The position numbers were made by a program, and so were the translations under genes. This document shows, one piece after another, positions 1 to 64,000 of a stretch of 64,000 nucleotides of DNA (within the stretch, counting starts at the first letter, position 1; each line of letters starts with the position of its first letter). Below the pieces are notes generated by a model. That model did no database searches and was not told the DNA's origin. It saw nothing but the letters and a program-made list of their open reading frames with translations. Source of the DNA: Podarcis muralis (lineage: Eukaryota); assembly GCF_964188315.1 (NCBI RefSeq), contig NC_135662.1, positions 86,428,001-86,492,000 of the forward strand, written 5' to 3'.

Positions 1-96
1 GGACGCAAAAGGCCTCGATGGCCGTTTGTTGGACCCCGCTGTTCTCTGGTTTCTCTCCTCTCTTGAGTTGTCCTGTACAAAAGGTATCAAAAGGCG

Positions 97-334
97 TAAA
101 ATGTCTCCACAGGCTCTCTGAGACAAGCAGCATCAAGCATCTGGCATAGGGATGTGGTTGGCCAGTTGGAGAGGGCAGGGCAAGGTCAGAAGAACTCTAG
201 GCCCGCCTCTTCCTCTCTAGTCAGTTCTTCTGACCTTGTCCTGCCCTCTCCGACTGACCAGCCACAACCCTTTGCCAGATGTTTGATGCTGCTTGTCTTC
301 ATACTCAGCAAAGAATGCCTGTAGAGACATTTTA
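97..334. repeat. Long imperfect inverted repeat (hairpin)
   Basis: Arms 121-196 and 223-298 (76 bp, 7 mismatches), plus an outer stem 97-114 / 317-334. Confidence 0.9.
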
Positions 335-3300
335 GTGTTTTAGGCATGTAGGCACCAACTGGTGGCTTAACCTGGCCTGGTCCCACAGAAATCTTCCATC
401 TTCCCCCTGTAGGGACAGGTGATCAAAACTGAGTCATCTTGGTGGGGTTCTTTTGATGCCTGCAGCAGCACATGGCAAGACTCAGTCCTCTCCCTTTGAA
501 ATCTAGTTGCCTGAATGGGGGGTTTGATGTGGAGCAGGCACCATACCACCACAGCATCACATTTGCTTGCTGGCGCCTTGGTCACCCTTTCCCAAAGGGG
601 GCAGAACTTAGAAGGCTGTGTTTTCTAGGGGTGCTCAGGGAAAAGCAAAGCAATAGGATGCTTCCCAGCATGGAGGGGTCATTTTGTCTGCTGCAGACTG
701 CCAACCTACTTTTTATTGTAGTTTTTGTTTTATTTCATAAGTAAAAAAAAAAAAAAGTAATTCACAGTGCTTAAGTTATATTTCAGAAGTGTAAAAATTA
801 TAATTGATAGAATATTTGGTGTTTTTTTCTGGAGAGGGGATATAATAATTATTTTGCTCAAAAGTTTTAATAAAAAAAAGTTATTTGCTCCCTGTGTCCC
901 TTTTATTTAATTAGGCAATACAGTGGGCCCGTTATATGTCATTATATTTCCAGAATCGATTGACTGATTGATCTGATCATGATGATGCGAAGTCTCCTTT
1001 GGGAGGGTCAGTTCAGATAAACCCCCTCACACACATGTTCAGAAAACTGGAGGGAGACACGGGGAGGCTAGCCTTCCAAATAAAAGAGCCATCACCCATG
1101 CACATGAAAAGTATTCTGCACCCCAATTCCTGCATGTGTAGCGCCCCACACAGTGGAGATCCTGATTGATCCAGGATCCCTGCTTGCACAGTGTCTGAGG
1201 TGCACTTGTGTGAACAGCCTCAGGCAGCCCATTTGTTCATCTAAGCAGGCACCCTATATTCTAGCTCTGCATACAGACCCTCTTCCATCAAATCCACAAC
1301 CTTGTATAGTTTCATCGTAGCTATATGATGGAAAACAGAAAATTTATAAATAAGCAGTTTAGTTTTAAGGTAGGAGCACTGAATGGAAAATTCAGTGTCT
1401 CCATTGCACTGCATGGGAGAAAGGCACCACTTAATACGTAATACGTATTAAGTAATACGTAAGTAATACGTAAAGGGCTAAAGTGGGGCCATCTCCTTGG
1501 AAAACTCTGTTGCTCGTTTTTTTGGGGGAGGGGTAGCGTCCTCCTCTCTCCCACCCTTGGGTAAGCCAATAGACACTGGTTTCTCCATTGATCTGCATGG
1601 GATGAAAGAAAGGTTCATCTCCCAAACTAAGTGGCACAACCCATTCCCACCCAGGACCCTGGTGCAATAGGACCTTTGCTGGAGATGGAGTGGGCTTTTG
1701 CCCTTGGCTGACTGTTTTTGGAGTGCTTTTTTCTCCCACCCCACCCCTGGCAAATAAATGGAGACATCACTGCTCTTTAAAAACATTTAGGTGGTATTGC
1801 ACAATTGTATGTACAGACAGAAAAGTGTATTGGCCACTGCAGTTGTACCAGTGGCATAGGAAGGGGTGTGCGGTGGGTGTGGGTCACTGAGCGGGGTGAG
1901 AAAATGGCAAAAAACATGTGACCCCACGTCATTCTGTTGAGTTCAGACGCATAGCTGGGGGGCACACTGGGCGTCACATCCTGGGGGGCAGCACTTACCG
2001 CAGGGCCTGGTCTGCAGCACGCCCAAGCCATGGAAACCAAGGTACCATTGTATTTAGGAGACGGAATAAAAATGAAGGGGTTGATTAAATGATGCCAACT
2101 AGAAAAGTGGTCTGTTGGCTGGCAATGCCTTCACCTGCCCCTGGCAGAAGAATAGCACCAAGGCTTCCTAAGCAAGCAGAGATTGTGCACTCTAAAGGAA
2201 AGTTGAGAAGCTTCCAGATGGCAGTTTATCGTACTTCTAGTGCATGGAAGTTTATTGCACCCTCCACGCAAGGCCATTGGCATCAAAAAGCCAACCTCTA
2301 TTCTGGTAAGTTTTTTCTTTTTTTTTTTTTAAAGCCTGTTGTCAACAGCTCATTTGCAAGTAATGTCCCAGTCTGGGTGCACCCTTGGACTTCCTGAGAA
2401 GAGACAGAAGAAAACGGGAGCAATGACTGGTTGATGACATGAAGATTCCCCATGAAAAGGTGAGTGGCTAAAGCAGGGCAATTGCCCACTAAGAACCTTG
2501 TCTGGATGTGCCAGGCGAGCAAATACAAAGACATTGGAAAGCCAGGAGTGGCTAAGCTTTTTTTGGTGGGGAGAAGGCAAATTGAAAGTAATGGGGAGCT
2601 GGATGAAATCTCATGTATTGCCTGAATAGGCTCAAATGCCTCTCGTTTCAGTGGGCTTTGTGTGCTGGTACAGTGTACTCTTGAGGACTGGGCAGTTATG
2701 GAGAAAGATGAGCGGACGTCCTGTTTCTTCTAAATGACTGTTTAAAAACAACACTGTAAATCAAGCAGCAGAGCAAGAATCTCTACAGCTAATCCCAACA
2801 GGAGCCGAGGAACAGAACTAAGCGAGCCAAAGCCAGCTCTCTGTTTCTCCATAATTAATTAATATCTGTCCTAGTTTCACTTCTCTCGTTCATGTGAAAC
2901 TGTTGCTATGTTATAAATATATATGTACTGGGCTCTCTCACATCACTTCCCTCATTAGTAGATAATTACGTACGTGTGTGTGTGTGTAGAGGGGGGGTGG
3001 TATGTCCTCCCTCTTGCTATTTCTAAAACCTGAAAATTGGGTTGCCGGGGCCTGTGGCTCTCTTGGTCCAGCTCACAGGCAGGATCAAGGCCTGTTTTCC
3101 ACGGCCTCAATTCTGACACAAATATAAGGGACCAGGAAATTGCAGGCATCTTCCTTCCCAGCGTGACTTCCTCAGGATTTTAAAATAGATTTTGCCTCCT
3201 GTCAGCAAGAGCAAACCCAGGTGCATCCAGAGGAAATGGCTGGGCCTCGGGGGGGGGGAAACTTGCCGGGAGCAACAGGGAGGCCTGCAGCCAAGAGCCA

Positions 3301-3624
3301 GCTCTTCTTTTCCGGCGGGATGTTTTTGGTTCCTTTACACAAGCCAGGCCTGTGACCTGCTCTGGGTATCAGATGCCGGAATTGAGGGGGAAGGAGAGCG
3401 AATCTCATTGTGGAAACCTAGTGGGGAATGGCAGGCTTTCCTGGCTGCTGCTGCAGAATTGTCTCTGAATTATTCATCTCTTCTTGCCCTCCTCCAGCAA
3501 CAGAAGCCTCTGCTCACTGCAGGATTATAAAAGATGGAGGGAGAGTGAGGAGGCTGACAGGAGCAGACATCCTCACCAAGAGCACAATGGGTCTGGGACT
3601 TCTCTGTGCATACGTGGAAAGGCA

Positions 3625-3638
3625 CCAGCAGGGGGCAC
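3625..3638 (+). promoter_or_regulatory. CTCF core motif CCAGCAGGGGGCAC
   Basis: Exact match to the CCASYAGRKGGCRS consensus. Confidence 0.65.
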
Positions 3639-3842
3639 CCAAGAGTCATAGGCACAGCGTGACCCACTTTCCCCACAGAACGAGCAAAGTTCTGCATGGA
3701 GACCGGCTGTTTTCAGATAAATAAAAAATGGACTCCAGAACAAAAGGGTCCTTTAATGAATGGAAGAGAACCAGCAGAAAGCAGAATGGCTTATTCCTCT
3801 TGGCAGAGGGGACCAACACAGGAGCTGGAGAAAATGACCAAT

Positions 3843-3846
<4 letters not shown>

Positions 3847-3928
<82 letters not shown>
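3847..3928. repeat. Compound (TC)n(CA)n microsatellite
   Basis: Read directly. Confidence 0.97.
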
Positions 3929-3930
<2 letters not shown>

Positions 3931-4639
3931 CTCCCTTATGTTTCCCCTCCAATGTCTCCCTCCCCATGCTGCCCAATCCTGCAGAAACAAGAGACTCCCT
4001 GGTTCTCTGTCTCCTTCCATTCCCCAGCTGAGCCTGCTAAAGGAGGGACACATTCTGCAGGGATTTCAGGCACTGACTTCGCCTGGCTCCTCTGCCGGTG
4101 GTGGAGGCAGTTGGGTGGGCAGGACTGCTGCAAAGGGGGCACCTTGCTGCTGCCTACTGCCCGAGGTGACTGCTTCACCCCATCGCATGGGTGCAACGGC
4201 ACAGTCTGGATTCTGCCCCCCCCCCCCATGGCAGACCTCGGGTTCTCAAATCTCAGTGGGACCTTGTGCAATGCCAAATTGGCACCTCCCCCACCTCTCA
4301 TGCACCATTCCAAATAACAGTTGCCGCGACCCCGAGGCACTGCATCCAGTTGCACTTGCGTAAATCCACCTCTGTGGCCCGGGATGCCTAATGATCTCCA
4401 GCCTGGGAGGCTGTGGGGCCAGAGGCACCTGCCTTGGGCTGTGGGACCCCATGGGCACCTGCCCCCTGCCACTTTCAGAAGTAGCGGTGGCCTTTGGCGA
4501 GGGCTCGCAGAACTTGTAAGAATGTTCAGGGATGCAGGAGAGGATATATTGTTTGATTATATCCTTTCCAACTTGTGTTAACATGTTCCACAATTTAGCA
4601 GAGTAACATTCCCCTTTCTAAACTTGCACAGCGGATGCA

Positions 4640-5060
4640 TTTGCTCAGGCTCGCTAAAGCCTCTAAAATACGTTTCGTTGGTAATTCCCCATTTAGTCCC
4701 TCATAAAAAGATAGACACGACACAGTCTTCTATAAAAGTATATAAAGAGTTTACTCACACATTCTGTTCACAATTGGATCCCAGAAGGCAGACTTAAGTT
4801 ACAAAAGTAATATACACCTGGAAACTACCCCATAAGGAGACAGCCCCTTTGTCCTCTCTTGCCTGGAAGCCAAGAGAGCATCTTAGGCTAAGCAGATGTT
4901 GCTTCTTCGACGAATGTGGTCAGAGAGAGAAAGATGGCTGACCAGTCCTGCTCTTTTGTTACCTGCACAGGTGAGGCCACGCCCACCTCTGGTCACATAC
5001 AGAGGAAGTCTGTCCCAGCCTAGGAGAAACAGGAAGTTCCAACTGGCTGGTCCAGACATC
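4640..5060 (-). mobile_element. Possible solo LTR
   Basis: The minus strand has an AGTAAACTCTTT...CTGTGTCGTGTCTATC R/U5-like segment. No TSD or exact ends were found. Confidence 0.35.
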
Positions 5061-5443
5061 CCCTTTTATGTCCACTCTAGGGATGTTGTACTTGACTGCT
5101 CTTGTGTTTCACATCCCACAGAACTCATGCACCATCTTGTCGCCACTTCTCACTCCTGCTTTCTGTGAGTTTTCACTGGAACCTGGAAGCCATAGCTGTG
5201 TGACCCAGGCAAGCAAGCCTTCAGCGGAGGAGAAGTAGAGGGGGATGCCTTCCCATTTTGCCTCAGGCAGTGAAGTATCTCCCCTGGGGAAGTGTTGTCC
5301 GGGTGGGTGCAGGGTGTGGTGAGCATTTCATGGCATGAGGAGGTGGCGTCCGCAACCCTAAAGGAGGCAGTGGTGTAGCCACTCCTGGGAAAAGCTGGTC
5401 CAGGGCCTAACAGATTATAACAGCTATCACCTGGTTGCAAATA

Positions 5444-5672
5444 CAGTGGAAGCTCGGGTTTCGAATGTGATCCATACGGGAAGCATGTTCACAACCCGCA
5501 GCGTCCGCAACCCACAGCGCCATGTCTGCGCACACGCGGGTCACAATTTGACACTTCTGCGCATGCGCAAAACCAAAACCCGGAAGTAACCCGTTCCGGT
5601 ACTTCCGGGTTCGGCACAGTGTGCAACCCGAAACCACACAACCCGAAGCGTCTGTAACCCAAAGTATGACTG
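5444..5672. mobile_element. Tc1/mariner-type MITE
   Basis: TA|CAGTGGAAGCTCGGG...GTATGACTG ends; same family as the copies at 6.6 kb and 38.9 kb. Confidence 0.75.
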
Positions 5673-5749
5673 TGCCCACTTTTGGGAAAGCAGGATTTAG
5701 AGGGTTGTGTCAGAACAACTGCAGACATTCCTGGGTGAGGCTGATTATC

Positions 5750-5900
5750 TGAATCTATTTCAGTTCTGGGCTTCAGGACCAAATCAGCCTTGGTCACCCT
5801 AATGAGAAGGCAGTGGGAGGGCAATCCTGGTCAATATCGCAGTGTCTTTTGATGCCATTAAGCATGGTGTCTCTCTGGACTGACTCTGTGCAATAGCTAT
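5750..5900 (+). mobile_element. L2/CR1-group RT remnant
   Basis: LVNIAVSFDAIKHG resembles the LLDLSAAFDTIDHG motif. Confidence 0.55.
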
Positions 5901-6630
5901 TGCTGACACTGTGCTCCCACCTGTTCAGGATATGTCTGGAGAGTAGAACTGGGAGAGTGGTCTTTGGGCACATGACCTTTATGCTATGGATTGTCATGGG
6001 GCACTGTTTTGTCCCACAATGCCCCCTCTGATTCATTTAAAATATCCCCATTTATTATTAATCTGGGCATAACTCAACGTTTCCAAAGATGGAAGAGACA
6101 GGTCTAGTTCATTTACATGATGCATATGAAGGACAGGAACCCCTTACAGGTACTCCGAAGCTGAGCTGAGAGCAAGGAGAGTTAGCTCACTCCAACAGGC
6201 AGTGCATTTTATCTAATCATACCTTAAATGGAGGGTTTCAAAAGCTTTTAAGTGTAACTGCTTCTTCTAAAAAGAAGTAATTGTTGCTATTATTGTTGTT
6301 CATTATATCAAGAAGATGATGACTTTACTGAAACTTGGTGTAGTTTTTACTTTGTACCTGAGTAACAATGGACAAACTCTGCTGGACAGCTGTGGTGAGA
6401 TGTAATTGCTTGAACTTTGTAGTCTGAGAAGGGAAGGGAGGCGAGGCGAGGGGCTTTGTTCTTGTGTTACTCTCTGTATACTTTAAATTAAGGAGAAAGG
6501 TGAAATAAGAACATTTTTTAAAAAATCAGCTGAGCTTAAATACTAGAAAGATGGAAGCTTTGTAAGCGTTAGGTTCTAGTACGCTCCCCCTTGATGAGCC
6601 TGGGCTACTCATGGATCCAGCCTTCCCACT

Positions 6631-6957
6631 ATGGTGGACACTCGGGATGCAAACATAGCTGTCAAAGTTTCCTGTTTTTTAAGGGAAATTCCCTTATTCT
6701 GAACAGGATTCCTCGTAAGAAAAGGGAAAAGTTGACAGCTATGGATGCAAACGTGATCCATGCTGGATGCACATTCACAACCCGCAGCGTCCTCAACCCG
6801 CAGCGGCGCATCTGCGCATGCGCAGGTTGTGATTTGGCGCTTCTGCGCATGCGCAACCACGAAACCCAAAAGTAACCTGTTCTGATACTTCCGGGTTGCG
6901 GTGATCCGCAACCCGAAAAAACACAACCTGAAGTGTCTATAACCCGAGGTATGACTG
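6631..6957. mobile_element. Tc1/mariner-type MITE interrupted by a 90-bp hAT MITE
   Basis: Decayed left end and GAGGTATGACTG|TA right end, with a nested element at 6654-6743. Confidence 0.75.
6654..6743. mobile_element. 90-bp hAT-type MITE
   Basis: 12-bp perfect TIR CATAGCTGTCAA and an 8-bp TSD GATGCAAA at 6646-6653 and 6744-6751. Confidence 0.85.
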
Positions 6958-7517
6958 TAGTGCCTTCTGCCAACGGTGAATGTTCCTGAACCAGAATATG
7001 CTGACCACAGAGCTACACATGTTGGTAACCACAGTTCATGTAATATCCTTTATGGAACACACGGTGACTATTGCCAGACTGCAGTGGCTAAACTGCCCAC
7101 TTCTGAATATAAATTTATTATAAAAATCTGGATATTTCTCAACCAAAATAGCAATTCTATTCATTTTACCTGTTCCTTGCAGGAGGAGTGCTTGGTGGGT
7201 TGTAGCAGCAAAAAAGCAATGGTCAACTATTTTGCAAAGGACATCAGCCTCCTGTTTCCACAGTAGTCAGACAACCACCTGTGGGAAACCTGCAAGTTAG
7301 GACCTGAGAGCAAAAGCACTCTCCCCTCATAATCAGTGAGTTTTGGGTGGAAATGTATTTGTTATTTTCTCTTCAAAATTATCCTTCAAATATTTGTCTT
7401 TGTTTTCATGTTGATTGCTGTGTTTGTTATATGTGAGAAAATCAATTTACATCATTGATAAAAACCATGAAAGTTCCATTTTAGCTGCCAAGAAGACGAA
7501 CTCCTGTTCACAATAAA

Positions 7518-7908
7518 GTTAAAAAGAGAAAAGAAGGTAAAGGACCCTGGATGATTAAGTCCAGTCAAAGGTGACTATGGGGTGAGGCGCTCATCTTGCT
7601 TTCAGGCCAAGGGAGCCGGCGTTTATCCACAGACAGCTTTCCAGGTCATGTGGCCAGCAGGACTAAACCACTTCTGGCACAATGGGACACCGTGACAGAA
7701 GCCAGAGTGCACAGAAACGCTGTTTACCTTCCTGCCACAGTGATACCTGTTTATCTACTTGTGCTGTCGTGCTTTTGAACTGCTAGGTGGGCAGGAGCTG
7801 AGACAGAGCACTAGGAGCTCACCCCATGGTGGGGGTTCGAACCCCTGACCTTCTGATTGGCAAGCGCAAGAGGCTCAGTGGTTTAGACCACAGCACCACC
7901 TGTGTCCT
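7518..7908 (-). mobile_element. Sauria SINE
   Basis: Typical head and ACCTTT tail. The 13-bp TSD TGTTCACAATAAA is at 7505-7517 and 7909-7921. Confidence 0.9.
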
Positions 7909-8127
7909 TGTTCACAATAAACCTGGCTTCCTCTTATAATTTCTGGTGCTTGACTCTTCCTTGGCCTTGCCCCTAGAATGCCCATATCAGAAGCCAGAGT
8001 GACAATGTATCCTGTTTCACAGCAGCCCTCGTTTCTTCAGAATGGATAGTTTTGTTCTGTTTTTAAGATATAACACTTTATTGGAAGCTGTAAAAGGAAT
8101 ATAGTTGCAGCAAATAATGCAAATAAG

Positions 8128-8340
8128 TCGTCGTCTTCTTCTTTGGCAATCACTTGTAGCCGAGTAAGATTGTCTTCCATAAACTCGGTTTTAACAATGA
8201 GTCTGTAAGTGACTGTGGAGGCCAATTCTGGACCCACACATCCTTCCACAGTGGGAACATTGGTTTCTGGGTAGGAGTTGATCATGGTGTGGAATTGCCA
8301 AGTGTGCCTTCCTCTTAGCACGTTTCTCCCTTGCGTCCTG
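8128..8340 (-). mobile_element. RTE-clade LINE 3' end
   Basis: Minus-strand peptide CSHCGRMCGSRIGLHSHLQTH, the RTE C-terminal zinc knuckle, followed by a GAA-type tail. Confidence 0.85.
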
Positions 8341-8719
8341 GAGATGATTTGTAAATGCAAATAAGTAGACCATAACAGTCTTATGTCATTCACACATAAG
8401 GAAAGCCATAACCCAATTTACAGTCATATCTCAGGCATGTGATTCATTGTTAGTGGTCAATATGCATCTTCTCAGTTTGTGAACAGATTCAAACAAGAAA
8501 GAAACGCAAAAAGAACCGGTACCGGTAACACTGGGCATCGCGCAGCCGAATATTTCTAGTGTTTTGGCTTAATTATAACAGGTTTGTATCTCAGCTATTG
8601 CAGGTGAGCATCAAACCAAATGAAATGAATAACTGAGCATCTTTCTTGCCAAACAAGAAAGGCTTGTTTTGCCTTCATTGTAATTGGGAGAATTGCAGCT
8701 GTCAATGACTCACGGAGCA

Positions 8720-9310
8720 GATGTTTCATTTCTCGCTGCTTGGGGCCATTCACAAACCCTGCACGCACGCGCACGCGGCGGAAGTCCTTTCGCCCCTGCT
8801 GCTCTCCCCAAATCCAGCCCCGCTTTCCGGGCTGGCTGCCGCCGTCTTCTCCGCCACCAGGGGGCTCTGCGCGCCGTAACGGGCTGAGCAAGGAGCGAGC
8901 AAAGCAGGCGGCGACGCGCAGCGGCTGCCCGGGCCGGGAGGCGGCGCGCCTATGCGCGCACGCAAGGTAGGATGCCTGCCTGCCGCATCGTAAGGAAAGC
9001 TGGTTCCCCTGGATGGCCACTGAATAATGTTGCAAAACAGACCCAGTGACCCAGCTCTCCCTCGCCCACGGGCGCGCGCGCGCGCACACAGCGATGCTGG
9101 GAAGTCCCGGGGTTTCTGCGAATCCATGGCGCCGGCAGCCAGCCGTGCAAGCAATTCCAGCGGCGGAGAGCGCCTTTATTGCGCAAGGCAGGAAGATGGC
9201 TCCGCGGTGGGGCTTCCTCGGGTCCTTCCCGGGCACGCGCGTCTCTCATTAAGTCGAAGGCAGTGGAGCTGCTGCTCCGGGCGGGGCGCGGGGAGCCGTC
9301 CTTAACTTCT
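8720..9310. promoter_or_regulatory. Unassigned CpG-island promoter, possibly bidirectional
   Basis: CpG-dense, with GCGGAAGT (ETS-like, ~8778), GC/CA alternating NRF1-like tracts, AAGATGGC (YY1-like, ~9193) and a CTCF motif. There is a minus-strand donor CTCC|GTGAGT at 8713 and a plus-strand donor AAG|GTAGGA at ~8966. Confidence 0.7.
8854..8867 (+). promoter_or_regulatory. CTCF core motif CCACCAGGGGGCTC
   Basis: 13/14 match to the CTCF consensus, inside a CpG island. Confidence 0.7.
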
Positions 9311-11264
9311 AAACGGAGATGTGTGGGGTTTTGAGGGGTGTTGGACATTTCGCTCTCTGCCTGCCCCCCAGAAACCCACTGCAGGGCCAGGTAGTGAAAG
9401 CTAGGTTGGGATTATACAATGCTCAAGGCAAGGCACTCCTGCTATGCTCAGACGCACTGACTTTTTATTACTTGAAAACATGTGAGGTTCCAGAGCAGGG
9501 CGCTCCCTCCAGCGTTTATCTCACAAACATGTGGGGCTTTTAAGGCGGTCGTGTTTTAGGGGGAAAGTAACTGGCAGGGAAAGGGTTGACCCCCTCCCCC
9601 CCAACCTTTTCTGTTGCAAAGCTCCGTCTCCCAAGAACACACTTTTTGGACTGGTGAAAGGGCCCGTGGGGTTCCTGCAGTGCTCGCCTTCATATCAGCT
9701 GGCCCTTACTGTAGTTGCATGACAGACAGGTGAGCCTCTGGGGCTTCTCCTTGGGGCTTCTCCTGCTTTTCCCAGGTGACTCATTCCTGTGTCCAACAAG
9801 AAATGCCGCCCATTCTTTTTCCAGCTTCCTCTCAGCGTTTCTGGCCTCCCTTTCCAGATATGTTTTCTTAAAGGCTTTTGTTTCTGTAGCAAGCCTGAAA
9901 CTGCTCCAGCTTCATTAAAGAGAAAAGGCTAAACCACAACACGGCTTGCATTAAAGGTGAGCCACACAGACTGCTTGGATTGCAACCTTCCGTTGAAAGA
10001 GCTCCGCAGCTCACATAGAACCATCCAATTCCTTGGCAACTTTCCGTGCTTAGGCTCCCAGTATATCTCTACATTTAGCCAGCGGGAAAGAAAACGTGAG
10101 CCCTTAGCTCTGGGACATATGAGGAAGAGAGGTCCTCTGGTCATATGCAGAGTGCATTTCCACAAACACTGAGTGCTAGTCACAACCCACCTAGGATTGT
10201 GGGATTTAAGAGCAAGGCTTCCAGATGGGAAGATGCAAGCTCTACAGAGCCCTAATTCCCACCACTGGTTGTTTTGTTTTTAAAAAATGAAATAACCACT
10301 GTCAGTTTCTCTAAACACTAGTCCCATTTCAGACAGATAGTTAGCCCAGTGGTACACTCTTCTCTATATGCCACTGCAGTTACTCTCAGTGGTTGTAACT
10401 GCTGTGGACACTCTCTCATGGTCTGGGAAGCAGCATGTATTTTTTCTTCTTCTCTACTACATGCTGTGGCTCACCCTCTAATTCAAAAGACTGCTGCTGA
10501 GTGGATCTCATCACTTTGCAGCTACACAACATGCCATTAGCCCCTGCTTAGCACAAACCTTTTTTTCCATGTCCATGGAAGGAAAAAGTGCATTCTGCCA
10601 GGTGACCCTGTAAATGTAAAACACACACACAAACTGGCACTTGAACTGGGAATTGTCCCCCTGCCCCGCCCGGTCTACCTGGTACATGGCTGTTTCCCTA
10701 CACAGAGCCAATCTGTTTCTAGAACAGAACGCAACCTGGTCTCCGTGTCCACTCTCTTTGCTGCAGTGCCCTTTCCCCAACTCTTCCGTTCCTCAACTTC
10801 AGAATAGAGTTTGTGATCATCTGGAGGTAGCGGAAATAGTGGTGAAGTTTGACATCAGTCAGATTTTCCCAACCTCACCCGAGTTGGGATGGAGCCTTTG
10901 ATCTTACGTTTTATCCTTCCCTCGCAGCTTTAAACTGGTGGCATAAGAACTGCTTTCCCATGACATGCACAACTTCCCATCATAGGCACGTTACAGGCCA
11001 CAGGTTGGATCAGAGTCCTGGAGAAATCAATGGGAAAGAATAAATTGGCCGTGACTAACTTTTCACAACAAATTGGGGCTTAAGCCCAACTAATTTTGTC
11101 TGGGTGACCTAACCCAGGAGCGGGGAACCTCAGGCCAGGGGGCCACATGCAGCCCCCCCCCACGCCCACCTGACTTTCAGAACTCGTCCCAGAGCACCCC
11201 ACCCCCTTTGAAGTGGCTTTGGCCTGGCCTGGCTGGGGTGTGACCTTGAACTCTGAGCAGGGCC

Positions 11265-11495
11265 AGGAAGGTACAACAAGGGTCATCTAGTCCAACCCAC
11301 TGAAACGCAGGAATTACAGCTTAAGAATCCACGACAGATGGACATCCAACCTCTGCTTTAAACTCTCCAAGGAAGGAGAGTCCACCACCTTCAGAGGGAT
11401 GTTTCTTCCTGATGTTTAGTTAGAATTTCCTTTCTTCAAACTTGAATCCATTGGTTCGGGTCCAACCCTCCAGAGCAGGAGAAAACAAGCTTGCA
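11265..11495 (-). mobile_element. CR1 LINE 3' fragment
   Basis: GGGTCATCTAGTCCAACC...AAGGAAGGAGAGTCCACCACC, the typical squamate CR1 3' end in reverse. Confidence 0.75.
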
Positions 11496-11809
11496 GTTCT
11501 TGTTTGTTTGCTAAACTTTTTTTCTTTTCTTTTTTTTGCACATCCATTATATAGCTCCAGTTTTTCCTTTTGTTAACTAGATCCTTTCAGAATTCAAGGA
11601 AATTGCATTGGTTAGTTAATTCAAAGAAATGAAGGTTATTATTAATGAGATGTTGCAGTTGCAGTTCTCATGTTAACAATTTATATATAACATGCTGACA
11701 CTTAGTCTTATAAAGCTTTCTTCTGCAGATTTCTACAGTAACCCACATAAGTTCAAAATATATAATGTTAAATGTCGAGCCTCAAATGTTGTTCTTAAAT
11801 GTTTTACAT

Positions 11810-11938
11810 TAGGCATAGGCAAACTCGGCCCTCCAGATGTTTTGGGACTACATCATCCCTGACCACTGGTCCTGTTAGCTAGGGATGATGGGAGTTGTAG
11901 GCCAAAAACATCTGGAGGGCCGAGTTTGCCTATGCCTG
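11810..11938. mobile_element. Palindromic hAT-type MITE
   Basis: Long TIRs AGGCATAGGCAAACTCGGCCCTCCAGATGTTTT and an 8-bp TSD TTTTACAT. Confidence 0.85.
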
Positions 11939-12376
11939 TTTTACATTGATAAAAACATCTATCATGAAGTAAAATTCCCTTCTGTAAAGAAAAAAAAATG
12001 TTTTAAAATTATTGTTTGGCAGCAATCTTTCTCAATTCAAGATGGTCACCGATCTGTGAGGCAGGGTGAGGCAGCTGATCTCACCATTTTATAGTTTGAT
12101 TGTCCTTTTATTGTTTTATTTTATTGTTTTACTGCCCTATTTTATCATTTAATGGTTTTACTTCCTTGTTATCTCGCCAGTCAAATGCAATCTTTCACAT
12201 CTAGCAAATTTTGCTCATACTTTTGAGAGGTCCATCCCAGCTCAGTTTATTCTCTGCCTTTCCAAGTTTCCAAAATAGCTGCCAGACCTTTGTCCCTATA
12301 AATGTCATAGAAGCCTATGATTTCATCTTGTCAAAGAAAATAAAGAAAAATACAAAAAGGAGTACTGAAATATATA

Positions 12377-12795
12377 CCGTATTTTTCGCCCTATAGGACG
12401 CACTTTTCCCCCTCCAAAAATGAAGGGGAAATGTGTGTGCATCCTATGGGGCGAATGCAGGCTTCAGGAAGCTCTGCGCAACCCTTGGGAGACCGGCGCA
12501 ACTTCGTGCCGGTCTCCCAAGGGTTGCACAGAGCTGCCTGCATTCCGAAGCCTGCGGCGCGCTGAATAGTGTGCCCGGATTTCGTGCAGCTCTCCGCAAG
12601 CCTGGGGAGACCGGCCCGGCTCCCTAGGCTTGCGGATAGCAGGCTGTTCTGGGGGCTGGGGTCAGGGGAAGCTTGGGCTTCCCCCGTGCCAGCTCCGTGC
12701 CTGGGGGGGGGGAAAATAATTTTCCCCCCTTTATTCCCCCCCAAAAACTAGGTGCGTCTTATGGGGCGGTGTGCCCTCTGGGGCGAAAAATACGG
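12377..12795. mobile_element. Tc1/mariner (Tigger/pogo-like) MITE
   Basis: TIR CCGTATTTTTCGCCC at both ends, flanked by TA. Confidence 0.85.
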
Positions 12796-13097
12796 TACAT
12801 GACTCCCTGGCCTAATTTTACCTTCCAGCTCAAAATTAGGAAATCATGTCTCCATCTTGCATTAGGCATGTTCCTTCTCTGGCAGTTTCCCCATCAAACT
12901 CAGTAATACAATGCTTATATTCAGGCAGCTGTGTATAGGATTGCACTGTGATCAGCAGCCAGCAACTGTTGCTGTCTCCCTTGGGTTAAAAAACAAGCAA
13001 GCAGAAAAAGGAAATTGTCTCTGCAATCAATAATGCAAAATCAAATTCACACCTACATGTGGTAAGAGGATATATAATTTAAACAGGCAAGTAAGAG

Positions 13098-13190
13098 CCT
13101 ACAGGATAGCTCAGTCAGTAGAGCACGAGACTCTAATCTCAGGGTTGTGGGGGATTCTTGCCCTACATTGGGCAAAAAGATTTCTTCACT
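13098..13190 (+). mobile_element. tRNA-Lys(CTT)-derived SINE head (decayed), followed by an RTE-like fragment to ~13410
   Basis: GATAGCTCAGTCAGTAGAGCACGAGACTCTAATCTCAGGGTTGTGGG resembles tRNA-Lys. The B box is degenerate, so it is not a functional tRNA. Confidence 0.7.
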
Positions 13191-13699
13191 CTTCTTTCTT
13201 CTTTGGCGATCACTTGTAGCCGATTTGAGAGAAAATGCCTTCGGGGGCAAAGTCAAACCGCTGGAGAATCACAGCGCCTGCTGTGGCTGCAGAAACTGGG
13301 AATTCATAACTGCTGCATCCCACATTATTCTTGCTGCGTTGCACCACAAAGTGATCTCCCCGGGGTGCAAACCTGGGCAGTCCTGGGCTGCCCAGACAAC
13401 AAGACATGCCCTCATGTATTGAAATAAGCCTGTTTCCCTTTTTTCTGCCTCTCTACCAAGGAACTTGTGTGTTTACCTAAGGATTTGTATTTTCAGTAAT
13501 AGAGAAGCAACCACTGAATTCATTCAGCAGCCCTGGGTTGAACCAGAAGCCTGCATGGGACCTAGTAGAGACTTAGTCACTTTTAAAGTAGCCAGAATGG
13601 GGTGGGGGGGACGACGTTCCTACCCCCAAGGCGTATTGCGAGCAGATCCCTCAACAGGGAGGCCATGAGTCAGTACTATTCAGAAGACTGGATAAGCCC

Positions 13700-13940
13700 C
13701 CAGAGCTTCTATCTGCTATCTCACCATACTTGACCATAGCGTTCACCGACAAGCCATTTCTCCGTCCCTCTCTGCTTTTACTGCTCCATCTTTCCATTGC
13801 CCCCCTACCCAACTGGTTGCAGTTGCTGCACTTGGGCTGAGCGTGGAGAGGTCTCTACTCACTGGAGCCAAGGAGTTGCTATGCTGGCATTCCTGAATAG
13901 TTCCAAAACACAGCTCTTGCTCTTGAACAGTCATACACTT
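13700..13940 (+). mobile_element. L2 LINE RT remnant
   Basis: LNSSKTQLLLL resembles the L2 LNPSKTELLL motif. Confidence 0.55.
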
Positions 13941-16517
13941 GCAGGCTGCGGGGGGGGGGGGGAGGCAGTGTGTGGGGGAGAGGTTGCTAAGAGAGTGCTG
14001 GATTTTTTCAAGCAAGTAGTCAGGCAAGCTACAGGCGGGTTGTCTCTTGAAAAAGCAAAAAAGAGATTTGCTGAATCAGGGAAATACCACTGCCTGCCTT
14101 TGCATACTATTATGCTGCTACTTCCTCAGAGAGAAAAATAAATTGGGAGCTGTAACAAAAGAAACAAGAGCTTCCATCTTGCGGTAGGACAGTCTGGGCA
14201 TTGTTTTCTTAAGTAACCAAGAGTTTCCACCATTCATACTAAAAGTTAGATACCCTCAGTCTGGGCAAGTGGGAACCCAAACATGGAATATTTTCTTGGG
14301 AGAAGGGACAGATCTTAGCAAACTACCTTCATCTAACCAGGCAGATATGAGGAGCCTAACACAAGGTTAAGCCTAGTCCTGCGAGCAAACTGTCAACTTC
14401 AGGTTTCTATTTTCAGCTTTTAATTAAATAAAAGTAGGAGAAAAAGAAAGCAGCACAAAGATTAAAAAAACAAACAAGTGATTTCTAGCTAACCTCACAC
14501 TCAGTCAGTTCCTCAGTTACTTTCAGCAGCCTGCAATAAAGTGCAGCATCGTTTTATGTGCAAAGGACATAGAAGTTGAACAAGCAGAGTTCCTCAGGGC
14601 CAAGGGAGGGCATAACTAAAAAACAACACCCCCCCCCCCAATTTTTATGTCTCATGTTTCAGGAGGAGCAATGATGGCTTGCTGTCCAATCAGGCCTGAG
14701 ATGGGTGCCAAGCACTTATCATTCATTACAGGATCTTAGGGAAACAGGTGTGTGGATTGAGAAGGATCTCCTCTTGTGTAGTTAATCTGAACGGATTCGC
14801 TAAGCAGGAAACATCCTCTTGCATAGACCCTGAGCTGAGCTCCATATGTTTCACTGTGCAATGTCTTTGAGGAGACTTTGGAATTCTTAAATGACCTGAA
14901 AGGTTGGAGCTGGTTCTTTGACATGGGGGCATTTCCAGGATGGCATTCGTTCTCTTTCCCAGCACTCCTGTGTGCTACATAAGTTTTGCAAAGACATATT
15001 TAAGTGAATAGAGTTGCCAAACAGCCTTTTGGACAGTTGCTAGAATCCGAGAACAGAAAGCCAGAATTCAGCCACACTGCCTCCTCATTGACCAGTCCTG
15101 TCATGCAGGGAAAGAAGCTGGTCATAGCATGGGGGGAAAGTGATGGCAAAACCACTGAACAAAATCATGTTCGGTTTTTTCATAGCAGGTAAAGGAGACA
15201 GGCCAGTTAGAAATCTCTCACTCGCATTCCTGCACACCACAGAAAAATGCAAGGATATATCTTAATTATGCACAAGGAGGACCAAACAAGTCCCCCCAAC
15301 TTTCCTAAAATTAAGAGGGGCTCAGTGGCTGTTTATGTAATCCCCCCCCCCAGTAATTAGAACAAGAAAAAGAAGGAGGTAATTACGGAATGTGAGTTTG
15401 CACAAACCAGATTGCATACCTATGTGGCCATGGAAGTCTGAATCTTCAAGGAGTCTTGTTCCTCCACAAATTGCTAAGATCTCAGAGAAAGATCAATTCT
15501 TCTGGTAGGGGGAAAATCTTACAGCTTTGTACTTACTAAACAAAACCAAATGTTTGGAGGCCAACGCATGCTACAGGAATAGAAATACATTCCAAAACCA
15601 AATTAAACAAAGGCCTGAAACCCCGTAGACATCCTTGTGCTGTTTTTATGAAGCATTTGGATTCTCATATTTCTGTAAGTTTAAACCAACTGTTGGAGCA
15701 GCCAATGTGCTTTGGCAAAAACACATCAAGTCCTCTCTGAATCTCTCTCTTACACTCAAGCAGTCATATAAACATAATATTCTTTTTTAAAAAGGTTTTG
15801 GAAGTAGCCCCCAAAGCAATTTTTCTCCTGTCTGTAGTAACAGGAGTCCCGAGATTCAAACCATTCCCTAAGGTATATTTCAGCAGAGCTGCCAGATCAG
15901 CACTATCCCAAAGCCTAGTGGTATGGAATGAGTTTGGTGTGCGTTTGTGAGTTAAATCTGATTCTTTATAAAGGTACTGTTTTAAAATGATATTCTTCCA
16001 GCCAATTATAATGCTGAAAACTCCTAAAACTAAGATTCAAGGACAGTAATTTGTCTGGATTACTAGACCACTCCAGCAGCCAGCCAACCTTTCGCAAATA
16101 AAGATAAGAGCACACTCCTAAGACACCTTGGTTCCAGTACGAACGACCTCCACCCGGTCTTCCTTCCCATCAAACCACCACACATTGCTGAAGGTTGTGT
16201 TCCCCCTGCTGTATTTGTTTGTCCCACACTGATTTACAGTTCAGAGCAAGTTTGTTTTTAGCTAAAAACCTACTTGAAAAACACAGTGGCATTACAGTGG
16301 TCCAGTTTGCATGTCACAGTAAACCGTAGTTGATTAGTTTACCATGAAAACGCTGAGCTGGACCACTTTGCTCCTCCCCCCAGCCCACTGGAGAAACGGC
16401 GAACTTAGCTTAGTGCTATATCATCTGCTGTGGATCATAACTTGTTTCATGCAAGACCATGGTTTGTTTGGAGGGTTCTAGATCATGCAGGGAGGAGGTT
16501 CCTCATTTCACACTTTC

Positions 16518-16872
16518 TTTTTAAAAATAATTTTTATTGCATTTTAGAAAATTCCAAATACACAATTCCAAATACACATAAAACTCAAACACCCCCACCC
16601 ACACCCACACAGAAACACACCCACAAAAACACATCTTTATTTCTTCTTCATTTACATTCATATTCTATATCTCACCTAAACGTATCCATCTCCATCATAT
16701 ATTAATTGACTTGTGTCTATCTCTTCATGGCTTCTTCACCTCTTTTTTATTTCCCCCTTTATTCTGTATTCAATATATATTTTACCTTTTATTTATTTTT
16801 GTGAAATTCAGTCAAAGCACAACCAAGTTTTGATTTGGGAGCTGTGTTTGTGCAAATATTTTTTTTAAAAAT
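16518..16872 (-). mobile_element. L1-like retroposed 3' fragment with 16-bp TSD
   Basis: CTCATTTCACACTTTC is duplicated at 16502-16517 and 16873-16888. The minus strand ends in AATAAA plus an A-rich tail. Confidence 0.6.
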
Positions 16873-17379
16873 CTCATTTCACACTTTCCACCTTGCACTT
16901 CAGCTCTGCACTCCCTCCCGTGAGCGCCTGCACACGGCATGAGTACTCCGAACACACAGTTAGGGCTCACGCCTCTCGCAAGTGTTAATGATTCAAATAA
17001 CAATATTTGTTTTGCATTCCACCAAGTCCTAAAAAATATTGTTTGTCACTGACTAAGTCATACTCAGAGCGGGCCCATTGAAATCACTGGACTTAAGTTA
17101 GCCAAGTCCACTGATTCATTTCTGTGCATGACTTCACCAGACACAACCCTATGTCACTGGAGATGGGGCAGCTGACCGAGGGCTGCACTCACCCTTGGTC
17201 CATCCTCTGTGGGGGCCGCCCCACTCTCCCTTATGCGTAGACAAACACCCGCAGGCAGGCTGAAGAACACAGGCTCCCTCCTCACCAGCTGACGTGGGTT
17301 ATTATTGCCCCCACTCAGCTCCTCAAATGGTCGGACTAATGACCAGGTGAGATTTGCATCCCCATCATGTAGTTTACAC

Positions 17380-17830
17380 CCCCAAAATGAGTGTTGAGGA
17401 GCTAGAAGAAGCTTCTCAATGTCTACTGCTCAATCTCCTGCAGATCCTTCTGAAAAAAAATCTGAAAGAAATACTGTACTTGAAAGGATAACAGGAAAAT
17501 GTCAAGTATATTTTTGGGAAATTGTATGAACTATTATTTTCATGATTTTGGGAAAACTATGGAACACAATACTGTTTTTATATCATATGAATGATATTTA
17601 GAAAAAAATGCAACTAATTTTCAGTGAAACATGCATATGGCTTATTTTATTTTATTTTGCACAGTGCCAGTGACTGTGGAATAAGCTGAAAACTGTTTCA
17701 ACAAAAACTGCAGGTGCTATTAAGCGATCTCATTGTGTTGTTTATCAAGCGTGAACTTGCAGGACAAATTTACTTTGGGGAAATAATCCATGATTTCACA
17801 ATAAAAAAGGCAAGAAGAAAAGTTTTAAAG
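17380..17830 (+). pseudogene. Decayed hAT transposase C-terminal (dimerisation) domain
   Basis: PVTVE*AENCF (cf. PVTVASAERSFS) and LFIKRELAGQIYFGEIIHDFTIKKARRKVLK*, with stops and frameshifts. Confidence 0.75.
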
Positions 17831-19627
17831 TAAATTGGTCAACTCAAAAATATATTTGCAGTCACATGATAGATTTTTTTTTTAAATCAACAGAAAAATA
17901 TATTTATTTGGATCAACCAAAAAATACTCTGCAAGCTTTGGGAAACTCTTCAGACTGGATGTTAAGTTAAACAAAAGTAGGGGGCGGGAAATGGCTTGGG
18001 GTGGGGTGGGGTGGGGGTGTGGTAGAAATGTCCAGTATGGGCCATGGTGTCATATCAGAAATGCAGGAAATGTAATTTCATAATTAAAACAGGTATTCAC
18101 ATGTGGGTTTCCTTAGTGGGACTGCACAGAGCCCCACTTGAGGAGCAAAAGTTACAGGCAAGCAAATCTGAACATTTGTTCCACTTAAAGTAAGTGGGAC
18201 TTTTCTCTCTCCAGACTAATTTTCTCTCATGCAGGCCTGGACTCTCTCTCATAATAGGGCAAGCAGTTAGGAACTGCAAGGAATCTGTGCCATCTTGGAA
18301 TGCAGCCACATGAGGGCTGAACTTTTATAGACCGAGGGAGAGCAAACCAGGTGTTAATGCAAGTCGAACAGCAAGGGGACGAGGAAGAAAATTAAGATGT
18401 CCTTGGGTTGCATAACTATTTTAACCCAGAGAAATTATTCCAGAATGCCACCCTTTTGGTGTTAGTAATTTTATTAATGGACAGCTTGTATCAAAAACCG
18501 ATGCTCTTTTAAAAACTATGTAGATGTTCGTGCTGTTATTATGAACTCATCTAATGTATTTATAGAATCTAGTAACATTTGCCAGCTAAATGAGGGCAGA
18601 TCTGACAAGCTTGTAAAATTCCATCAGTTTAATTTGGGTTCACATATTTAGCTTCTCTTTTCAGATAGAAGAGCCATAAATAATCTAAGAGAAAGAAAAG
18701 TGTGCTCCAGAGATAACCCAAGCTCCCTCTCCCAAGAATCTCTCTCAAGAGCAGACAGTGCCAGGCCCAGCCTTCTGCAGAATGACATGGCCTTAGCTAG
18801 GGCACCAGACTTTTGTGTGTCAGCAAACTAAAGGTAGCCAGTTGTTCAGTTTATTGTATTTTAACCCCCATGAGAGATGTAATTTGGATTTTCTGCCTCA
18901 CATATCAAAATGGCATCACCTTAACAGAGTTGTGTGAGGTTAAAACATGAGGTGTTTGGAGAAGAAAAACATCGTACTCCAAAGAGCTCCTTGGAGAAAG
19001 GTAAAGATAAAAATGGAGTAAATCAGTAAATTCAAATTGTTGTACAACCCAAGTATTGCTAATTGCATGGATCCCAAAACACACCTAGTCAAGCAAACCT
19101 TTAGAGCAGAGGCTAACAATGCACACTGACCAAGCACAGTTTGCTCCCCTGCACTAAAAGAGACACAGCACATCCCCAATAAATACTCCCACCCATAATA
19201 CATTGTACTTTTGCGCAGAAATCCACAGCTCCCTTTACCCAGCTACTGCTTAGCATTTCTTAAAGGACTCTCATTGTAGAAAACACTTTACGATTCTTAC
19301 TTGTAAAAGGTCCTGTGCATACACAGAGCAGCAGGATGGAACCCAGAGATGGGGTGATGTCAGATAGCTATTGTAGAATGAGGTGTGTTGGGGTCCCAGC
19401 CGCCCAGTGACAGTGACCTTGGCCTGCACCCCTAAGTGCAGAGTGTGGCCACTTCTTCTCCTTTCGGTGATGGTGGGAGAGCAGGGCCTACTTTCCTCAC
19501 AAGGGAGTGAAACAACAAGGGCCCAGGGGGGAAAGGCCAGCTTCCATCAGCCAAGCCCTAAACTGCTGCACCTGCTCAGGGAGTTTGATGGTTGGGGCTT
19601 CCCACACCTGCTTGAGTGGCTGGTTCT

Positions 19628-20295
19628 ACAATAAGTAACGAAACAGTTAAACCCCTGTGTTGCTAACAAATATCAGTAATATCCAAAAGCAACACAATGA
19701 CCAAGTACAACAATGCGATGTCAATATAAACGCTTTATATAATCTATACAGAACATTGAACGATATGAAATATTCACTCTCTGAAAACCAAATAAACAGA
19801 AATCTTCTAAATCTCTGAAAGTCACAAAATAGGCACTATTGATGGATTCTCTTGAAAACCTGGAACCCAATAAACATAAGTCTTTCACCCCAAACGATTG
19901 AGGGACAACTTACCTTATGGACAATTTCTACATCTGAAAAGGAATTCCTCTCTCGATCATGATTTTCATAAAAATGCTGACATGCTAGCAGATTCTCTGA
20001 GTTCCAGGGGGTATCCTTCTGATATTGTCTATAGATCTAAATCAAATTGCTTACTAAGAATCATACTTTGCTTCTTGGTCCCACAACTACCCCACATGCT
20101 CAAAATCGCATTATGGGATCATTAGAATATACCTCTCATGCAGACAGAATTATTAGAATAATACACAAACACTAGCATGTACTCTGGACTATACCAGGTT
20201 GTTCTGAATTTCCTTTAATAGGCCTTAGGCCTATTAAGCATTTATATTGACATCGCATTGTTGTACTTGGTCACCGTGTTGCTTTTGGATATTAC
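19628..20295 (+). mobile_element. Older Penelope-like element fragment with inverted terminal repeat and 15-bp TSD
   Basis: The ORF remnant NLPYGQFLHLKRN...SRGYPSDIV matches the recalled Penelope post-RT motif. The inverted repeat spans 19673-19730 and 20241-20298 (2 mismatches). TGAGTGGCTGG[T/C]TCT occurs at 19613-19627 and 20296-20310. Confidence 0.75.
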
Positions 20296-20774
20296 TGAGT
20301 GGCTGGCTCTGGCAGCTGCTTTTTTTATGCTTATATTCGTGGTTGTGGGTTTACTTTTACTCACGTTGGATGTGCCTTTCCGTGACAGGTACAGAAGCCC
20401 ACTGTAATGGCAGCTGAATCTGGCTTCCACACCAAAGACAGGACAGCATCCTCCATTCTAGACAAGGTTATAGCTGGCTGGCAGGCTGTGTAGCCCCCAC
20501 AGCTCTGTCCTCTGACTTGCCACCCCCCGGCACACTTTGCTGCCTTCCCAGCACCAGCCGCCTGAGGCAGCTGCCCTACTCTGCCTAATGGCAAGGCCTG
20601 TGTACAATTTCTGCACATGGGCAGAGTTTGCAGGTTCATTGTGAACTATTCTTTTTGTGCTGCTTGTTGCTAATGGCCTGTTGTGCTTTGCTTCTTTGTT
20701 TTATAGACTGCCCATGCTTGGCTTAGCATACATTTTCATTTGGTTTTTGGTTACTTCATGAGTAGGGTGGTCAT

Positions 20775-20860
20775 CTGCCTGAGATTCCTGCATTGCAGGG
20801 GGTTGGATAAATGACCCTTGGATAGATGACCCTTAGGATCTCTTCCAACTCTACAAATCT
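20775..20860 (+). mobile_element. CR1 3' tail
   Basis: GCATTGCAGGGGGTTGG...TTCCAACTCTAC...ATTCT. Confidence 0.65.
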
Positions 20861-22279
20861 GATTCTGTGCGCTAGTTCTCAGTAAACACACAGAGGATTC
20901 AGCTGAAAGGCTTCCAGGAAGGTTGTCAGTGATCAGATGTCCTGCCTATACCTTCCCTTGAATGTGGGAGGCCAGCATCATTACCTGCCTTGAATTTCCT
21001 GGGGGTGAGAAGGCCATTATTCTCAAGAGAGCTGCTTCTGTAACAGAGCCTTCCCTTGACAAATAACAACAGGGATTGTTCTTGTTTTTCACCTTTTTAT
21101 TACAAGAGTGCATTCTCTTCCCTATTAATAAAACAGGATGGATAAATAAGGTCAAAAGTAAATAAAAATGGATTAAAGTCAATAGTCAATATAAATGCAA
21201 TTCACTTTGCTTCTCTTAGTCCCACTCATCCTGACCTTAAAGCAGGCATGCCGACAGATCTTCAGATTTTCCATCCTCTCCTCACAATTTTTAAGCCCTT
21301 CCCTCCTGCTCTTCCTCAGTCTGCTTGAAAACTTTGGCTTGTTAAGCTGTTGTCTGGTATTTCTCCAACAGAGGCTCCTCTCAAAACATATTCTTGACAA
21401 TAGAGCAGTTCACTGTTCACAAAACTTATTTCACTGTTTGCCTTTTCTGTGTCTCTCTTTGTAGACTTTGGTTCATTGTTACATGGCTAAATACGAGGTG
21501 CCATTTGGGCCATCTGGGATCTGTCAGAGGGTCCCTATGAGCAGAAGCAACTTGCAGGACAATGTGTCGCAGACAGAACCTTCCTGGCCAACTGTCCTGA
21601 GTCAGAGCCAGATTTCCACTGCTTCCCTCCTGTTACAGGATGCTCTCCAGGAAAGAGTACGCACTCCTTTTTGCAGCTTTGTGCTGGCTGAGCTCCACTC
21701 TGCTCTCTCCCTGGCTGGGGTCAGGTGTGAGGCCTTGATCTGTTTCTGATTAGCAGCCAGCAGCAGAGCTCATTAATTGTCCTGTGATCCTTGCCCTAAC
21801 TCAGAGCAGCTAACTCCATCCAGCCAAGGCTGGGGCAGAGGGCAACCCTTCAGGGACTGGGGGGGAAAGGCCACTTCCCCTCCCCCATCTCTTCTTCCAG
21901 CCGGTGCTTCAGAGAAAGACCCAGCCCCTCCCCGATACACTGCAACTGGAGCTGATTAACTTCCTTGGCCTTGAGGAACAAATCATTCTCTTCTAATCTC
22001 TCTCTCTCCCTCCTTCAGTAATTGCAGATCAGGTCCAATCCTTTTCACTAAAGTAAAGGAAGGAATCACTCCGTTTTTTGTCTGCTTCTACAATCTGAAG
22101 CTACTGATCTTCCCTTCCTTCCAGAGCGGCAGGCTAGTGTGATGCACTGAATTCTTCCCAATGACCACAGAAATGAGTGAATGCAAAGGGTGATTGATTG
22201 CACGTTCCCCAAAAGCCATGCCGATGAACCCAGGATGTACATTTGTGGTTACTATACTTAGCCACAACCTGTGATTTGG

Positions 22280-24140
22280 CAGTGGACTGGGAGCGGGGAC
22301 GAAGAAAGGCGCGCCGCGCGCTTCTTGGCTACTTCTTCAGCGACTGGGCTAACAGTTCGGGGGCAAAGGAGGAGCCACTGTCAGCCGGGATGAGCCAACT
22401 CTGCTGGATGGGATGCCCCCCCCCCTCGCCCCAATTAAGAAGGCAGACAGAATCGAGGACCGAAACTGGAACAAAAGCTTTTTTCAGCGGGGGTGGGGCG
22501 TTTGGCTCCGGAAATGCCCACAATTTGTCTGCATGGAGACACCAGGCAGCTGCATCCGCGGATGGTCACGAGGGGCAGATTGCGGGATGATCCCATCGGG
22601 GAAATATGGGGCTCCCAGCGCACGTGGCGCTTGATCTAATCTGCCGCCCACACAAAGGGGTCCCCCCCCCGCCTTTCCCGGCACAGAGCATCCATTCAGA
22701 GATGCTCATCTCCGCCCGCTTGCCCGAGGGAGGTGCGCGCCTTCGCTCTGCCCCCCTCCCTCCCCGGGCGCTGCAGCCCCCGACTTGCCAGCCAGCCGCG
22801 CTCTCACGGACAAAGAGCTGCTCTTCTGTTACCGTTTTGGATCTGGTCTGTGTTGGTCTGTTTAAAAAAAAAAAGAGAGAGAGAGAGATTAAACCTTTGA
22901 TCTGGCTGCGGAATTCCCTTTTTGGGTGGGATGGGAAAATGCGCCATGTTCTAACGGAGCCAGTACCTGAACGGGGAGAAATTCGGCTTTGGCATGGAGA
23001 GGAAATGCTTCTGCGGAATTTCTGCCCTGCCGAGGGGCTGTTGAAGGCGCAGTAGCTGGTTATATATACTGTATGCGTGTGATGACCCCCCCCCCCGCCA
23101 GAGCCGAGGTGTGAGTTCTCACATCCGCCCTCTCCCTTGCCCGAACCCCAATATTATTTCATGTTCATGACCAGATAAGACAAGCCGCCCTTCGGAAACG
23201 GCGCATTTATTATAGAACAGCCGAGATCGCAACGCTGTGCGCTGGCGGGGAGAAAAAGCCGCGCCGACTGCGAAGAGGCGCCTCTTTGGGTCAATTCTCG
23301 GGGGGGGGGGGGAGGGAAGCGGCGTTTCGCCCCCTCCTTTCCGGGTCGCCTCCAGCTCCGGGGCTCCAGCAGGCAGCGCTCAGCCTGCGCGCCCCTCGAG
23401 GCGGCCGACTCCCGCATCGGCGCCAGAGCCCGAGGAAGACCTCGTCACTATGGCAACAGGGGCTTGCAAGAAGAAGAGGAAGAGGAGGGCGCGTGCGCGC
23501 GCGCGTCCTCCCTCTTCCTTCTCCCGGCTGCCCGGACTTCTCTCGCGCCCGCCCCTCCTCCGCGCACCCAGACGCCTTCTTCGGCGCCCAAGGCGCAGAC
23601 CTCCTGGAAGAGGAGCGTTGTATTCCGGGCCCCCCTCTCTCGCGCACCTCCTCGCAGCCGCCGCCCAGCAACTCTCCTCGCGAGGAGGCTGCAAGGGACT
23701 CCGGCCTGAGATCTCTCCATGGCGACGCGAGATGCCGGACGGCTTTCCTCTCTGCCCCGACCCGGCACCCTGGGGTGCCCTCGCTCCGCACCCAGCGAGC
23801 CTTCCCGCGGCCTCTGGGGGCTGAGCCTCGAGGAAGCCTGCGGACAAGGGGAGAGGGAGGAATTATGCGGGGCGGGGCTTGCCTCCCCCCAATATTTTAT
23901 TCAAATTGGCACCTCTGGCTTCTTGTGCTCCTCACTCCGCCCCCACCATTCATCTTACCTGTTTTCCTTTTGCTTCCTTTGTTGCTGTCGGCAAATGGTA
24001 TTCTTGGGAGGGGCGAGGGACGGGGTCTTCTCTTTCGCCCCCCCCCCATTATGCTTCCTGCCCCTGTTTGGACTGTGTCCTAAGCAAAGGCCTTCTGCTG
24101 AAAGGCGCTAGGCAGAAGCGAAGGGAACCAGCCGCCCGGG
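22280..24140. promoter_or_regulatory. Large unassigned CpG island with RFX X-boxes and a TATA-like element
   Basis: CpG-dense. GTCACTATGGCAAC at 23444-23457, CTCTCCATGGCGAC at 23713-23726, TATATATA at 23061-23068, and donor GTGAGT at 23111. Confidence 0.7.
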
Positions 24141-27100
24141 AGCTTACCCTGCTGGGTTTTTTTTTTGGAAGGTGGGGGGGGGGGGAATAGTTTGAGGAAA
24201 TGGTGCAGGGAAGCTAGCACCTGGTGCATGTCTGACATTTTATGAATTAAGATGGTGCTGACAGGCAGTTCCCCTCCCCCGCTTCTTTAGGACTAGCTTG
24301 ACAAAGGACCAAACTAGGAGTAAAGACCACGTGGTCTGTGAGGCAGACCCAAGACCTTAGGCAGCAAAATCCAAGGGGTGTAGCCACTGACCCAAAGAAG
24401 TGGGGACAAATGGCAGTGGCTTCCAGGACCTTGCAAGAGTGGTGCAAGATGTCACCAGAACATGGAACCTGCCACCGCTGCCGCGTGACCCCAGGAAGCA
24501 AGGCTTCAGCAGGGGTGGCAAGGGGTGGGTGCGCACTGTGCAGGGGGTCACTTTCCCGATTTTGCCTCTGTTATATAGATAATAAATGGACCAAATAAGT
24601 AAGTATAGAACAATAACACAAAAGGGAGGGGGTTTCCTACTCGCCACCACTGAGCTCTTTCTATGCGGTTGAGGTTGGTACTGAAAAATAAAGACAGTAC
24701 TGCTGCCATCTTAGTGGAGCTTTGCCATCGCAAAAAGCTATCTATGCTAGATGGCTTAGTTATTGGGCATGCCAATTTCATATGTATAAACCTTCCACAG
24801 ATGCAAAAATCCCATTGCTTATGGACCAGAGGCCAAGGGAGGCCTTTGCAATATCCAGACTCACAGTGATTGAAGATCAGTTCGTAGAACAGAATCAGAA
24901 GCCGTACTGTGAAATGGGTTTGCAGACACTGTATTATGGAACTGCCTGACCCTGAAGATATTCATGGAGGCCTCTGCTTCATGTACTTCCACTACCACCA
25001 GAAGTACTACAGGCTGGCATGGTGACTGGCAGGGCCTTTTCTGTGACGGCAAGGAGGCACCAAGCCCAGAGAAGCTTTTCTCGTCCTGTTGCTGCTTGTC
25101 TTTCAGTGGATCATTAATACCTCCCCCCATGGCCATATTTAGGTGCTGCTGTTTTAGACTTTTTTTTAAAAAAACCAATGTTTCTTTTTAAAAAACAACA
25201 GATGCTGTTAACCAACTGTTATATATATATATATGTAGCTTAAAATATTGCAAATATAAATAAAATAATCATGGTTTGCCTAGCATGGTGACTAAATTGA
25301 CAAACTGCTTCTACACCTTGGGGCCTTCAGCATTTAGTGGCCAAGTAAACAAAGCAAAAACCGGAAAGATCTGAAGTTTAGACCTAAATTTGGTCTGTGG
25401 GCTGGATGCTCTCCACCCCATGATTAGCCCATTGTACATTGAGAATCTCAGAGTTGTGGTTTGACGTCTGACCTGAGTCTTTACCGTAATTAGCCCCCTT
25501 CCTGTAGCACTCCGGACATCTGCAGATTGCCCAGGATGGCTCCAGCCAGCGACAAGGCGAGGAGAAATTCAGTACTGTGCATTTTGGAAGCTTTTCATGT
25601 ACAGGAACTGTGGGAATAGGCATGGGGCTTATGCTCACCAGAGTGTAGGGTGTGTTTACAGCTGATTGTGTTCCCATTTCATTTGCAAAGTCCACATCAC
25701 ATTGCCCTCAAACAACAATTGCCCTCAAACAACAGTGGGAATGCTTCCTTTAAGCCCTCACCTAAAAGCAATTAATGCATTTTTTGTTGTGGAAATACTG
25801 GTTTCACTCTCATGCAAATTTAATCATTTGCTTAATTGACTGACAGCACAACCCTACGTTTGTTCAGTATTAAGTCCTATTGAATTCAGTTGAACTTACT
25901 CCAAGTTAAATGTGCATAACACTCTAAATATGCATACGATGCAAGTAGTCATGACTAAATTTCCAGTGAAATAATTTTAGACCCATTAGGCCATACTATC
26001 TATATTTAAGCGCTGGCTGTTCTGCACCCCCTTGTGAACAATGCGCCTGCTTGCTCCTGCAGTTCTCTTTACAGAAGCTGGCATAGGGAAGTTTAGTAGG
26101 TGACACTTTTCTCAGGACCTTATTTCCATGTCAGGAAAGACTTTGGCTGCTTAATGTCTATGTGTGAGGCACAGGAACAGGGTAAGTCAAAGAAACGTAA
26201 GTTGACAGTCTCATTTCTTAGAAAGAAGCCCAGGCTTTGCCTAGATGGATCACCTTCCTTCTCCTCCCACGCTGTCCACCAAGTTTGACAGGCTAGTTCC
26301 AAGCACTTTGACCAAAAATTAAAGCTGTCCAAGAAAGGAAGTCCTGCTATAATGTTGCAGGACTGGAGAGACCCGGGTTCATGTCCCCACTGGGTGGACC
26401 TTGGGCCAGTCACTCTTCCCACTTAATGTACCTCACAGAGTTGTTAAGGGGATGTATGCCTCCTTCAACTCAGTGACGGAAAGGCAGGATATGTGTTCAA
26501 AACAAACAAACATTTCTGCTGAGGTAAATTTGTGCCTGCACTGTACCACCTCAGAATGTAGCTAAGGGCGTTCAGGAATGCTTCTACAGTGTCCATAACA
26601 AATAAAACTGGCCGGTTTCATGATGAAGCTACACTAGAATCTTCTCCCAGCCATTATATTTTTTTAAATGGAAAGTTCCCCCTTCCTTGCAATATAGAGA
26701 AGCAGTCAATCATGTGAATCTTCACCCGCCTTCTTAATTGGTACACACCAAGCACCTCCTGCCTAATTGAGGGCTAGGCCTAAGGCTCAGCGTGGTATTT
26801 CTAGAGGGGGCTTCATTTCCTTTTCTGTCATCTTTCTTGCACACAGAAATGCATCCCTTCCATCCCTGTTTGTTGGAGTGAGATTGGTTTAGTCACATTG
26901 TCTATCCCTATTCTCTCCTTGGGCAAGGTGTTTGTGTTCTCTGTAGCCCCATGAATACCACAGGGAGGTTCTAAAGAGAATCAACATGGTGGCACTAATT
27001 GGAAAAGCAACCAAGACAGGAAATGAAGAAAGCTGGGTTGTAGAGCCTGCAACAAATCCCTTCACAGGGACTAGGGAAGTCTCCATATTTCCCAAGGGGC

Positions 27101-27704
27101 CGGGTTCTTGTGCCATTCTCTTTCCCCCTTGCCCTTACCACTGGGGTGGCATCATGCCAGTCATCCCTAGTGGGCATATGACACATCTCTCTGCATTATT
27201 TACACCTGCTTTACATTGTTCATGAACTGTTTACCATAGGCTTAAGCCAGGCTTTCTTGTTTTCTGTGGAAACAGATCAGGATCACTGATAGCTGAGGAG
27301 ACAGTGCTGCAGGTGTGCCCTGTTTATCTATTATTCAGAGCACAAATGCAAAAGAGCCGGTGAAAAGGGCAGATGGTCCAGTCAGAATGGGTTCCACTCC
27401 CAATGGCTAATGTATAGGTTAAACCAGGTGCCCATTGCTCTCTCCCTCCCAGAGGCAAGTTCTCATCTGTTAGCAGCAGCAGCAGCAGCAGTTTCTTGGT
27501 AAAGAAAATAGGTTTCCATGTTTGAAAGATTCGGAACACTGCAAAAGCCAGCAAAACCTGTCTACCAGGGGCGCTGCTGGAAAGAAGCATGGCATTGTTG
27601 CCTCTGCCACATTGCCTTCAATACTTTGGGGGTGGGGTTTCCAGTCTAGCACTCCCATATTCTTGCTCTCCCCTCCTTTTCGTCCTTCAGAAGCAATCAC
27701 AACA

Positions 27705-30381
27705 AACGCATCAGCAGAAAAGATTTTATTATTTTCCCCAAAGAAAAAAGAGCAATATAAATATTAGAGTATAAAACTTGCGTGTAACACATTGACGTCA
27801 GTCTATATGGATATAAGAAGGATATAAGCATATATATAATATATAAGTATAGTTCAATATTAGACACATTGAAAGGACAGTAAGTGTGTTTCAATTCACA
27901 TACATTTAAAAGCACAAAGAGCACACATAAAGAAGATACAAAGGAATAAAAAAAAATACTGATGTCCACAACTCAATTACTAAGATTAAAAAAGAAGAAA
28001 GAAACCTACACATCACTAGGTTTTCAGCACTACTACACTACTTTCAGCTTATTGATTAAAAGGAAAAAGAGAATGACTAAGATTAATCTACAGTACTTTG
28101 AGAAGAGTCACATAATAACTACTTCAGTACATAATAAGCCCCAGGCGCAATCCTATGGGGAAGCTCACCTGCATCAGCCCTGTTAAGATGGAGAGAGGCT
28201 GCAGGACAGAATTGCCATGCGCTTGTGTGGCTTCTGGTGATTCCAGCCGAGCTTGTGCAGGAGAACTTCCCAATGGATTGCGCTCTGCTTTAACTAACTA
28301 TGTAAACTGTTTCTAGTGCAGTCACCAAACACAAGGGGTGGGTGGGTGACTGGGATCAGTACAAAAACCATACGTCGACTGAAGTTTCTTCCCACAGACA
28401 AATCCCGCTTTCTAGACACACAGGAGGCAGCAGATACGCTCTAGCAGTGCAAGACTACACAGCCAATGAGACTGGTCCGCAATGTTTTGAAAAGTCGTCA
28501 GATGTTTAACCTGAGGTGCTCATAGAAGGCCAGACCATCTCAGACAAGCTCCTTATCAAAGGTTTAAGAAAGAGTAATATATCTCTGGCCTAGTGATTAG
28601 CCCTCCATGTTGGAAATATGCTGCTTCTCTGCCCTCGGCTGGTCAGTGCCTCTATAGAAAGGCAACCTGAGTTTGCCAGCAGCAGGCCGAAGCTCCCTGC
28701 TAGTCTGTGCTGCGCTTGAGCGAGGAAAGAGATGAGAACACAAGCCGATAAAATGCACAGGGAGCGGGAAACGCTCACTTCCTCTCCATACTAGGCTATG
28801 AAACAATGTGGCTAAAAACCCTAAAACAAGTCATTTCGAAACACAGCGAAGGGATTTATGACTATTCACTTTAAATCCAGTGGATTTATATCCAAGTGGG
28901 GGTGATAGCAGAGGTCCCAAGGACCTTCAGTGCACCAATGGTTACTCACTTCTCTAACGTTCAGAACTTGGCCTTGGGGGCTTGGTATCAGAAATCCCTG
29001 CCCAGCTCCAGCTCCGGCATCCCTGATCTGTGCCTGGCCCCATGCGTCCTCAGACCAATTGTTGTTCGCTTAATATCAGCGCGTGAAGAAGGCCAGCAAA
29101 CCAAGGGCCTTCTTTAGCTGTGCTTGCCTAGGCGTGTGGAAACTTTCCTACTGCTCTGATCCAGGGCAATGCATCTTGTTACTGAACTCTACTCACAGAC
29201 AGACAATGCTCAGGTTCCACCAGGATGTGGGCACTTCACAGCATATTTACATCATGCTGTATATGGCATGCAATGACTTCTCTATTCTAGGTTGGGAGGC
29301 GGCAGCTGGCCTACCGTAGATGTGAAGTGAATGTTTTGCATGCAGCTCGATGTGCAGAAAATATGAAGCATTCCATTTTTGTTTTAATTCTCTACCTACA
29401 AGGCCACCAGAGCCCATTCACTGACAGAAGGCGTCTGCCTGTGGAACTAACAGAGCTATTTCAGTGCTTAAAGGAGGAGCGGCAGCTCACTATACTCACA
29501 AGCGATTGACTTTGACTTCCTTAAACTTATTCCAGAAAACAATTACTGTACACATAAATATTTATGGATCAAAGTGTAGATGAGATGTGTTGTCTCTTCA
29601 GAGGCCACTGTAAATCAATCAACACTGGCAAAATTCCCCATCTTCCTACCATGTGAGGCATTCTCTGCCTCTGGGAGGCTTCCCATAGCAATGTGTTTGT
29701 GCGCCTTGCCTCTTAGGTATAACCATTTCAGTTTTATTTTTTCAACCATCATTGGTTAACTTTTAAAAATGCTGTTGAAACTCATTCCCTTCTAATAATG
29801 CAGGATGGACACTGTTTTAAAATAAAAAAGCAGAAACTAAAGCATCCCCTCATCAATTTCATAACAAGGATTCCAAGTGAGATATTTTTGTGGGGACAGA
29901 AAGCATTCATCAAAATTTGGGGGAAGTGAGAATGTTCTTTAAATGGAAAAATGTATAAATCAAAACCCCTGTTTAGAAGAATTATTTACAATGGACAGGG
30001 CCCACCCTAAGCCTTGTATGTTGTACAGATCCCTCTGGAGCAAAGCAATGGGAGAGAAAAATATTCCAAAGATCTGACACCCTTGCATATTAGATCATCT
30101 GCATGAGAGTATAAGCTATAATTCATCACTATCCACAGGGCTTTTTTTTTTGTTTGCTTCGTTTCCAGATACTTTTACATCAGGAGGACTAACAGTAGGA
30201 GACTTTCTCCTAGCTCTGATGACAGCAATGTACATTCGCAATGTTCCACACTTTTTTATTTTTTAAAAATGGTTAACCACAAATTCACATTCATCCTCCA
30301 TCCTAGGCTATGAATTGGGGGAATGCTGGAAGAGTCTGCCCTTTAGATCTAAGGTGGCAGCGATGTGTCATCCTGCGAATC
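27705..30381 (-). other. PCDHG: Pcdh-gamma 3' UTR (~2.7 kb); AATAAA at 27725-27730
   Basis: The minus strand ends ...AGTTTTATACTCTAATATTTATAT...AATAATAAAA, which resembles the recalled 3' end of mammalian PCDHG mRNA. The exact cleavage site is approximate. Confidence 0.75.
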
Positions 30382-30638
30382 TTACTTCTTCTCCTTCTTC
30401 CCTGACTTCTTCTTGTTTCCACCTCCGGAGGCTGCAGGTTTCCCATCCCGCTTGGCTGCAGAATTGGAGAGAGTGGCTGTGCTGCCAGGGATGTACACGT
30501 TCTGTCTGTAGTCAGGGACGTGCTGCAGGGTGAACTGGGGGCCATACCTGGTGCTGAGGCCCATTGTGCCTGCTGCTGTTGCTCCTCCTCCCAGAGTAGA
30601 ATTCCCATCAGGATTTGCGGCGGCGGCAGCAGCGGCTT
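30382..30638 (-). CDS. PCDHG: Pcdh-gamma constant exon 3, coding part ([19 protein letters not shown]...[28 protein letters not shown]...[10 protein letters not shown])
   Basis: Acceptor gtgtag|AAGCC. The characteristic lysine-rich gamma C-terminus ends with TAA at 30382-30384. Frame is continuous across the three constant exons (405 nt). Confidence 0.97.
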
Positions 30639-33259
30639 CTACACCACCACAGGGAGGGGGATTGAGAGAAGGAGATTGGAAGGGGGAGAAAAGTCAGAAG
30701 GGCAAATTCTTAGCATAGTCGTTGCTACATGTAAATGTATAATTTAGGGTCTCGACTACACATCATCTAGGGAAGATGCACTCAGCCCACCTTCCCGCCC
30801 CCAGAATTCTTATGAACAGCAAGCTCTTTGGCATGTGCACAAGGCCTGGGAGTGATAATGCAGAAAGCTCTGGTTTGAAGAAGTGGCATCCTGTAGTCCG
30901 GCAAAAATAAATCCCTGCTTTTCCCTGAAGCCCAGAGGAGAGGAAGGGAAAACTCTCAGCAAGAACAAATAGAGGCTTGCTAGCACACTCAGAGCTCTTA
31001 GGAGCAATCTTACTATGCCCTTGTTGCATGCCTGGGCTGCTTGGCAAAAAGGTGGGTGTTAAACCCTCATCCCAAAAAGGCTGTGTGCTTTTTGCAGGGA
31101 GCCTCATGGCCAGGGAGCCACATGGGTGCTGTGTTGTGTGTCTTCTGTGACCTCTCATTTGTATGCCTTGCATTGTAATCGGCTGTGCTACTGCAGCAGT
31201 GGTGCGTGTGTGCAGGCGTGTGGGTTAGGGATGTGTCCCTGTAATTTTTGCACTATAGACTTAAGTTTTCCATTTTTTAACAGTTGGCTTTAATGAGAGA
31301 TAAACACTCCTTTTACAGTAAACAATGACATATTTGTATTTTATAAAATACAAATGCTTCTACTTATTTTAGATTCACTGAAGATGAGCCATCTGTGGCC
31401 TGAAACTCAGCTTTTGTTGATGATGAATACATTTGCCTGTATACCCTTCTATGGACTTCTTTGTGCCATGCTTATTTCTGGAGCTTCCTTTTCATTTGAC
31501 TTCCCAAAATATGAAGAATATATGAAAATACTGAATGTGTAGCAACAATAGAGCAAGGAGGAACAGGAAGAGGTATTAAAATTGTGCCAATGGACTTAAC
31601 TATTTTGATTTTGGCTAGAGGAGAGACATTCTGTCCAGGAGTTAGCAGTTATGCATGGGTTTTTAATAATGGGTTTAAAATAGTGCTTTTTTCTGGGGGG
31701 GATGCAGGGGTACACATACCCCTAAACATGTTGTGTTCTTAAAACGGGAAAGGACAATCTGTCTTCTCCGCTGCCTTATCTCTTCTTAGTGACCTACCAA
31801 CCCACTTCTGTGCTGTAATTTGACTGAGGAACTCGAATGAGAAAAGACCGTCCAATTGAGCTGCCCTGGTAAAGCTTTTCTGCCCTCTGGCATGAGATGG
31901 GCTTTGATTATTATGCACAGCAGGCTCCTTAAATGAAAAATAGCAGCCGGCTGCCAGAATAACATCCAAGTGCATGGACTGGCAGACTCTAGTTTTGCAT
32001 GGTCTTTGGTTAATTTATTTATTAAGTCAAACGTCAGTTGCCCCACACAGAAGATTAAATTTATAAAGAAAGAGAGCACATATACTTTAATTGTTTAAAA
32101 ATATTGAGTGATCAGTCTGTGTCAATCGCATGACTGAACCCCTCTCTGCCCTCTTGCTTAAGAACGCGAGAAGTGCTTTGCTGTACCAGATCAAGACCCA
32201 TGTAAGTCCAGCAACTACCAGGCAACAGAGGGTCTGCAGTAACTCTGCCAGTCACTCACCATTCGCCCTCTGCCTAGCCTTGCTCTAGCTCTGAGGTGGG
32301 CAGAAGGTATGTCAAGATCTACTGGCAGACCTCTGGGTTATTTAAAGTAGATTGTCTGGGGAGGGTTCCTGACTCCCAATTGTTTAATAAGCAGCTGTTG
32401 TTTTCTTTCTCAATTTGGCTGTGAAGGGGAAGAATGTTTAGGCAGAGGGCAGGACCCAGAGTAGATTTTTCTGTGACAGTGAGCTCAGTTCTGGTACGAA
32501 AAAAATAATAATACTCCTGAGATGACCATGCTAAGAGAGGCTCTATTTCTTAATTCTATGTAGCTCCTTTCCATAAATCCCTGTTGTGCCTGGCTTCAGT
32601 TGGTGGACCTTGGGTATGGATGGAGTCTAGATTTTCAATATGCACAGGTCCCCCTCCCCAATTTCTTGTTTTCCTCCTTAATCTCAATGGGAAACCAGCT
32701 TCCCCCACAGTTCTGCTTAAAAATATTAGCAATTATTGTATCTTATATGCATATTATGCACATATACACTCCAGCTTTCTAATAAGCTGCATTTGGCCTC
32801 AACATTATGTTTCACCAGTGTTCCAAAAAAAAAAAAAAAAAGCCCCTAAAAATATGCAAACTTTTTCAGAAATGTGCTGAGAATCAATCATCACAATAAA
32901 CTTTTATGGGGCACCTTGAAAACTTAACTTTCTTTTGTTTTCTTGTTTGCAGCGCCCTAGCTTCTTGTTTTGGTTTTTACGCTGACTGCTTTCTATACTC
33001 CTACAGTTGCAGATCTTTTTTCATACAACAGTTTGATTTGAAGGGAAAGCACCTGTGAGAGGCTAAAATCTTGAGAGGACCACAGGCAGGGTCCCAAGGG
33101 GAAAGGGGCTGCCTAATCCTTTAGTCAAGCTGCCTTCCTCCCCTATTGGGAGCAAGTCGTGGCCTCTCTTCCTCCTGTGGCTCCCTGTGGGGAGAAACAG
33201 CCTGAGAAGATGTGGAACAGATGAAGCGATTTAGAGCAGATGAAAGGGTTAAGAAGTCT

Positions 33260-33289
33260 TCCTCCTCCTCCTCCTCCTCCTCCTCCTCC
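33260..33289. repeat. (CCT)~10 trinucleotide repeat
   Basis: Read directly. Confidence 0.95.
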
Positions 33290-35242
33290 CAGGTAGACAC
33301 TGATTTATTTCATGCTCACATTGACCTGCATTTTTGTGTCTCACCTCTTATGGCCAACAGGAGGCTAAGAAAGCAAATCTTCGAACAGGCAAAAATAAAT
33401 GAGCTTGTGTCTCTGCTTGTTTCCGAAACAGAACCTGCCCAGAGAGCTCAAGGGCTTATCACTGGCGCTATGGACACTTATGTCTGTTGCCTGAGCTTTG
33501 ACCACCACAAATGCTCGGACCTTTATTTAACAGCAGACAGTTCAGTCCAGGGAGACCTGCTGGGGCCTGCAGACAGGTGGTGTCTAAAAATCCATGCAGC
33601 AACATTCCACCAGGCAGTTTCCTTTTATCATAGAATGCAAGTCTCCTATGTGCACAGAAGCCAGGTTCTCTCCCATCTGCCCCCATGCAATCTTAGCTCA
33701 TCTGCTTACACCCTCTTAAAGTTCTTTTTTTTTCTTTAACCAACCAAATAAATAATCTGTCTCTAAAATATCTACTCAGGATGTAAAAATTAGGCCCTTT
33801 GGAATTTCTAATTTTCTACGGTGCTTTAATTCTAATCTGTGCTGTACTTCCCTATCTGCTTGCCCTAGGATATGGGCCTAGAGGGTTTCTCTTTGATGCT
33901 TCAAAAGAACTCGTTTTTAAAACTAATTGAAGAGATTCCTAGGCTCTTCAGAACCTTTGCAAATAATAGTTTCTCACAGAGCTCTCTTTCTCTCTCTCAA
34001 CAACCATGCTAATGGATGAGGAGGAGATTTACTAAAAAGAGAAACATGGATTGACCATTCCATTGTGCTTCATTAAAAATGCAATCTATGAATGACCTCT
34101 GAATATGGCTAATGATGGATGTCACCCCAGTCTTTGTAGTTAAGCACAGTTTTTCCAAGTGACCATAGAAATGGATTAGAACAAGGCTTCTCACACTTTT
34201 TGTGCCCAGGACCCCCTTGAGATGGCTGGAAATAACTGAGGCCCACCAGTCACAAAATGGCAGTACAGGCAGAGCCAGTCACAATGTGGTGGCAGATGAG
34301 GGCAGAGATTGATATTTTCTACTGATATCTTATCCATCTTTGGAAACTGCTAGATTCTTTACCAAAGCCCTTTCCTTGTGGCAAGATGCTTCAAAACTCA
34401 GCTCTGCTCAGGCTAAGGAGTGACACTGGAGGTATTATGACTCAACCTCCCCATTTTAGCTAGAATTTGCTGATCCAGAGGCTCTAGGTGGAGAAGGCTT
34501 TGCTTTTATATATTTTCCTTCCCACCCATCTCCTCTAATTTCATCTCCCATTCTCCTTTCACAGACAACTTGCAACTTAACTCTCCCCTCTTCCCTTGCC
34601 AGTTTCTTTCCTCTTTCCTCCTTTCTATTCCCAGTTATCTTGCTTTCTAATTTCATTCAACACCTCCCCTGGCCTTTTCCCTTCAGAGGAAGGAAACCTT
34701 CCTCCTCTCCTCCCTGCTCTCCCTCTCCAATTTCTTTGTCTCCTGGTCACCTTTACGCAGCAGGAATGGAGGTGTTGGTCCAGCCCAAAGGCTGTGGCAT
34801 GGCTAGGGGCCAGGGCAGACTGTGGCAATGAGGCCCCCCCGAAGGTGGCCCAAGGGCCACTGTGTGACAAACACTGGCTTAGAAGATGATGGGATCCTGC
34901 ACAACGCTTGTAAGGAAAGGGTGATAGCCAAGATTAGTCATTCTCAGATTAGACTCAGTGAAATCAGTGAAATCAGTGGATTAACTAGGTCTATTAATTT
35001 TAATGGATCTACCCTGTCTTAGCTGGATATCATCCACAGTACATTAGTTTTCTTAAGATAAACAAAAATGCTACTTTTGAGTACAGGGAGTGTTTAGATT
35101 AGTCTCCGTTGGGTGCAAAACAGATTTCAGGTTGCACCAACAGCTACTGGGACAAGAAAACAACCATAGCTGCCCCCCCCCCCCCCATATTTTGTAAATA
35201 TAAAATGTAGCAGCCACTTCAGATTTTTGTATTTTCAAAATA

Positions 35243-35476
35243 CAGTGGTACCTTGGGTTACATACGCTTCAGGTTATATACACTTCAGGTTACAGACTCC
35301 ACTAACCCAGAAATAGTACCTCGGGTTAAGAACTTTGCTTCAGGATGAGAACAGAAATTGCGCAGCGGCAGCAGCAGGAGGCCCCATTAGCTAAAGTGGT
35401 GCTTCAGGTTAAGAACAGCTACAGGTTAAGAACGGACCTCCGGAACGAATTAAGTACTTAACCCGAGGTACCACTG
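35243..35476. mobile_element. Tc1/mariner-type MITE
   Basis: TIR CAGTGGTACCTYGGGTTA with a TA TSD. Confidence 0.88.
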
Positions 35477-37539
35477 TATGGGGGAAACAACCATTATTGC
35501 TTATTTGTTTTTTGAATGCTCCGCTGCCAAAACCTCCCTGCACATAGATAGGTAGCTCACAGCACCCTCACATTTTTTTGAAGGATAAGGTGAAAATAAA
35601 AAATTGATCTGCGTTTGTAGCTGAGTCAAATATAAACAGCTGCATTTTAATCAGCATTGTCAATATTTCAATGCAGTTTCATTTGAAACTAATAGATTAA
35701 CCCCATAGCCTTAAAAGATAAAAATACAGAAACTATTCTCACACCATGAACTGAATGGCGGTTCACACCCACTATTCAGTACTGGCATTACGTTGGGCTA
35801 AAACTGCGCAACAAAAATAGCTTTCCTTTGAAAAAAACAACATCCCAACATTACAGACTATTTTATTAGACAAATGCATCTGCTTGTAGTTACTGCAGAA
35901 TAGCTGCAACTCAAATACATTTGGAAGCATTTGGATAGGCATCAGTCGCTTGGCAGAGATGTGATCTCCAGAGCCTTTGGTGGGGGGAGCCAACGCGAGC
36001 AGCAAATCCAGTGAATGTATAGACACAGTAACCTATTTTTTAAAGCCACGCTCCCTGGAATACAAACTCAGGACAGTGATTTAGGGCTCATCCAGGCTTT
36101 CTTTTGTGTTGCACTTTCCAGGCATATGTCCGCACTCTAAAGTTCCATAGCCAAGAAGCGTTTTGTTTTGTTTTTTGTCCTGGTGCTTTCCCTGGGGAAA
36201 ACCCACGTTTTACCACTGAATCAGATTAAATGTCAATCCATAGAAACTCCGATTGCCTTTTGCTCTGATTCAGTGGTGAAGAGCAGGTTTCCGTGGGGTA
36301 AGCACCAGGACCCAAAACAAAACAAAACTGCTTGGACACAGAGCTTTGAAGCCCAGACCTGTGCCTAGAAGCACAGCACCAAATAAAGTCTGGATGAACC
36401 CTGACTGTGCAGAGGGACTTGGCAAACAGGGCCTGTTGGAGCAGACGTTAACCACTATCCGTGTTGATTTGCAGAGGCTACAGCTAAGACAGGAGGGGAA
36501 TGCTTAATAAACCCCTCCCACCTCCATTTGGCAAAAATAATGGGGGAAATCTGCTTAAATGGCCATTAGAAAGCACTGACGTGAACAGCAGGATTGCTTG
36601 AATGCATCTCGCTTGCTTGTGTGCTTTGCTGAACTAAGCCCATTATGTGGCTTGGGAGAGAGGTTCCGCAAATAGCAGGCACCGAAATCTCTTAAATGTG
36701 TGTGGTGCACGGGCAGCTAGATCCTGCCTCCCCCCCCAGGAACTGCTACAGCTTCTCTGTTTCCCTTTCTACCAGATCCCCTTTGTAGATCCAGAGTGGG
36801 CTCTGTCTGGTAGAAAACAGGTGGCCCACCTGGGAGATCTGTCCAGCCTTGCCAGGGTGCTCCCCATTTGGTCCCAGCAAAGCATTGGTCCTCCTCTTTG
36901 CCTCCTGACATGCAGCTCCTTTACCTCCACCCTCTCTAAGGTGCCAAAGGAAGAGAGGCTTTGGCAGTGTTCTTTCCTTACACAACTTATTCCTCATTGT
37001 CTGTGTCTGGACTTGCCCACAGAACAAGCAGCTGCTAGATCACTTCCTCCTGGCTGGTCTCACTGGGTGGGAGGAAGCTAAAGAGACCTTTGGGTGCCTT
37101 GGCTCCCGTGGGAGTTGGCTCCATGGGCAGAGGCAATGCTGCTGGCCCTATGAGCATGGGGAAAGTGGATTAACAGCTAAATAATGCTCCGTGTGGACAA
37201 GCCACTTGGAGATGTCAGCTCAGCAAGGATAAATGTGATGATTAGCTAGCCGTATTTACCCCCAGGCAAGATATCACATCTAAAACTTGCAAGCATGCTG
37301 CAATTCTGCACATTTCCTTGACAGTAAGTCCCACTGAGGTCAGCCTCTGAATAACCTGATCGAGAAAACACATTGTCTTCAGAAGGATTAGTTTTATGTG
37401 CATTTTGCAATTTTAACTACGTAATTAAATAAGCAATTGTCAGGGATTTCAACATTCAGATAACAGCTAGTTTGTGAAGTGATTGCCTAATTTTGTGGTG
37501 TTTTGGATCCAGTGTGGATGGGAATGTGCTGCATTTACA

Positions 37540-38770
37540 GAATGGAATGCTTGTGGACTGTTGTTTGTCCCCATGGAGCCTCCAAACTGGGGTTCCACAG
37601 GGGTCAATTGTATCCCCTGTGCAATTTAGCATCTACATGAAACCTCTGAGTAAGGTCCCTTTGCATTTTGGGAGTGCATTGCTAGCACTGTGCTGATGAT
37701 ATGCAGCTTTGTTTCCCTCTTTGCAGCTGCAGGAGTTGTGATGGATATGCTACTCAAGTGCCTAGCACTAATAAATGGATTAGATGGGAGCCAACAAGCT
37801 TGATTTAGATAAGACTGTGGTGCTGTTACTGGGTGCTTCACTAAACCGGATGGCTGGGGTTCAGCCTGTTCTGCATGGGGTTAACACTCCTCCTGAAGGA
37901 GCAGGTACACAGTTTGGGGCTACTTCTGGATCTTTTAGTGTCACTTGAGGCACAAGTGATAACCTCTGGACAGTGATAACTTCTGTTATCCACACTCTGG
38001 TAACCTCTAAATTAGATTAATGTGTTACGCACAGGGCTGCCTTTGAAGATGGTTTGGAAACCGCAGCTAGTTCAGAAGCTGGCAGCCAGGTTGCTGATTG
38101 GGATAAGGCAATCTGAGTATATAACACCAATTCTGGCCTGCAGGGGCTGCCAATTGGTTTCTGGGCTCAATTCAAACTGCTGGTTTTTACTAACACAGCC
38201 ATATGTGGCTCTGGTGGACGTGGGTGGCGCTGTGGGTAAAACCTCAGTGCCTAGGACTTGCCGATCGTATGGTCGGCGGTTTGAATCCCCGCGGTGGGGT
38301 GAGCTCCCGTCTTTCGGTCCCAGCTCCTGCCCACCTAGCAGTTCGAAAGCACCCCCGGGTGCAAGTAGATAAATAGGGACCGCTTACTAGCGGGAAGGTA
38401 AACGGCGTTTCCATGTGCGGCTCTGGCTCGCCAGAGCAGCGATGTCACGCTGGCCACGTGACCCGGAAGTGTCTTCGGATGGCGCTGGCCCCCGGCCTCT
38501 TAAGTGAGATGGGCGCACAACCCTAGTGTCGGACACGACTGGCCCGTATGGGCAGGGGTAGCTTTACCTTTACCTATGTGGCTCAGGACCCCAATACCTC
38601 AAGAACCACCACTCCTCATGTGACCCCACATAAATATCAACAGAGGTCCTTCTTGGTGTGCCTACTCTGAGGGAGGTGTGGAGAGTGGCGGCTCCCCGTT
38701 TGTGAAATACACCTGGGAAGTTCACCAGGTACCACTGTTGTTTGCTTTTAGGCACCAGACTAAAACCTAT
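37540..38770 (+). mobile_element. L2 LINE remnant, interrupted by a Sauria SINE
   Basis: GVPQGSIVSPVQFSIYMKPL and LVQKLAARLLIG motifs. Confidence 0.75.
38212..38574 (+). mobile_element. Sauria SINE inserted into an L2 remnant
   Basis: GGACGTGGGTGGCGCTGTGGG head and TTACCTTTACC tail. TSD TATGTGGCTC is at 38202-38211 and 38575-38584. Confidence 0.92.
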
Positions 38771-38855
38771 TTGTTTACCCAGGGCTGTGACTATTAATTG
38801 GGAGGGTAGTAAGTGATGCTTTCATATTCATAGGTCAGCATGCTAAGGTATTGTA

Positions 38856-39101
38856 CAGTGGTACCTCTGGATACGAACGGGTTCCGTTCCGGAGCCCCGT
38901 TCGCATCCTGAAGCGAACGCAACCCGCGTCCGCGCATCTTGCGATTTGCCACTTCTGCACATGCGCATGACGTCATTTTGAGCGTCTGCACATGCGCGAG
39001 CAGCGAAACCCAGAAGTAACACACTCCATTACTTCCGGGTTGCCACAGAGCGCAACCCAAAAAGGCTTAACCTGAAGCGACTTCAACCCGAGGTATGACT
39101 G
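38856..39101. mobile_element. Tc1/mariner-type MITE
   Basis: TA|CAGTGGTACCTC...GAGGTATGACTG|TA. Confidence 0.85.
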
Positions 39102-39890
39102 TATTTTATACAGAGTTTTAATGTCTTATCCAGTTAAGTTGCTTTGGGGCACTCTTCTGTGTTAGAAAAGTGACAAATAAACATTAACAACAACAAAATA
39201 AATTGTGAGACTTTTGTCTGAGATTCTCTTTATAAAGTTAAACGCTGGCTTGTCTGCCACTGCTCATCAGGCAATCTGCAATTTGTGGGGCAGCTTCCGA
39301 CTTCCTGGTCCCTGGAACTGTGCAGAAGACAGCTCAAAAGCAATCCTTTAATTCGCAAAGCAAGGAAATTGGATCTGGATTTGCTGAGAGACAGTGGTGA
39401 ACATATGGACCCCCTAAAGCTATTTTTACCAAGACACATTTCAGAGCTGAACTGAACTTCCGCAGTCTAACCCTCTCTGTTTTAAAATGTAAATGCTTTA
39501 ATTCCAAAGATGCGTGTCAGTGTCCTAAACCAGCCTGAGCAACTGTTAACCAGGACTGTTTAAGATGTGTAGGCAGATATGTGAACAATATTTGGGAACC
39601 CGCCTCCAGCTATTTTTATGTTGAGCTTTTTTTTTAAAGAAAAAAATCCTGTATACAAACATTAATTGACTAAGAGATTAGAGTTCTTCTAAGAACAAAG
39701 AAGCCCTTTAATCTACAAAGAGTTGCAAACCAGCCAGCTGCCCATTTGCCATGGAATTCTGTATGGTGATAAATAGCGGCACAGCTATTCAGGAAGCACG
39801 CAAACCTTGGCTCTCTTGCCATAACCCTGAAGCTGTTTTAGTACAAGCTTTCTGTATAAACTTTTACAGGCATGTACATTAAATATCCTC

Positions 39891-39958
<68 letters not shown>
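39891..39958. repeat. (CA)~34 microsatellite, read as (UG)n in the Pcdhg pre-mRNA
   Basis: Read directly; one TA interruption. Confidence 0.97.
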
Positions 39959-39961
<3 letters not shown>

Positions 39962-40010
39962 AGCATAGCTGAAAGTAATAACATTAGTGAACATGTTAGC
40001 TGCAACTGAC

Positions 40011-40099
40011 CATTTGCTGATGCAAGAATCATGGCTTGAAGCATTTCTGTATCAAACTGGTTGTTTGGCCAAGTCCCATTCTCATCCCCATTCTGAGAC
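40011..40099 (-). CDS. PCDHG: Pcdh-gamma constant exon 2 (89 bp, [29 protein letters not shown])
   Basis: Acceptor ctccttag|GTCTCAG, donor ATG|gtcagt. Length and peptide match the second gamma constant exon. Confidence 0.97.
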
Positions 40100-40759
40100 C
40101 TAAGGAGAAAAGAAAGCAAATGAAACATTAAAAAGAGGCAGAGGAGACACAGGGTTAACAATCTAAGGGATCGCTTCCTCCACACAGCACACACAGCACA
40201 GTCTATTCTTAGTATTGTTTTTTGGGGGGTGGGGTGGGGTGGGGGAGAAAGCACATGGTACAAGGGAGGTATCCTTTTTTGAGGGACTAATTTCTTCATG
40301 GGTGTACTCTTAACTGGGAACCGACTGCAAAGCAAACCTACTGTCCCTTTAAAAGTTGTGCAAGTGAGCTTGTTATGCAAGGAAAAGAAAAAAACTTTTC
40401 CTACAGACATTCTCTCTGGTACACAACAGTGTCTTATGGCACATTAAAACAGATTTATTGTGACATGAGCTTTTGTGGACTAGAGCCTACTTTGGCAGAT
40501 GCTTGAAGTTTTCTCCTCAGTATTTCATGCAACTCATGATTCACAAAGCACATGCCGCAAAAATGACAAAAACATCTGTTATTTTTGCTGCTCACAGGTC
40601 TACCCCTCTGGAATTTACTGTTATTGGAGCCCCAATCCCCAATAACTGGGCATGCTGTTTAGCAGGGCATGCTGCCCCCTTAGTGCACTTAGGATACTGA
40701 CAATAACTTGCTGAACACAGTTAAGAAGCTCAACACATAAGTTACACATTATGTGGTAA

Positions 40760-41118
40760 AGGTAAAGGTACCCCTGCCGGTACGGGCCAGTCTTGACAGA
40801 CTCTAGGGTTGTGCGCTCATCTCACTCTAGAGGCTGGGAGCCAGCACTGTCCGCAGACACTTCCGGGTCACGTGGCCAGCGTGACAAAGCTGCTCTGGCG
40901 AACCGGCACCAGAGCAGCACACGGAACGCCGTTTACCTTCCCGCTATAAAGCAGTACCTATTTATCTACTTGCACTTAGGGGTGCTTTCGAACTGCTAGG
41001 TGGGCAGGAGCTGGGACCGAACGACGGGAGCTCACCCCGCTGCGGGGATTTGAACCGCCGACCATGCGATCGGCAAGTCCTAGGTGCTGAGGTTTTGCCC
41101 ACAGCACCACCCGCGTCC
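40760..41118 (-). mobile_element. Young Sauria SINE
   Basis: Full-length, with a perfect 15-bp TSD CACATTATGTGGTAA at 40745-40759 and 41119-41133. Confidence 0.93.
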
Positions 41119-42374
41119 CACATTATGTGGTAATACCCTCCAAAATTTCTCCGACGAGAACAGGGGCGTTCCATTCCATAATGATAATTTTACTATTTAT
41201 ACCCCACACATCTTACAGGGTTGCCTCAGGCACTCTGGGCAGCTTCCAACACATATAAAAACATAATAAAACATGAAACATTAAAAAAAACTTCCCTATA
41301 CAGGATTGCCTTCAGATGGCTCAGGGGTCAGATAACTCCACAACCTCCAACATTTCTCCAATGAAAATAGGGACATTCTAAGGAAAAGTGGGACATTCCA
41401 GGATCAAATGAGAAACCTGGATGGCGTCTCTAAATCAGGGACATTCCTGGAAAATAGGGACACTTGGAGAGTCTGTAATGCATTTGTGCCTGAGTATGTG
41501 CCTCTGTATCCTGACAATAAGTAATGGTAGATTCTTACTCCTCTCTTCTGAAACTGTGAGCCAGGAGTTTCATGTCAGGGTGCAAGGATCCAGGTGGATT
41601 AGGAGAGCCACTGTTTCTCTCTCATTCTTGAAAAGCCATGTTTCATATATATTTCATTTTTTAACAATAAGTGGCACAATGCCACGGGAAAATAAAACTC
41701 CCCCCCCCTTCTATCAAGTCACATCCATGAAGGGGTGCAATCAAAGTCTTTTGGACCCACAAAGCTCTATTTGCTGCTTACATTAAAACAAAAGGCGGTA
41801 TGGGAGACGGGGAAATTGGCAGCACTTTCTACCAAATCAAGATGCCAAAGCAGATCCCTTCAGCTGCAGAACCACTTTACACTGCCTGTAAAACTGTTAC
41901 TTGAGCTGTTGACTCAGCTTATTCTAATATCCTGGTGTCTACTCCTTGCATTGATTTATAGTCTGACCTTATTTGTGTACTTACAAGCCGGTCCCACTGA
42001 TTCAAAGTAATCAGAACTTACTTCCAAATAAGTGCAGCTGTAGGGACAACCATGCAACTCCATCACTGATTGGCCTTCAATGCTTTCCCAATGTCCGCAA
42101 TATACTCTAAAATACTTTTAAAAAAGTAATCACTGGGCACTTACTAAGAGTACAATCCACCATGGTGACTGAGGCCAGTTCATTTCCCAAACCCAGACTG
42201 GAACGGGTCCAGATAATCTGCTTCTTCCAAGAGTACCTGGAGTTGAGCTATCACTAGCTTCTCTAGAACCTTCACCTAAAACAGGGTGTTTGTGACAAAG
42301 CAGTATTGTCATAAAACTCTGGGTCCAGGGTAGGATCCTTCAAGAATGGGCACATTACTGCCCTTTAGATATTT

Positions 42375-42690
42375 CATGGAATCATAGAGTTGGAAGGGAC
42401 CCAAGGGGCATCTAGTCCAACTCCCTACAATGCAGCAGGAATCTCACCTAAAACATCCATGACAGATTGCCGTCCAAACTCTACTTAAAAACCTCCAAGG
42501 AAAGAGAGTCCACAACCTCCCGAGGGAGATTTGAAAATGGCTAACCTATCTTCTCTCAGTCTCCTCTTCTCTAGGCTAAACATACCCAACTCTCTCAACC
42601 ATTCTTTATAAGGCTTGGTTTCCAGACCCTTAACCATCTTGGCTGCCCTCCTCTATACACGTTCCAGCTTGTCAATATCATCTTAATGAG
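42375..42690 (-). mobile_element. CR1 LINE 3' fragment
   Basis: AATCATAGAGTTGGAAGGGACC start followed by CR1 3' ORF2 sequence. Confidence 0.75.
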
Positions 42691-43802
42691 CTCACACAGG
42701 AGATAACTATTGCTATGAGGCCAAAGCCTCACCAGAAGGCCATGACAACTGTACACCAGCAGTATCCCCCATCTATTTCTTTGGCTCAACACCAGGAATA
42801 GTGTTGGTTTTTTTGCTGAGAATAATGCAATGTCTACGTTTTGAACACCAAATATGCTGTTGGCTGAAATGATATTTACACCCAAAGGACCATTTATCAA
42901 GAAAATAATCCGTATTGTTCTAAAAAAGAGAAAATTTAACTGAGATAGTTTCTAATTAAAAACAAGGAAATAAAACTTGCCATCTTAAGTTTGTTTAGAA
43001 GATAGTAGAAAAGTCTGAACATAAAACAGACTGCCAGTTACCAGAGTAATTGCTTGTCTTTATTAGGGTGTAATCCTATGCCCAGTTACCTGGGAGAAAG
43101 CCCTGTTGAACTGAATGGGACTTACTGCCATACATTTTTACTCTGCCTTTCAGCCAGCCAAGTGCCTAGGGAGGCTTAAATGAAACTAATAGAAATAGTG
43201 CAATCAATAAAAGGAGAGGATCTAATAAACAAGTGGGAAAGCAGAATAAAAATATAAGGCTGCTTTGTATGACTGTGTATACTGCCTTGTACTCTTCAGA
43301 ATCATCCTACGTTCAAAAAGGGTGGAACAGCAAATCAGTTACTGTGCCAAAAATTGCAGGATATGACAAAGAAGCTTGGCACATAGGCAGCACTCTTGAC
43401 TATGTTTCCAGCATAGGCAAATGTCCCCCCGTTGGGGTGCTCAGACCAAAAAAGCCGTGTCTCCTCACACAGTGGGGGCAACCCAGAAAAGGAAGAAGCT
43501 GTCAGGCTAGTTAGCAGACAGAATTAGAACAAACTAGAAAATATTATATGCTAGGTTATGCAGTTATGCTATATATAATGTAAAGTACAACCCTGCCTTC
43601 CCCTGTCACTGTGTTATTTTCACATACTTGGTGTGAAAGACAGAGGGGGGCGAGAACAGGAATGCAAAGTACTGGTATGAATTAATCCGCTCTTCGGCTT
43701 AAATAAAACCAAGAAATGCTTTCTGATTTGGCAGAGCTCTAGCCATTACAGCTCAGCATCTTCCGAAGGCTAGGAGGCCCTCCTGTATCTAGCACACTGG
43801 CA

Positions 43803-43816
43803 GTTTCTATGGCAAC
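43803..43816. promoter_or_regulatory. RFX X-box GTTTCTATGGCAAC in a constant-region intron
   Basis: Near-palindromic X-box in apparently non-repetitive sequence. Confidence 0.45.
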
Positions 43817-45844
43817 CTGCTGTGTATGCGTGCTACATCAATTGCATCACAAACACTTCTTCCATTAAACCACTGTATGTCTGTGCTGCATTTAACTGGC
43901 ATTTTCTATGGAATGTGTTAGTTCCGCTGGATTTTCTTTTGCGAGAGAAGAGGAGAGGCCATGGCGGAGGATGTGCTGTCGTGCTGAAGGTCCCTGGTTC
44001 AATGTTTTCATTAAAATGATGTTGGCCAGAAGGACAGAAAACCTTTTCCTGAGAACCTTGGGGAGCCACTGCCAGTTAGGGTGAGCTCAGTGGACCAATG
44101 GCCTCCTCGCCCAGGGCAAGGCAGGAATCGGAAAAGGAAGCGAGGCTTTCTAGCCGAGGTCCTTCATTGTCTATGTTTGCATGTATAAGGAGGGGAAGAG
44201 GGGGGGACACCTTTCAGAACAGAAAGGCAATGAAGTGGCAGTGGATGGTAGGGAGGGAAGAGAGCAGTTTCAGACACTGAGCAGATCTTGCACTGCAAGT
44301 ACCTCTGGAGATGCCACCTACAAACTCCTGGGCTACTGACTGTGAAGAAAGGACTCTGACCCCAATGAGCTTGCATACGGACACATAGCACAGCTACATC
44401 AGCCAGTTGAAAAATGGGCAATTCTAGTGCAAGGTTGGCCATTAAAGGCAAGTAAGACAAGGTGGCAGCCCCACTCCTGGAGTACTTCATTGGCAACTCC
44501 AGAGAATTCTGGTATGGCAGAAATGATTTCAAGCACCTGCCTGCTAATTATGTCTCTCAGTATCCACTGAGTTCCTCTTGCCCCGGGAAAAAAAATCTCT
44601 GCACTGCACTGTGAGCCACAGACACCATTTGCAATCAGATTTCAAGAAATATCATGTTAGACTGATTTATTAAAATGCAGTTGTGTGAAGGGGGGAAATG
44701 TGTGTATGTGTGGGGGCAGGGAGGAATGGACTGCTACTTTAAAAACAGAAATACTGTTTCTGTACCTTCAAAAATAGTATTGGGTGGAGCTTTCCCCATC
44801 ATTTTCTCTTCCTGCCCAGAGAAGCTCCACCTGCTATTAAAGGCGGAGAAGCAGTGCCAGTGAGAAAGGTGGCAACCCTACAGGTTGTAAGGATACAATT
44901 GGTCACCTTTGCCCAGGGAAACTAATGGACAGCTGCTGTTAAGCTTCTAGTAAAATCCCTCATTAGCACTGTCCCAATGATAAGAAGCTGCTTTAAATAT
45001 AGACAGTAGATTGCAGGCGATTATAGACAATTAGGATCGCCACATTTCCCCCCCAGCAGTGCTCCTCTGCCTCATCACAGTTATTGGAGACCTTCATTAT
45101 CACTCCATGCAAAGGGGGGGGGACTTCACTTGCAGAATTTCTGCTTTCATACACTTAAAAGGCACAGGTGAATCGCTAGAAAAAATACGGACAATCGCAC
45201 AGATTACTACACAGTTATCAAATCTGCAGGAGATCACTTATTAGGGAGAACAGGACTGCAGACAATTGTGTAAGAGTGCTAAAAATTGCATATTTATTTC
45301 CATTTAAAGAGAGCATAAGACTGGAGAAAGAGGTCTTAGGTCCTAGCTAATACTTAAGGAAATGCTTAGAAAATGCAGTGGAAGTAGTCAAGGACTTGAG
45401 GACAAGGGCCGGTGCCATGGATCAGCATTACTAGGCACCCACAGAGACCGAAGCCCCAACAGAAGAGGGTCCACCGCTAAATCCTATTCATTGGCTTAAA
45501 ACATTTCTATACTGCTCTTCAGTTAAGAGTTTCCAAGGAAGTATTACAACAGCTTGCAGACTGCAAAACACAAATCACCAATAAAATGGTTGAGAGAGCA
45601 CAACAAACAATCCAAGCGGATATATAAAAATGCACCAGAAGTTAAAAACCTGGGGGAATAAAAAGGTATTTGTCTGGTGCCTAGAAGATATTAATGTAGT
45701 CACTAGGCAAGCCTCCCTAGGAGAGAGCCCCACAAGGGGTGCTACAAGTGAGAAGGCCCTGTCTGGCTGTTGCTATCCGGTCCTCTGCCACTCTAGGAAA
45801 CACACAAGCACACACAACCCCAGGAAGCATCCAGTGATGTGAAG

Positions 45845-45990
45845 GAATCATAGAATCGTAGACTTGTAGAGTTGGAAGAGACCCTGAGGGTCATCTAGTC
45901 CAACCCGCTGCAATGCAGGATTATGCAGCTGCCCCTATGAAGGCTGAAACGGCAACCCTGGCATTATCAGCACCATGATCTAACCACCAC
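45845..45990 (-). mobile_element. CR1-tailed SINE / CR1 3' end
   Basis: AGAATCGTAGACTTGTAGAGTTGGAAGAGACCCTGAGGGTCATCTAGTCCAACC. Confidence 0.65.
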
Positions 45991-47825
45991 CACAAATCAA
46001 CAGGAGCTGAACTACACCTGCCACTCGAGGCGTGTGAGCAGGGGCAAGAGCAAGGAGGAGGAGAAGTCACAGAAACAGCAGCCACCCCCACCTCTCTCTT
46101 TCAGCAGCAGTGTGGGGCTGGACCCAAAGGAGGAGAGCAAGCAAATGGGCAGCACAGATGCCACCAAAGAGGATGTGAGGATGTGGGCCCATCTTGTCCA
46201 ATCTCCACTGCCTCTTCCAACCAAAAAGTCAACAGACAAACCCCTGTATATCATGAGCCTCCCCCTCCCCATTTTTATCTACAAGCTTTGCTGAACTGGG
46301 GGCAGGAACAGTAGACCAAGACGAAATGAAATTAAACTACTGAGAATATACATTGATCGTGCCAAACACTGATCTAAAATTTGGAAATGGCCATATGTGC
46401 AACTGCTCAGGGGGGGGGGGGGGGAAATGCTCCTGTGTCATTAACAGGGGTCTGACTGGAAGAAATCAGAAGTGAAGCTTTCCATGCCATGGAGCAAATC
46501 ACCTGTTCACTGCTGTAGCTCAAATGGTTAAGGAAGAGCTAAAGAGACTGGTTGAAAAGTTGGCAGCTCTGCTGCAGCAGCAGCAGCAAGTCTGGACAAC
46601 CAGGAAGCTCAAACTGAGCTTTTCCTTGAGGGCTGAAGAATGCTGCCTTCTATGATGATGTTGCTTCTAATCTAGGAACAAAAAGCCCTTTATCAAACAC
46701 TCAGTGACCTATTTTACTACAGTACAGTATATTTACTGCATTCTGGATTGGAGTTGCCAACATTTTCTGGCAGATTTTCTGAGCCTTTAACAGGTGTGTA
46801 AGAAGATTTCTGCAAGTGAAGCCTTTCCCTCTCATTAGCCATCTGTGCAATTGGGAAAAGTTTCAACTACTGGCACTTTCCCCAACTATGCAGATGTGGT
46901 GATGAGAGCAAAAGGTTTCACATAATGTATTCCTGCTTGTACAGCTGCAGTTCAGTTTGCAGAAGCCTGCTGGGACAAGCATCTCAGATCTATTCAGATG
47001 CAGGCATTACGTGCCTCCTTTTTTTACCCTAAGCTACCACTTTAATATATTCCATCTGTTGTAGGATATTATTATTATTAAAAACAGCCAGGTGATTTAT
47101 CCAATTTGCAGTATTTTTATGAGTTTGGTGGGAGGGGCGCAACACAACTCTGGTGGACACCAGCTTTCTTGTGTCAATTCCCTAAGCAAAATAAGAATAT
47201 ATCAGAATGTATATCCAGTAGATCCACTTTGCCTGTTCTCCTGCTCTGGAAGTTCTAAAAAACTCTGCTCAGGGACAGGTGTGTCTCCATTGTTGGTTTC
47301 GCAATCAAAGGATTGTCAAGTTCAATTGGCCAATAGATGCTTAAACATCTGCTACTAAATGCAGAGTTTTCTGAATGACAAAAGTAGGCATATTGCCATA
47401 ATTATTATTTTTAATGGCCCAAGTTACTTCTTTCAATGTAATTGGGTACAAGGTGCGTTCTGATAACTAGGGTGACCACAACTGGTAAAGCTCACCCCAC
47501 CATGAATATCTATGCCAGATATTTCTCCATGTCAGGCTGATGTTAAAGGTACAAAGAGTAGGGGCAGAGATAAGAAACATCTGTACCAGTGCTCCACCTG
47601 CATTGTTTTGATGTAATCCTTACAACACGTCTATAAGTGTTAGCCTCCAGACTGCAGTGGCAGGTGGGTGGGAAGGCAGAGGATGAGAGTGAGGCTGGCT
47701 TGCCTGGGGCTACCTTATGACTTCATGGCAGAGGTGAGATTTGAACCAGGGCCTTCCTGAGTCAGCACTCTGTCTCTTTGTCATGGCTCTACATCAACCT
47801 TCTTTTAAAAACTTCTGATTACCCT

Positions 47826-48033
47826 GTTACAGATAGGTAGCCGTGTTGGTCTGCCATAGTCAAAATAAAAAAAATTCCTTCCAGTAGCACCTTAAAGACC
47901 AACTAAGTTAGTTCTTGGTATGAGCTTTCGTGTGCATGCACACTTCTTCAGATAGTGTGCATGCACACGAAAGCTCATACCAAGAACTAACTTAGTTGGT
48001 CTTTAAGGTGCTACTGGAAGGAATTTTTTTTTA
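47826..48033. mobile_element. Penelope-like element terminal-repeat insertion with an inverted duplication and 13-bp TSD
   Basis: Perfect ~78-bp inverted arms (47867-47944 and 47954-48031) around a 9-nt spacer. TTCTGATTACCCT is duplicated at 47813-47825 and 48034-48046. The sequence resembles recalled squamate Penelope terminal repeats. Confidence 0.8.
47918..47954 (-). ncRNA. Minimal type-I hammerhead ribozyme motif (Penelope-associated)
   Basis: Minus strand reads UAU-CUGAAGA-A-GUGUG(CAUG)CACAC-GAAA-GCUC^AUA. The catalytic core is intact, stem II has 5 bp, the AGCU in stem III is palindromic (dimer type), and stem I has only 3 bp. Confidence 0.65.
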
Positions 48034-48339
48034 TTCTGATTACCCTAGTAAAAGACACTGGAGCAGAACCCTTTTTAAAAAGTACACAACCCTGCTATTG
48101 GCAACTTGAAAAACAAGTGCCTGGTTCTAGAGCTAAGACATTTGTGGCTCAGGGTCCATCTGCACTTCCCTTTGTCTCATGATTTCAAGTGTCTGAGAGG
48201 TTTTTTTTGGTCTTGCTGGTTTCCCCGTTGCTTACTGCTTAATCAGAACAAACATCTATCTGCAGAAAACCCAAACATTTATTTGGGGGGGGGGGGGGGA
48301 AGTGCCTCAGCCCTCAGGAGCCGGTGCCTTTGGATGGAG

Positions 48340-49270
48340 GTGTCCAGGGGCACTCCAAAGAGAATGGGATGAGAGCAGTGCAACTTTGCTCCCACTTCTC
48401 AGTATTTCTGCAGCTTTCAATACGATTGACTATGGCAGAGGTTTTCAACCTTTTGGAGTCCACGGCTCCCTTGACCAACGACATTCTTTCTGCGGCACCC
48501 CTGTGGGGCTCAGGAGACCAGTTGTGTCACCCCTTGCCTGCAGAGCTGGCAGCCTCCCCTCAACCTCTTCTCCTCTTCCCTCTACTTGGGAGTCCTCTGG
48601 GCAGCAACTCCTGCCACCCCTGGTCCTGGTGTCTCCCAGAGGCACCATTCACCTGCAGGGCTTATAGCCTGGGCTGCTGCAACAAACAGCTGTGCAAATC
48701 TCTGGGAGGCTGAGACTTGAGAAGGCATCAAAGGAGGGAGGGAAAGAAAGAAAGAGGGACAGAGGCCAGTGTTGCCCACAGCACCCCTGACCATCATTCA
48801 AGGAACCCTGGGGTGCCACGGCACACTGGACTATAAAAAGACCTCTAGACTGGCTCTGTGAAGTGGGGATCTGGGGGCACTGTACTACAGTTGTCCTGGT
48901 CCCACCTATGGGACCAAGTCCAGATAGGAGCACTGGAAAAGTGCTTTTTGGCTCCCTGGCAGTTATGCCACAGGCCACTGTTTTATCCCCAGTGCTCTGA
49001 AACCACTGGGAGTAGTCATTAGGAGTTTGGGGGCAGGATGCCATTCGTCTGCTGATGATGCTCAGGTCTATTTTTTGAAAACATCTGAATCAGGGGAGGT
49101 CATGCAGGCCTGAATACAATGATGGACTACATGGAAAATAAACTGAGCTCGAATCCTGGCAAGACAGAGGCACTGTGGGTATAGAAATTTAATAACTAAT
49201 AATATTTTTTTGTAAACCGCTTAGAAGTTTTATTTATAAACAAGCAGTATATAAATTTTGCTAAATCGAT
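48340..49270 (+). mobile_element. L2 remnant split by a hAT-type MITE-like insertion (~48436-48850)
   Basis: LLSISAAFNTIDY lies on the left and an NKL-x-SNPGKTEALW-like segment on the right. The central block starts CAGAGGTTTTCAACC. Confidence 0.55.
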
Positions 49271-50427
49271 CAATTACAGTCACCTGAGTCACAGATTCAC
49301 ATGCAACTTTCAGTAAGGGGATAATAGCTTCTATTTACAAAGCTACTATATTGTCACCACTCTTTCCTTTGGAACTTTTGTTCATTTGTTACAACACCCC
49401 AAGGCTATTCATATTCTATATATTCAATTTATTTTGGGCAATATTGAACTTGACATCCTTGATTAATAAGAGGACAGTTTTCAGAACTATAAGTGTGTCG
49501 GGTCCATAGAGGGAAGCAAAATCTACAAAAGGAGTCCTGTGGCACCTTTAAAAGCTATTGTGTTTGTTAACGGCAGAATCCTTTGCAGGCTAGAGCCCAA
49601 CTTTATCACATGGCGACAATGTCAAGGAGTTTTCAAGGTGTTGCTTCCTTCTAGCATGGTTGTCTGTGGTTCGGGCTGCTGCTGGCTTTCTCCACAGCTA
49701 TCTCAGATATTCATTATTTGAGGGAGGCACGAAGTGCTATCAGACCATGTTTTCATCACCCAGCACCCTCCTCCAATCTACATGACTATTCCAAGTTTTG
49801 GCCAGCCCCTTTAACTGCAATTTGTTTTGCAGCAAATTAATGGTGAAACACTTTGCTCCATACTGCCACTTGATGACTTTTGCAGAGGCACAGGGGTGAG
49901 AGCTTTCTTTTTTGGCCAACTGGCAACCCTATTTTAATAATAACCAATTCATCTCAGTTGGATTTGCTTAATAGCTTGACAAGAGATTGTTGGTAAGTCA
50001 TTTAATCCTCCTATTTACAACCCAGCTTCTTCTTTTTTGGTAACAATAGATAGAACCAGACAACCAGTATAACAAGAAGCTCAGGAAAACAGTCAGGGAA
50101 GATAGGAGCTGTAGTCTGGACACATCTGGAGGACCATGGGTTCCCCATTCCTGCCTTAATCCATAGGTTGGTTCATTCACTGCATATGGAAAACTGGTGT
50201 GAGATAACATAGACTCAAACTCACACAACCCTTTTCGAATTTTTTTTTTAGCACAATGTATTATAGAAATGGTGGCAGAACAGCTGAAAGATCAGAGAAA
50301 GATCAGACTGCTGCTGCCTCAGCTACGCATCCATATATTCAGTGCACTTCCACAACAGCACAGAACTAAAATCCATAGCTGGAACTTTAGAACAGCTTTG
50401 CAGAAGATGAGAAAATAAATAACTCAC

Positions 50428-50486
50428 CCACTGGTTCCTGGTCTCTGGGCCTGAGAGAAACGCCAGTCTGTGTTAGGTTGTGCTTG
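50428..50486 (-). CDS. PCDHG: Pcdh-gamma constant exon 1 (59 bp, [20 protein letters not shown])
   Basis: Acceptor ttctcttgcag|CAAGCA, donor GG|gtgagt. Length and peptide match the recalled mammalian first gamma constant exon. Confidence 0.97.
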
Positions 50487-53400
50487 CTGCAAGAGAAACA
50501 CAAAGAGAGGTTTAATGCTTCTATTCCTAAAATGAAGCTCAGCTGTAAAATATATACACACATGCACACACAAGCAGAGAACATCATTATATGTTCCGAA
50601 ATACTTCTAAAGAAGCGTGATTGGTTAACATGATAAGAAAATAATCTAAATAATTTTGCAGAAGATAAGACAGTCAGAAACTATCCATGAATAAATGAAG
50701 CATGAAATAAGCTTGAAGGGGCATCATTTAAACCAGAGAACACCAGAACATCAGGATTTTTTTTGGGGGGGGGGGGGAGAGAAGAGCAGAATTAATTGGT
50801 ACTGAGAGAATACCAACATCTGAAATGCTAATAGAATTTCCTAATTTATAATCTTTACTGAAACAGGTCAGTGTTAGGGCTTTGATTTAATGTCTTCTGT
50901 TTCCTTTGATCTTTGGAGCTTTGCAATCTTTTTCGCCCACTGAGATTAAAAATTCCATTTCCCACAACAATAATGATTTCTTTGAAGGTGCAACAGAAGA
51001 CACTCTATCAGAATAGATTGAGCCATGTATTACTTTCCACCCACATTGTTGTATTATTAGAACAATGGACATTTTGTAAATAAAGGAGTACATAAAATGC
51101 CACTATGAGCAGCATGTCTGAATGGCTCTTTGTGATCACAGCTGAAAGACACACTGTGGTTGATGCATGCTGCAAAACTCCAGATATCCTGTCAGTCTCC
51201 TCCATTAATCCTTCAGTAATAATATTCCACACCATTAGAGAGATTTGCGCCCAAACCGTTGTTTATGTGTTTTTTCCTTAAACAAAATGGATAAACATGT
51301 TTTAAGATCAGGATACAAGGGTGTAATCGACATCTTATTCAAGCAACGTCAAAATTAGAATTGATTCGGGTGAATCTGGACTCCTAGAATCCTGCAAATA
51401 AAAAACTATATGCCTGCAATCCAAACCCCACTTGCCTGAGAGTAAGCCCAATTAAATTCAATAGGACTCATTTCTGAGTAGACATAGCTAGGGCTGAGAC
51501 AATGTGTCCTACTACAATAGGAGGATTCCAGCTTTACTGATTATTGATCTGTGAAAGCTAAAGGATTAAAATATACTACTGGTGTCAGTTAAACAAGTTC
51601 ATAAATCTATTTATGTATGTGTAAAATTATCATATATAACAGTAGATAGCATGTATTATATTTCTGTGCAGACTAAATATGCAGAAACAAGCCTCCTCCT
51701 TTGAGTTATTCATTGTGAACACTTACTTCCTCAGTTGCTTCTATAATTTGCAGAGCCAGAGGCTACAATAATCAAACCTTAAATCCTAAATTTAAACACC
51801 TAAATACAGGCAGTTCTTTAAATATATTTTGAGCATCTTCAGCACACACTGAATTAAAAAACCCCACACACACAACCTGTGGTTTTCTGAAGTTTAGAAA
51901 ATGGCACCTGTTTATTTAAGTTTCTAAATGTGGATTTAGACATTCCTAAAATGGTTAAGTTCCTGTCCCCAAGTCTCAAAAAGCTCAAATTTCAGCTATA
52001 TTTCTTTACGAGGTGGCAAAAGCTGGAATGTGAAAGCTGTGTATGATAAGGATTGCAAAACAGAGTGTCATGTGTTGCAAAATACTGCATTCTTTCTGCA
52101 CATAGTATCTTCATAGTGCCAGCAAAATTTAGAAGCAGGAAAGAAGCAAAATTGAAGTAAGAGCAGTTTGTTAAAATTACTGATATGTAAATTTTGTGTT
52201 GTTGCTTTTTCTTAAATAAGCTGAGCCTGCCCCTTTCACCAAGGGCTCACTGCTTCCTGTCCCTTGTGTTAACCCAATGGGAAATTTCCATTTTTAAAAA
52301 TATATTTTTTATTTATATTTTAAAATGTATCAATTACTCACATTATAACACATCCAAATAATTCAGCTAAAAATATACTGTCTCATTTGCAGTCACTCTT
52401 AGCTCCTGCCACTCTTATGGAAAGGGCTGTGCACTTCTGAAATGCCCATTTACTTCAATGGGACTTGCACAGAAGAACTTCCCAGTGAATGATCATAAGA
52501 TGTTTCCCCTAAGGTGCTACTTAAGTGTAACTGTGATGTCACAGAATCATGTATTTATTAGACGTACTTGTTTTAAATGCTTGCAGGCTGCTTTTGGGGC
52601 GAAGATGCAACATGTCAAAATCTAAACATGCTCAAAATGGCAAAGTAACACCAGCAGCTTCACAGTTTTTCCACGATATTACCTTAAGATGGTGATAGAT
52701 CTGGATTTGCCTGACAGTTTTACAGAACTCTGATAATGGTAGCAGTGAGGTGAGTAGGGAGTACTTTTTAAAATGAATCCAGCAACCCTCACCTTTTGAC
52801 CCATATCCTCACCATCACCACCATCACAGTCTCTTTTGCTAAAGGATCCATTAAGCACATCTGTGCAAAACGATGCAGCTAAAGATGCCTCAACATATAC
52901 ACCCATGTGGTCCCATTTCAGTCTCTTCCTTTGAACCTCTGCTCAGAACTAACTTCTTCCATAAAGCCTTTGGTTTAAACCTCTGGCTTTCCTCTCCAGC
53001 TGAGATGAGAGTGGAGTCAAAGTCTGTTCAGATCTGGCTTCTTCCCCAAATGTTTGCTGCACATGTAGAGAAGGTCTGGAAGAGAGCTCGTTTGTAGCTG
53101 CATCTGCTCTCATTCATCCTTCGCTAAACTTGCCTCCCCCTTTTCTCTGACTACATTTAGGTCGAGAGCTTCTTGTGGCAGGGCCATGGGTTGTGCTTTT
53201 CTTTACTCTGTAAAGTGCTGGGCACACGGGTGGCATAATAATAATTCTACTGGGTTTTTAAAAGCCTAACTGACAAGCAACTGTAGCAACCCAAACAGGA
53301 CTGTGGATCCACCTGACCTTATGTCCAGCATAGGGCTACCTAAACGTCCCATCAGCACATGCACAACAGGACTCCCCTTGCCTCTTGCCTCCCCCCGTCC

Positions 53401-53949
53401 CACTCGCTGTGCACCACCTAACTCTGTCTGGAGGTTCCTCAACTCTCTGGAGCAGATTTGGGGAGAGTTTGTGGAGCATGTGGAGAGGAAGAATGGGGGA
53501 GGGAAGGGGGCAGACCCCATTTCACAAGCAGAAATCCTTGCACAGATGGGATTATGTTGGATTATCACCCTATATATTTGTTTTATTGTAATATTTTTAT
53601 ACCACCCTTTAATCATATTCCCAGGAGTCCTTATCAAGAGCAACCACTGCACATGCATTCTCCCCTCACCCCAATTTACCATAGAACATCCTGGGGGTGG
53701 GAGGCAGTTGGAGAGAGTGTAGCATGGAAAGAAATGAAAGCCCTACATGCACCTTGTAAAAAGCATAATAGCTGCAAAATGAAGGAACCCCGGGATGTCA
53801 CCCTCCACAACACACACACATGCATACACACCTCATTTACCTCTTTACACCTAGCAGATGGAAGTCTATGGTAGATAAATATGGTAGATAAATATGGATT
53901 TATGGATTGCAAGCAGAAATGTTTTAAGAATCACTTTAGTGTATCTTAC

Positions 53950-56385
53950 CCCATCAGAGGGACTCTGCAAAACACTGCCTGCCTGCTCAAAGGCAAGCAT
54001 GCTTTCTGCTGTAGTGGAATGACTGAAAGGTTTAACAAAAAAGAATTCGCCCTGTTCAGACATTGGAGAGAGACAAGACTTGTAGTGCTGAGCTCCAGCT
54101 CCGCCCACTTCAAGGTATCTGATAAAGCCTTCGGGATGTGGGCGCCCAGTGAAATTTATGGTGGATTTCCTGTCTGTCCTCTTACTACAGCAGTGTGACA
54201 TGAACCAGCTGGGGACACAGAGGCCAGATCTGAAGCACCTGGCCCCCACAATAACCAACATTACACAAGAGACCAGAGAGATGGCCACAAGAGAGATGAT
54301 AAGGTAGAGAGTTAGGCTGGGGGCTCTGGAAGGTGATTTGGGGAGAAGGTCCAAGGACTTGGAAAAGTCCTGCACAGCATTATCCTCTGAGGAAATCACA
54401 AGAACCAGTGAGGCTGAGAGAGACGGCACTCCATTGTCTCTTACTTCTATCACCAACCTGTGGGACACCCCAGGCTCCCTCAATGCCCGAACAGCCCGGA
54501 TCTCTCCTGAGTGGCGTTCCACTTTGAACGGGGTGGCTTCATTGGCATCCTGAAGCAAACTATATGACAGCCAAGCATTGTGGCCACTGTCAGCATCCAC
54601 AGCCACCACTTTGGTCACCAGGAATCCAGGTTCCACTGGGAGCAGAACTGGCTGGTGAAAGGCAGAGCCCTTGGAGACTTGCGGGTGCACAATCACCGGG
54701 GCGTTGTCGTTCTGGTCCACAACAAACAAGTGAAGAGTGGCTGTGCTGCTCAGGGGTGGGAAACCCGAATCCTTCACCTCCACTGCAACTTGAAAGACTT
54801 TCTCTTGCTCATAGTCAAGCATCCTGGATGTGTAAATGCTGCCATTCTCTTGGTTGATGTGGAAATAGGTCGAAATGGGTAAGCCATGATTTCCATTGTC
54901 CACAATGGAATAAGACAGCTTGGAGTTGACACCTGCATCCGGATCTGAGGCTGACAGAGAAAAAACTAGAGTCCCAGGGGAAGTATTTTCCTCCACATGG
55001 GCAGTGTATGAAGGGATGGAGAAAGTGGGTGCATTGTCATTGACATCTGAGACTTGAATAAATATGTTTTTGTGGGTGGATTTTTGAGGCATTCCAGAAT
55101 CTGTTGCTTTAATTGTGATATTATATCCAGCAGCCTTCTCTCGGTCCAGGGGCCCATTGGTCACCAGTGAATAATGTCCCTTAAAGGAAGACACCAGTTT
55201 GAACGGGATGTGCCTGGTAATCTCCAAGTGGACTTGCCCATTTTCCTCAGAGTCGTTGTCCTTTGCTTGGATCAGGGCAATGACTGTTCCTGTGGGTGCA
55301 TCTTCTTGCACTGGGCTAGAGAGGGAAGTCAGCATAATCTCAGGGCGGTTGTCATTGACATCAACAAGTTCCACTCTGATGTTGCAGTGACCCTCCATGG
55401 CAGGGGACCCCTTGTCTTTTATGTAGATAGCTATCTCGTAAGCATTCGCTTCTTCATAGTCCAGCAGAGCTTTGGTCCTGATCTCCCCTGTCTGGGGATC
55501 TAAGCTAAATAAGTCAAGGAGCTTCAGAGGTGCGCTATTGCTGGCTTTGAGGAAATACTCCATCTCTCCATTGGGACCTTCATCTAAGTCCGTAACATTG
55601 AGCTTAGTTACGACAGTCCCCACCTGGACGTTTTCCTCCAAATAAACTTTGGACACTGGCGGGTCACACACAGGGGGGTTGTCATTTGCATCCAGGACGT
55701 GGACTGTCACCTGGGCAGTCCCAGACTGAACAGGATTCCCACTGTCCAGAGCTGTCAGGACTAAGTGATGGACAGCGGCTTTTTCCCTGTCTAGAAGCTT
55801 CTCCAGCACAATTTCGGGCATTTTGACCCCGTCCCCCCTGACGTTAATGCTCAAGGCAAAATGTTCGCTTGGGCTAAGCTCATAGGTGGCAATGGAGTTG
55901 GAGCCCGTGTCCGGGTCTTCGGCGGCTTCCAGGCGCAAGCGGGTGCCCGGGTTGGCCACCTCGGTGATTTCCAAGGAAACCCTGTCCTTCGGGAACTTGG
56001 GGGCGTTGTCGTTCACGTCCAGGATCTCCACCTCCACCCGGTGGAGCTGCAGGGGGTTCTCCAGCACCAGCTGGAGAGGGAAGGAGCACGTGGGGCTGGA
56101 GCTGCACAGAGCTTCGCGGTCCAGCCTCTCGTGGACCAGCAACATGCCGTCGGCGAGGTTGACATGGAAGTAGTGGCGCATCCCGTCGCTGACCAGCTGC
56201 AGGCGGCGAGCGGACAAGCTCCGCACGTCCACGCCTAGGTCCTTCGCCACGTTCCCCACGGAAGAGCCTGGGTCCCGGTCCTCTGGGATGGAGTAGCGAA
56301 TCTGCGCGGGGATGAGCCCTGGCAGGGACAAGACGGCAGCCACCAGCGCCAGCAGCTGCCACGACCAGCTCTGCCCGCCGCCCAT
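53950..56385 (-). CDS. Last protocadherin-gamma variable exon (C-type-like); 812 codons from ATG at 56385
   Basis: ORF MGGGQSWSWQLLALV...QIRYSIPED has six cadherin repeats, TM LTLYLIISLVAISLVSCVMLVIVGA, and a phase-0 donor GGG|GTAAGA. The ORF track starts at an upstream TTG. Confidence 0.9.
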
Positions 56386-57000
56386 GCCTGGCTCCTTTGC
56401 GCGCAAGGATGGCCGTCTCCAGCGGCTGCCTCTGCTCCAGGTATCCAGCCCGGGGGTGGCCGCCGCTGCCTCCGGACCCCGCCGCAGTCCGGTGCCCCCC
56501 GCCCCGCCCCCCAGGTCTGCTCCTGGCGGCTCCGGGGTGACCTGAGAGGTGCTGTGCAGCGGAAAGGCGCGGGCTGCAGCTGGAGAGGCGGGAGGGGGGG
56601 AGCGGGGGGATTTTAAAGCGCTCGGATCAGCAGCAGCTCATTGGCAAAAGGAGCAGCAGAGAAAAGGGGCTGTGAAATGGATACAGACAAGCGGCAATTC
56701 CCTCCTCGGCGGCGGCGGCGGCAGCAGCAGCAGCGAAGCCCCCTCCCCGAAACGCACACACACCCTGCTGCTCCCCCCTCCCCAATCTCTCTTGCCACCA
56801 GTTTTCCCTCCCTGCGCTTCCCATTCCTTTCCCAGCGCAGCAGAGAGATTTGGAGGGCTGACCCAAGGGAGCCATTGGCCAGAAGAGCTCCCTTGATGCC
56901 CCTTTGGTGGAAAAGCAGGAATCGAAGGTGCAGAACGCAGACAGGGCGAGCTGCTGACGGCAGCTGTAACTCCAGGAGCGGGGAGGGGGCTACTCTACCC
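55850..57000 (-). promoter_or_regulatory. CpG-island promoter of the last variable exon; CCAAT box 56636-56645, TTTAAA 56612-56617, (CGG)5(CAG)4 at 56707-56733
   Basis: High CpG density extends into EC1-EC2 coding sequence, and the motifs are read directly. Confidence 0.75.
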
Positions 57001-57249
57001 TCCTGCAACCTCTTCGCTTCAATCCCCTCCCCCCTCCCCCTCCCCCCGCTCATAAAGAAAGAGAGGAAAATTAGGCACACAAAGCTTTGGAGCAGATAGG
57101 TGCAATGTATCACAGTCTATGCTTGAGACCACGCATTGATTCCTCACCCCCACCCCAGGCACTTCTCCTAGGTGCAGGGAAACTCAAAAGAAAAGAGAGG
57201 TGGTGCCATGGCTGGAACAAAATAGGGACACTACATGGAAAATTCTCAC

Positions 57250-59688
57250 CTTGCCAAAGAAGCTGGGTTCAGTGAGATTGCTGCAAGAGGCTGTCCTAAG
57301 TGTCAAATTAGGTTTCATGAATACAAATTCGCTAATGTCTGAGACAGGAGAAAAGCAGGATCTGTATCCGCGGGCAGGGGGTCCAGAAGTGGCCACTTGC
57401 ACTCCTATCATGGCATCTCCAGGGCTCAGCTGATAATGGCAATGTCCCATCACGTGATCTGAAGCATCTTGAAGCCCACCAGCTTTGCTTCCACAGCATC
57501 CAAAGATGGTAGATGTTGCACGTGAATCACGGCGGAGGCATCGAACTCCCAAGGCCACCAAAGCCATCAGCGAGATGGTGGAAATTGCTGCCAAGGAGAT
57601 GATAAGGTACACAGTCAATGTGGGAGGTCCCTCAGTTTCCACTGAGTGAGCTGTTAACCCCAGAAAGGTTTCAGGGCTGCTCTCCTCCAAGAGCACCATC
57701 ACAGTGACTGAGGTGGACAAGGAAGGATCACCTGAGTCTTTGACAACCAGGACAAGGTCCTGGGTAGGATTGTCTATGTCCTGTAATGCTCGCGTGGTCC
57801 TCACCTCCCCGCTACGGAGGGCCATGCTGAAAATACCAGGGTCTGTGGCTTGCTCTACATGGTAAGAGAGCCAAGCATTTCGCCCAGAGTCCAAGTCCAC
57901 TGCCATAATTTTTGTGATTAAGGCATTGGCTGCAGTAGATCGTGGAATTCTGAACTGTACAACAGAATCTTTCCCAGTAAAGGGGAATCGAATCCAGGGT
58001 GCATTGTCATTCTGATCTAGGAGGTAGATGTGCACCATGATTCTGTTGCAGAGAGGAGGGGTGCCACCATCACATGCCTCCACCAGGAATTGAAAATGAT
58101 TTGTATGCTCGTAATCAAAAGGGCTCTCTGCAAAGACATCTCCATTTGTTGGGTTGATGGAGACATAAGAGGTGAGGTCCTCAATCAATCCTTGCCCTGG
58201 GCTCGCCAAAACAGAATAAGACAAACGGGAGTTCTGGTCCTTATCAGAATCTGTTGCAGAAACTCTAAGCAGTACCACTCCCACTGGATTGTTCTCTTCT
58301 ATGACGGCTTCATAAAATGGCCTGTCAAAATGAGGTGGGTTGTCATTGACATCTGCCAGAGTTATGGAGAAAGAGGTGTGCTCAGAAAGAGGTGGATTCC
58401 CCAAGTCAAAGGCATAGATGGTGACGTTGTATTGCGGAGTGCTCTCACGATCTAGCTGCTCACTTGTGAGCAAGGAATACTGGTGCTCAAAGTCTTTCCG
58501 AAGTTTGAAAGGAAGGTTTCTGGGCAGATCACACCGGACTTTCCCTTGATCCCCAGAGTCTCTATCCTTGACATGTATCACAGCAACCACAGTGCCAGGA
58601 GGCGCATCTTCACCCATAGAGCTGGAGAAAGAGGTGAGAATAACTTCAGGTGCATTGTCGTTGACATCCGTGACTTCTACCATAACACTGCAGTGTTCCT
58701 CCATAGTAGGGGAGCCCATGTCCTTAGCCTCCACTTCAATCTCATAGACATTAGCCTCTTCAAAATCCAGGCTCCCTTGGACACGGATCTCTCCCGTAGT
58801 CTCATTGATAGCAAATATCCTGCGCAAGGCTTCTGAGTTATGGCTGCTGAGGGAATACTGCACCTCTCCATTAGGCCCTTCGTCCAAGTCTGTTGCGTTC
58901 AGCTTAATCACCAGAGTTCCCGGAGGAGAGTTTTCTACTAAGCGGGTATAATAAGTAGGTTTGTCAAAAACCGGATGATTATCATTGGCATCCAGAATGT
59001 GGACAGCAATTCGAATAGCGCTAGATTTGGGTGATATGCCCCCATCTTCAGCTGTCAGGACCAAGTGGTGGACAGCGATGTGCTCCCTGTCCAGGGGTTT
59101 CTCCAGCACTAGCTCTGGGAATTTGGTGCCATCTGTACGTGCCTTCACGTTGAGGTTGAAGTTCTCATTGGCGCTGAGGTGGTAGGTCTGCAAAGTGTTA
59201 GTTCCTACATCTGAATCCTGTGCGTGTGGGATGGGGAAACGGGCACCCAGTGCAGCCAGTTCATAGATCTGCAGAGATATTGTGCTACTTGAGAACACAG
59301 GCGCATTGTCGTTGATATCCAGAATCTCCACTTCGATGCGATAGAACTCCACTGGGTTTTCAATAGCAAGTTTGAGATGCAAGAAACAGCGCAGGTTCTG
59401 CCCACAGAGCTGCTCCCTGTCTATTCTGTCATTGACTATTATGATTCCAGTGTTCACATTCACAGAGAAATACTGGGAGTCAGAATCAGAAAGCACCTGC
59501 AGATTGGCAGCTGCAAGCTTTGTCACATCCATTCCTAAGTCCTTAGCAACATTTCCTACAAAGGCTCCTCGAGTGAGTTCCTCTGGGACAGAGTAACGGA
59601 TCTGTGCAAAACAGTCACTCAGAAACAGACAGAAGGCAAAGGCATGCACGAGTCCCAAACGCCAGGCAGAGTTTTCTGTTCTGAGCAT
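57250..59688 (-). CDS. Additional protocadherin-gamma variable exon (C-type-like) 3' of gamma-C5; 813 codons from ATG at 59688
   Basis: ORF MLRTENSAWRLGL...QIRYSVPEE has six cadherin repeats, TM LTVYLIISLAAISTISLMALVALGV, and a phase-0 donor AAG|GTGAGA. The ORF track starts at an upstream GTG. It does not match recalled human C3, C4 or C5. Confidence 0.9.
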
Positions 59689-59689
59689 C

Positions 59690-60050
59690 TTTCTGAAATC
59701 CACAGCAGGAAGCTCTAAAACTGCAAAACAGGAGCTAAATATAGCAGGCAGTATCTCTTTAAACCTCTGGAGGATTCACCACCTATCTCGAAGAAATATG
59801 AAATATATGAGAGGAAAAGGGTCTGTGGTCAGTGTTTACCTCTCTCATTCATTGTTTTGGTTTGAGAGAGATTGACACAGGAGGGGAGTGGTACACACCG
59901 CAGATCTTCAATGCTAACCTCCTGCTCATTGGCTGAGACTGCCTTTCTATTTATCCAATCAGCAGCCTCCTTCCCAGGACAGCAACACACGCACCAATCC
60001 AAGTCTGGAAGTTGCTACTGTGTGAAAAAGGACCGCGTAACCTGCTGTTT
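59690..60050 (-). promoter_or_regulatory. Putative promoter of the middle variable exon with three CCAAT boxes
   Basis: GCCAATGAGC on the minus strand at 59924-59933, plus-strand CCAAT near 59953 and 59995, all upstream of the ATG. Confidence 0.6.
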
Positions 60051-60828
60051 TTAACCTAGAGACACCAGGCTAAACGGCAGACAATGGAAAACAAAGCCCA
60101 AAATCTTGTCTGGTTTTGGCTTCTGTGCTAGCTATAGGACTCTTAGAAGCATACGCTGCAAAGAAATGTTTGCTCTAAAAGCACACTGACTCCTCACGTA
60201 TTACATCCACAACAGAACAGCTGATTTGTCATTTTTATGAGCAAAGATAATTCAATGAATTTTAGGAAACAATAGTTCCTCTTACCCCATCCTAAGCTTC
60301 CAGATCAATCTCTTTTAGTTATTTCTAGGTTACCAAATTAATATCTAGCTTTATTTACCGGTATTTCAGAAGCCTTAGACTCCACCCTTCCAATGTAAAA
60401 ACTCAAGGGAGTGATTGGTTTTTCTTAGAGAAAGAAATCTAATTGTACGGGGGGCGGGGGGCGGGGAGAGACTTAGCAGTTGCAAAAATACAAAAAGCTA
60501 ACTTTGTGACAGGCAGCATTTGAAGGATGGTTTTAAATTATCATTTTCTTATTGTTCACATCCTAGTTCCAGTCCCTGCTCCCCTACCCACTTCCTCTCA
60601 TTAAAAGGCAGCAATTTCTGGGAAGAAATCAATGTAATTCCCCCCCCCCCTCTCCTGCTCTCTCTTTCCCAAGGCGTTATGACTATGTGGTGCAGGGTTA
60701 GGTTATGAAGAAGGAGGCCCCACCCTATTCTGATAACTGATGAATCAGCCCTCAGTCAAGTTTCAAAGTGTTACTGGAGACACCAGTTTCATGTGGGAAA
60801 GGAGAAAAAGGACAAAATGTCACCTCAC

Positions 60829-63279
60829 CTGCCTGGGACGGTTCAGTGTATCAGTATGAGATAAGAAAGTATCAAAGTCTCTCGTCAGAGTACTTGGTTG
60901 AGGATAATCCACAGGCCTCATAAAGGTGAAATCACTTCTGTCCGAGCCGGGAGAATAGCTGGCTCTATAGCACTGGCTCTGGGAGTCTGTGGGCCTGAGT
61001 GTGACCTCCATGTATTTCAATGTGCCATCTGAGTTCAGTTGAAGCTTAGGGCTGGATTGTTTGAAAACATCCCTGGCAGGAGCACCACTCAGGCTGCAGC
61101 AAGAAGAACCCCTGGCTTTTTTATTCCGAAAGCATTTTGCAGACAGGATTATGAACGTAACGAGGGACACAATGCTAACTGCCACCAGCGCAATAATCAG
61201 ATAGAGGGTCAGGTCAGATTTTTCTTTGGGGTGAGTCAGGAAATCAAGAGACTGGGGCCTTTCCTCAGTTACTTTATCCTCCAATGAGACCACGATGGTG
61301 ACGGTGGTAGACAAAGGTGGTTCTCCATTGTCCTTCACTAGTACAAGGATTTTCTGTGCCGGGAGATCTGTTTCCTGGAACTCCCGAACAGTCCAAATTT
61401 CCCCAGTGTAGGGAGCCACTCGGAACAAGGAGGGGTCAGTAGACTGGGAAAGCAAGGAGTAAGAGAGCCAGGCATTGTGGCCAGAGTCTGCATCCACGGC
61501 AGTGACTTTGGTGACCACGTAGCCTGCCGACGCAGACTGAGGGATCCTCTGGATTGCAGACAGTTCCCGACCAGTCACTGGGTGCAAAACAACAGGCGTG
61601 TTATCATTCTGATCCATTATGAAGAGGTAGACAGTGACACTGGAGCTCAGTTGGGGTGACCCAGCATCATGCACCATGATGGGGATTTGCAGCACCTGCA
61701 GCATTTCATAGTCAAAAGAGTGCTGGGCATAGACATTCCCATTGTCTGGGTTGACGTAAATGAAAGACGAGACTGGAGCATCTTGAATGGGGCTTCCTGC
61801 CACTGAGTACGTGAGCCGGGAATTGTCCCCCTCGTCAGGATCAGAGGCAACCACAGTGCATAGCAGAGAGCCAGGGGGATTGTTCTCCTTCAAGAAGGAG
61901 TTGTAGAAGGGTTGAGAGAAGTATGGGGCATTGTCATTAACATCTGAAATGTTCAGCAAGATGGTGACGTCTGTGGTTAGAGGTGGGGACCCTGAATCTT
62001 GGGCCGTCAACTTGATAGTGTATCGAGAAACTGTTTCTCTATCCAGCTTCTCAGAGGTAATCAAAGAATAGTGGTTTTCAAAAGATTTAATTTTAAAGGG
62101 CAAGTTTGGTGATATTTGTAAGCTCACCTTTCCATTGGCACCTGAATCTTGGTCTCGCACATTGAAAAGCCCTACCACTGTCTCTAAAGGGGTGTTTTCT
62201 GGCACGGGGTTTACCAGAGAGGTAAGGAGAACCTCTGGGGGGTGGTCGTTCTCGTCTTCAACTTCCATTTGGATTACACAATGGCCTTCCATTTGAGGAA
62301 TGCCCTTGTCCCTGGCCCTTACATGAAGCTCATAAAAATGAGATTCTTCGAAATCCACAACTCCTTGGACACGGATCTCACCTGTGTGGGGATCCAAGCC
62401 AAACAACTTCTGGATGGAATCAGGTGTGTGGATTCCAAAGGAATACTGTATTTCCCCATTAGAACCTGCATCAGGGTCAGTTGCATTAAGTCTGAAAAGC
62501 AAAGAGCCTACAGGGATGTTCTCCGGAAATCTTATCTTGTACAAAGGAAGGTCAAATGCAGGCTCATTATCATTATTATCCAGGACCTCAATGGTGATCA
62601 GAGCTGTTCCTGACAGTACAGGATCCCCCCCATCACAGGCAGTCAGGATGAGCTGGTGTTCCGATTGTTGCTCTCGGTCCAAAGGTTGCTCTAGAACCAG
62701 CTCAGGTAAAAGCTTGCCGTCGTTCACATTCTTTACATTAAGTGAGAAGTGGGGGTTGGGGCTGAGTCGGTAGACACTGACTGCATTGGTCCCCACGTCC
62801 GCATCATGAGCGCTCTCCAGTGGAAAGCGAGACCCTGTGGCGGCAGACTCTGCTATCCTCAGCACAAGCTTGGGGGTGAGGAAACCGGGGGAATTGTCAT
62901 TTAAGTCCAGGATCTCTACCTCCAGGTGAAAGAGCTCCAAGGGGTTTTCTATGACTACTTGGACTGGCAAAATGCACCCCGAGCTTGCTCCACACAGGGT
63001 CTCTCGGTCTATCTTTTCATTCACTATCAGAGCACCGTTGGCCAAGCTAACTGCAAAGTACCTCTTGCTCTCCTCAGAGCCCAGCCTCAGCCTGCGACGG
63101 GAAAGGTCTGCCACCGTTAAGCCCAAGTCCTGAGCCACCTTTCCCACCAAGGTGCCCAGCTCCGATTCCTCCACCACGGAATAGTGGATCTGTCCTGTAA
63201 CCAACGCCCGGCTGAAGAGCAAAAACAAACCCAGTACTTGCCATTTGAAAGAGGGTTGCCGGGACAAATGTGGCTCCAT
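60829..63279 (-). CDS. PCDHGC5: Protocadherin gamma-C5 variable exon (signal peptide, EC1-EC6, TM, variable cytoplasmic domain; 817 codons, phase-0 donor)
   Basis: ORF MEPHLSRQPSFKWQVL... has six cadherin repeats (DRE, DxNDN motifs) and EC1 C-X5-C. The cytoplasmic segment KQSSPKLQLNSDGTLKYMEVTLRPTDSQSQCYR closely matches recalled mammalian gamma-C5. It ends CAG|GTGAGG in phase 0. Confidence 0.95.
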
Positions 63280-64000
63280 TTCAGAAAAAAGTCCCCTTCC
63301 AGAAGGAGTCTTTGTGGTATCCCAGGGATAAGGAGGCTCCAGGACTTGGATGAATGCTGTTTTTTAAATCCCTCGGTATTTCCTTCCAAATGAGTTAAAG
63401 TAGCTTTTGAGCTTGCCTAGCTGCAGCAACAGAATGTTAGTCAGAGAGTTGAGGGGGTGGATTGGGGGAGGGAAGCTGAATTACAGCCATAGCGACGGAG
63501 GAGGAAAGTCAAGGCAGAAAGAGCTGATCCCCCCTCCCCCCAAAATCTGGATCAGCACCTGACTAGATGACAGCTCCATCCACTCTCCACCAGGGACAAG
63601 TCCACCTACACTCTTAAAGCTGCTGCAGCACAGGAAGTTGGGAGACCAGGACTGATCACCCCCATACCTCAACCCTAAATGTAACCAAGAGGCTGGTTTG
63701 CCACTGGTTTTGGCAGCTAAGTTTAGCAGCTCAGATTCTTGTTCTCAAGGAAACAGCACGTCCGGGAAGCATGAACGGTACAAATCCTCATTGTTCACAT
63801 TAGCTAGATTCATTCCATCTCATCTGAACAAAAGACAAACTCTCAGCTGTAGGGGATACAGAATCATAGTCTCTCTGGCGAACAACTGGTCTGATTTTTC
63901 ACTTGCAGTGAAAAAGGTATTTGTTACAGTCGAAAAGAGGAAAGATAGGGAGAAACTCTCACAGAAAGTGCTTTAGCATTTTGCAACGCAGCTTCAATAA

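Follow-up and report, generated by a model that had tools for sequence, protein, structure and literature searches.

The window analysed here, a stretch of 64,000 nucleotides from Podarcis muralis (contig NC_135662.1, positions 86,428,001 to 86,492,000), carries three protocadherin (Pcdh) gamma variable exons and three gamma constant exons, all encoded on the minus strand. Read in this direction, gamma-C5 (60829..63279; 817 aa, ATG at 63279) is followed by gamma-c6 (57250..59688; 813 aa, ATG at 59688) and gamma-c7 (53950..56385; 812 aa), the latter being the final variable exon before constant exon 1. The gamma-c7 reading frame as called mechanically begins with TTG at 56406, its first ATG lying at 56385. 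Both the gamma-c6 and the gamma-c7 reading frames are uninterrupted and display the architecture of gamma variable exons. In these two as in gamma-C5, a signal peptide and a membrane segment are encoded along with the Pfam domains Cadherin_2 (one copy), Cadherin (five copies) and Cadherin_C_2. A phase-0 GT donor matching the consensus closes each variable exon upstream of constant exon 1, reading CAG/GTGAGG below 60829, AAG/GTGAGA below 57250 and GGG/GTAAGA below 53950 (slashes mark the exon boundary), so that reading frames, domains and donor letters agree with the three complete variable exons with phase-0 donors that had been noted at these positions. Constant exon 1 (50428..50486) comprises 59 nt, follows an acceptor reading TTGCAG/CAAGCACAACC and encodes a 20-letter peptide, constant exon 2 (40011..40099) is flanked by AG and GT and encodes a 29-letter peptide, and the coding part of constant exon 3 including the stop codon (30382..30638) was identified by its encoded peptide. 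Gamma-c6 and gamma-c7 thus close the variable array on its 3' side, next to the constant exons, as is typical of C-type genes.

The variable exons were assigned by similarity searches run on each exon individually. Among PDB sequences, the most upstream exon had its best match per residue with EC1-3 of mouse gamma-C5, scoring 469 bits over 320 aa compared to 304 bits for C3 and 320 bits for alpha-C2, and its full-length identity amounted to 61-65% with mammalian gamma-C5 and 98% with gamma-C5 of Zootoca; together with its placement in the C5 clade, these values bear out its predicted identity as gamma-C5. The gamma-c6 exon matches the Podarcis muralis RefSeq protein XP_077789600.1 at 813/813 residues and is 89% identical over the full exon to anole DAA06629.1 ('TPA_inf: protocadherin gamma c6 isoform'), while the gamma-c7 exon shares 91% identity over its full length with anole DAA06630.1 ('TPA_inf: protocadherin gamma c7 isoform') and 99% with Zootoca isoform X8. 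RefSeq isoforms orthologous to c6 and c7 were found in Podarcis, Zootoca, Pogona, Anolis and Sceloporus, and the orthology to anole c6 and c7 is further seen in squamate-only clades with a support of 100. The two exons are therefore correct as a finding, but one already published for the green anole in 2009 and present in genome annotations of lizards, turtles and birds. The earlier remark that extra C-type genes had been reported in the anole is borne out by Jiang, Li, Ravi, Venkatesh and Yu (2009, PLoS One 4:e7614, PMC2764143), who named Ac-gamma-c6 and c7 in Anolis carolinensis and described them as having no human orthologue.

Phylogenetic analysis resolved C5, c6 and c7 as three separate clades with an SH-aLRT support of 100 each, and mammalian sequences occurred exclusively in the C5 clade, alongside the upstream lizard exon. 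The three clades jointly split from mammalian gamma-A/B segments with a support of 100, the outgroup consisting of three rows only, and the published tree agrees on a C-type grouping of c6 and c7 apart from gamma-A/B (PMC2764143). Squamates, turtles, crocodilians and birds each possess single c6 and c7 orthologues, in line with one-to-one orthology. Those of c6 include geckos and Varanus, a c6-like protein was found in a salamander, and protein identity between lizard and bird is about 70% for c6/c7. The order C5-c6-c7-constant exon 1 is kept in the turtle Lepidochelys and the emu Dromaius, and the caecilian Rhinatrema retains a relic resembling c6 as well as a last exon resembling c7, the latter, at 59% identity, being the oldest homologue in our own comparison. 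In one marsupial (Dromiciops) and one cetacean (Pseudorca), the mammalian loci compared, no sequence resembling c6 or c7 was detected between C5 and constant exon 1, even at E<=10, and this empty gap is in keeping with the established view that no variable exon follows gamma-C5 in mammals.

One might object that the three exons are merely mis-numbered copies of gamma-C3, C4 and C5, or that c6 and c7 are the mammalian C3 and C4 orthologues moved by a local rearrangement, given that mammals likewise have three C-type exons ahead of the gamma constant exons and that automatic annotation assigns mixed names ('gamma-C5-like', 'C4-like' or 'C3'). However, the C5 orthologue is the upstream exon and not the last one, and gamma-c6 and gamma-c7 reached about 1.0 bit per residue against mouse gamma-C3, C4, C5 and alpha-C2 alike, which is no higher than the scores of these paralogues against each other and compares with 1.46 for the lizard and mouse gamma-C5 pair. 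Likewise, over its C-terminal half, gamma-C4 of the marsupial and the cetacean proved nearer to lizard gamma-C5 (47% identity) than to c6 and c7 (40-44%), so that similarity at the level of gamma-C3/C4 orthologues was found neither in the mouse PDB sequences nor in these C4 fragments. The tree contained no full-length rows of mammalian gamma-C3, gamma-C4 or alpha-C1/C2, and non-orthology to mammalian C3, C4 and alpha-C rests on the PDB scores, the marsupial and cetacean C4 fragments and the published tree, which includes human C3-C5 and shows no human orthologue. Taken together, the PDB scores, the mammalian C5 identities and the tree reject a mis-numbering; the objection as a whole, rearrangement included, is largely refuted and is given a very small probability, and none of these lines of evidence reveals the grouping with mammalian C3/C4 or gamma-A/B that the original prediction had named as its counter-case. 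Even less credit can be given to c6 and c7 being recent, rapidly diverging and lizard-specific duplicates of gamma-C5. While clustered protocadherin arrays mostly evolve through lineage-specific tandem duplication, the three exons share a pairwise identity of only 43-45%, and their one-to-one orthologues, the order kept in turtle and emu, and the c6-like and c7-like sequences of the caecilian refute a recent origin through conserved synteny and tree alike. The predicted status of c6 and c7 as ancient paralogues is upheld by the same evidence.

In a sister lizard species (run X1), assembled RNA contigs reach the exon boundaries at 53950 and 57250 and continue directly into constant exon 1. As reads were aligned to the c6 and c7 exons, the junctions are visible as loose ends, which consist of the first 28-29 nt of constant exon 1 and are identical to window positions 50458/50459-50486; the gamma-c7 contig, for instance, spans 53950-56217 before entering constant exon 1. 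No coverage of introns or of the intergenic stretch was observed in these contigs, and although the run is recorded merely as 'RNA?', its spliced contigs identify it as cDNA. Both c6 and c7 are thus spliced from their phase-0 donors to gamma constant exon 1, and the two junctions that were to be sought, 57250->50486 and 53950->50486, are present in the sister lizard. Along with the empty mammalian gap, these contigs substantiate the prediction that lizards express two further C-type-like isoforms which mammals lack. For Podarcis muralis itself, expression of c6 and c7 rests on RefSeq models and on exon-only contigs of run X2. For two bulk RNA-seq runs carrying the same species label (X23 and X24, of unspecified tissue), about 12% of the reads were sampled, and each run showed a stack of roughly 42 reads over 31 nt (55670-55700), with foreign flanks and a fixed G>C change. 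This stack was rejected as a sign of expression; it represents a short word common to another transcript. Comparison of the X1 contigs with the window revealed 35 synonymous and two non-synonymous changes in all, distributed as 15:2 over gamma-c6 and 20:0 over gamma-c7, and this ratio, combined with the lizard-bird identity given above, indicates that selection has been maintained across the entire coding sequence, also over that portion of gamma-c7 which lies beyond an internal donor-like site.

This in-frame site, GAA/GTAAGA (54440..54447, minus strand), is located in EC6 after codon 647 of gamma-c7, with 54445 as the last exonic base. Seven squamate RefSeq models join codon 647 directly to the constant region, which removes the membrane segment, and the current P. 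muralis RefSeq annotation models gamma-c7 only in this form (isoform X6, 781 aa) and not at full length, while full-length models are present in Zootoca, Pogona and birds. The GTRAG of the internal site is kept in turtle and emu c7 and is absent from the caecilian. With the motif kept in lizard, turtle and emu and modelled in seven squamate annotations, it is conceivable, although improbable in our estimate, that gamma-c7 yields a second product via 54445 that lacks the membrane segment and would constitute a conserved soluble or decoy isoform with no equivalent among mammalian C-type proteins; the RNA contigs aligned to gamma-c7 gave no sign of splicing from the internal donor. The same annotations could be taken to mean that c6 and c7 are intact but little used, being transcribed only as part of introns of upstream isoforms, or joined mostly via cryptic internal donors to give non-functional products, and the two bulk runs, with essentially no reads on c6/c7 and no genuine ones, point in the same direction. 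Yet the spliced contigs employ the canonical donors of both exons without intronic or intergenic cover, and the predominance of synonymous changes, the similarity between lizard and bird proteins and the full-length models mentioned above all speak against such disuse, which we regard as highly unlikely.

Upstream of the three variable exons, no CTCF-like match with <=2 mismatches was detected, using a consensus motif in place of a lizard CSE reference. Across the whole window such matches numbered 10 against 8.5 expected, which is not above chance and makes the absence of a CSE weak evidence. A CGCT box was likewise not found within 712 nt upstream of gamma-c6. Because no CTCF/CSE-like motif precedes either exon, we lean slightly towards c6 and c7 behaving like mammalian C-type isoforms, which would imply broad expression and not a choice mediated by CTCF. 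In addition, their low identity to each other and to C5 suggests that each may possess its own homophilic EC1-EC4 specificity, as originally proposed. As separate observations on the upstream regions, gamma-c6 and gamma-c7 have GCCAATGAGC in common at -245/-260, and the GC content upstream of gamma-c7 is high (0.64).

It is directly observed that c6 and c7 are intact, orthologous to the anole genes, conserved in order, spliced and under constraint, and starting from this we consider it very probable that the 3' gamma cluster contains functional, old c6 and c7 isoforms downstream of C5 that were kept in sauropsids and lost in mammals. The window accordingly corresponds to the 3' end of a lacertid protocadherin-gamma cluster, in which gamma-c6 and gamma-c7 each encode a full six-repeat ectodomain with a membrane segment and short tail and are each presumed to have a separate promoter. 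Cis-splicing from the phase-0 donors to the three common gamma constant exons would then give isoforms of roughly 946-947 aa. The C5-c6-c7 arrangement probably predates the split between amniotes and amphibians, and purifying selection appears to have acted on both genes in squamates, turtles, crocodilians and birds, with a likely loss from mammals. Sauropsids thus seem to keep two further C-type isoforms, strongly conserved among them and lost from mammals, and these would form part of an ancestral C-type repertoire never functionally studied. A literature search for the function of gamma-c6/c7 returned unrelated papers only, with none on function. In the mouse, C-type protocadherins have special roles, and a crucial isoform-specific role has been described for Pcdhgc4 (PMC6957209).

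Compared with known systems, the closest counterparts are anole c6 and c7, which represent the same genes as the Podarcis pair, being sister to them in the tree and alike in their position after C5 and in their splicing to the gamma constant exons, the splice sites having been checked by RT-PCR in anole brain (Jiang et al. 2009, PMC2764143). The anole is an iguanian whereas the host of the window is a lacertid, and the present locus adds confirmation in this family together with a wider list of lineages retaining c6 and c7. While Jiang et al. (2009, PMC2764143) reported no c6 orthologue outside the anole, c6 spans squamates to birds in our comparison, with a relic in the caecilian. Mammalian gamma-C3, C4 and C5 resemble lizard c6 and c7 in gene architecture and in their 3' position in the array, and mammalian C5 joins c6 and c7 in one clade apart from gamma-A/B. 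In contrast, the lizard genes are orthologous to no mammalian C-type isoform and are located downstream of C5, in a stretch that is empty in mammals. The promoters of mammalian alpha-c2, gamma-c4 and gamma-c5 reportedly contain no CSE/CTCF site, and none was detected upstream of lizard c6 and c7 with the consensus motif. In the coelacanth, judged from the published account, five C-type genes (Lm-gamma-20 to 24) likewise end the gamma cluster, the last of which, Lm-gamma-24, has been tied to anole c7 as its orthologue (PMC2764143).

On its minus strand the window contains three gamma variable exons, namely exon A (gamma-C5, 60829-63279, 817 aa), exon B (gamma-c6, 57250-59688, 813 aa) and exon C (gamma-c7, 53950-56385, 812 aa), each delimited as a long ORF trimmed to its first ATG and splice donor. 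All three encode a signal peptide, Cadherin_2, five Cadherin domains and a membrane-proximal Cadherin_C_2 domain, and terminate in phase-0 consensus donors (CAG/GTGAGG, AAG/GTGAGA and GGG/GTAAGA, respectively). Downstream on the same strand follow gamma constant exon 1 (50486-50428, acceptor TTGCAG, encoding a 20-letter peptide), constant exon 2 (40099-40011) and constant exon 3 (30638-30382), the latter supplying the C-terminal end with its last 10 residues. The original prediction, which placed two intact extra variable exons between gamma-C5 and the constant region, was correct in its coordinates and exon descriptions. Downstream of the final gamma constant exon, at a distance of approximately 6-8 kb, lies a CpG-rich island (22000-24100, GC 0.59 over 2 kb); its sole ORFs, on both strands, are spurious and GC-driven.

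For assignment, the exons were used one at a time as queries in protein searches. Against mouse structures, exon A yielded 469 bits with gamma-C5 EC1-3 (cadherin repeats 1-3, 320 aa), 304 with gamma-C3 EC1-3, 320 with alpha-C2 EC1-3 and 468 with gamma-C4 EC1-4, scores that clearly point to gamma-C5. The corresponding values were 330, 309, 339 and 442 bits for exon B and 318, 295, 321 and 435 bits for exon C, or roughly 1 bit per residue whichever mouse C-type isoform is compared, with none preferred. A word-indexed protein search aligned exon A to mammalian gamma-C5 over the full length with 61-65% identity (turtle C5 74-76%, bird C5 64-68%), and for exons B and C returned identities of 83-99% in squamates, 71-81% in turtles, 68-71% in crocodilians and 66-70% in birds, with no mammalian match above about 45%. 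Exon B equals a Podarcis muralis RefSeq isoform at 813/813 residues, which places the window in this species or a near-identical one, and is 89% identical to anole gamma c6 (DAA06629.1), the name deriving from a cluster look-up, and exon C is 91% identical to anole gamma c7 (DAA06630.1), a member of the cluster of its best match. Orthology of exons B and C to gamma-C4 was also considered. As the C4 fragments at the start of the Dromiciops and Pseudorca loci are closer to exon A (47% identity) than to exons B and C (40-44%), we rejected this assignment for the extra exons.

A quick IQ-TREE analysis (LG+C20; 62 rows x 805 columns; rooted on three mammalian gamma-A/B segments), from which fused models >1000 aa (outgroup segments excepted), most near-identical bird rows and full-length mammalian C3, C4 and alpha-C1/C2 rows were omitted, recovered C5, c6 and c7 clades with a support of 100 each. 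The C5 clade unites exon A with sauropsids, marsupials, placentals and amphibians, the c6 clade comprises exon B, anole c6, gecko, Varanus, turtles, gharial, birds and two Pleurodeles proteins, and the c7 group contains exon C, anole c7, other squamates, tortoise, crocodile, birds and one Rhinatrema isoform. In birds, turtles and Varanus, sequences annotated as 'PCDGM protein, partial' (59-61% identity with exon C) form two additional paralogue groups, which the tree places with the c7 clade and not with C5 or c6. They may correspond to anole 'gamma-c4', which has been tied to coelacanth gamma-22 and not to human C4 (Jiang et al. 2009, PMC2764143). At the emu locus, products of ~940 aa begin upstream of C5 (locus positions 1-3900).

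Gene order (positions in locus coordinates) agrees across the turtle Lepidochelys kempii (C5 10001-12445, c6 13470-15839, c7 16693-19068, constant exon 1 at 21232) and the emu Dromaius novaehollandiae (C5 3917-6349, c6 6898-9312, c7 10079-12436, constant exon 1 at 14452). The caecilian Rhinatrema bivittatum has two C5-like exons, a c7-like last exon (10088-12466, 59%) and constant exon 1 at 28286; between the C5-like and c7-like exons sit c6-like pieces at 7506-7916 (62% over 137 aa) and, more weakly, 8216-8920 (40% over 242 aa), which look like a decayed c6. The salamander Pleurodeles, in contrast to these fragments, has c6-like proteins. The interval separating C5 from constant exon 1 (4.7 kb in Dromiciops, 2.9 kb in Pseudorca) contained no B- or C-like sequence in either species, even at E<=10.

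Contigs from an RNA run of a sister species (~1% divergent) span 53950-56217 and 57250-58305, end exactly at the donors of exons C and B, and continue for 29 and 28 letters that match the start of constant exon 1 (50458-50486 and 50459-50486). Thus, both junctions named in the original prediction (53950 to 50486 and 57250 to 50486) exist in cDNA. This run left the intergenic 56244-56637 and the introns uncovered, and a second run, labelled Podarcis muralis, covers the two exons only. Among the listed differences from the window, exon C shows 20 synonymous and 0 non-synonymous changes and exon B 15 and 2; this dominance of synonymous differences indicates that purifying selection on both exons is strong. 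No genuine signal on exons B and C came from two bulk RNA runs of unspecified tissue labelled Podarcis muralis. Each placed ~42 reads on just 31 letters (55670-55700) that carry a fixed G>C at 55677 and are flanked by unrelated sequence; the pile stems from an abundant transcript elsewhere that has this short word in common with the gamma-c7 exon.

Within exon C, an in-frame GAA/GTAAGA (54440-54447, minus strand) lies at codon 647 in EC6 (LVIE/VRDNG). RefSeq models of Podarcis muralis, P. raffonei, Pogona, Elgaria and two Anolis join this donor to the constant region, giving products of 780-781 aa without a membrane segment; a 765-aa Zootoca model joins 16 codons further upstream. Its GTRAG is found in turtle and emu c7 and is absent in the caecilian. 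The RNA contigs pass straight through the site, with no use of the donor seen.

Exons B and C each have a promoter of their own, and their transcripts are spliced in cis to all three constant exons, so that each isoform combines an ectodomain specific to it with the common gamma tail. Because the exons are 43-45% identical to one another, c6 and c7 probably differ in homophilic specificity. Expression may be broad and CTCF-independent, as in mammalian C-type isoforms. A scan with a CTCF-like consensus, whose total matches in the window were not above chance, found no such motif upstream of exons A, B and C, and the CGCT box is absent from the 712 nt upstream of exon B. Promoters without such a site would resemble those of gamma-c4 and gamma-c5 in mammals, where the CSE, the CTCF-linked promoter motif, is missing. 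Two matches to the same consensus, one perfect and one with one mismatch (3625-3639 and 8854-8868, both plus strand), are situated beyond the gamma constant exons on their downstream side, in the orientation opposite to the gene; within a window total not above chance, their place and orientation recall the CTCF sites found downstream in mammalian Pcdh clusters.

Five gamma C-type genes, Ac-gamma-c3 to c7, have been described in the anole, where RT-PCR on brain confirmed the splice sites of both variable and constant exons; neither c6 nor c7 has a direct orthologue in human, coelacanth Lm-gamma-24 is the counterpart of c7 by orthology, c6 lacked one within the species set of that study, and the gamma-c genes were shaped by differential loss and not duplication (Jiang et al. 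2009, PMC2764143). To this we add c6 orthologues throughout sauropsids together with c6-like sequences in amphibians (a salamander protein and a caecilian relic), the C5-c6-c7 order kept in one turtle and one bird with no relic in two mammals, and spliced c6/c7 transcripts with mostly synonymous substitutions in wall lizards. The observation of two extra exons is confirmed, and their interpretation as further C-type-like isoforms lacking in mammals is supported by the tree, gene order, absence from two mammalian loci and spliced transcripts. The finding itself is already known: the two exons are the gamma-c6 and gamma-c7 of Anolis (PMC2764143), here seen in another lizard.
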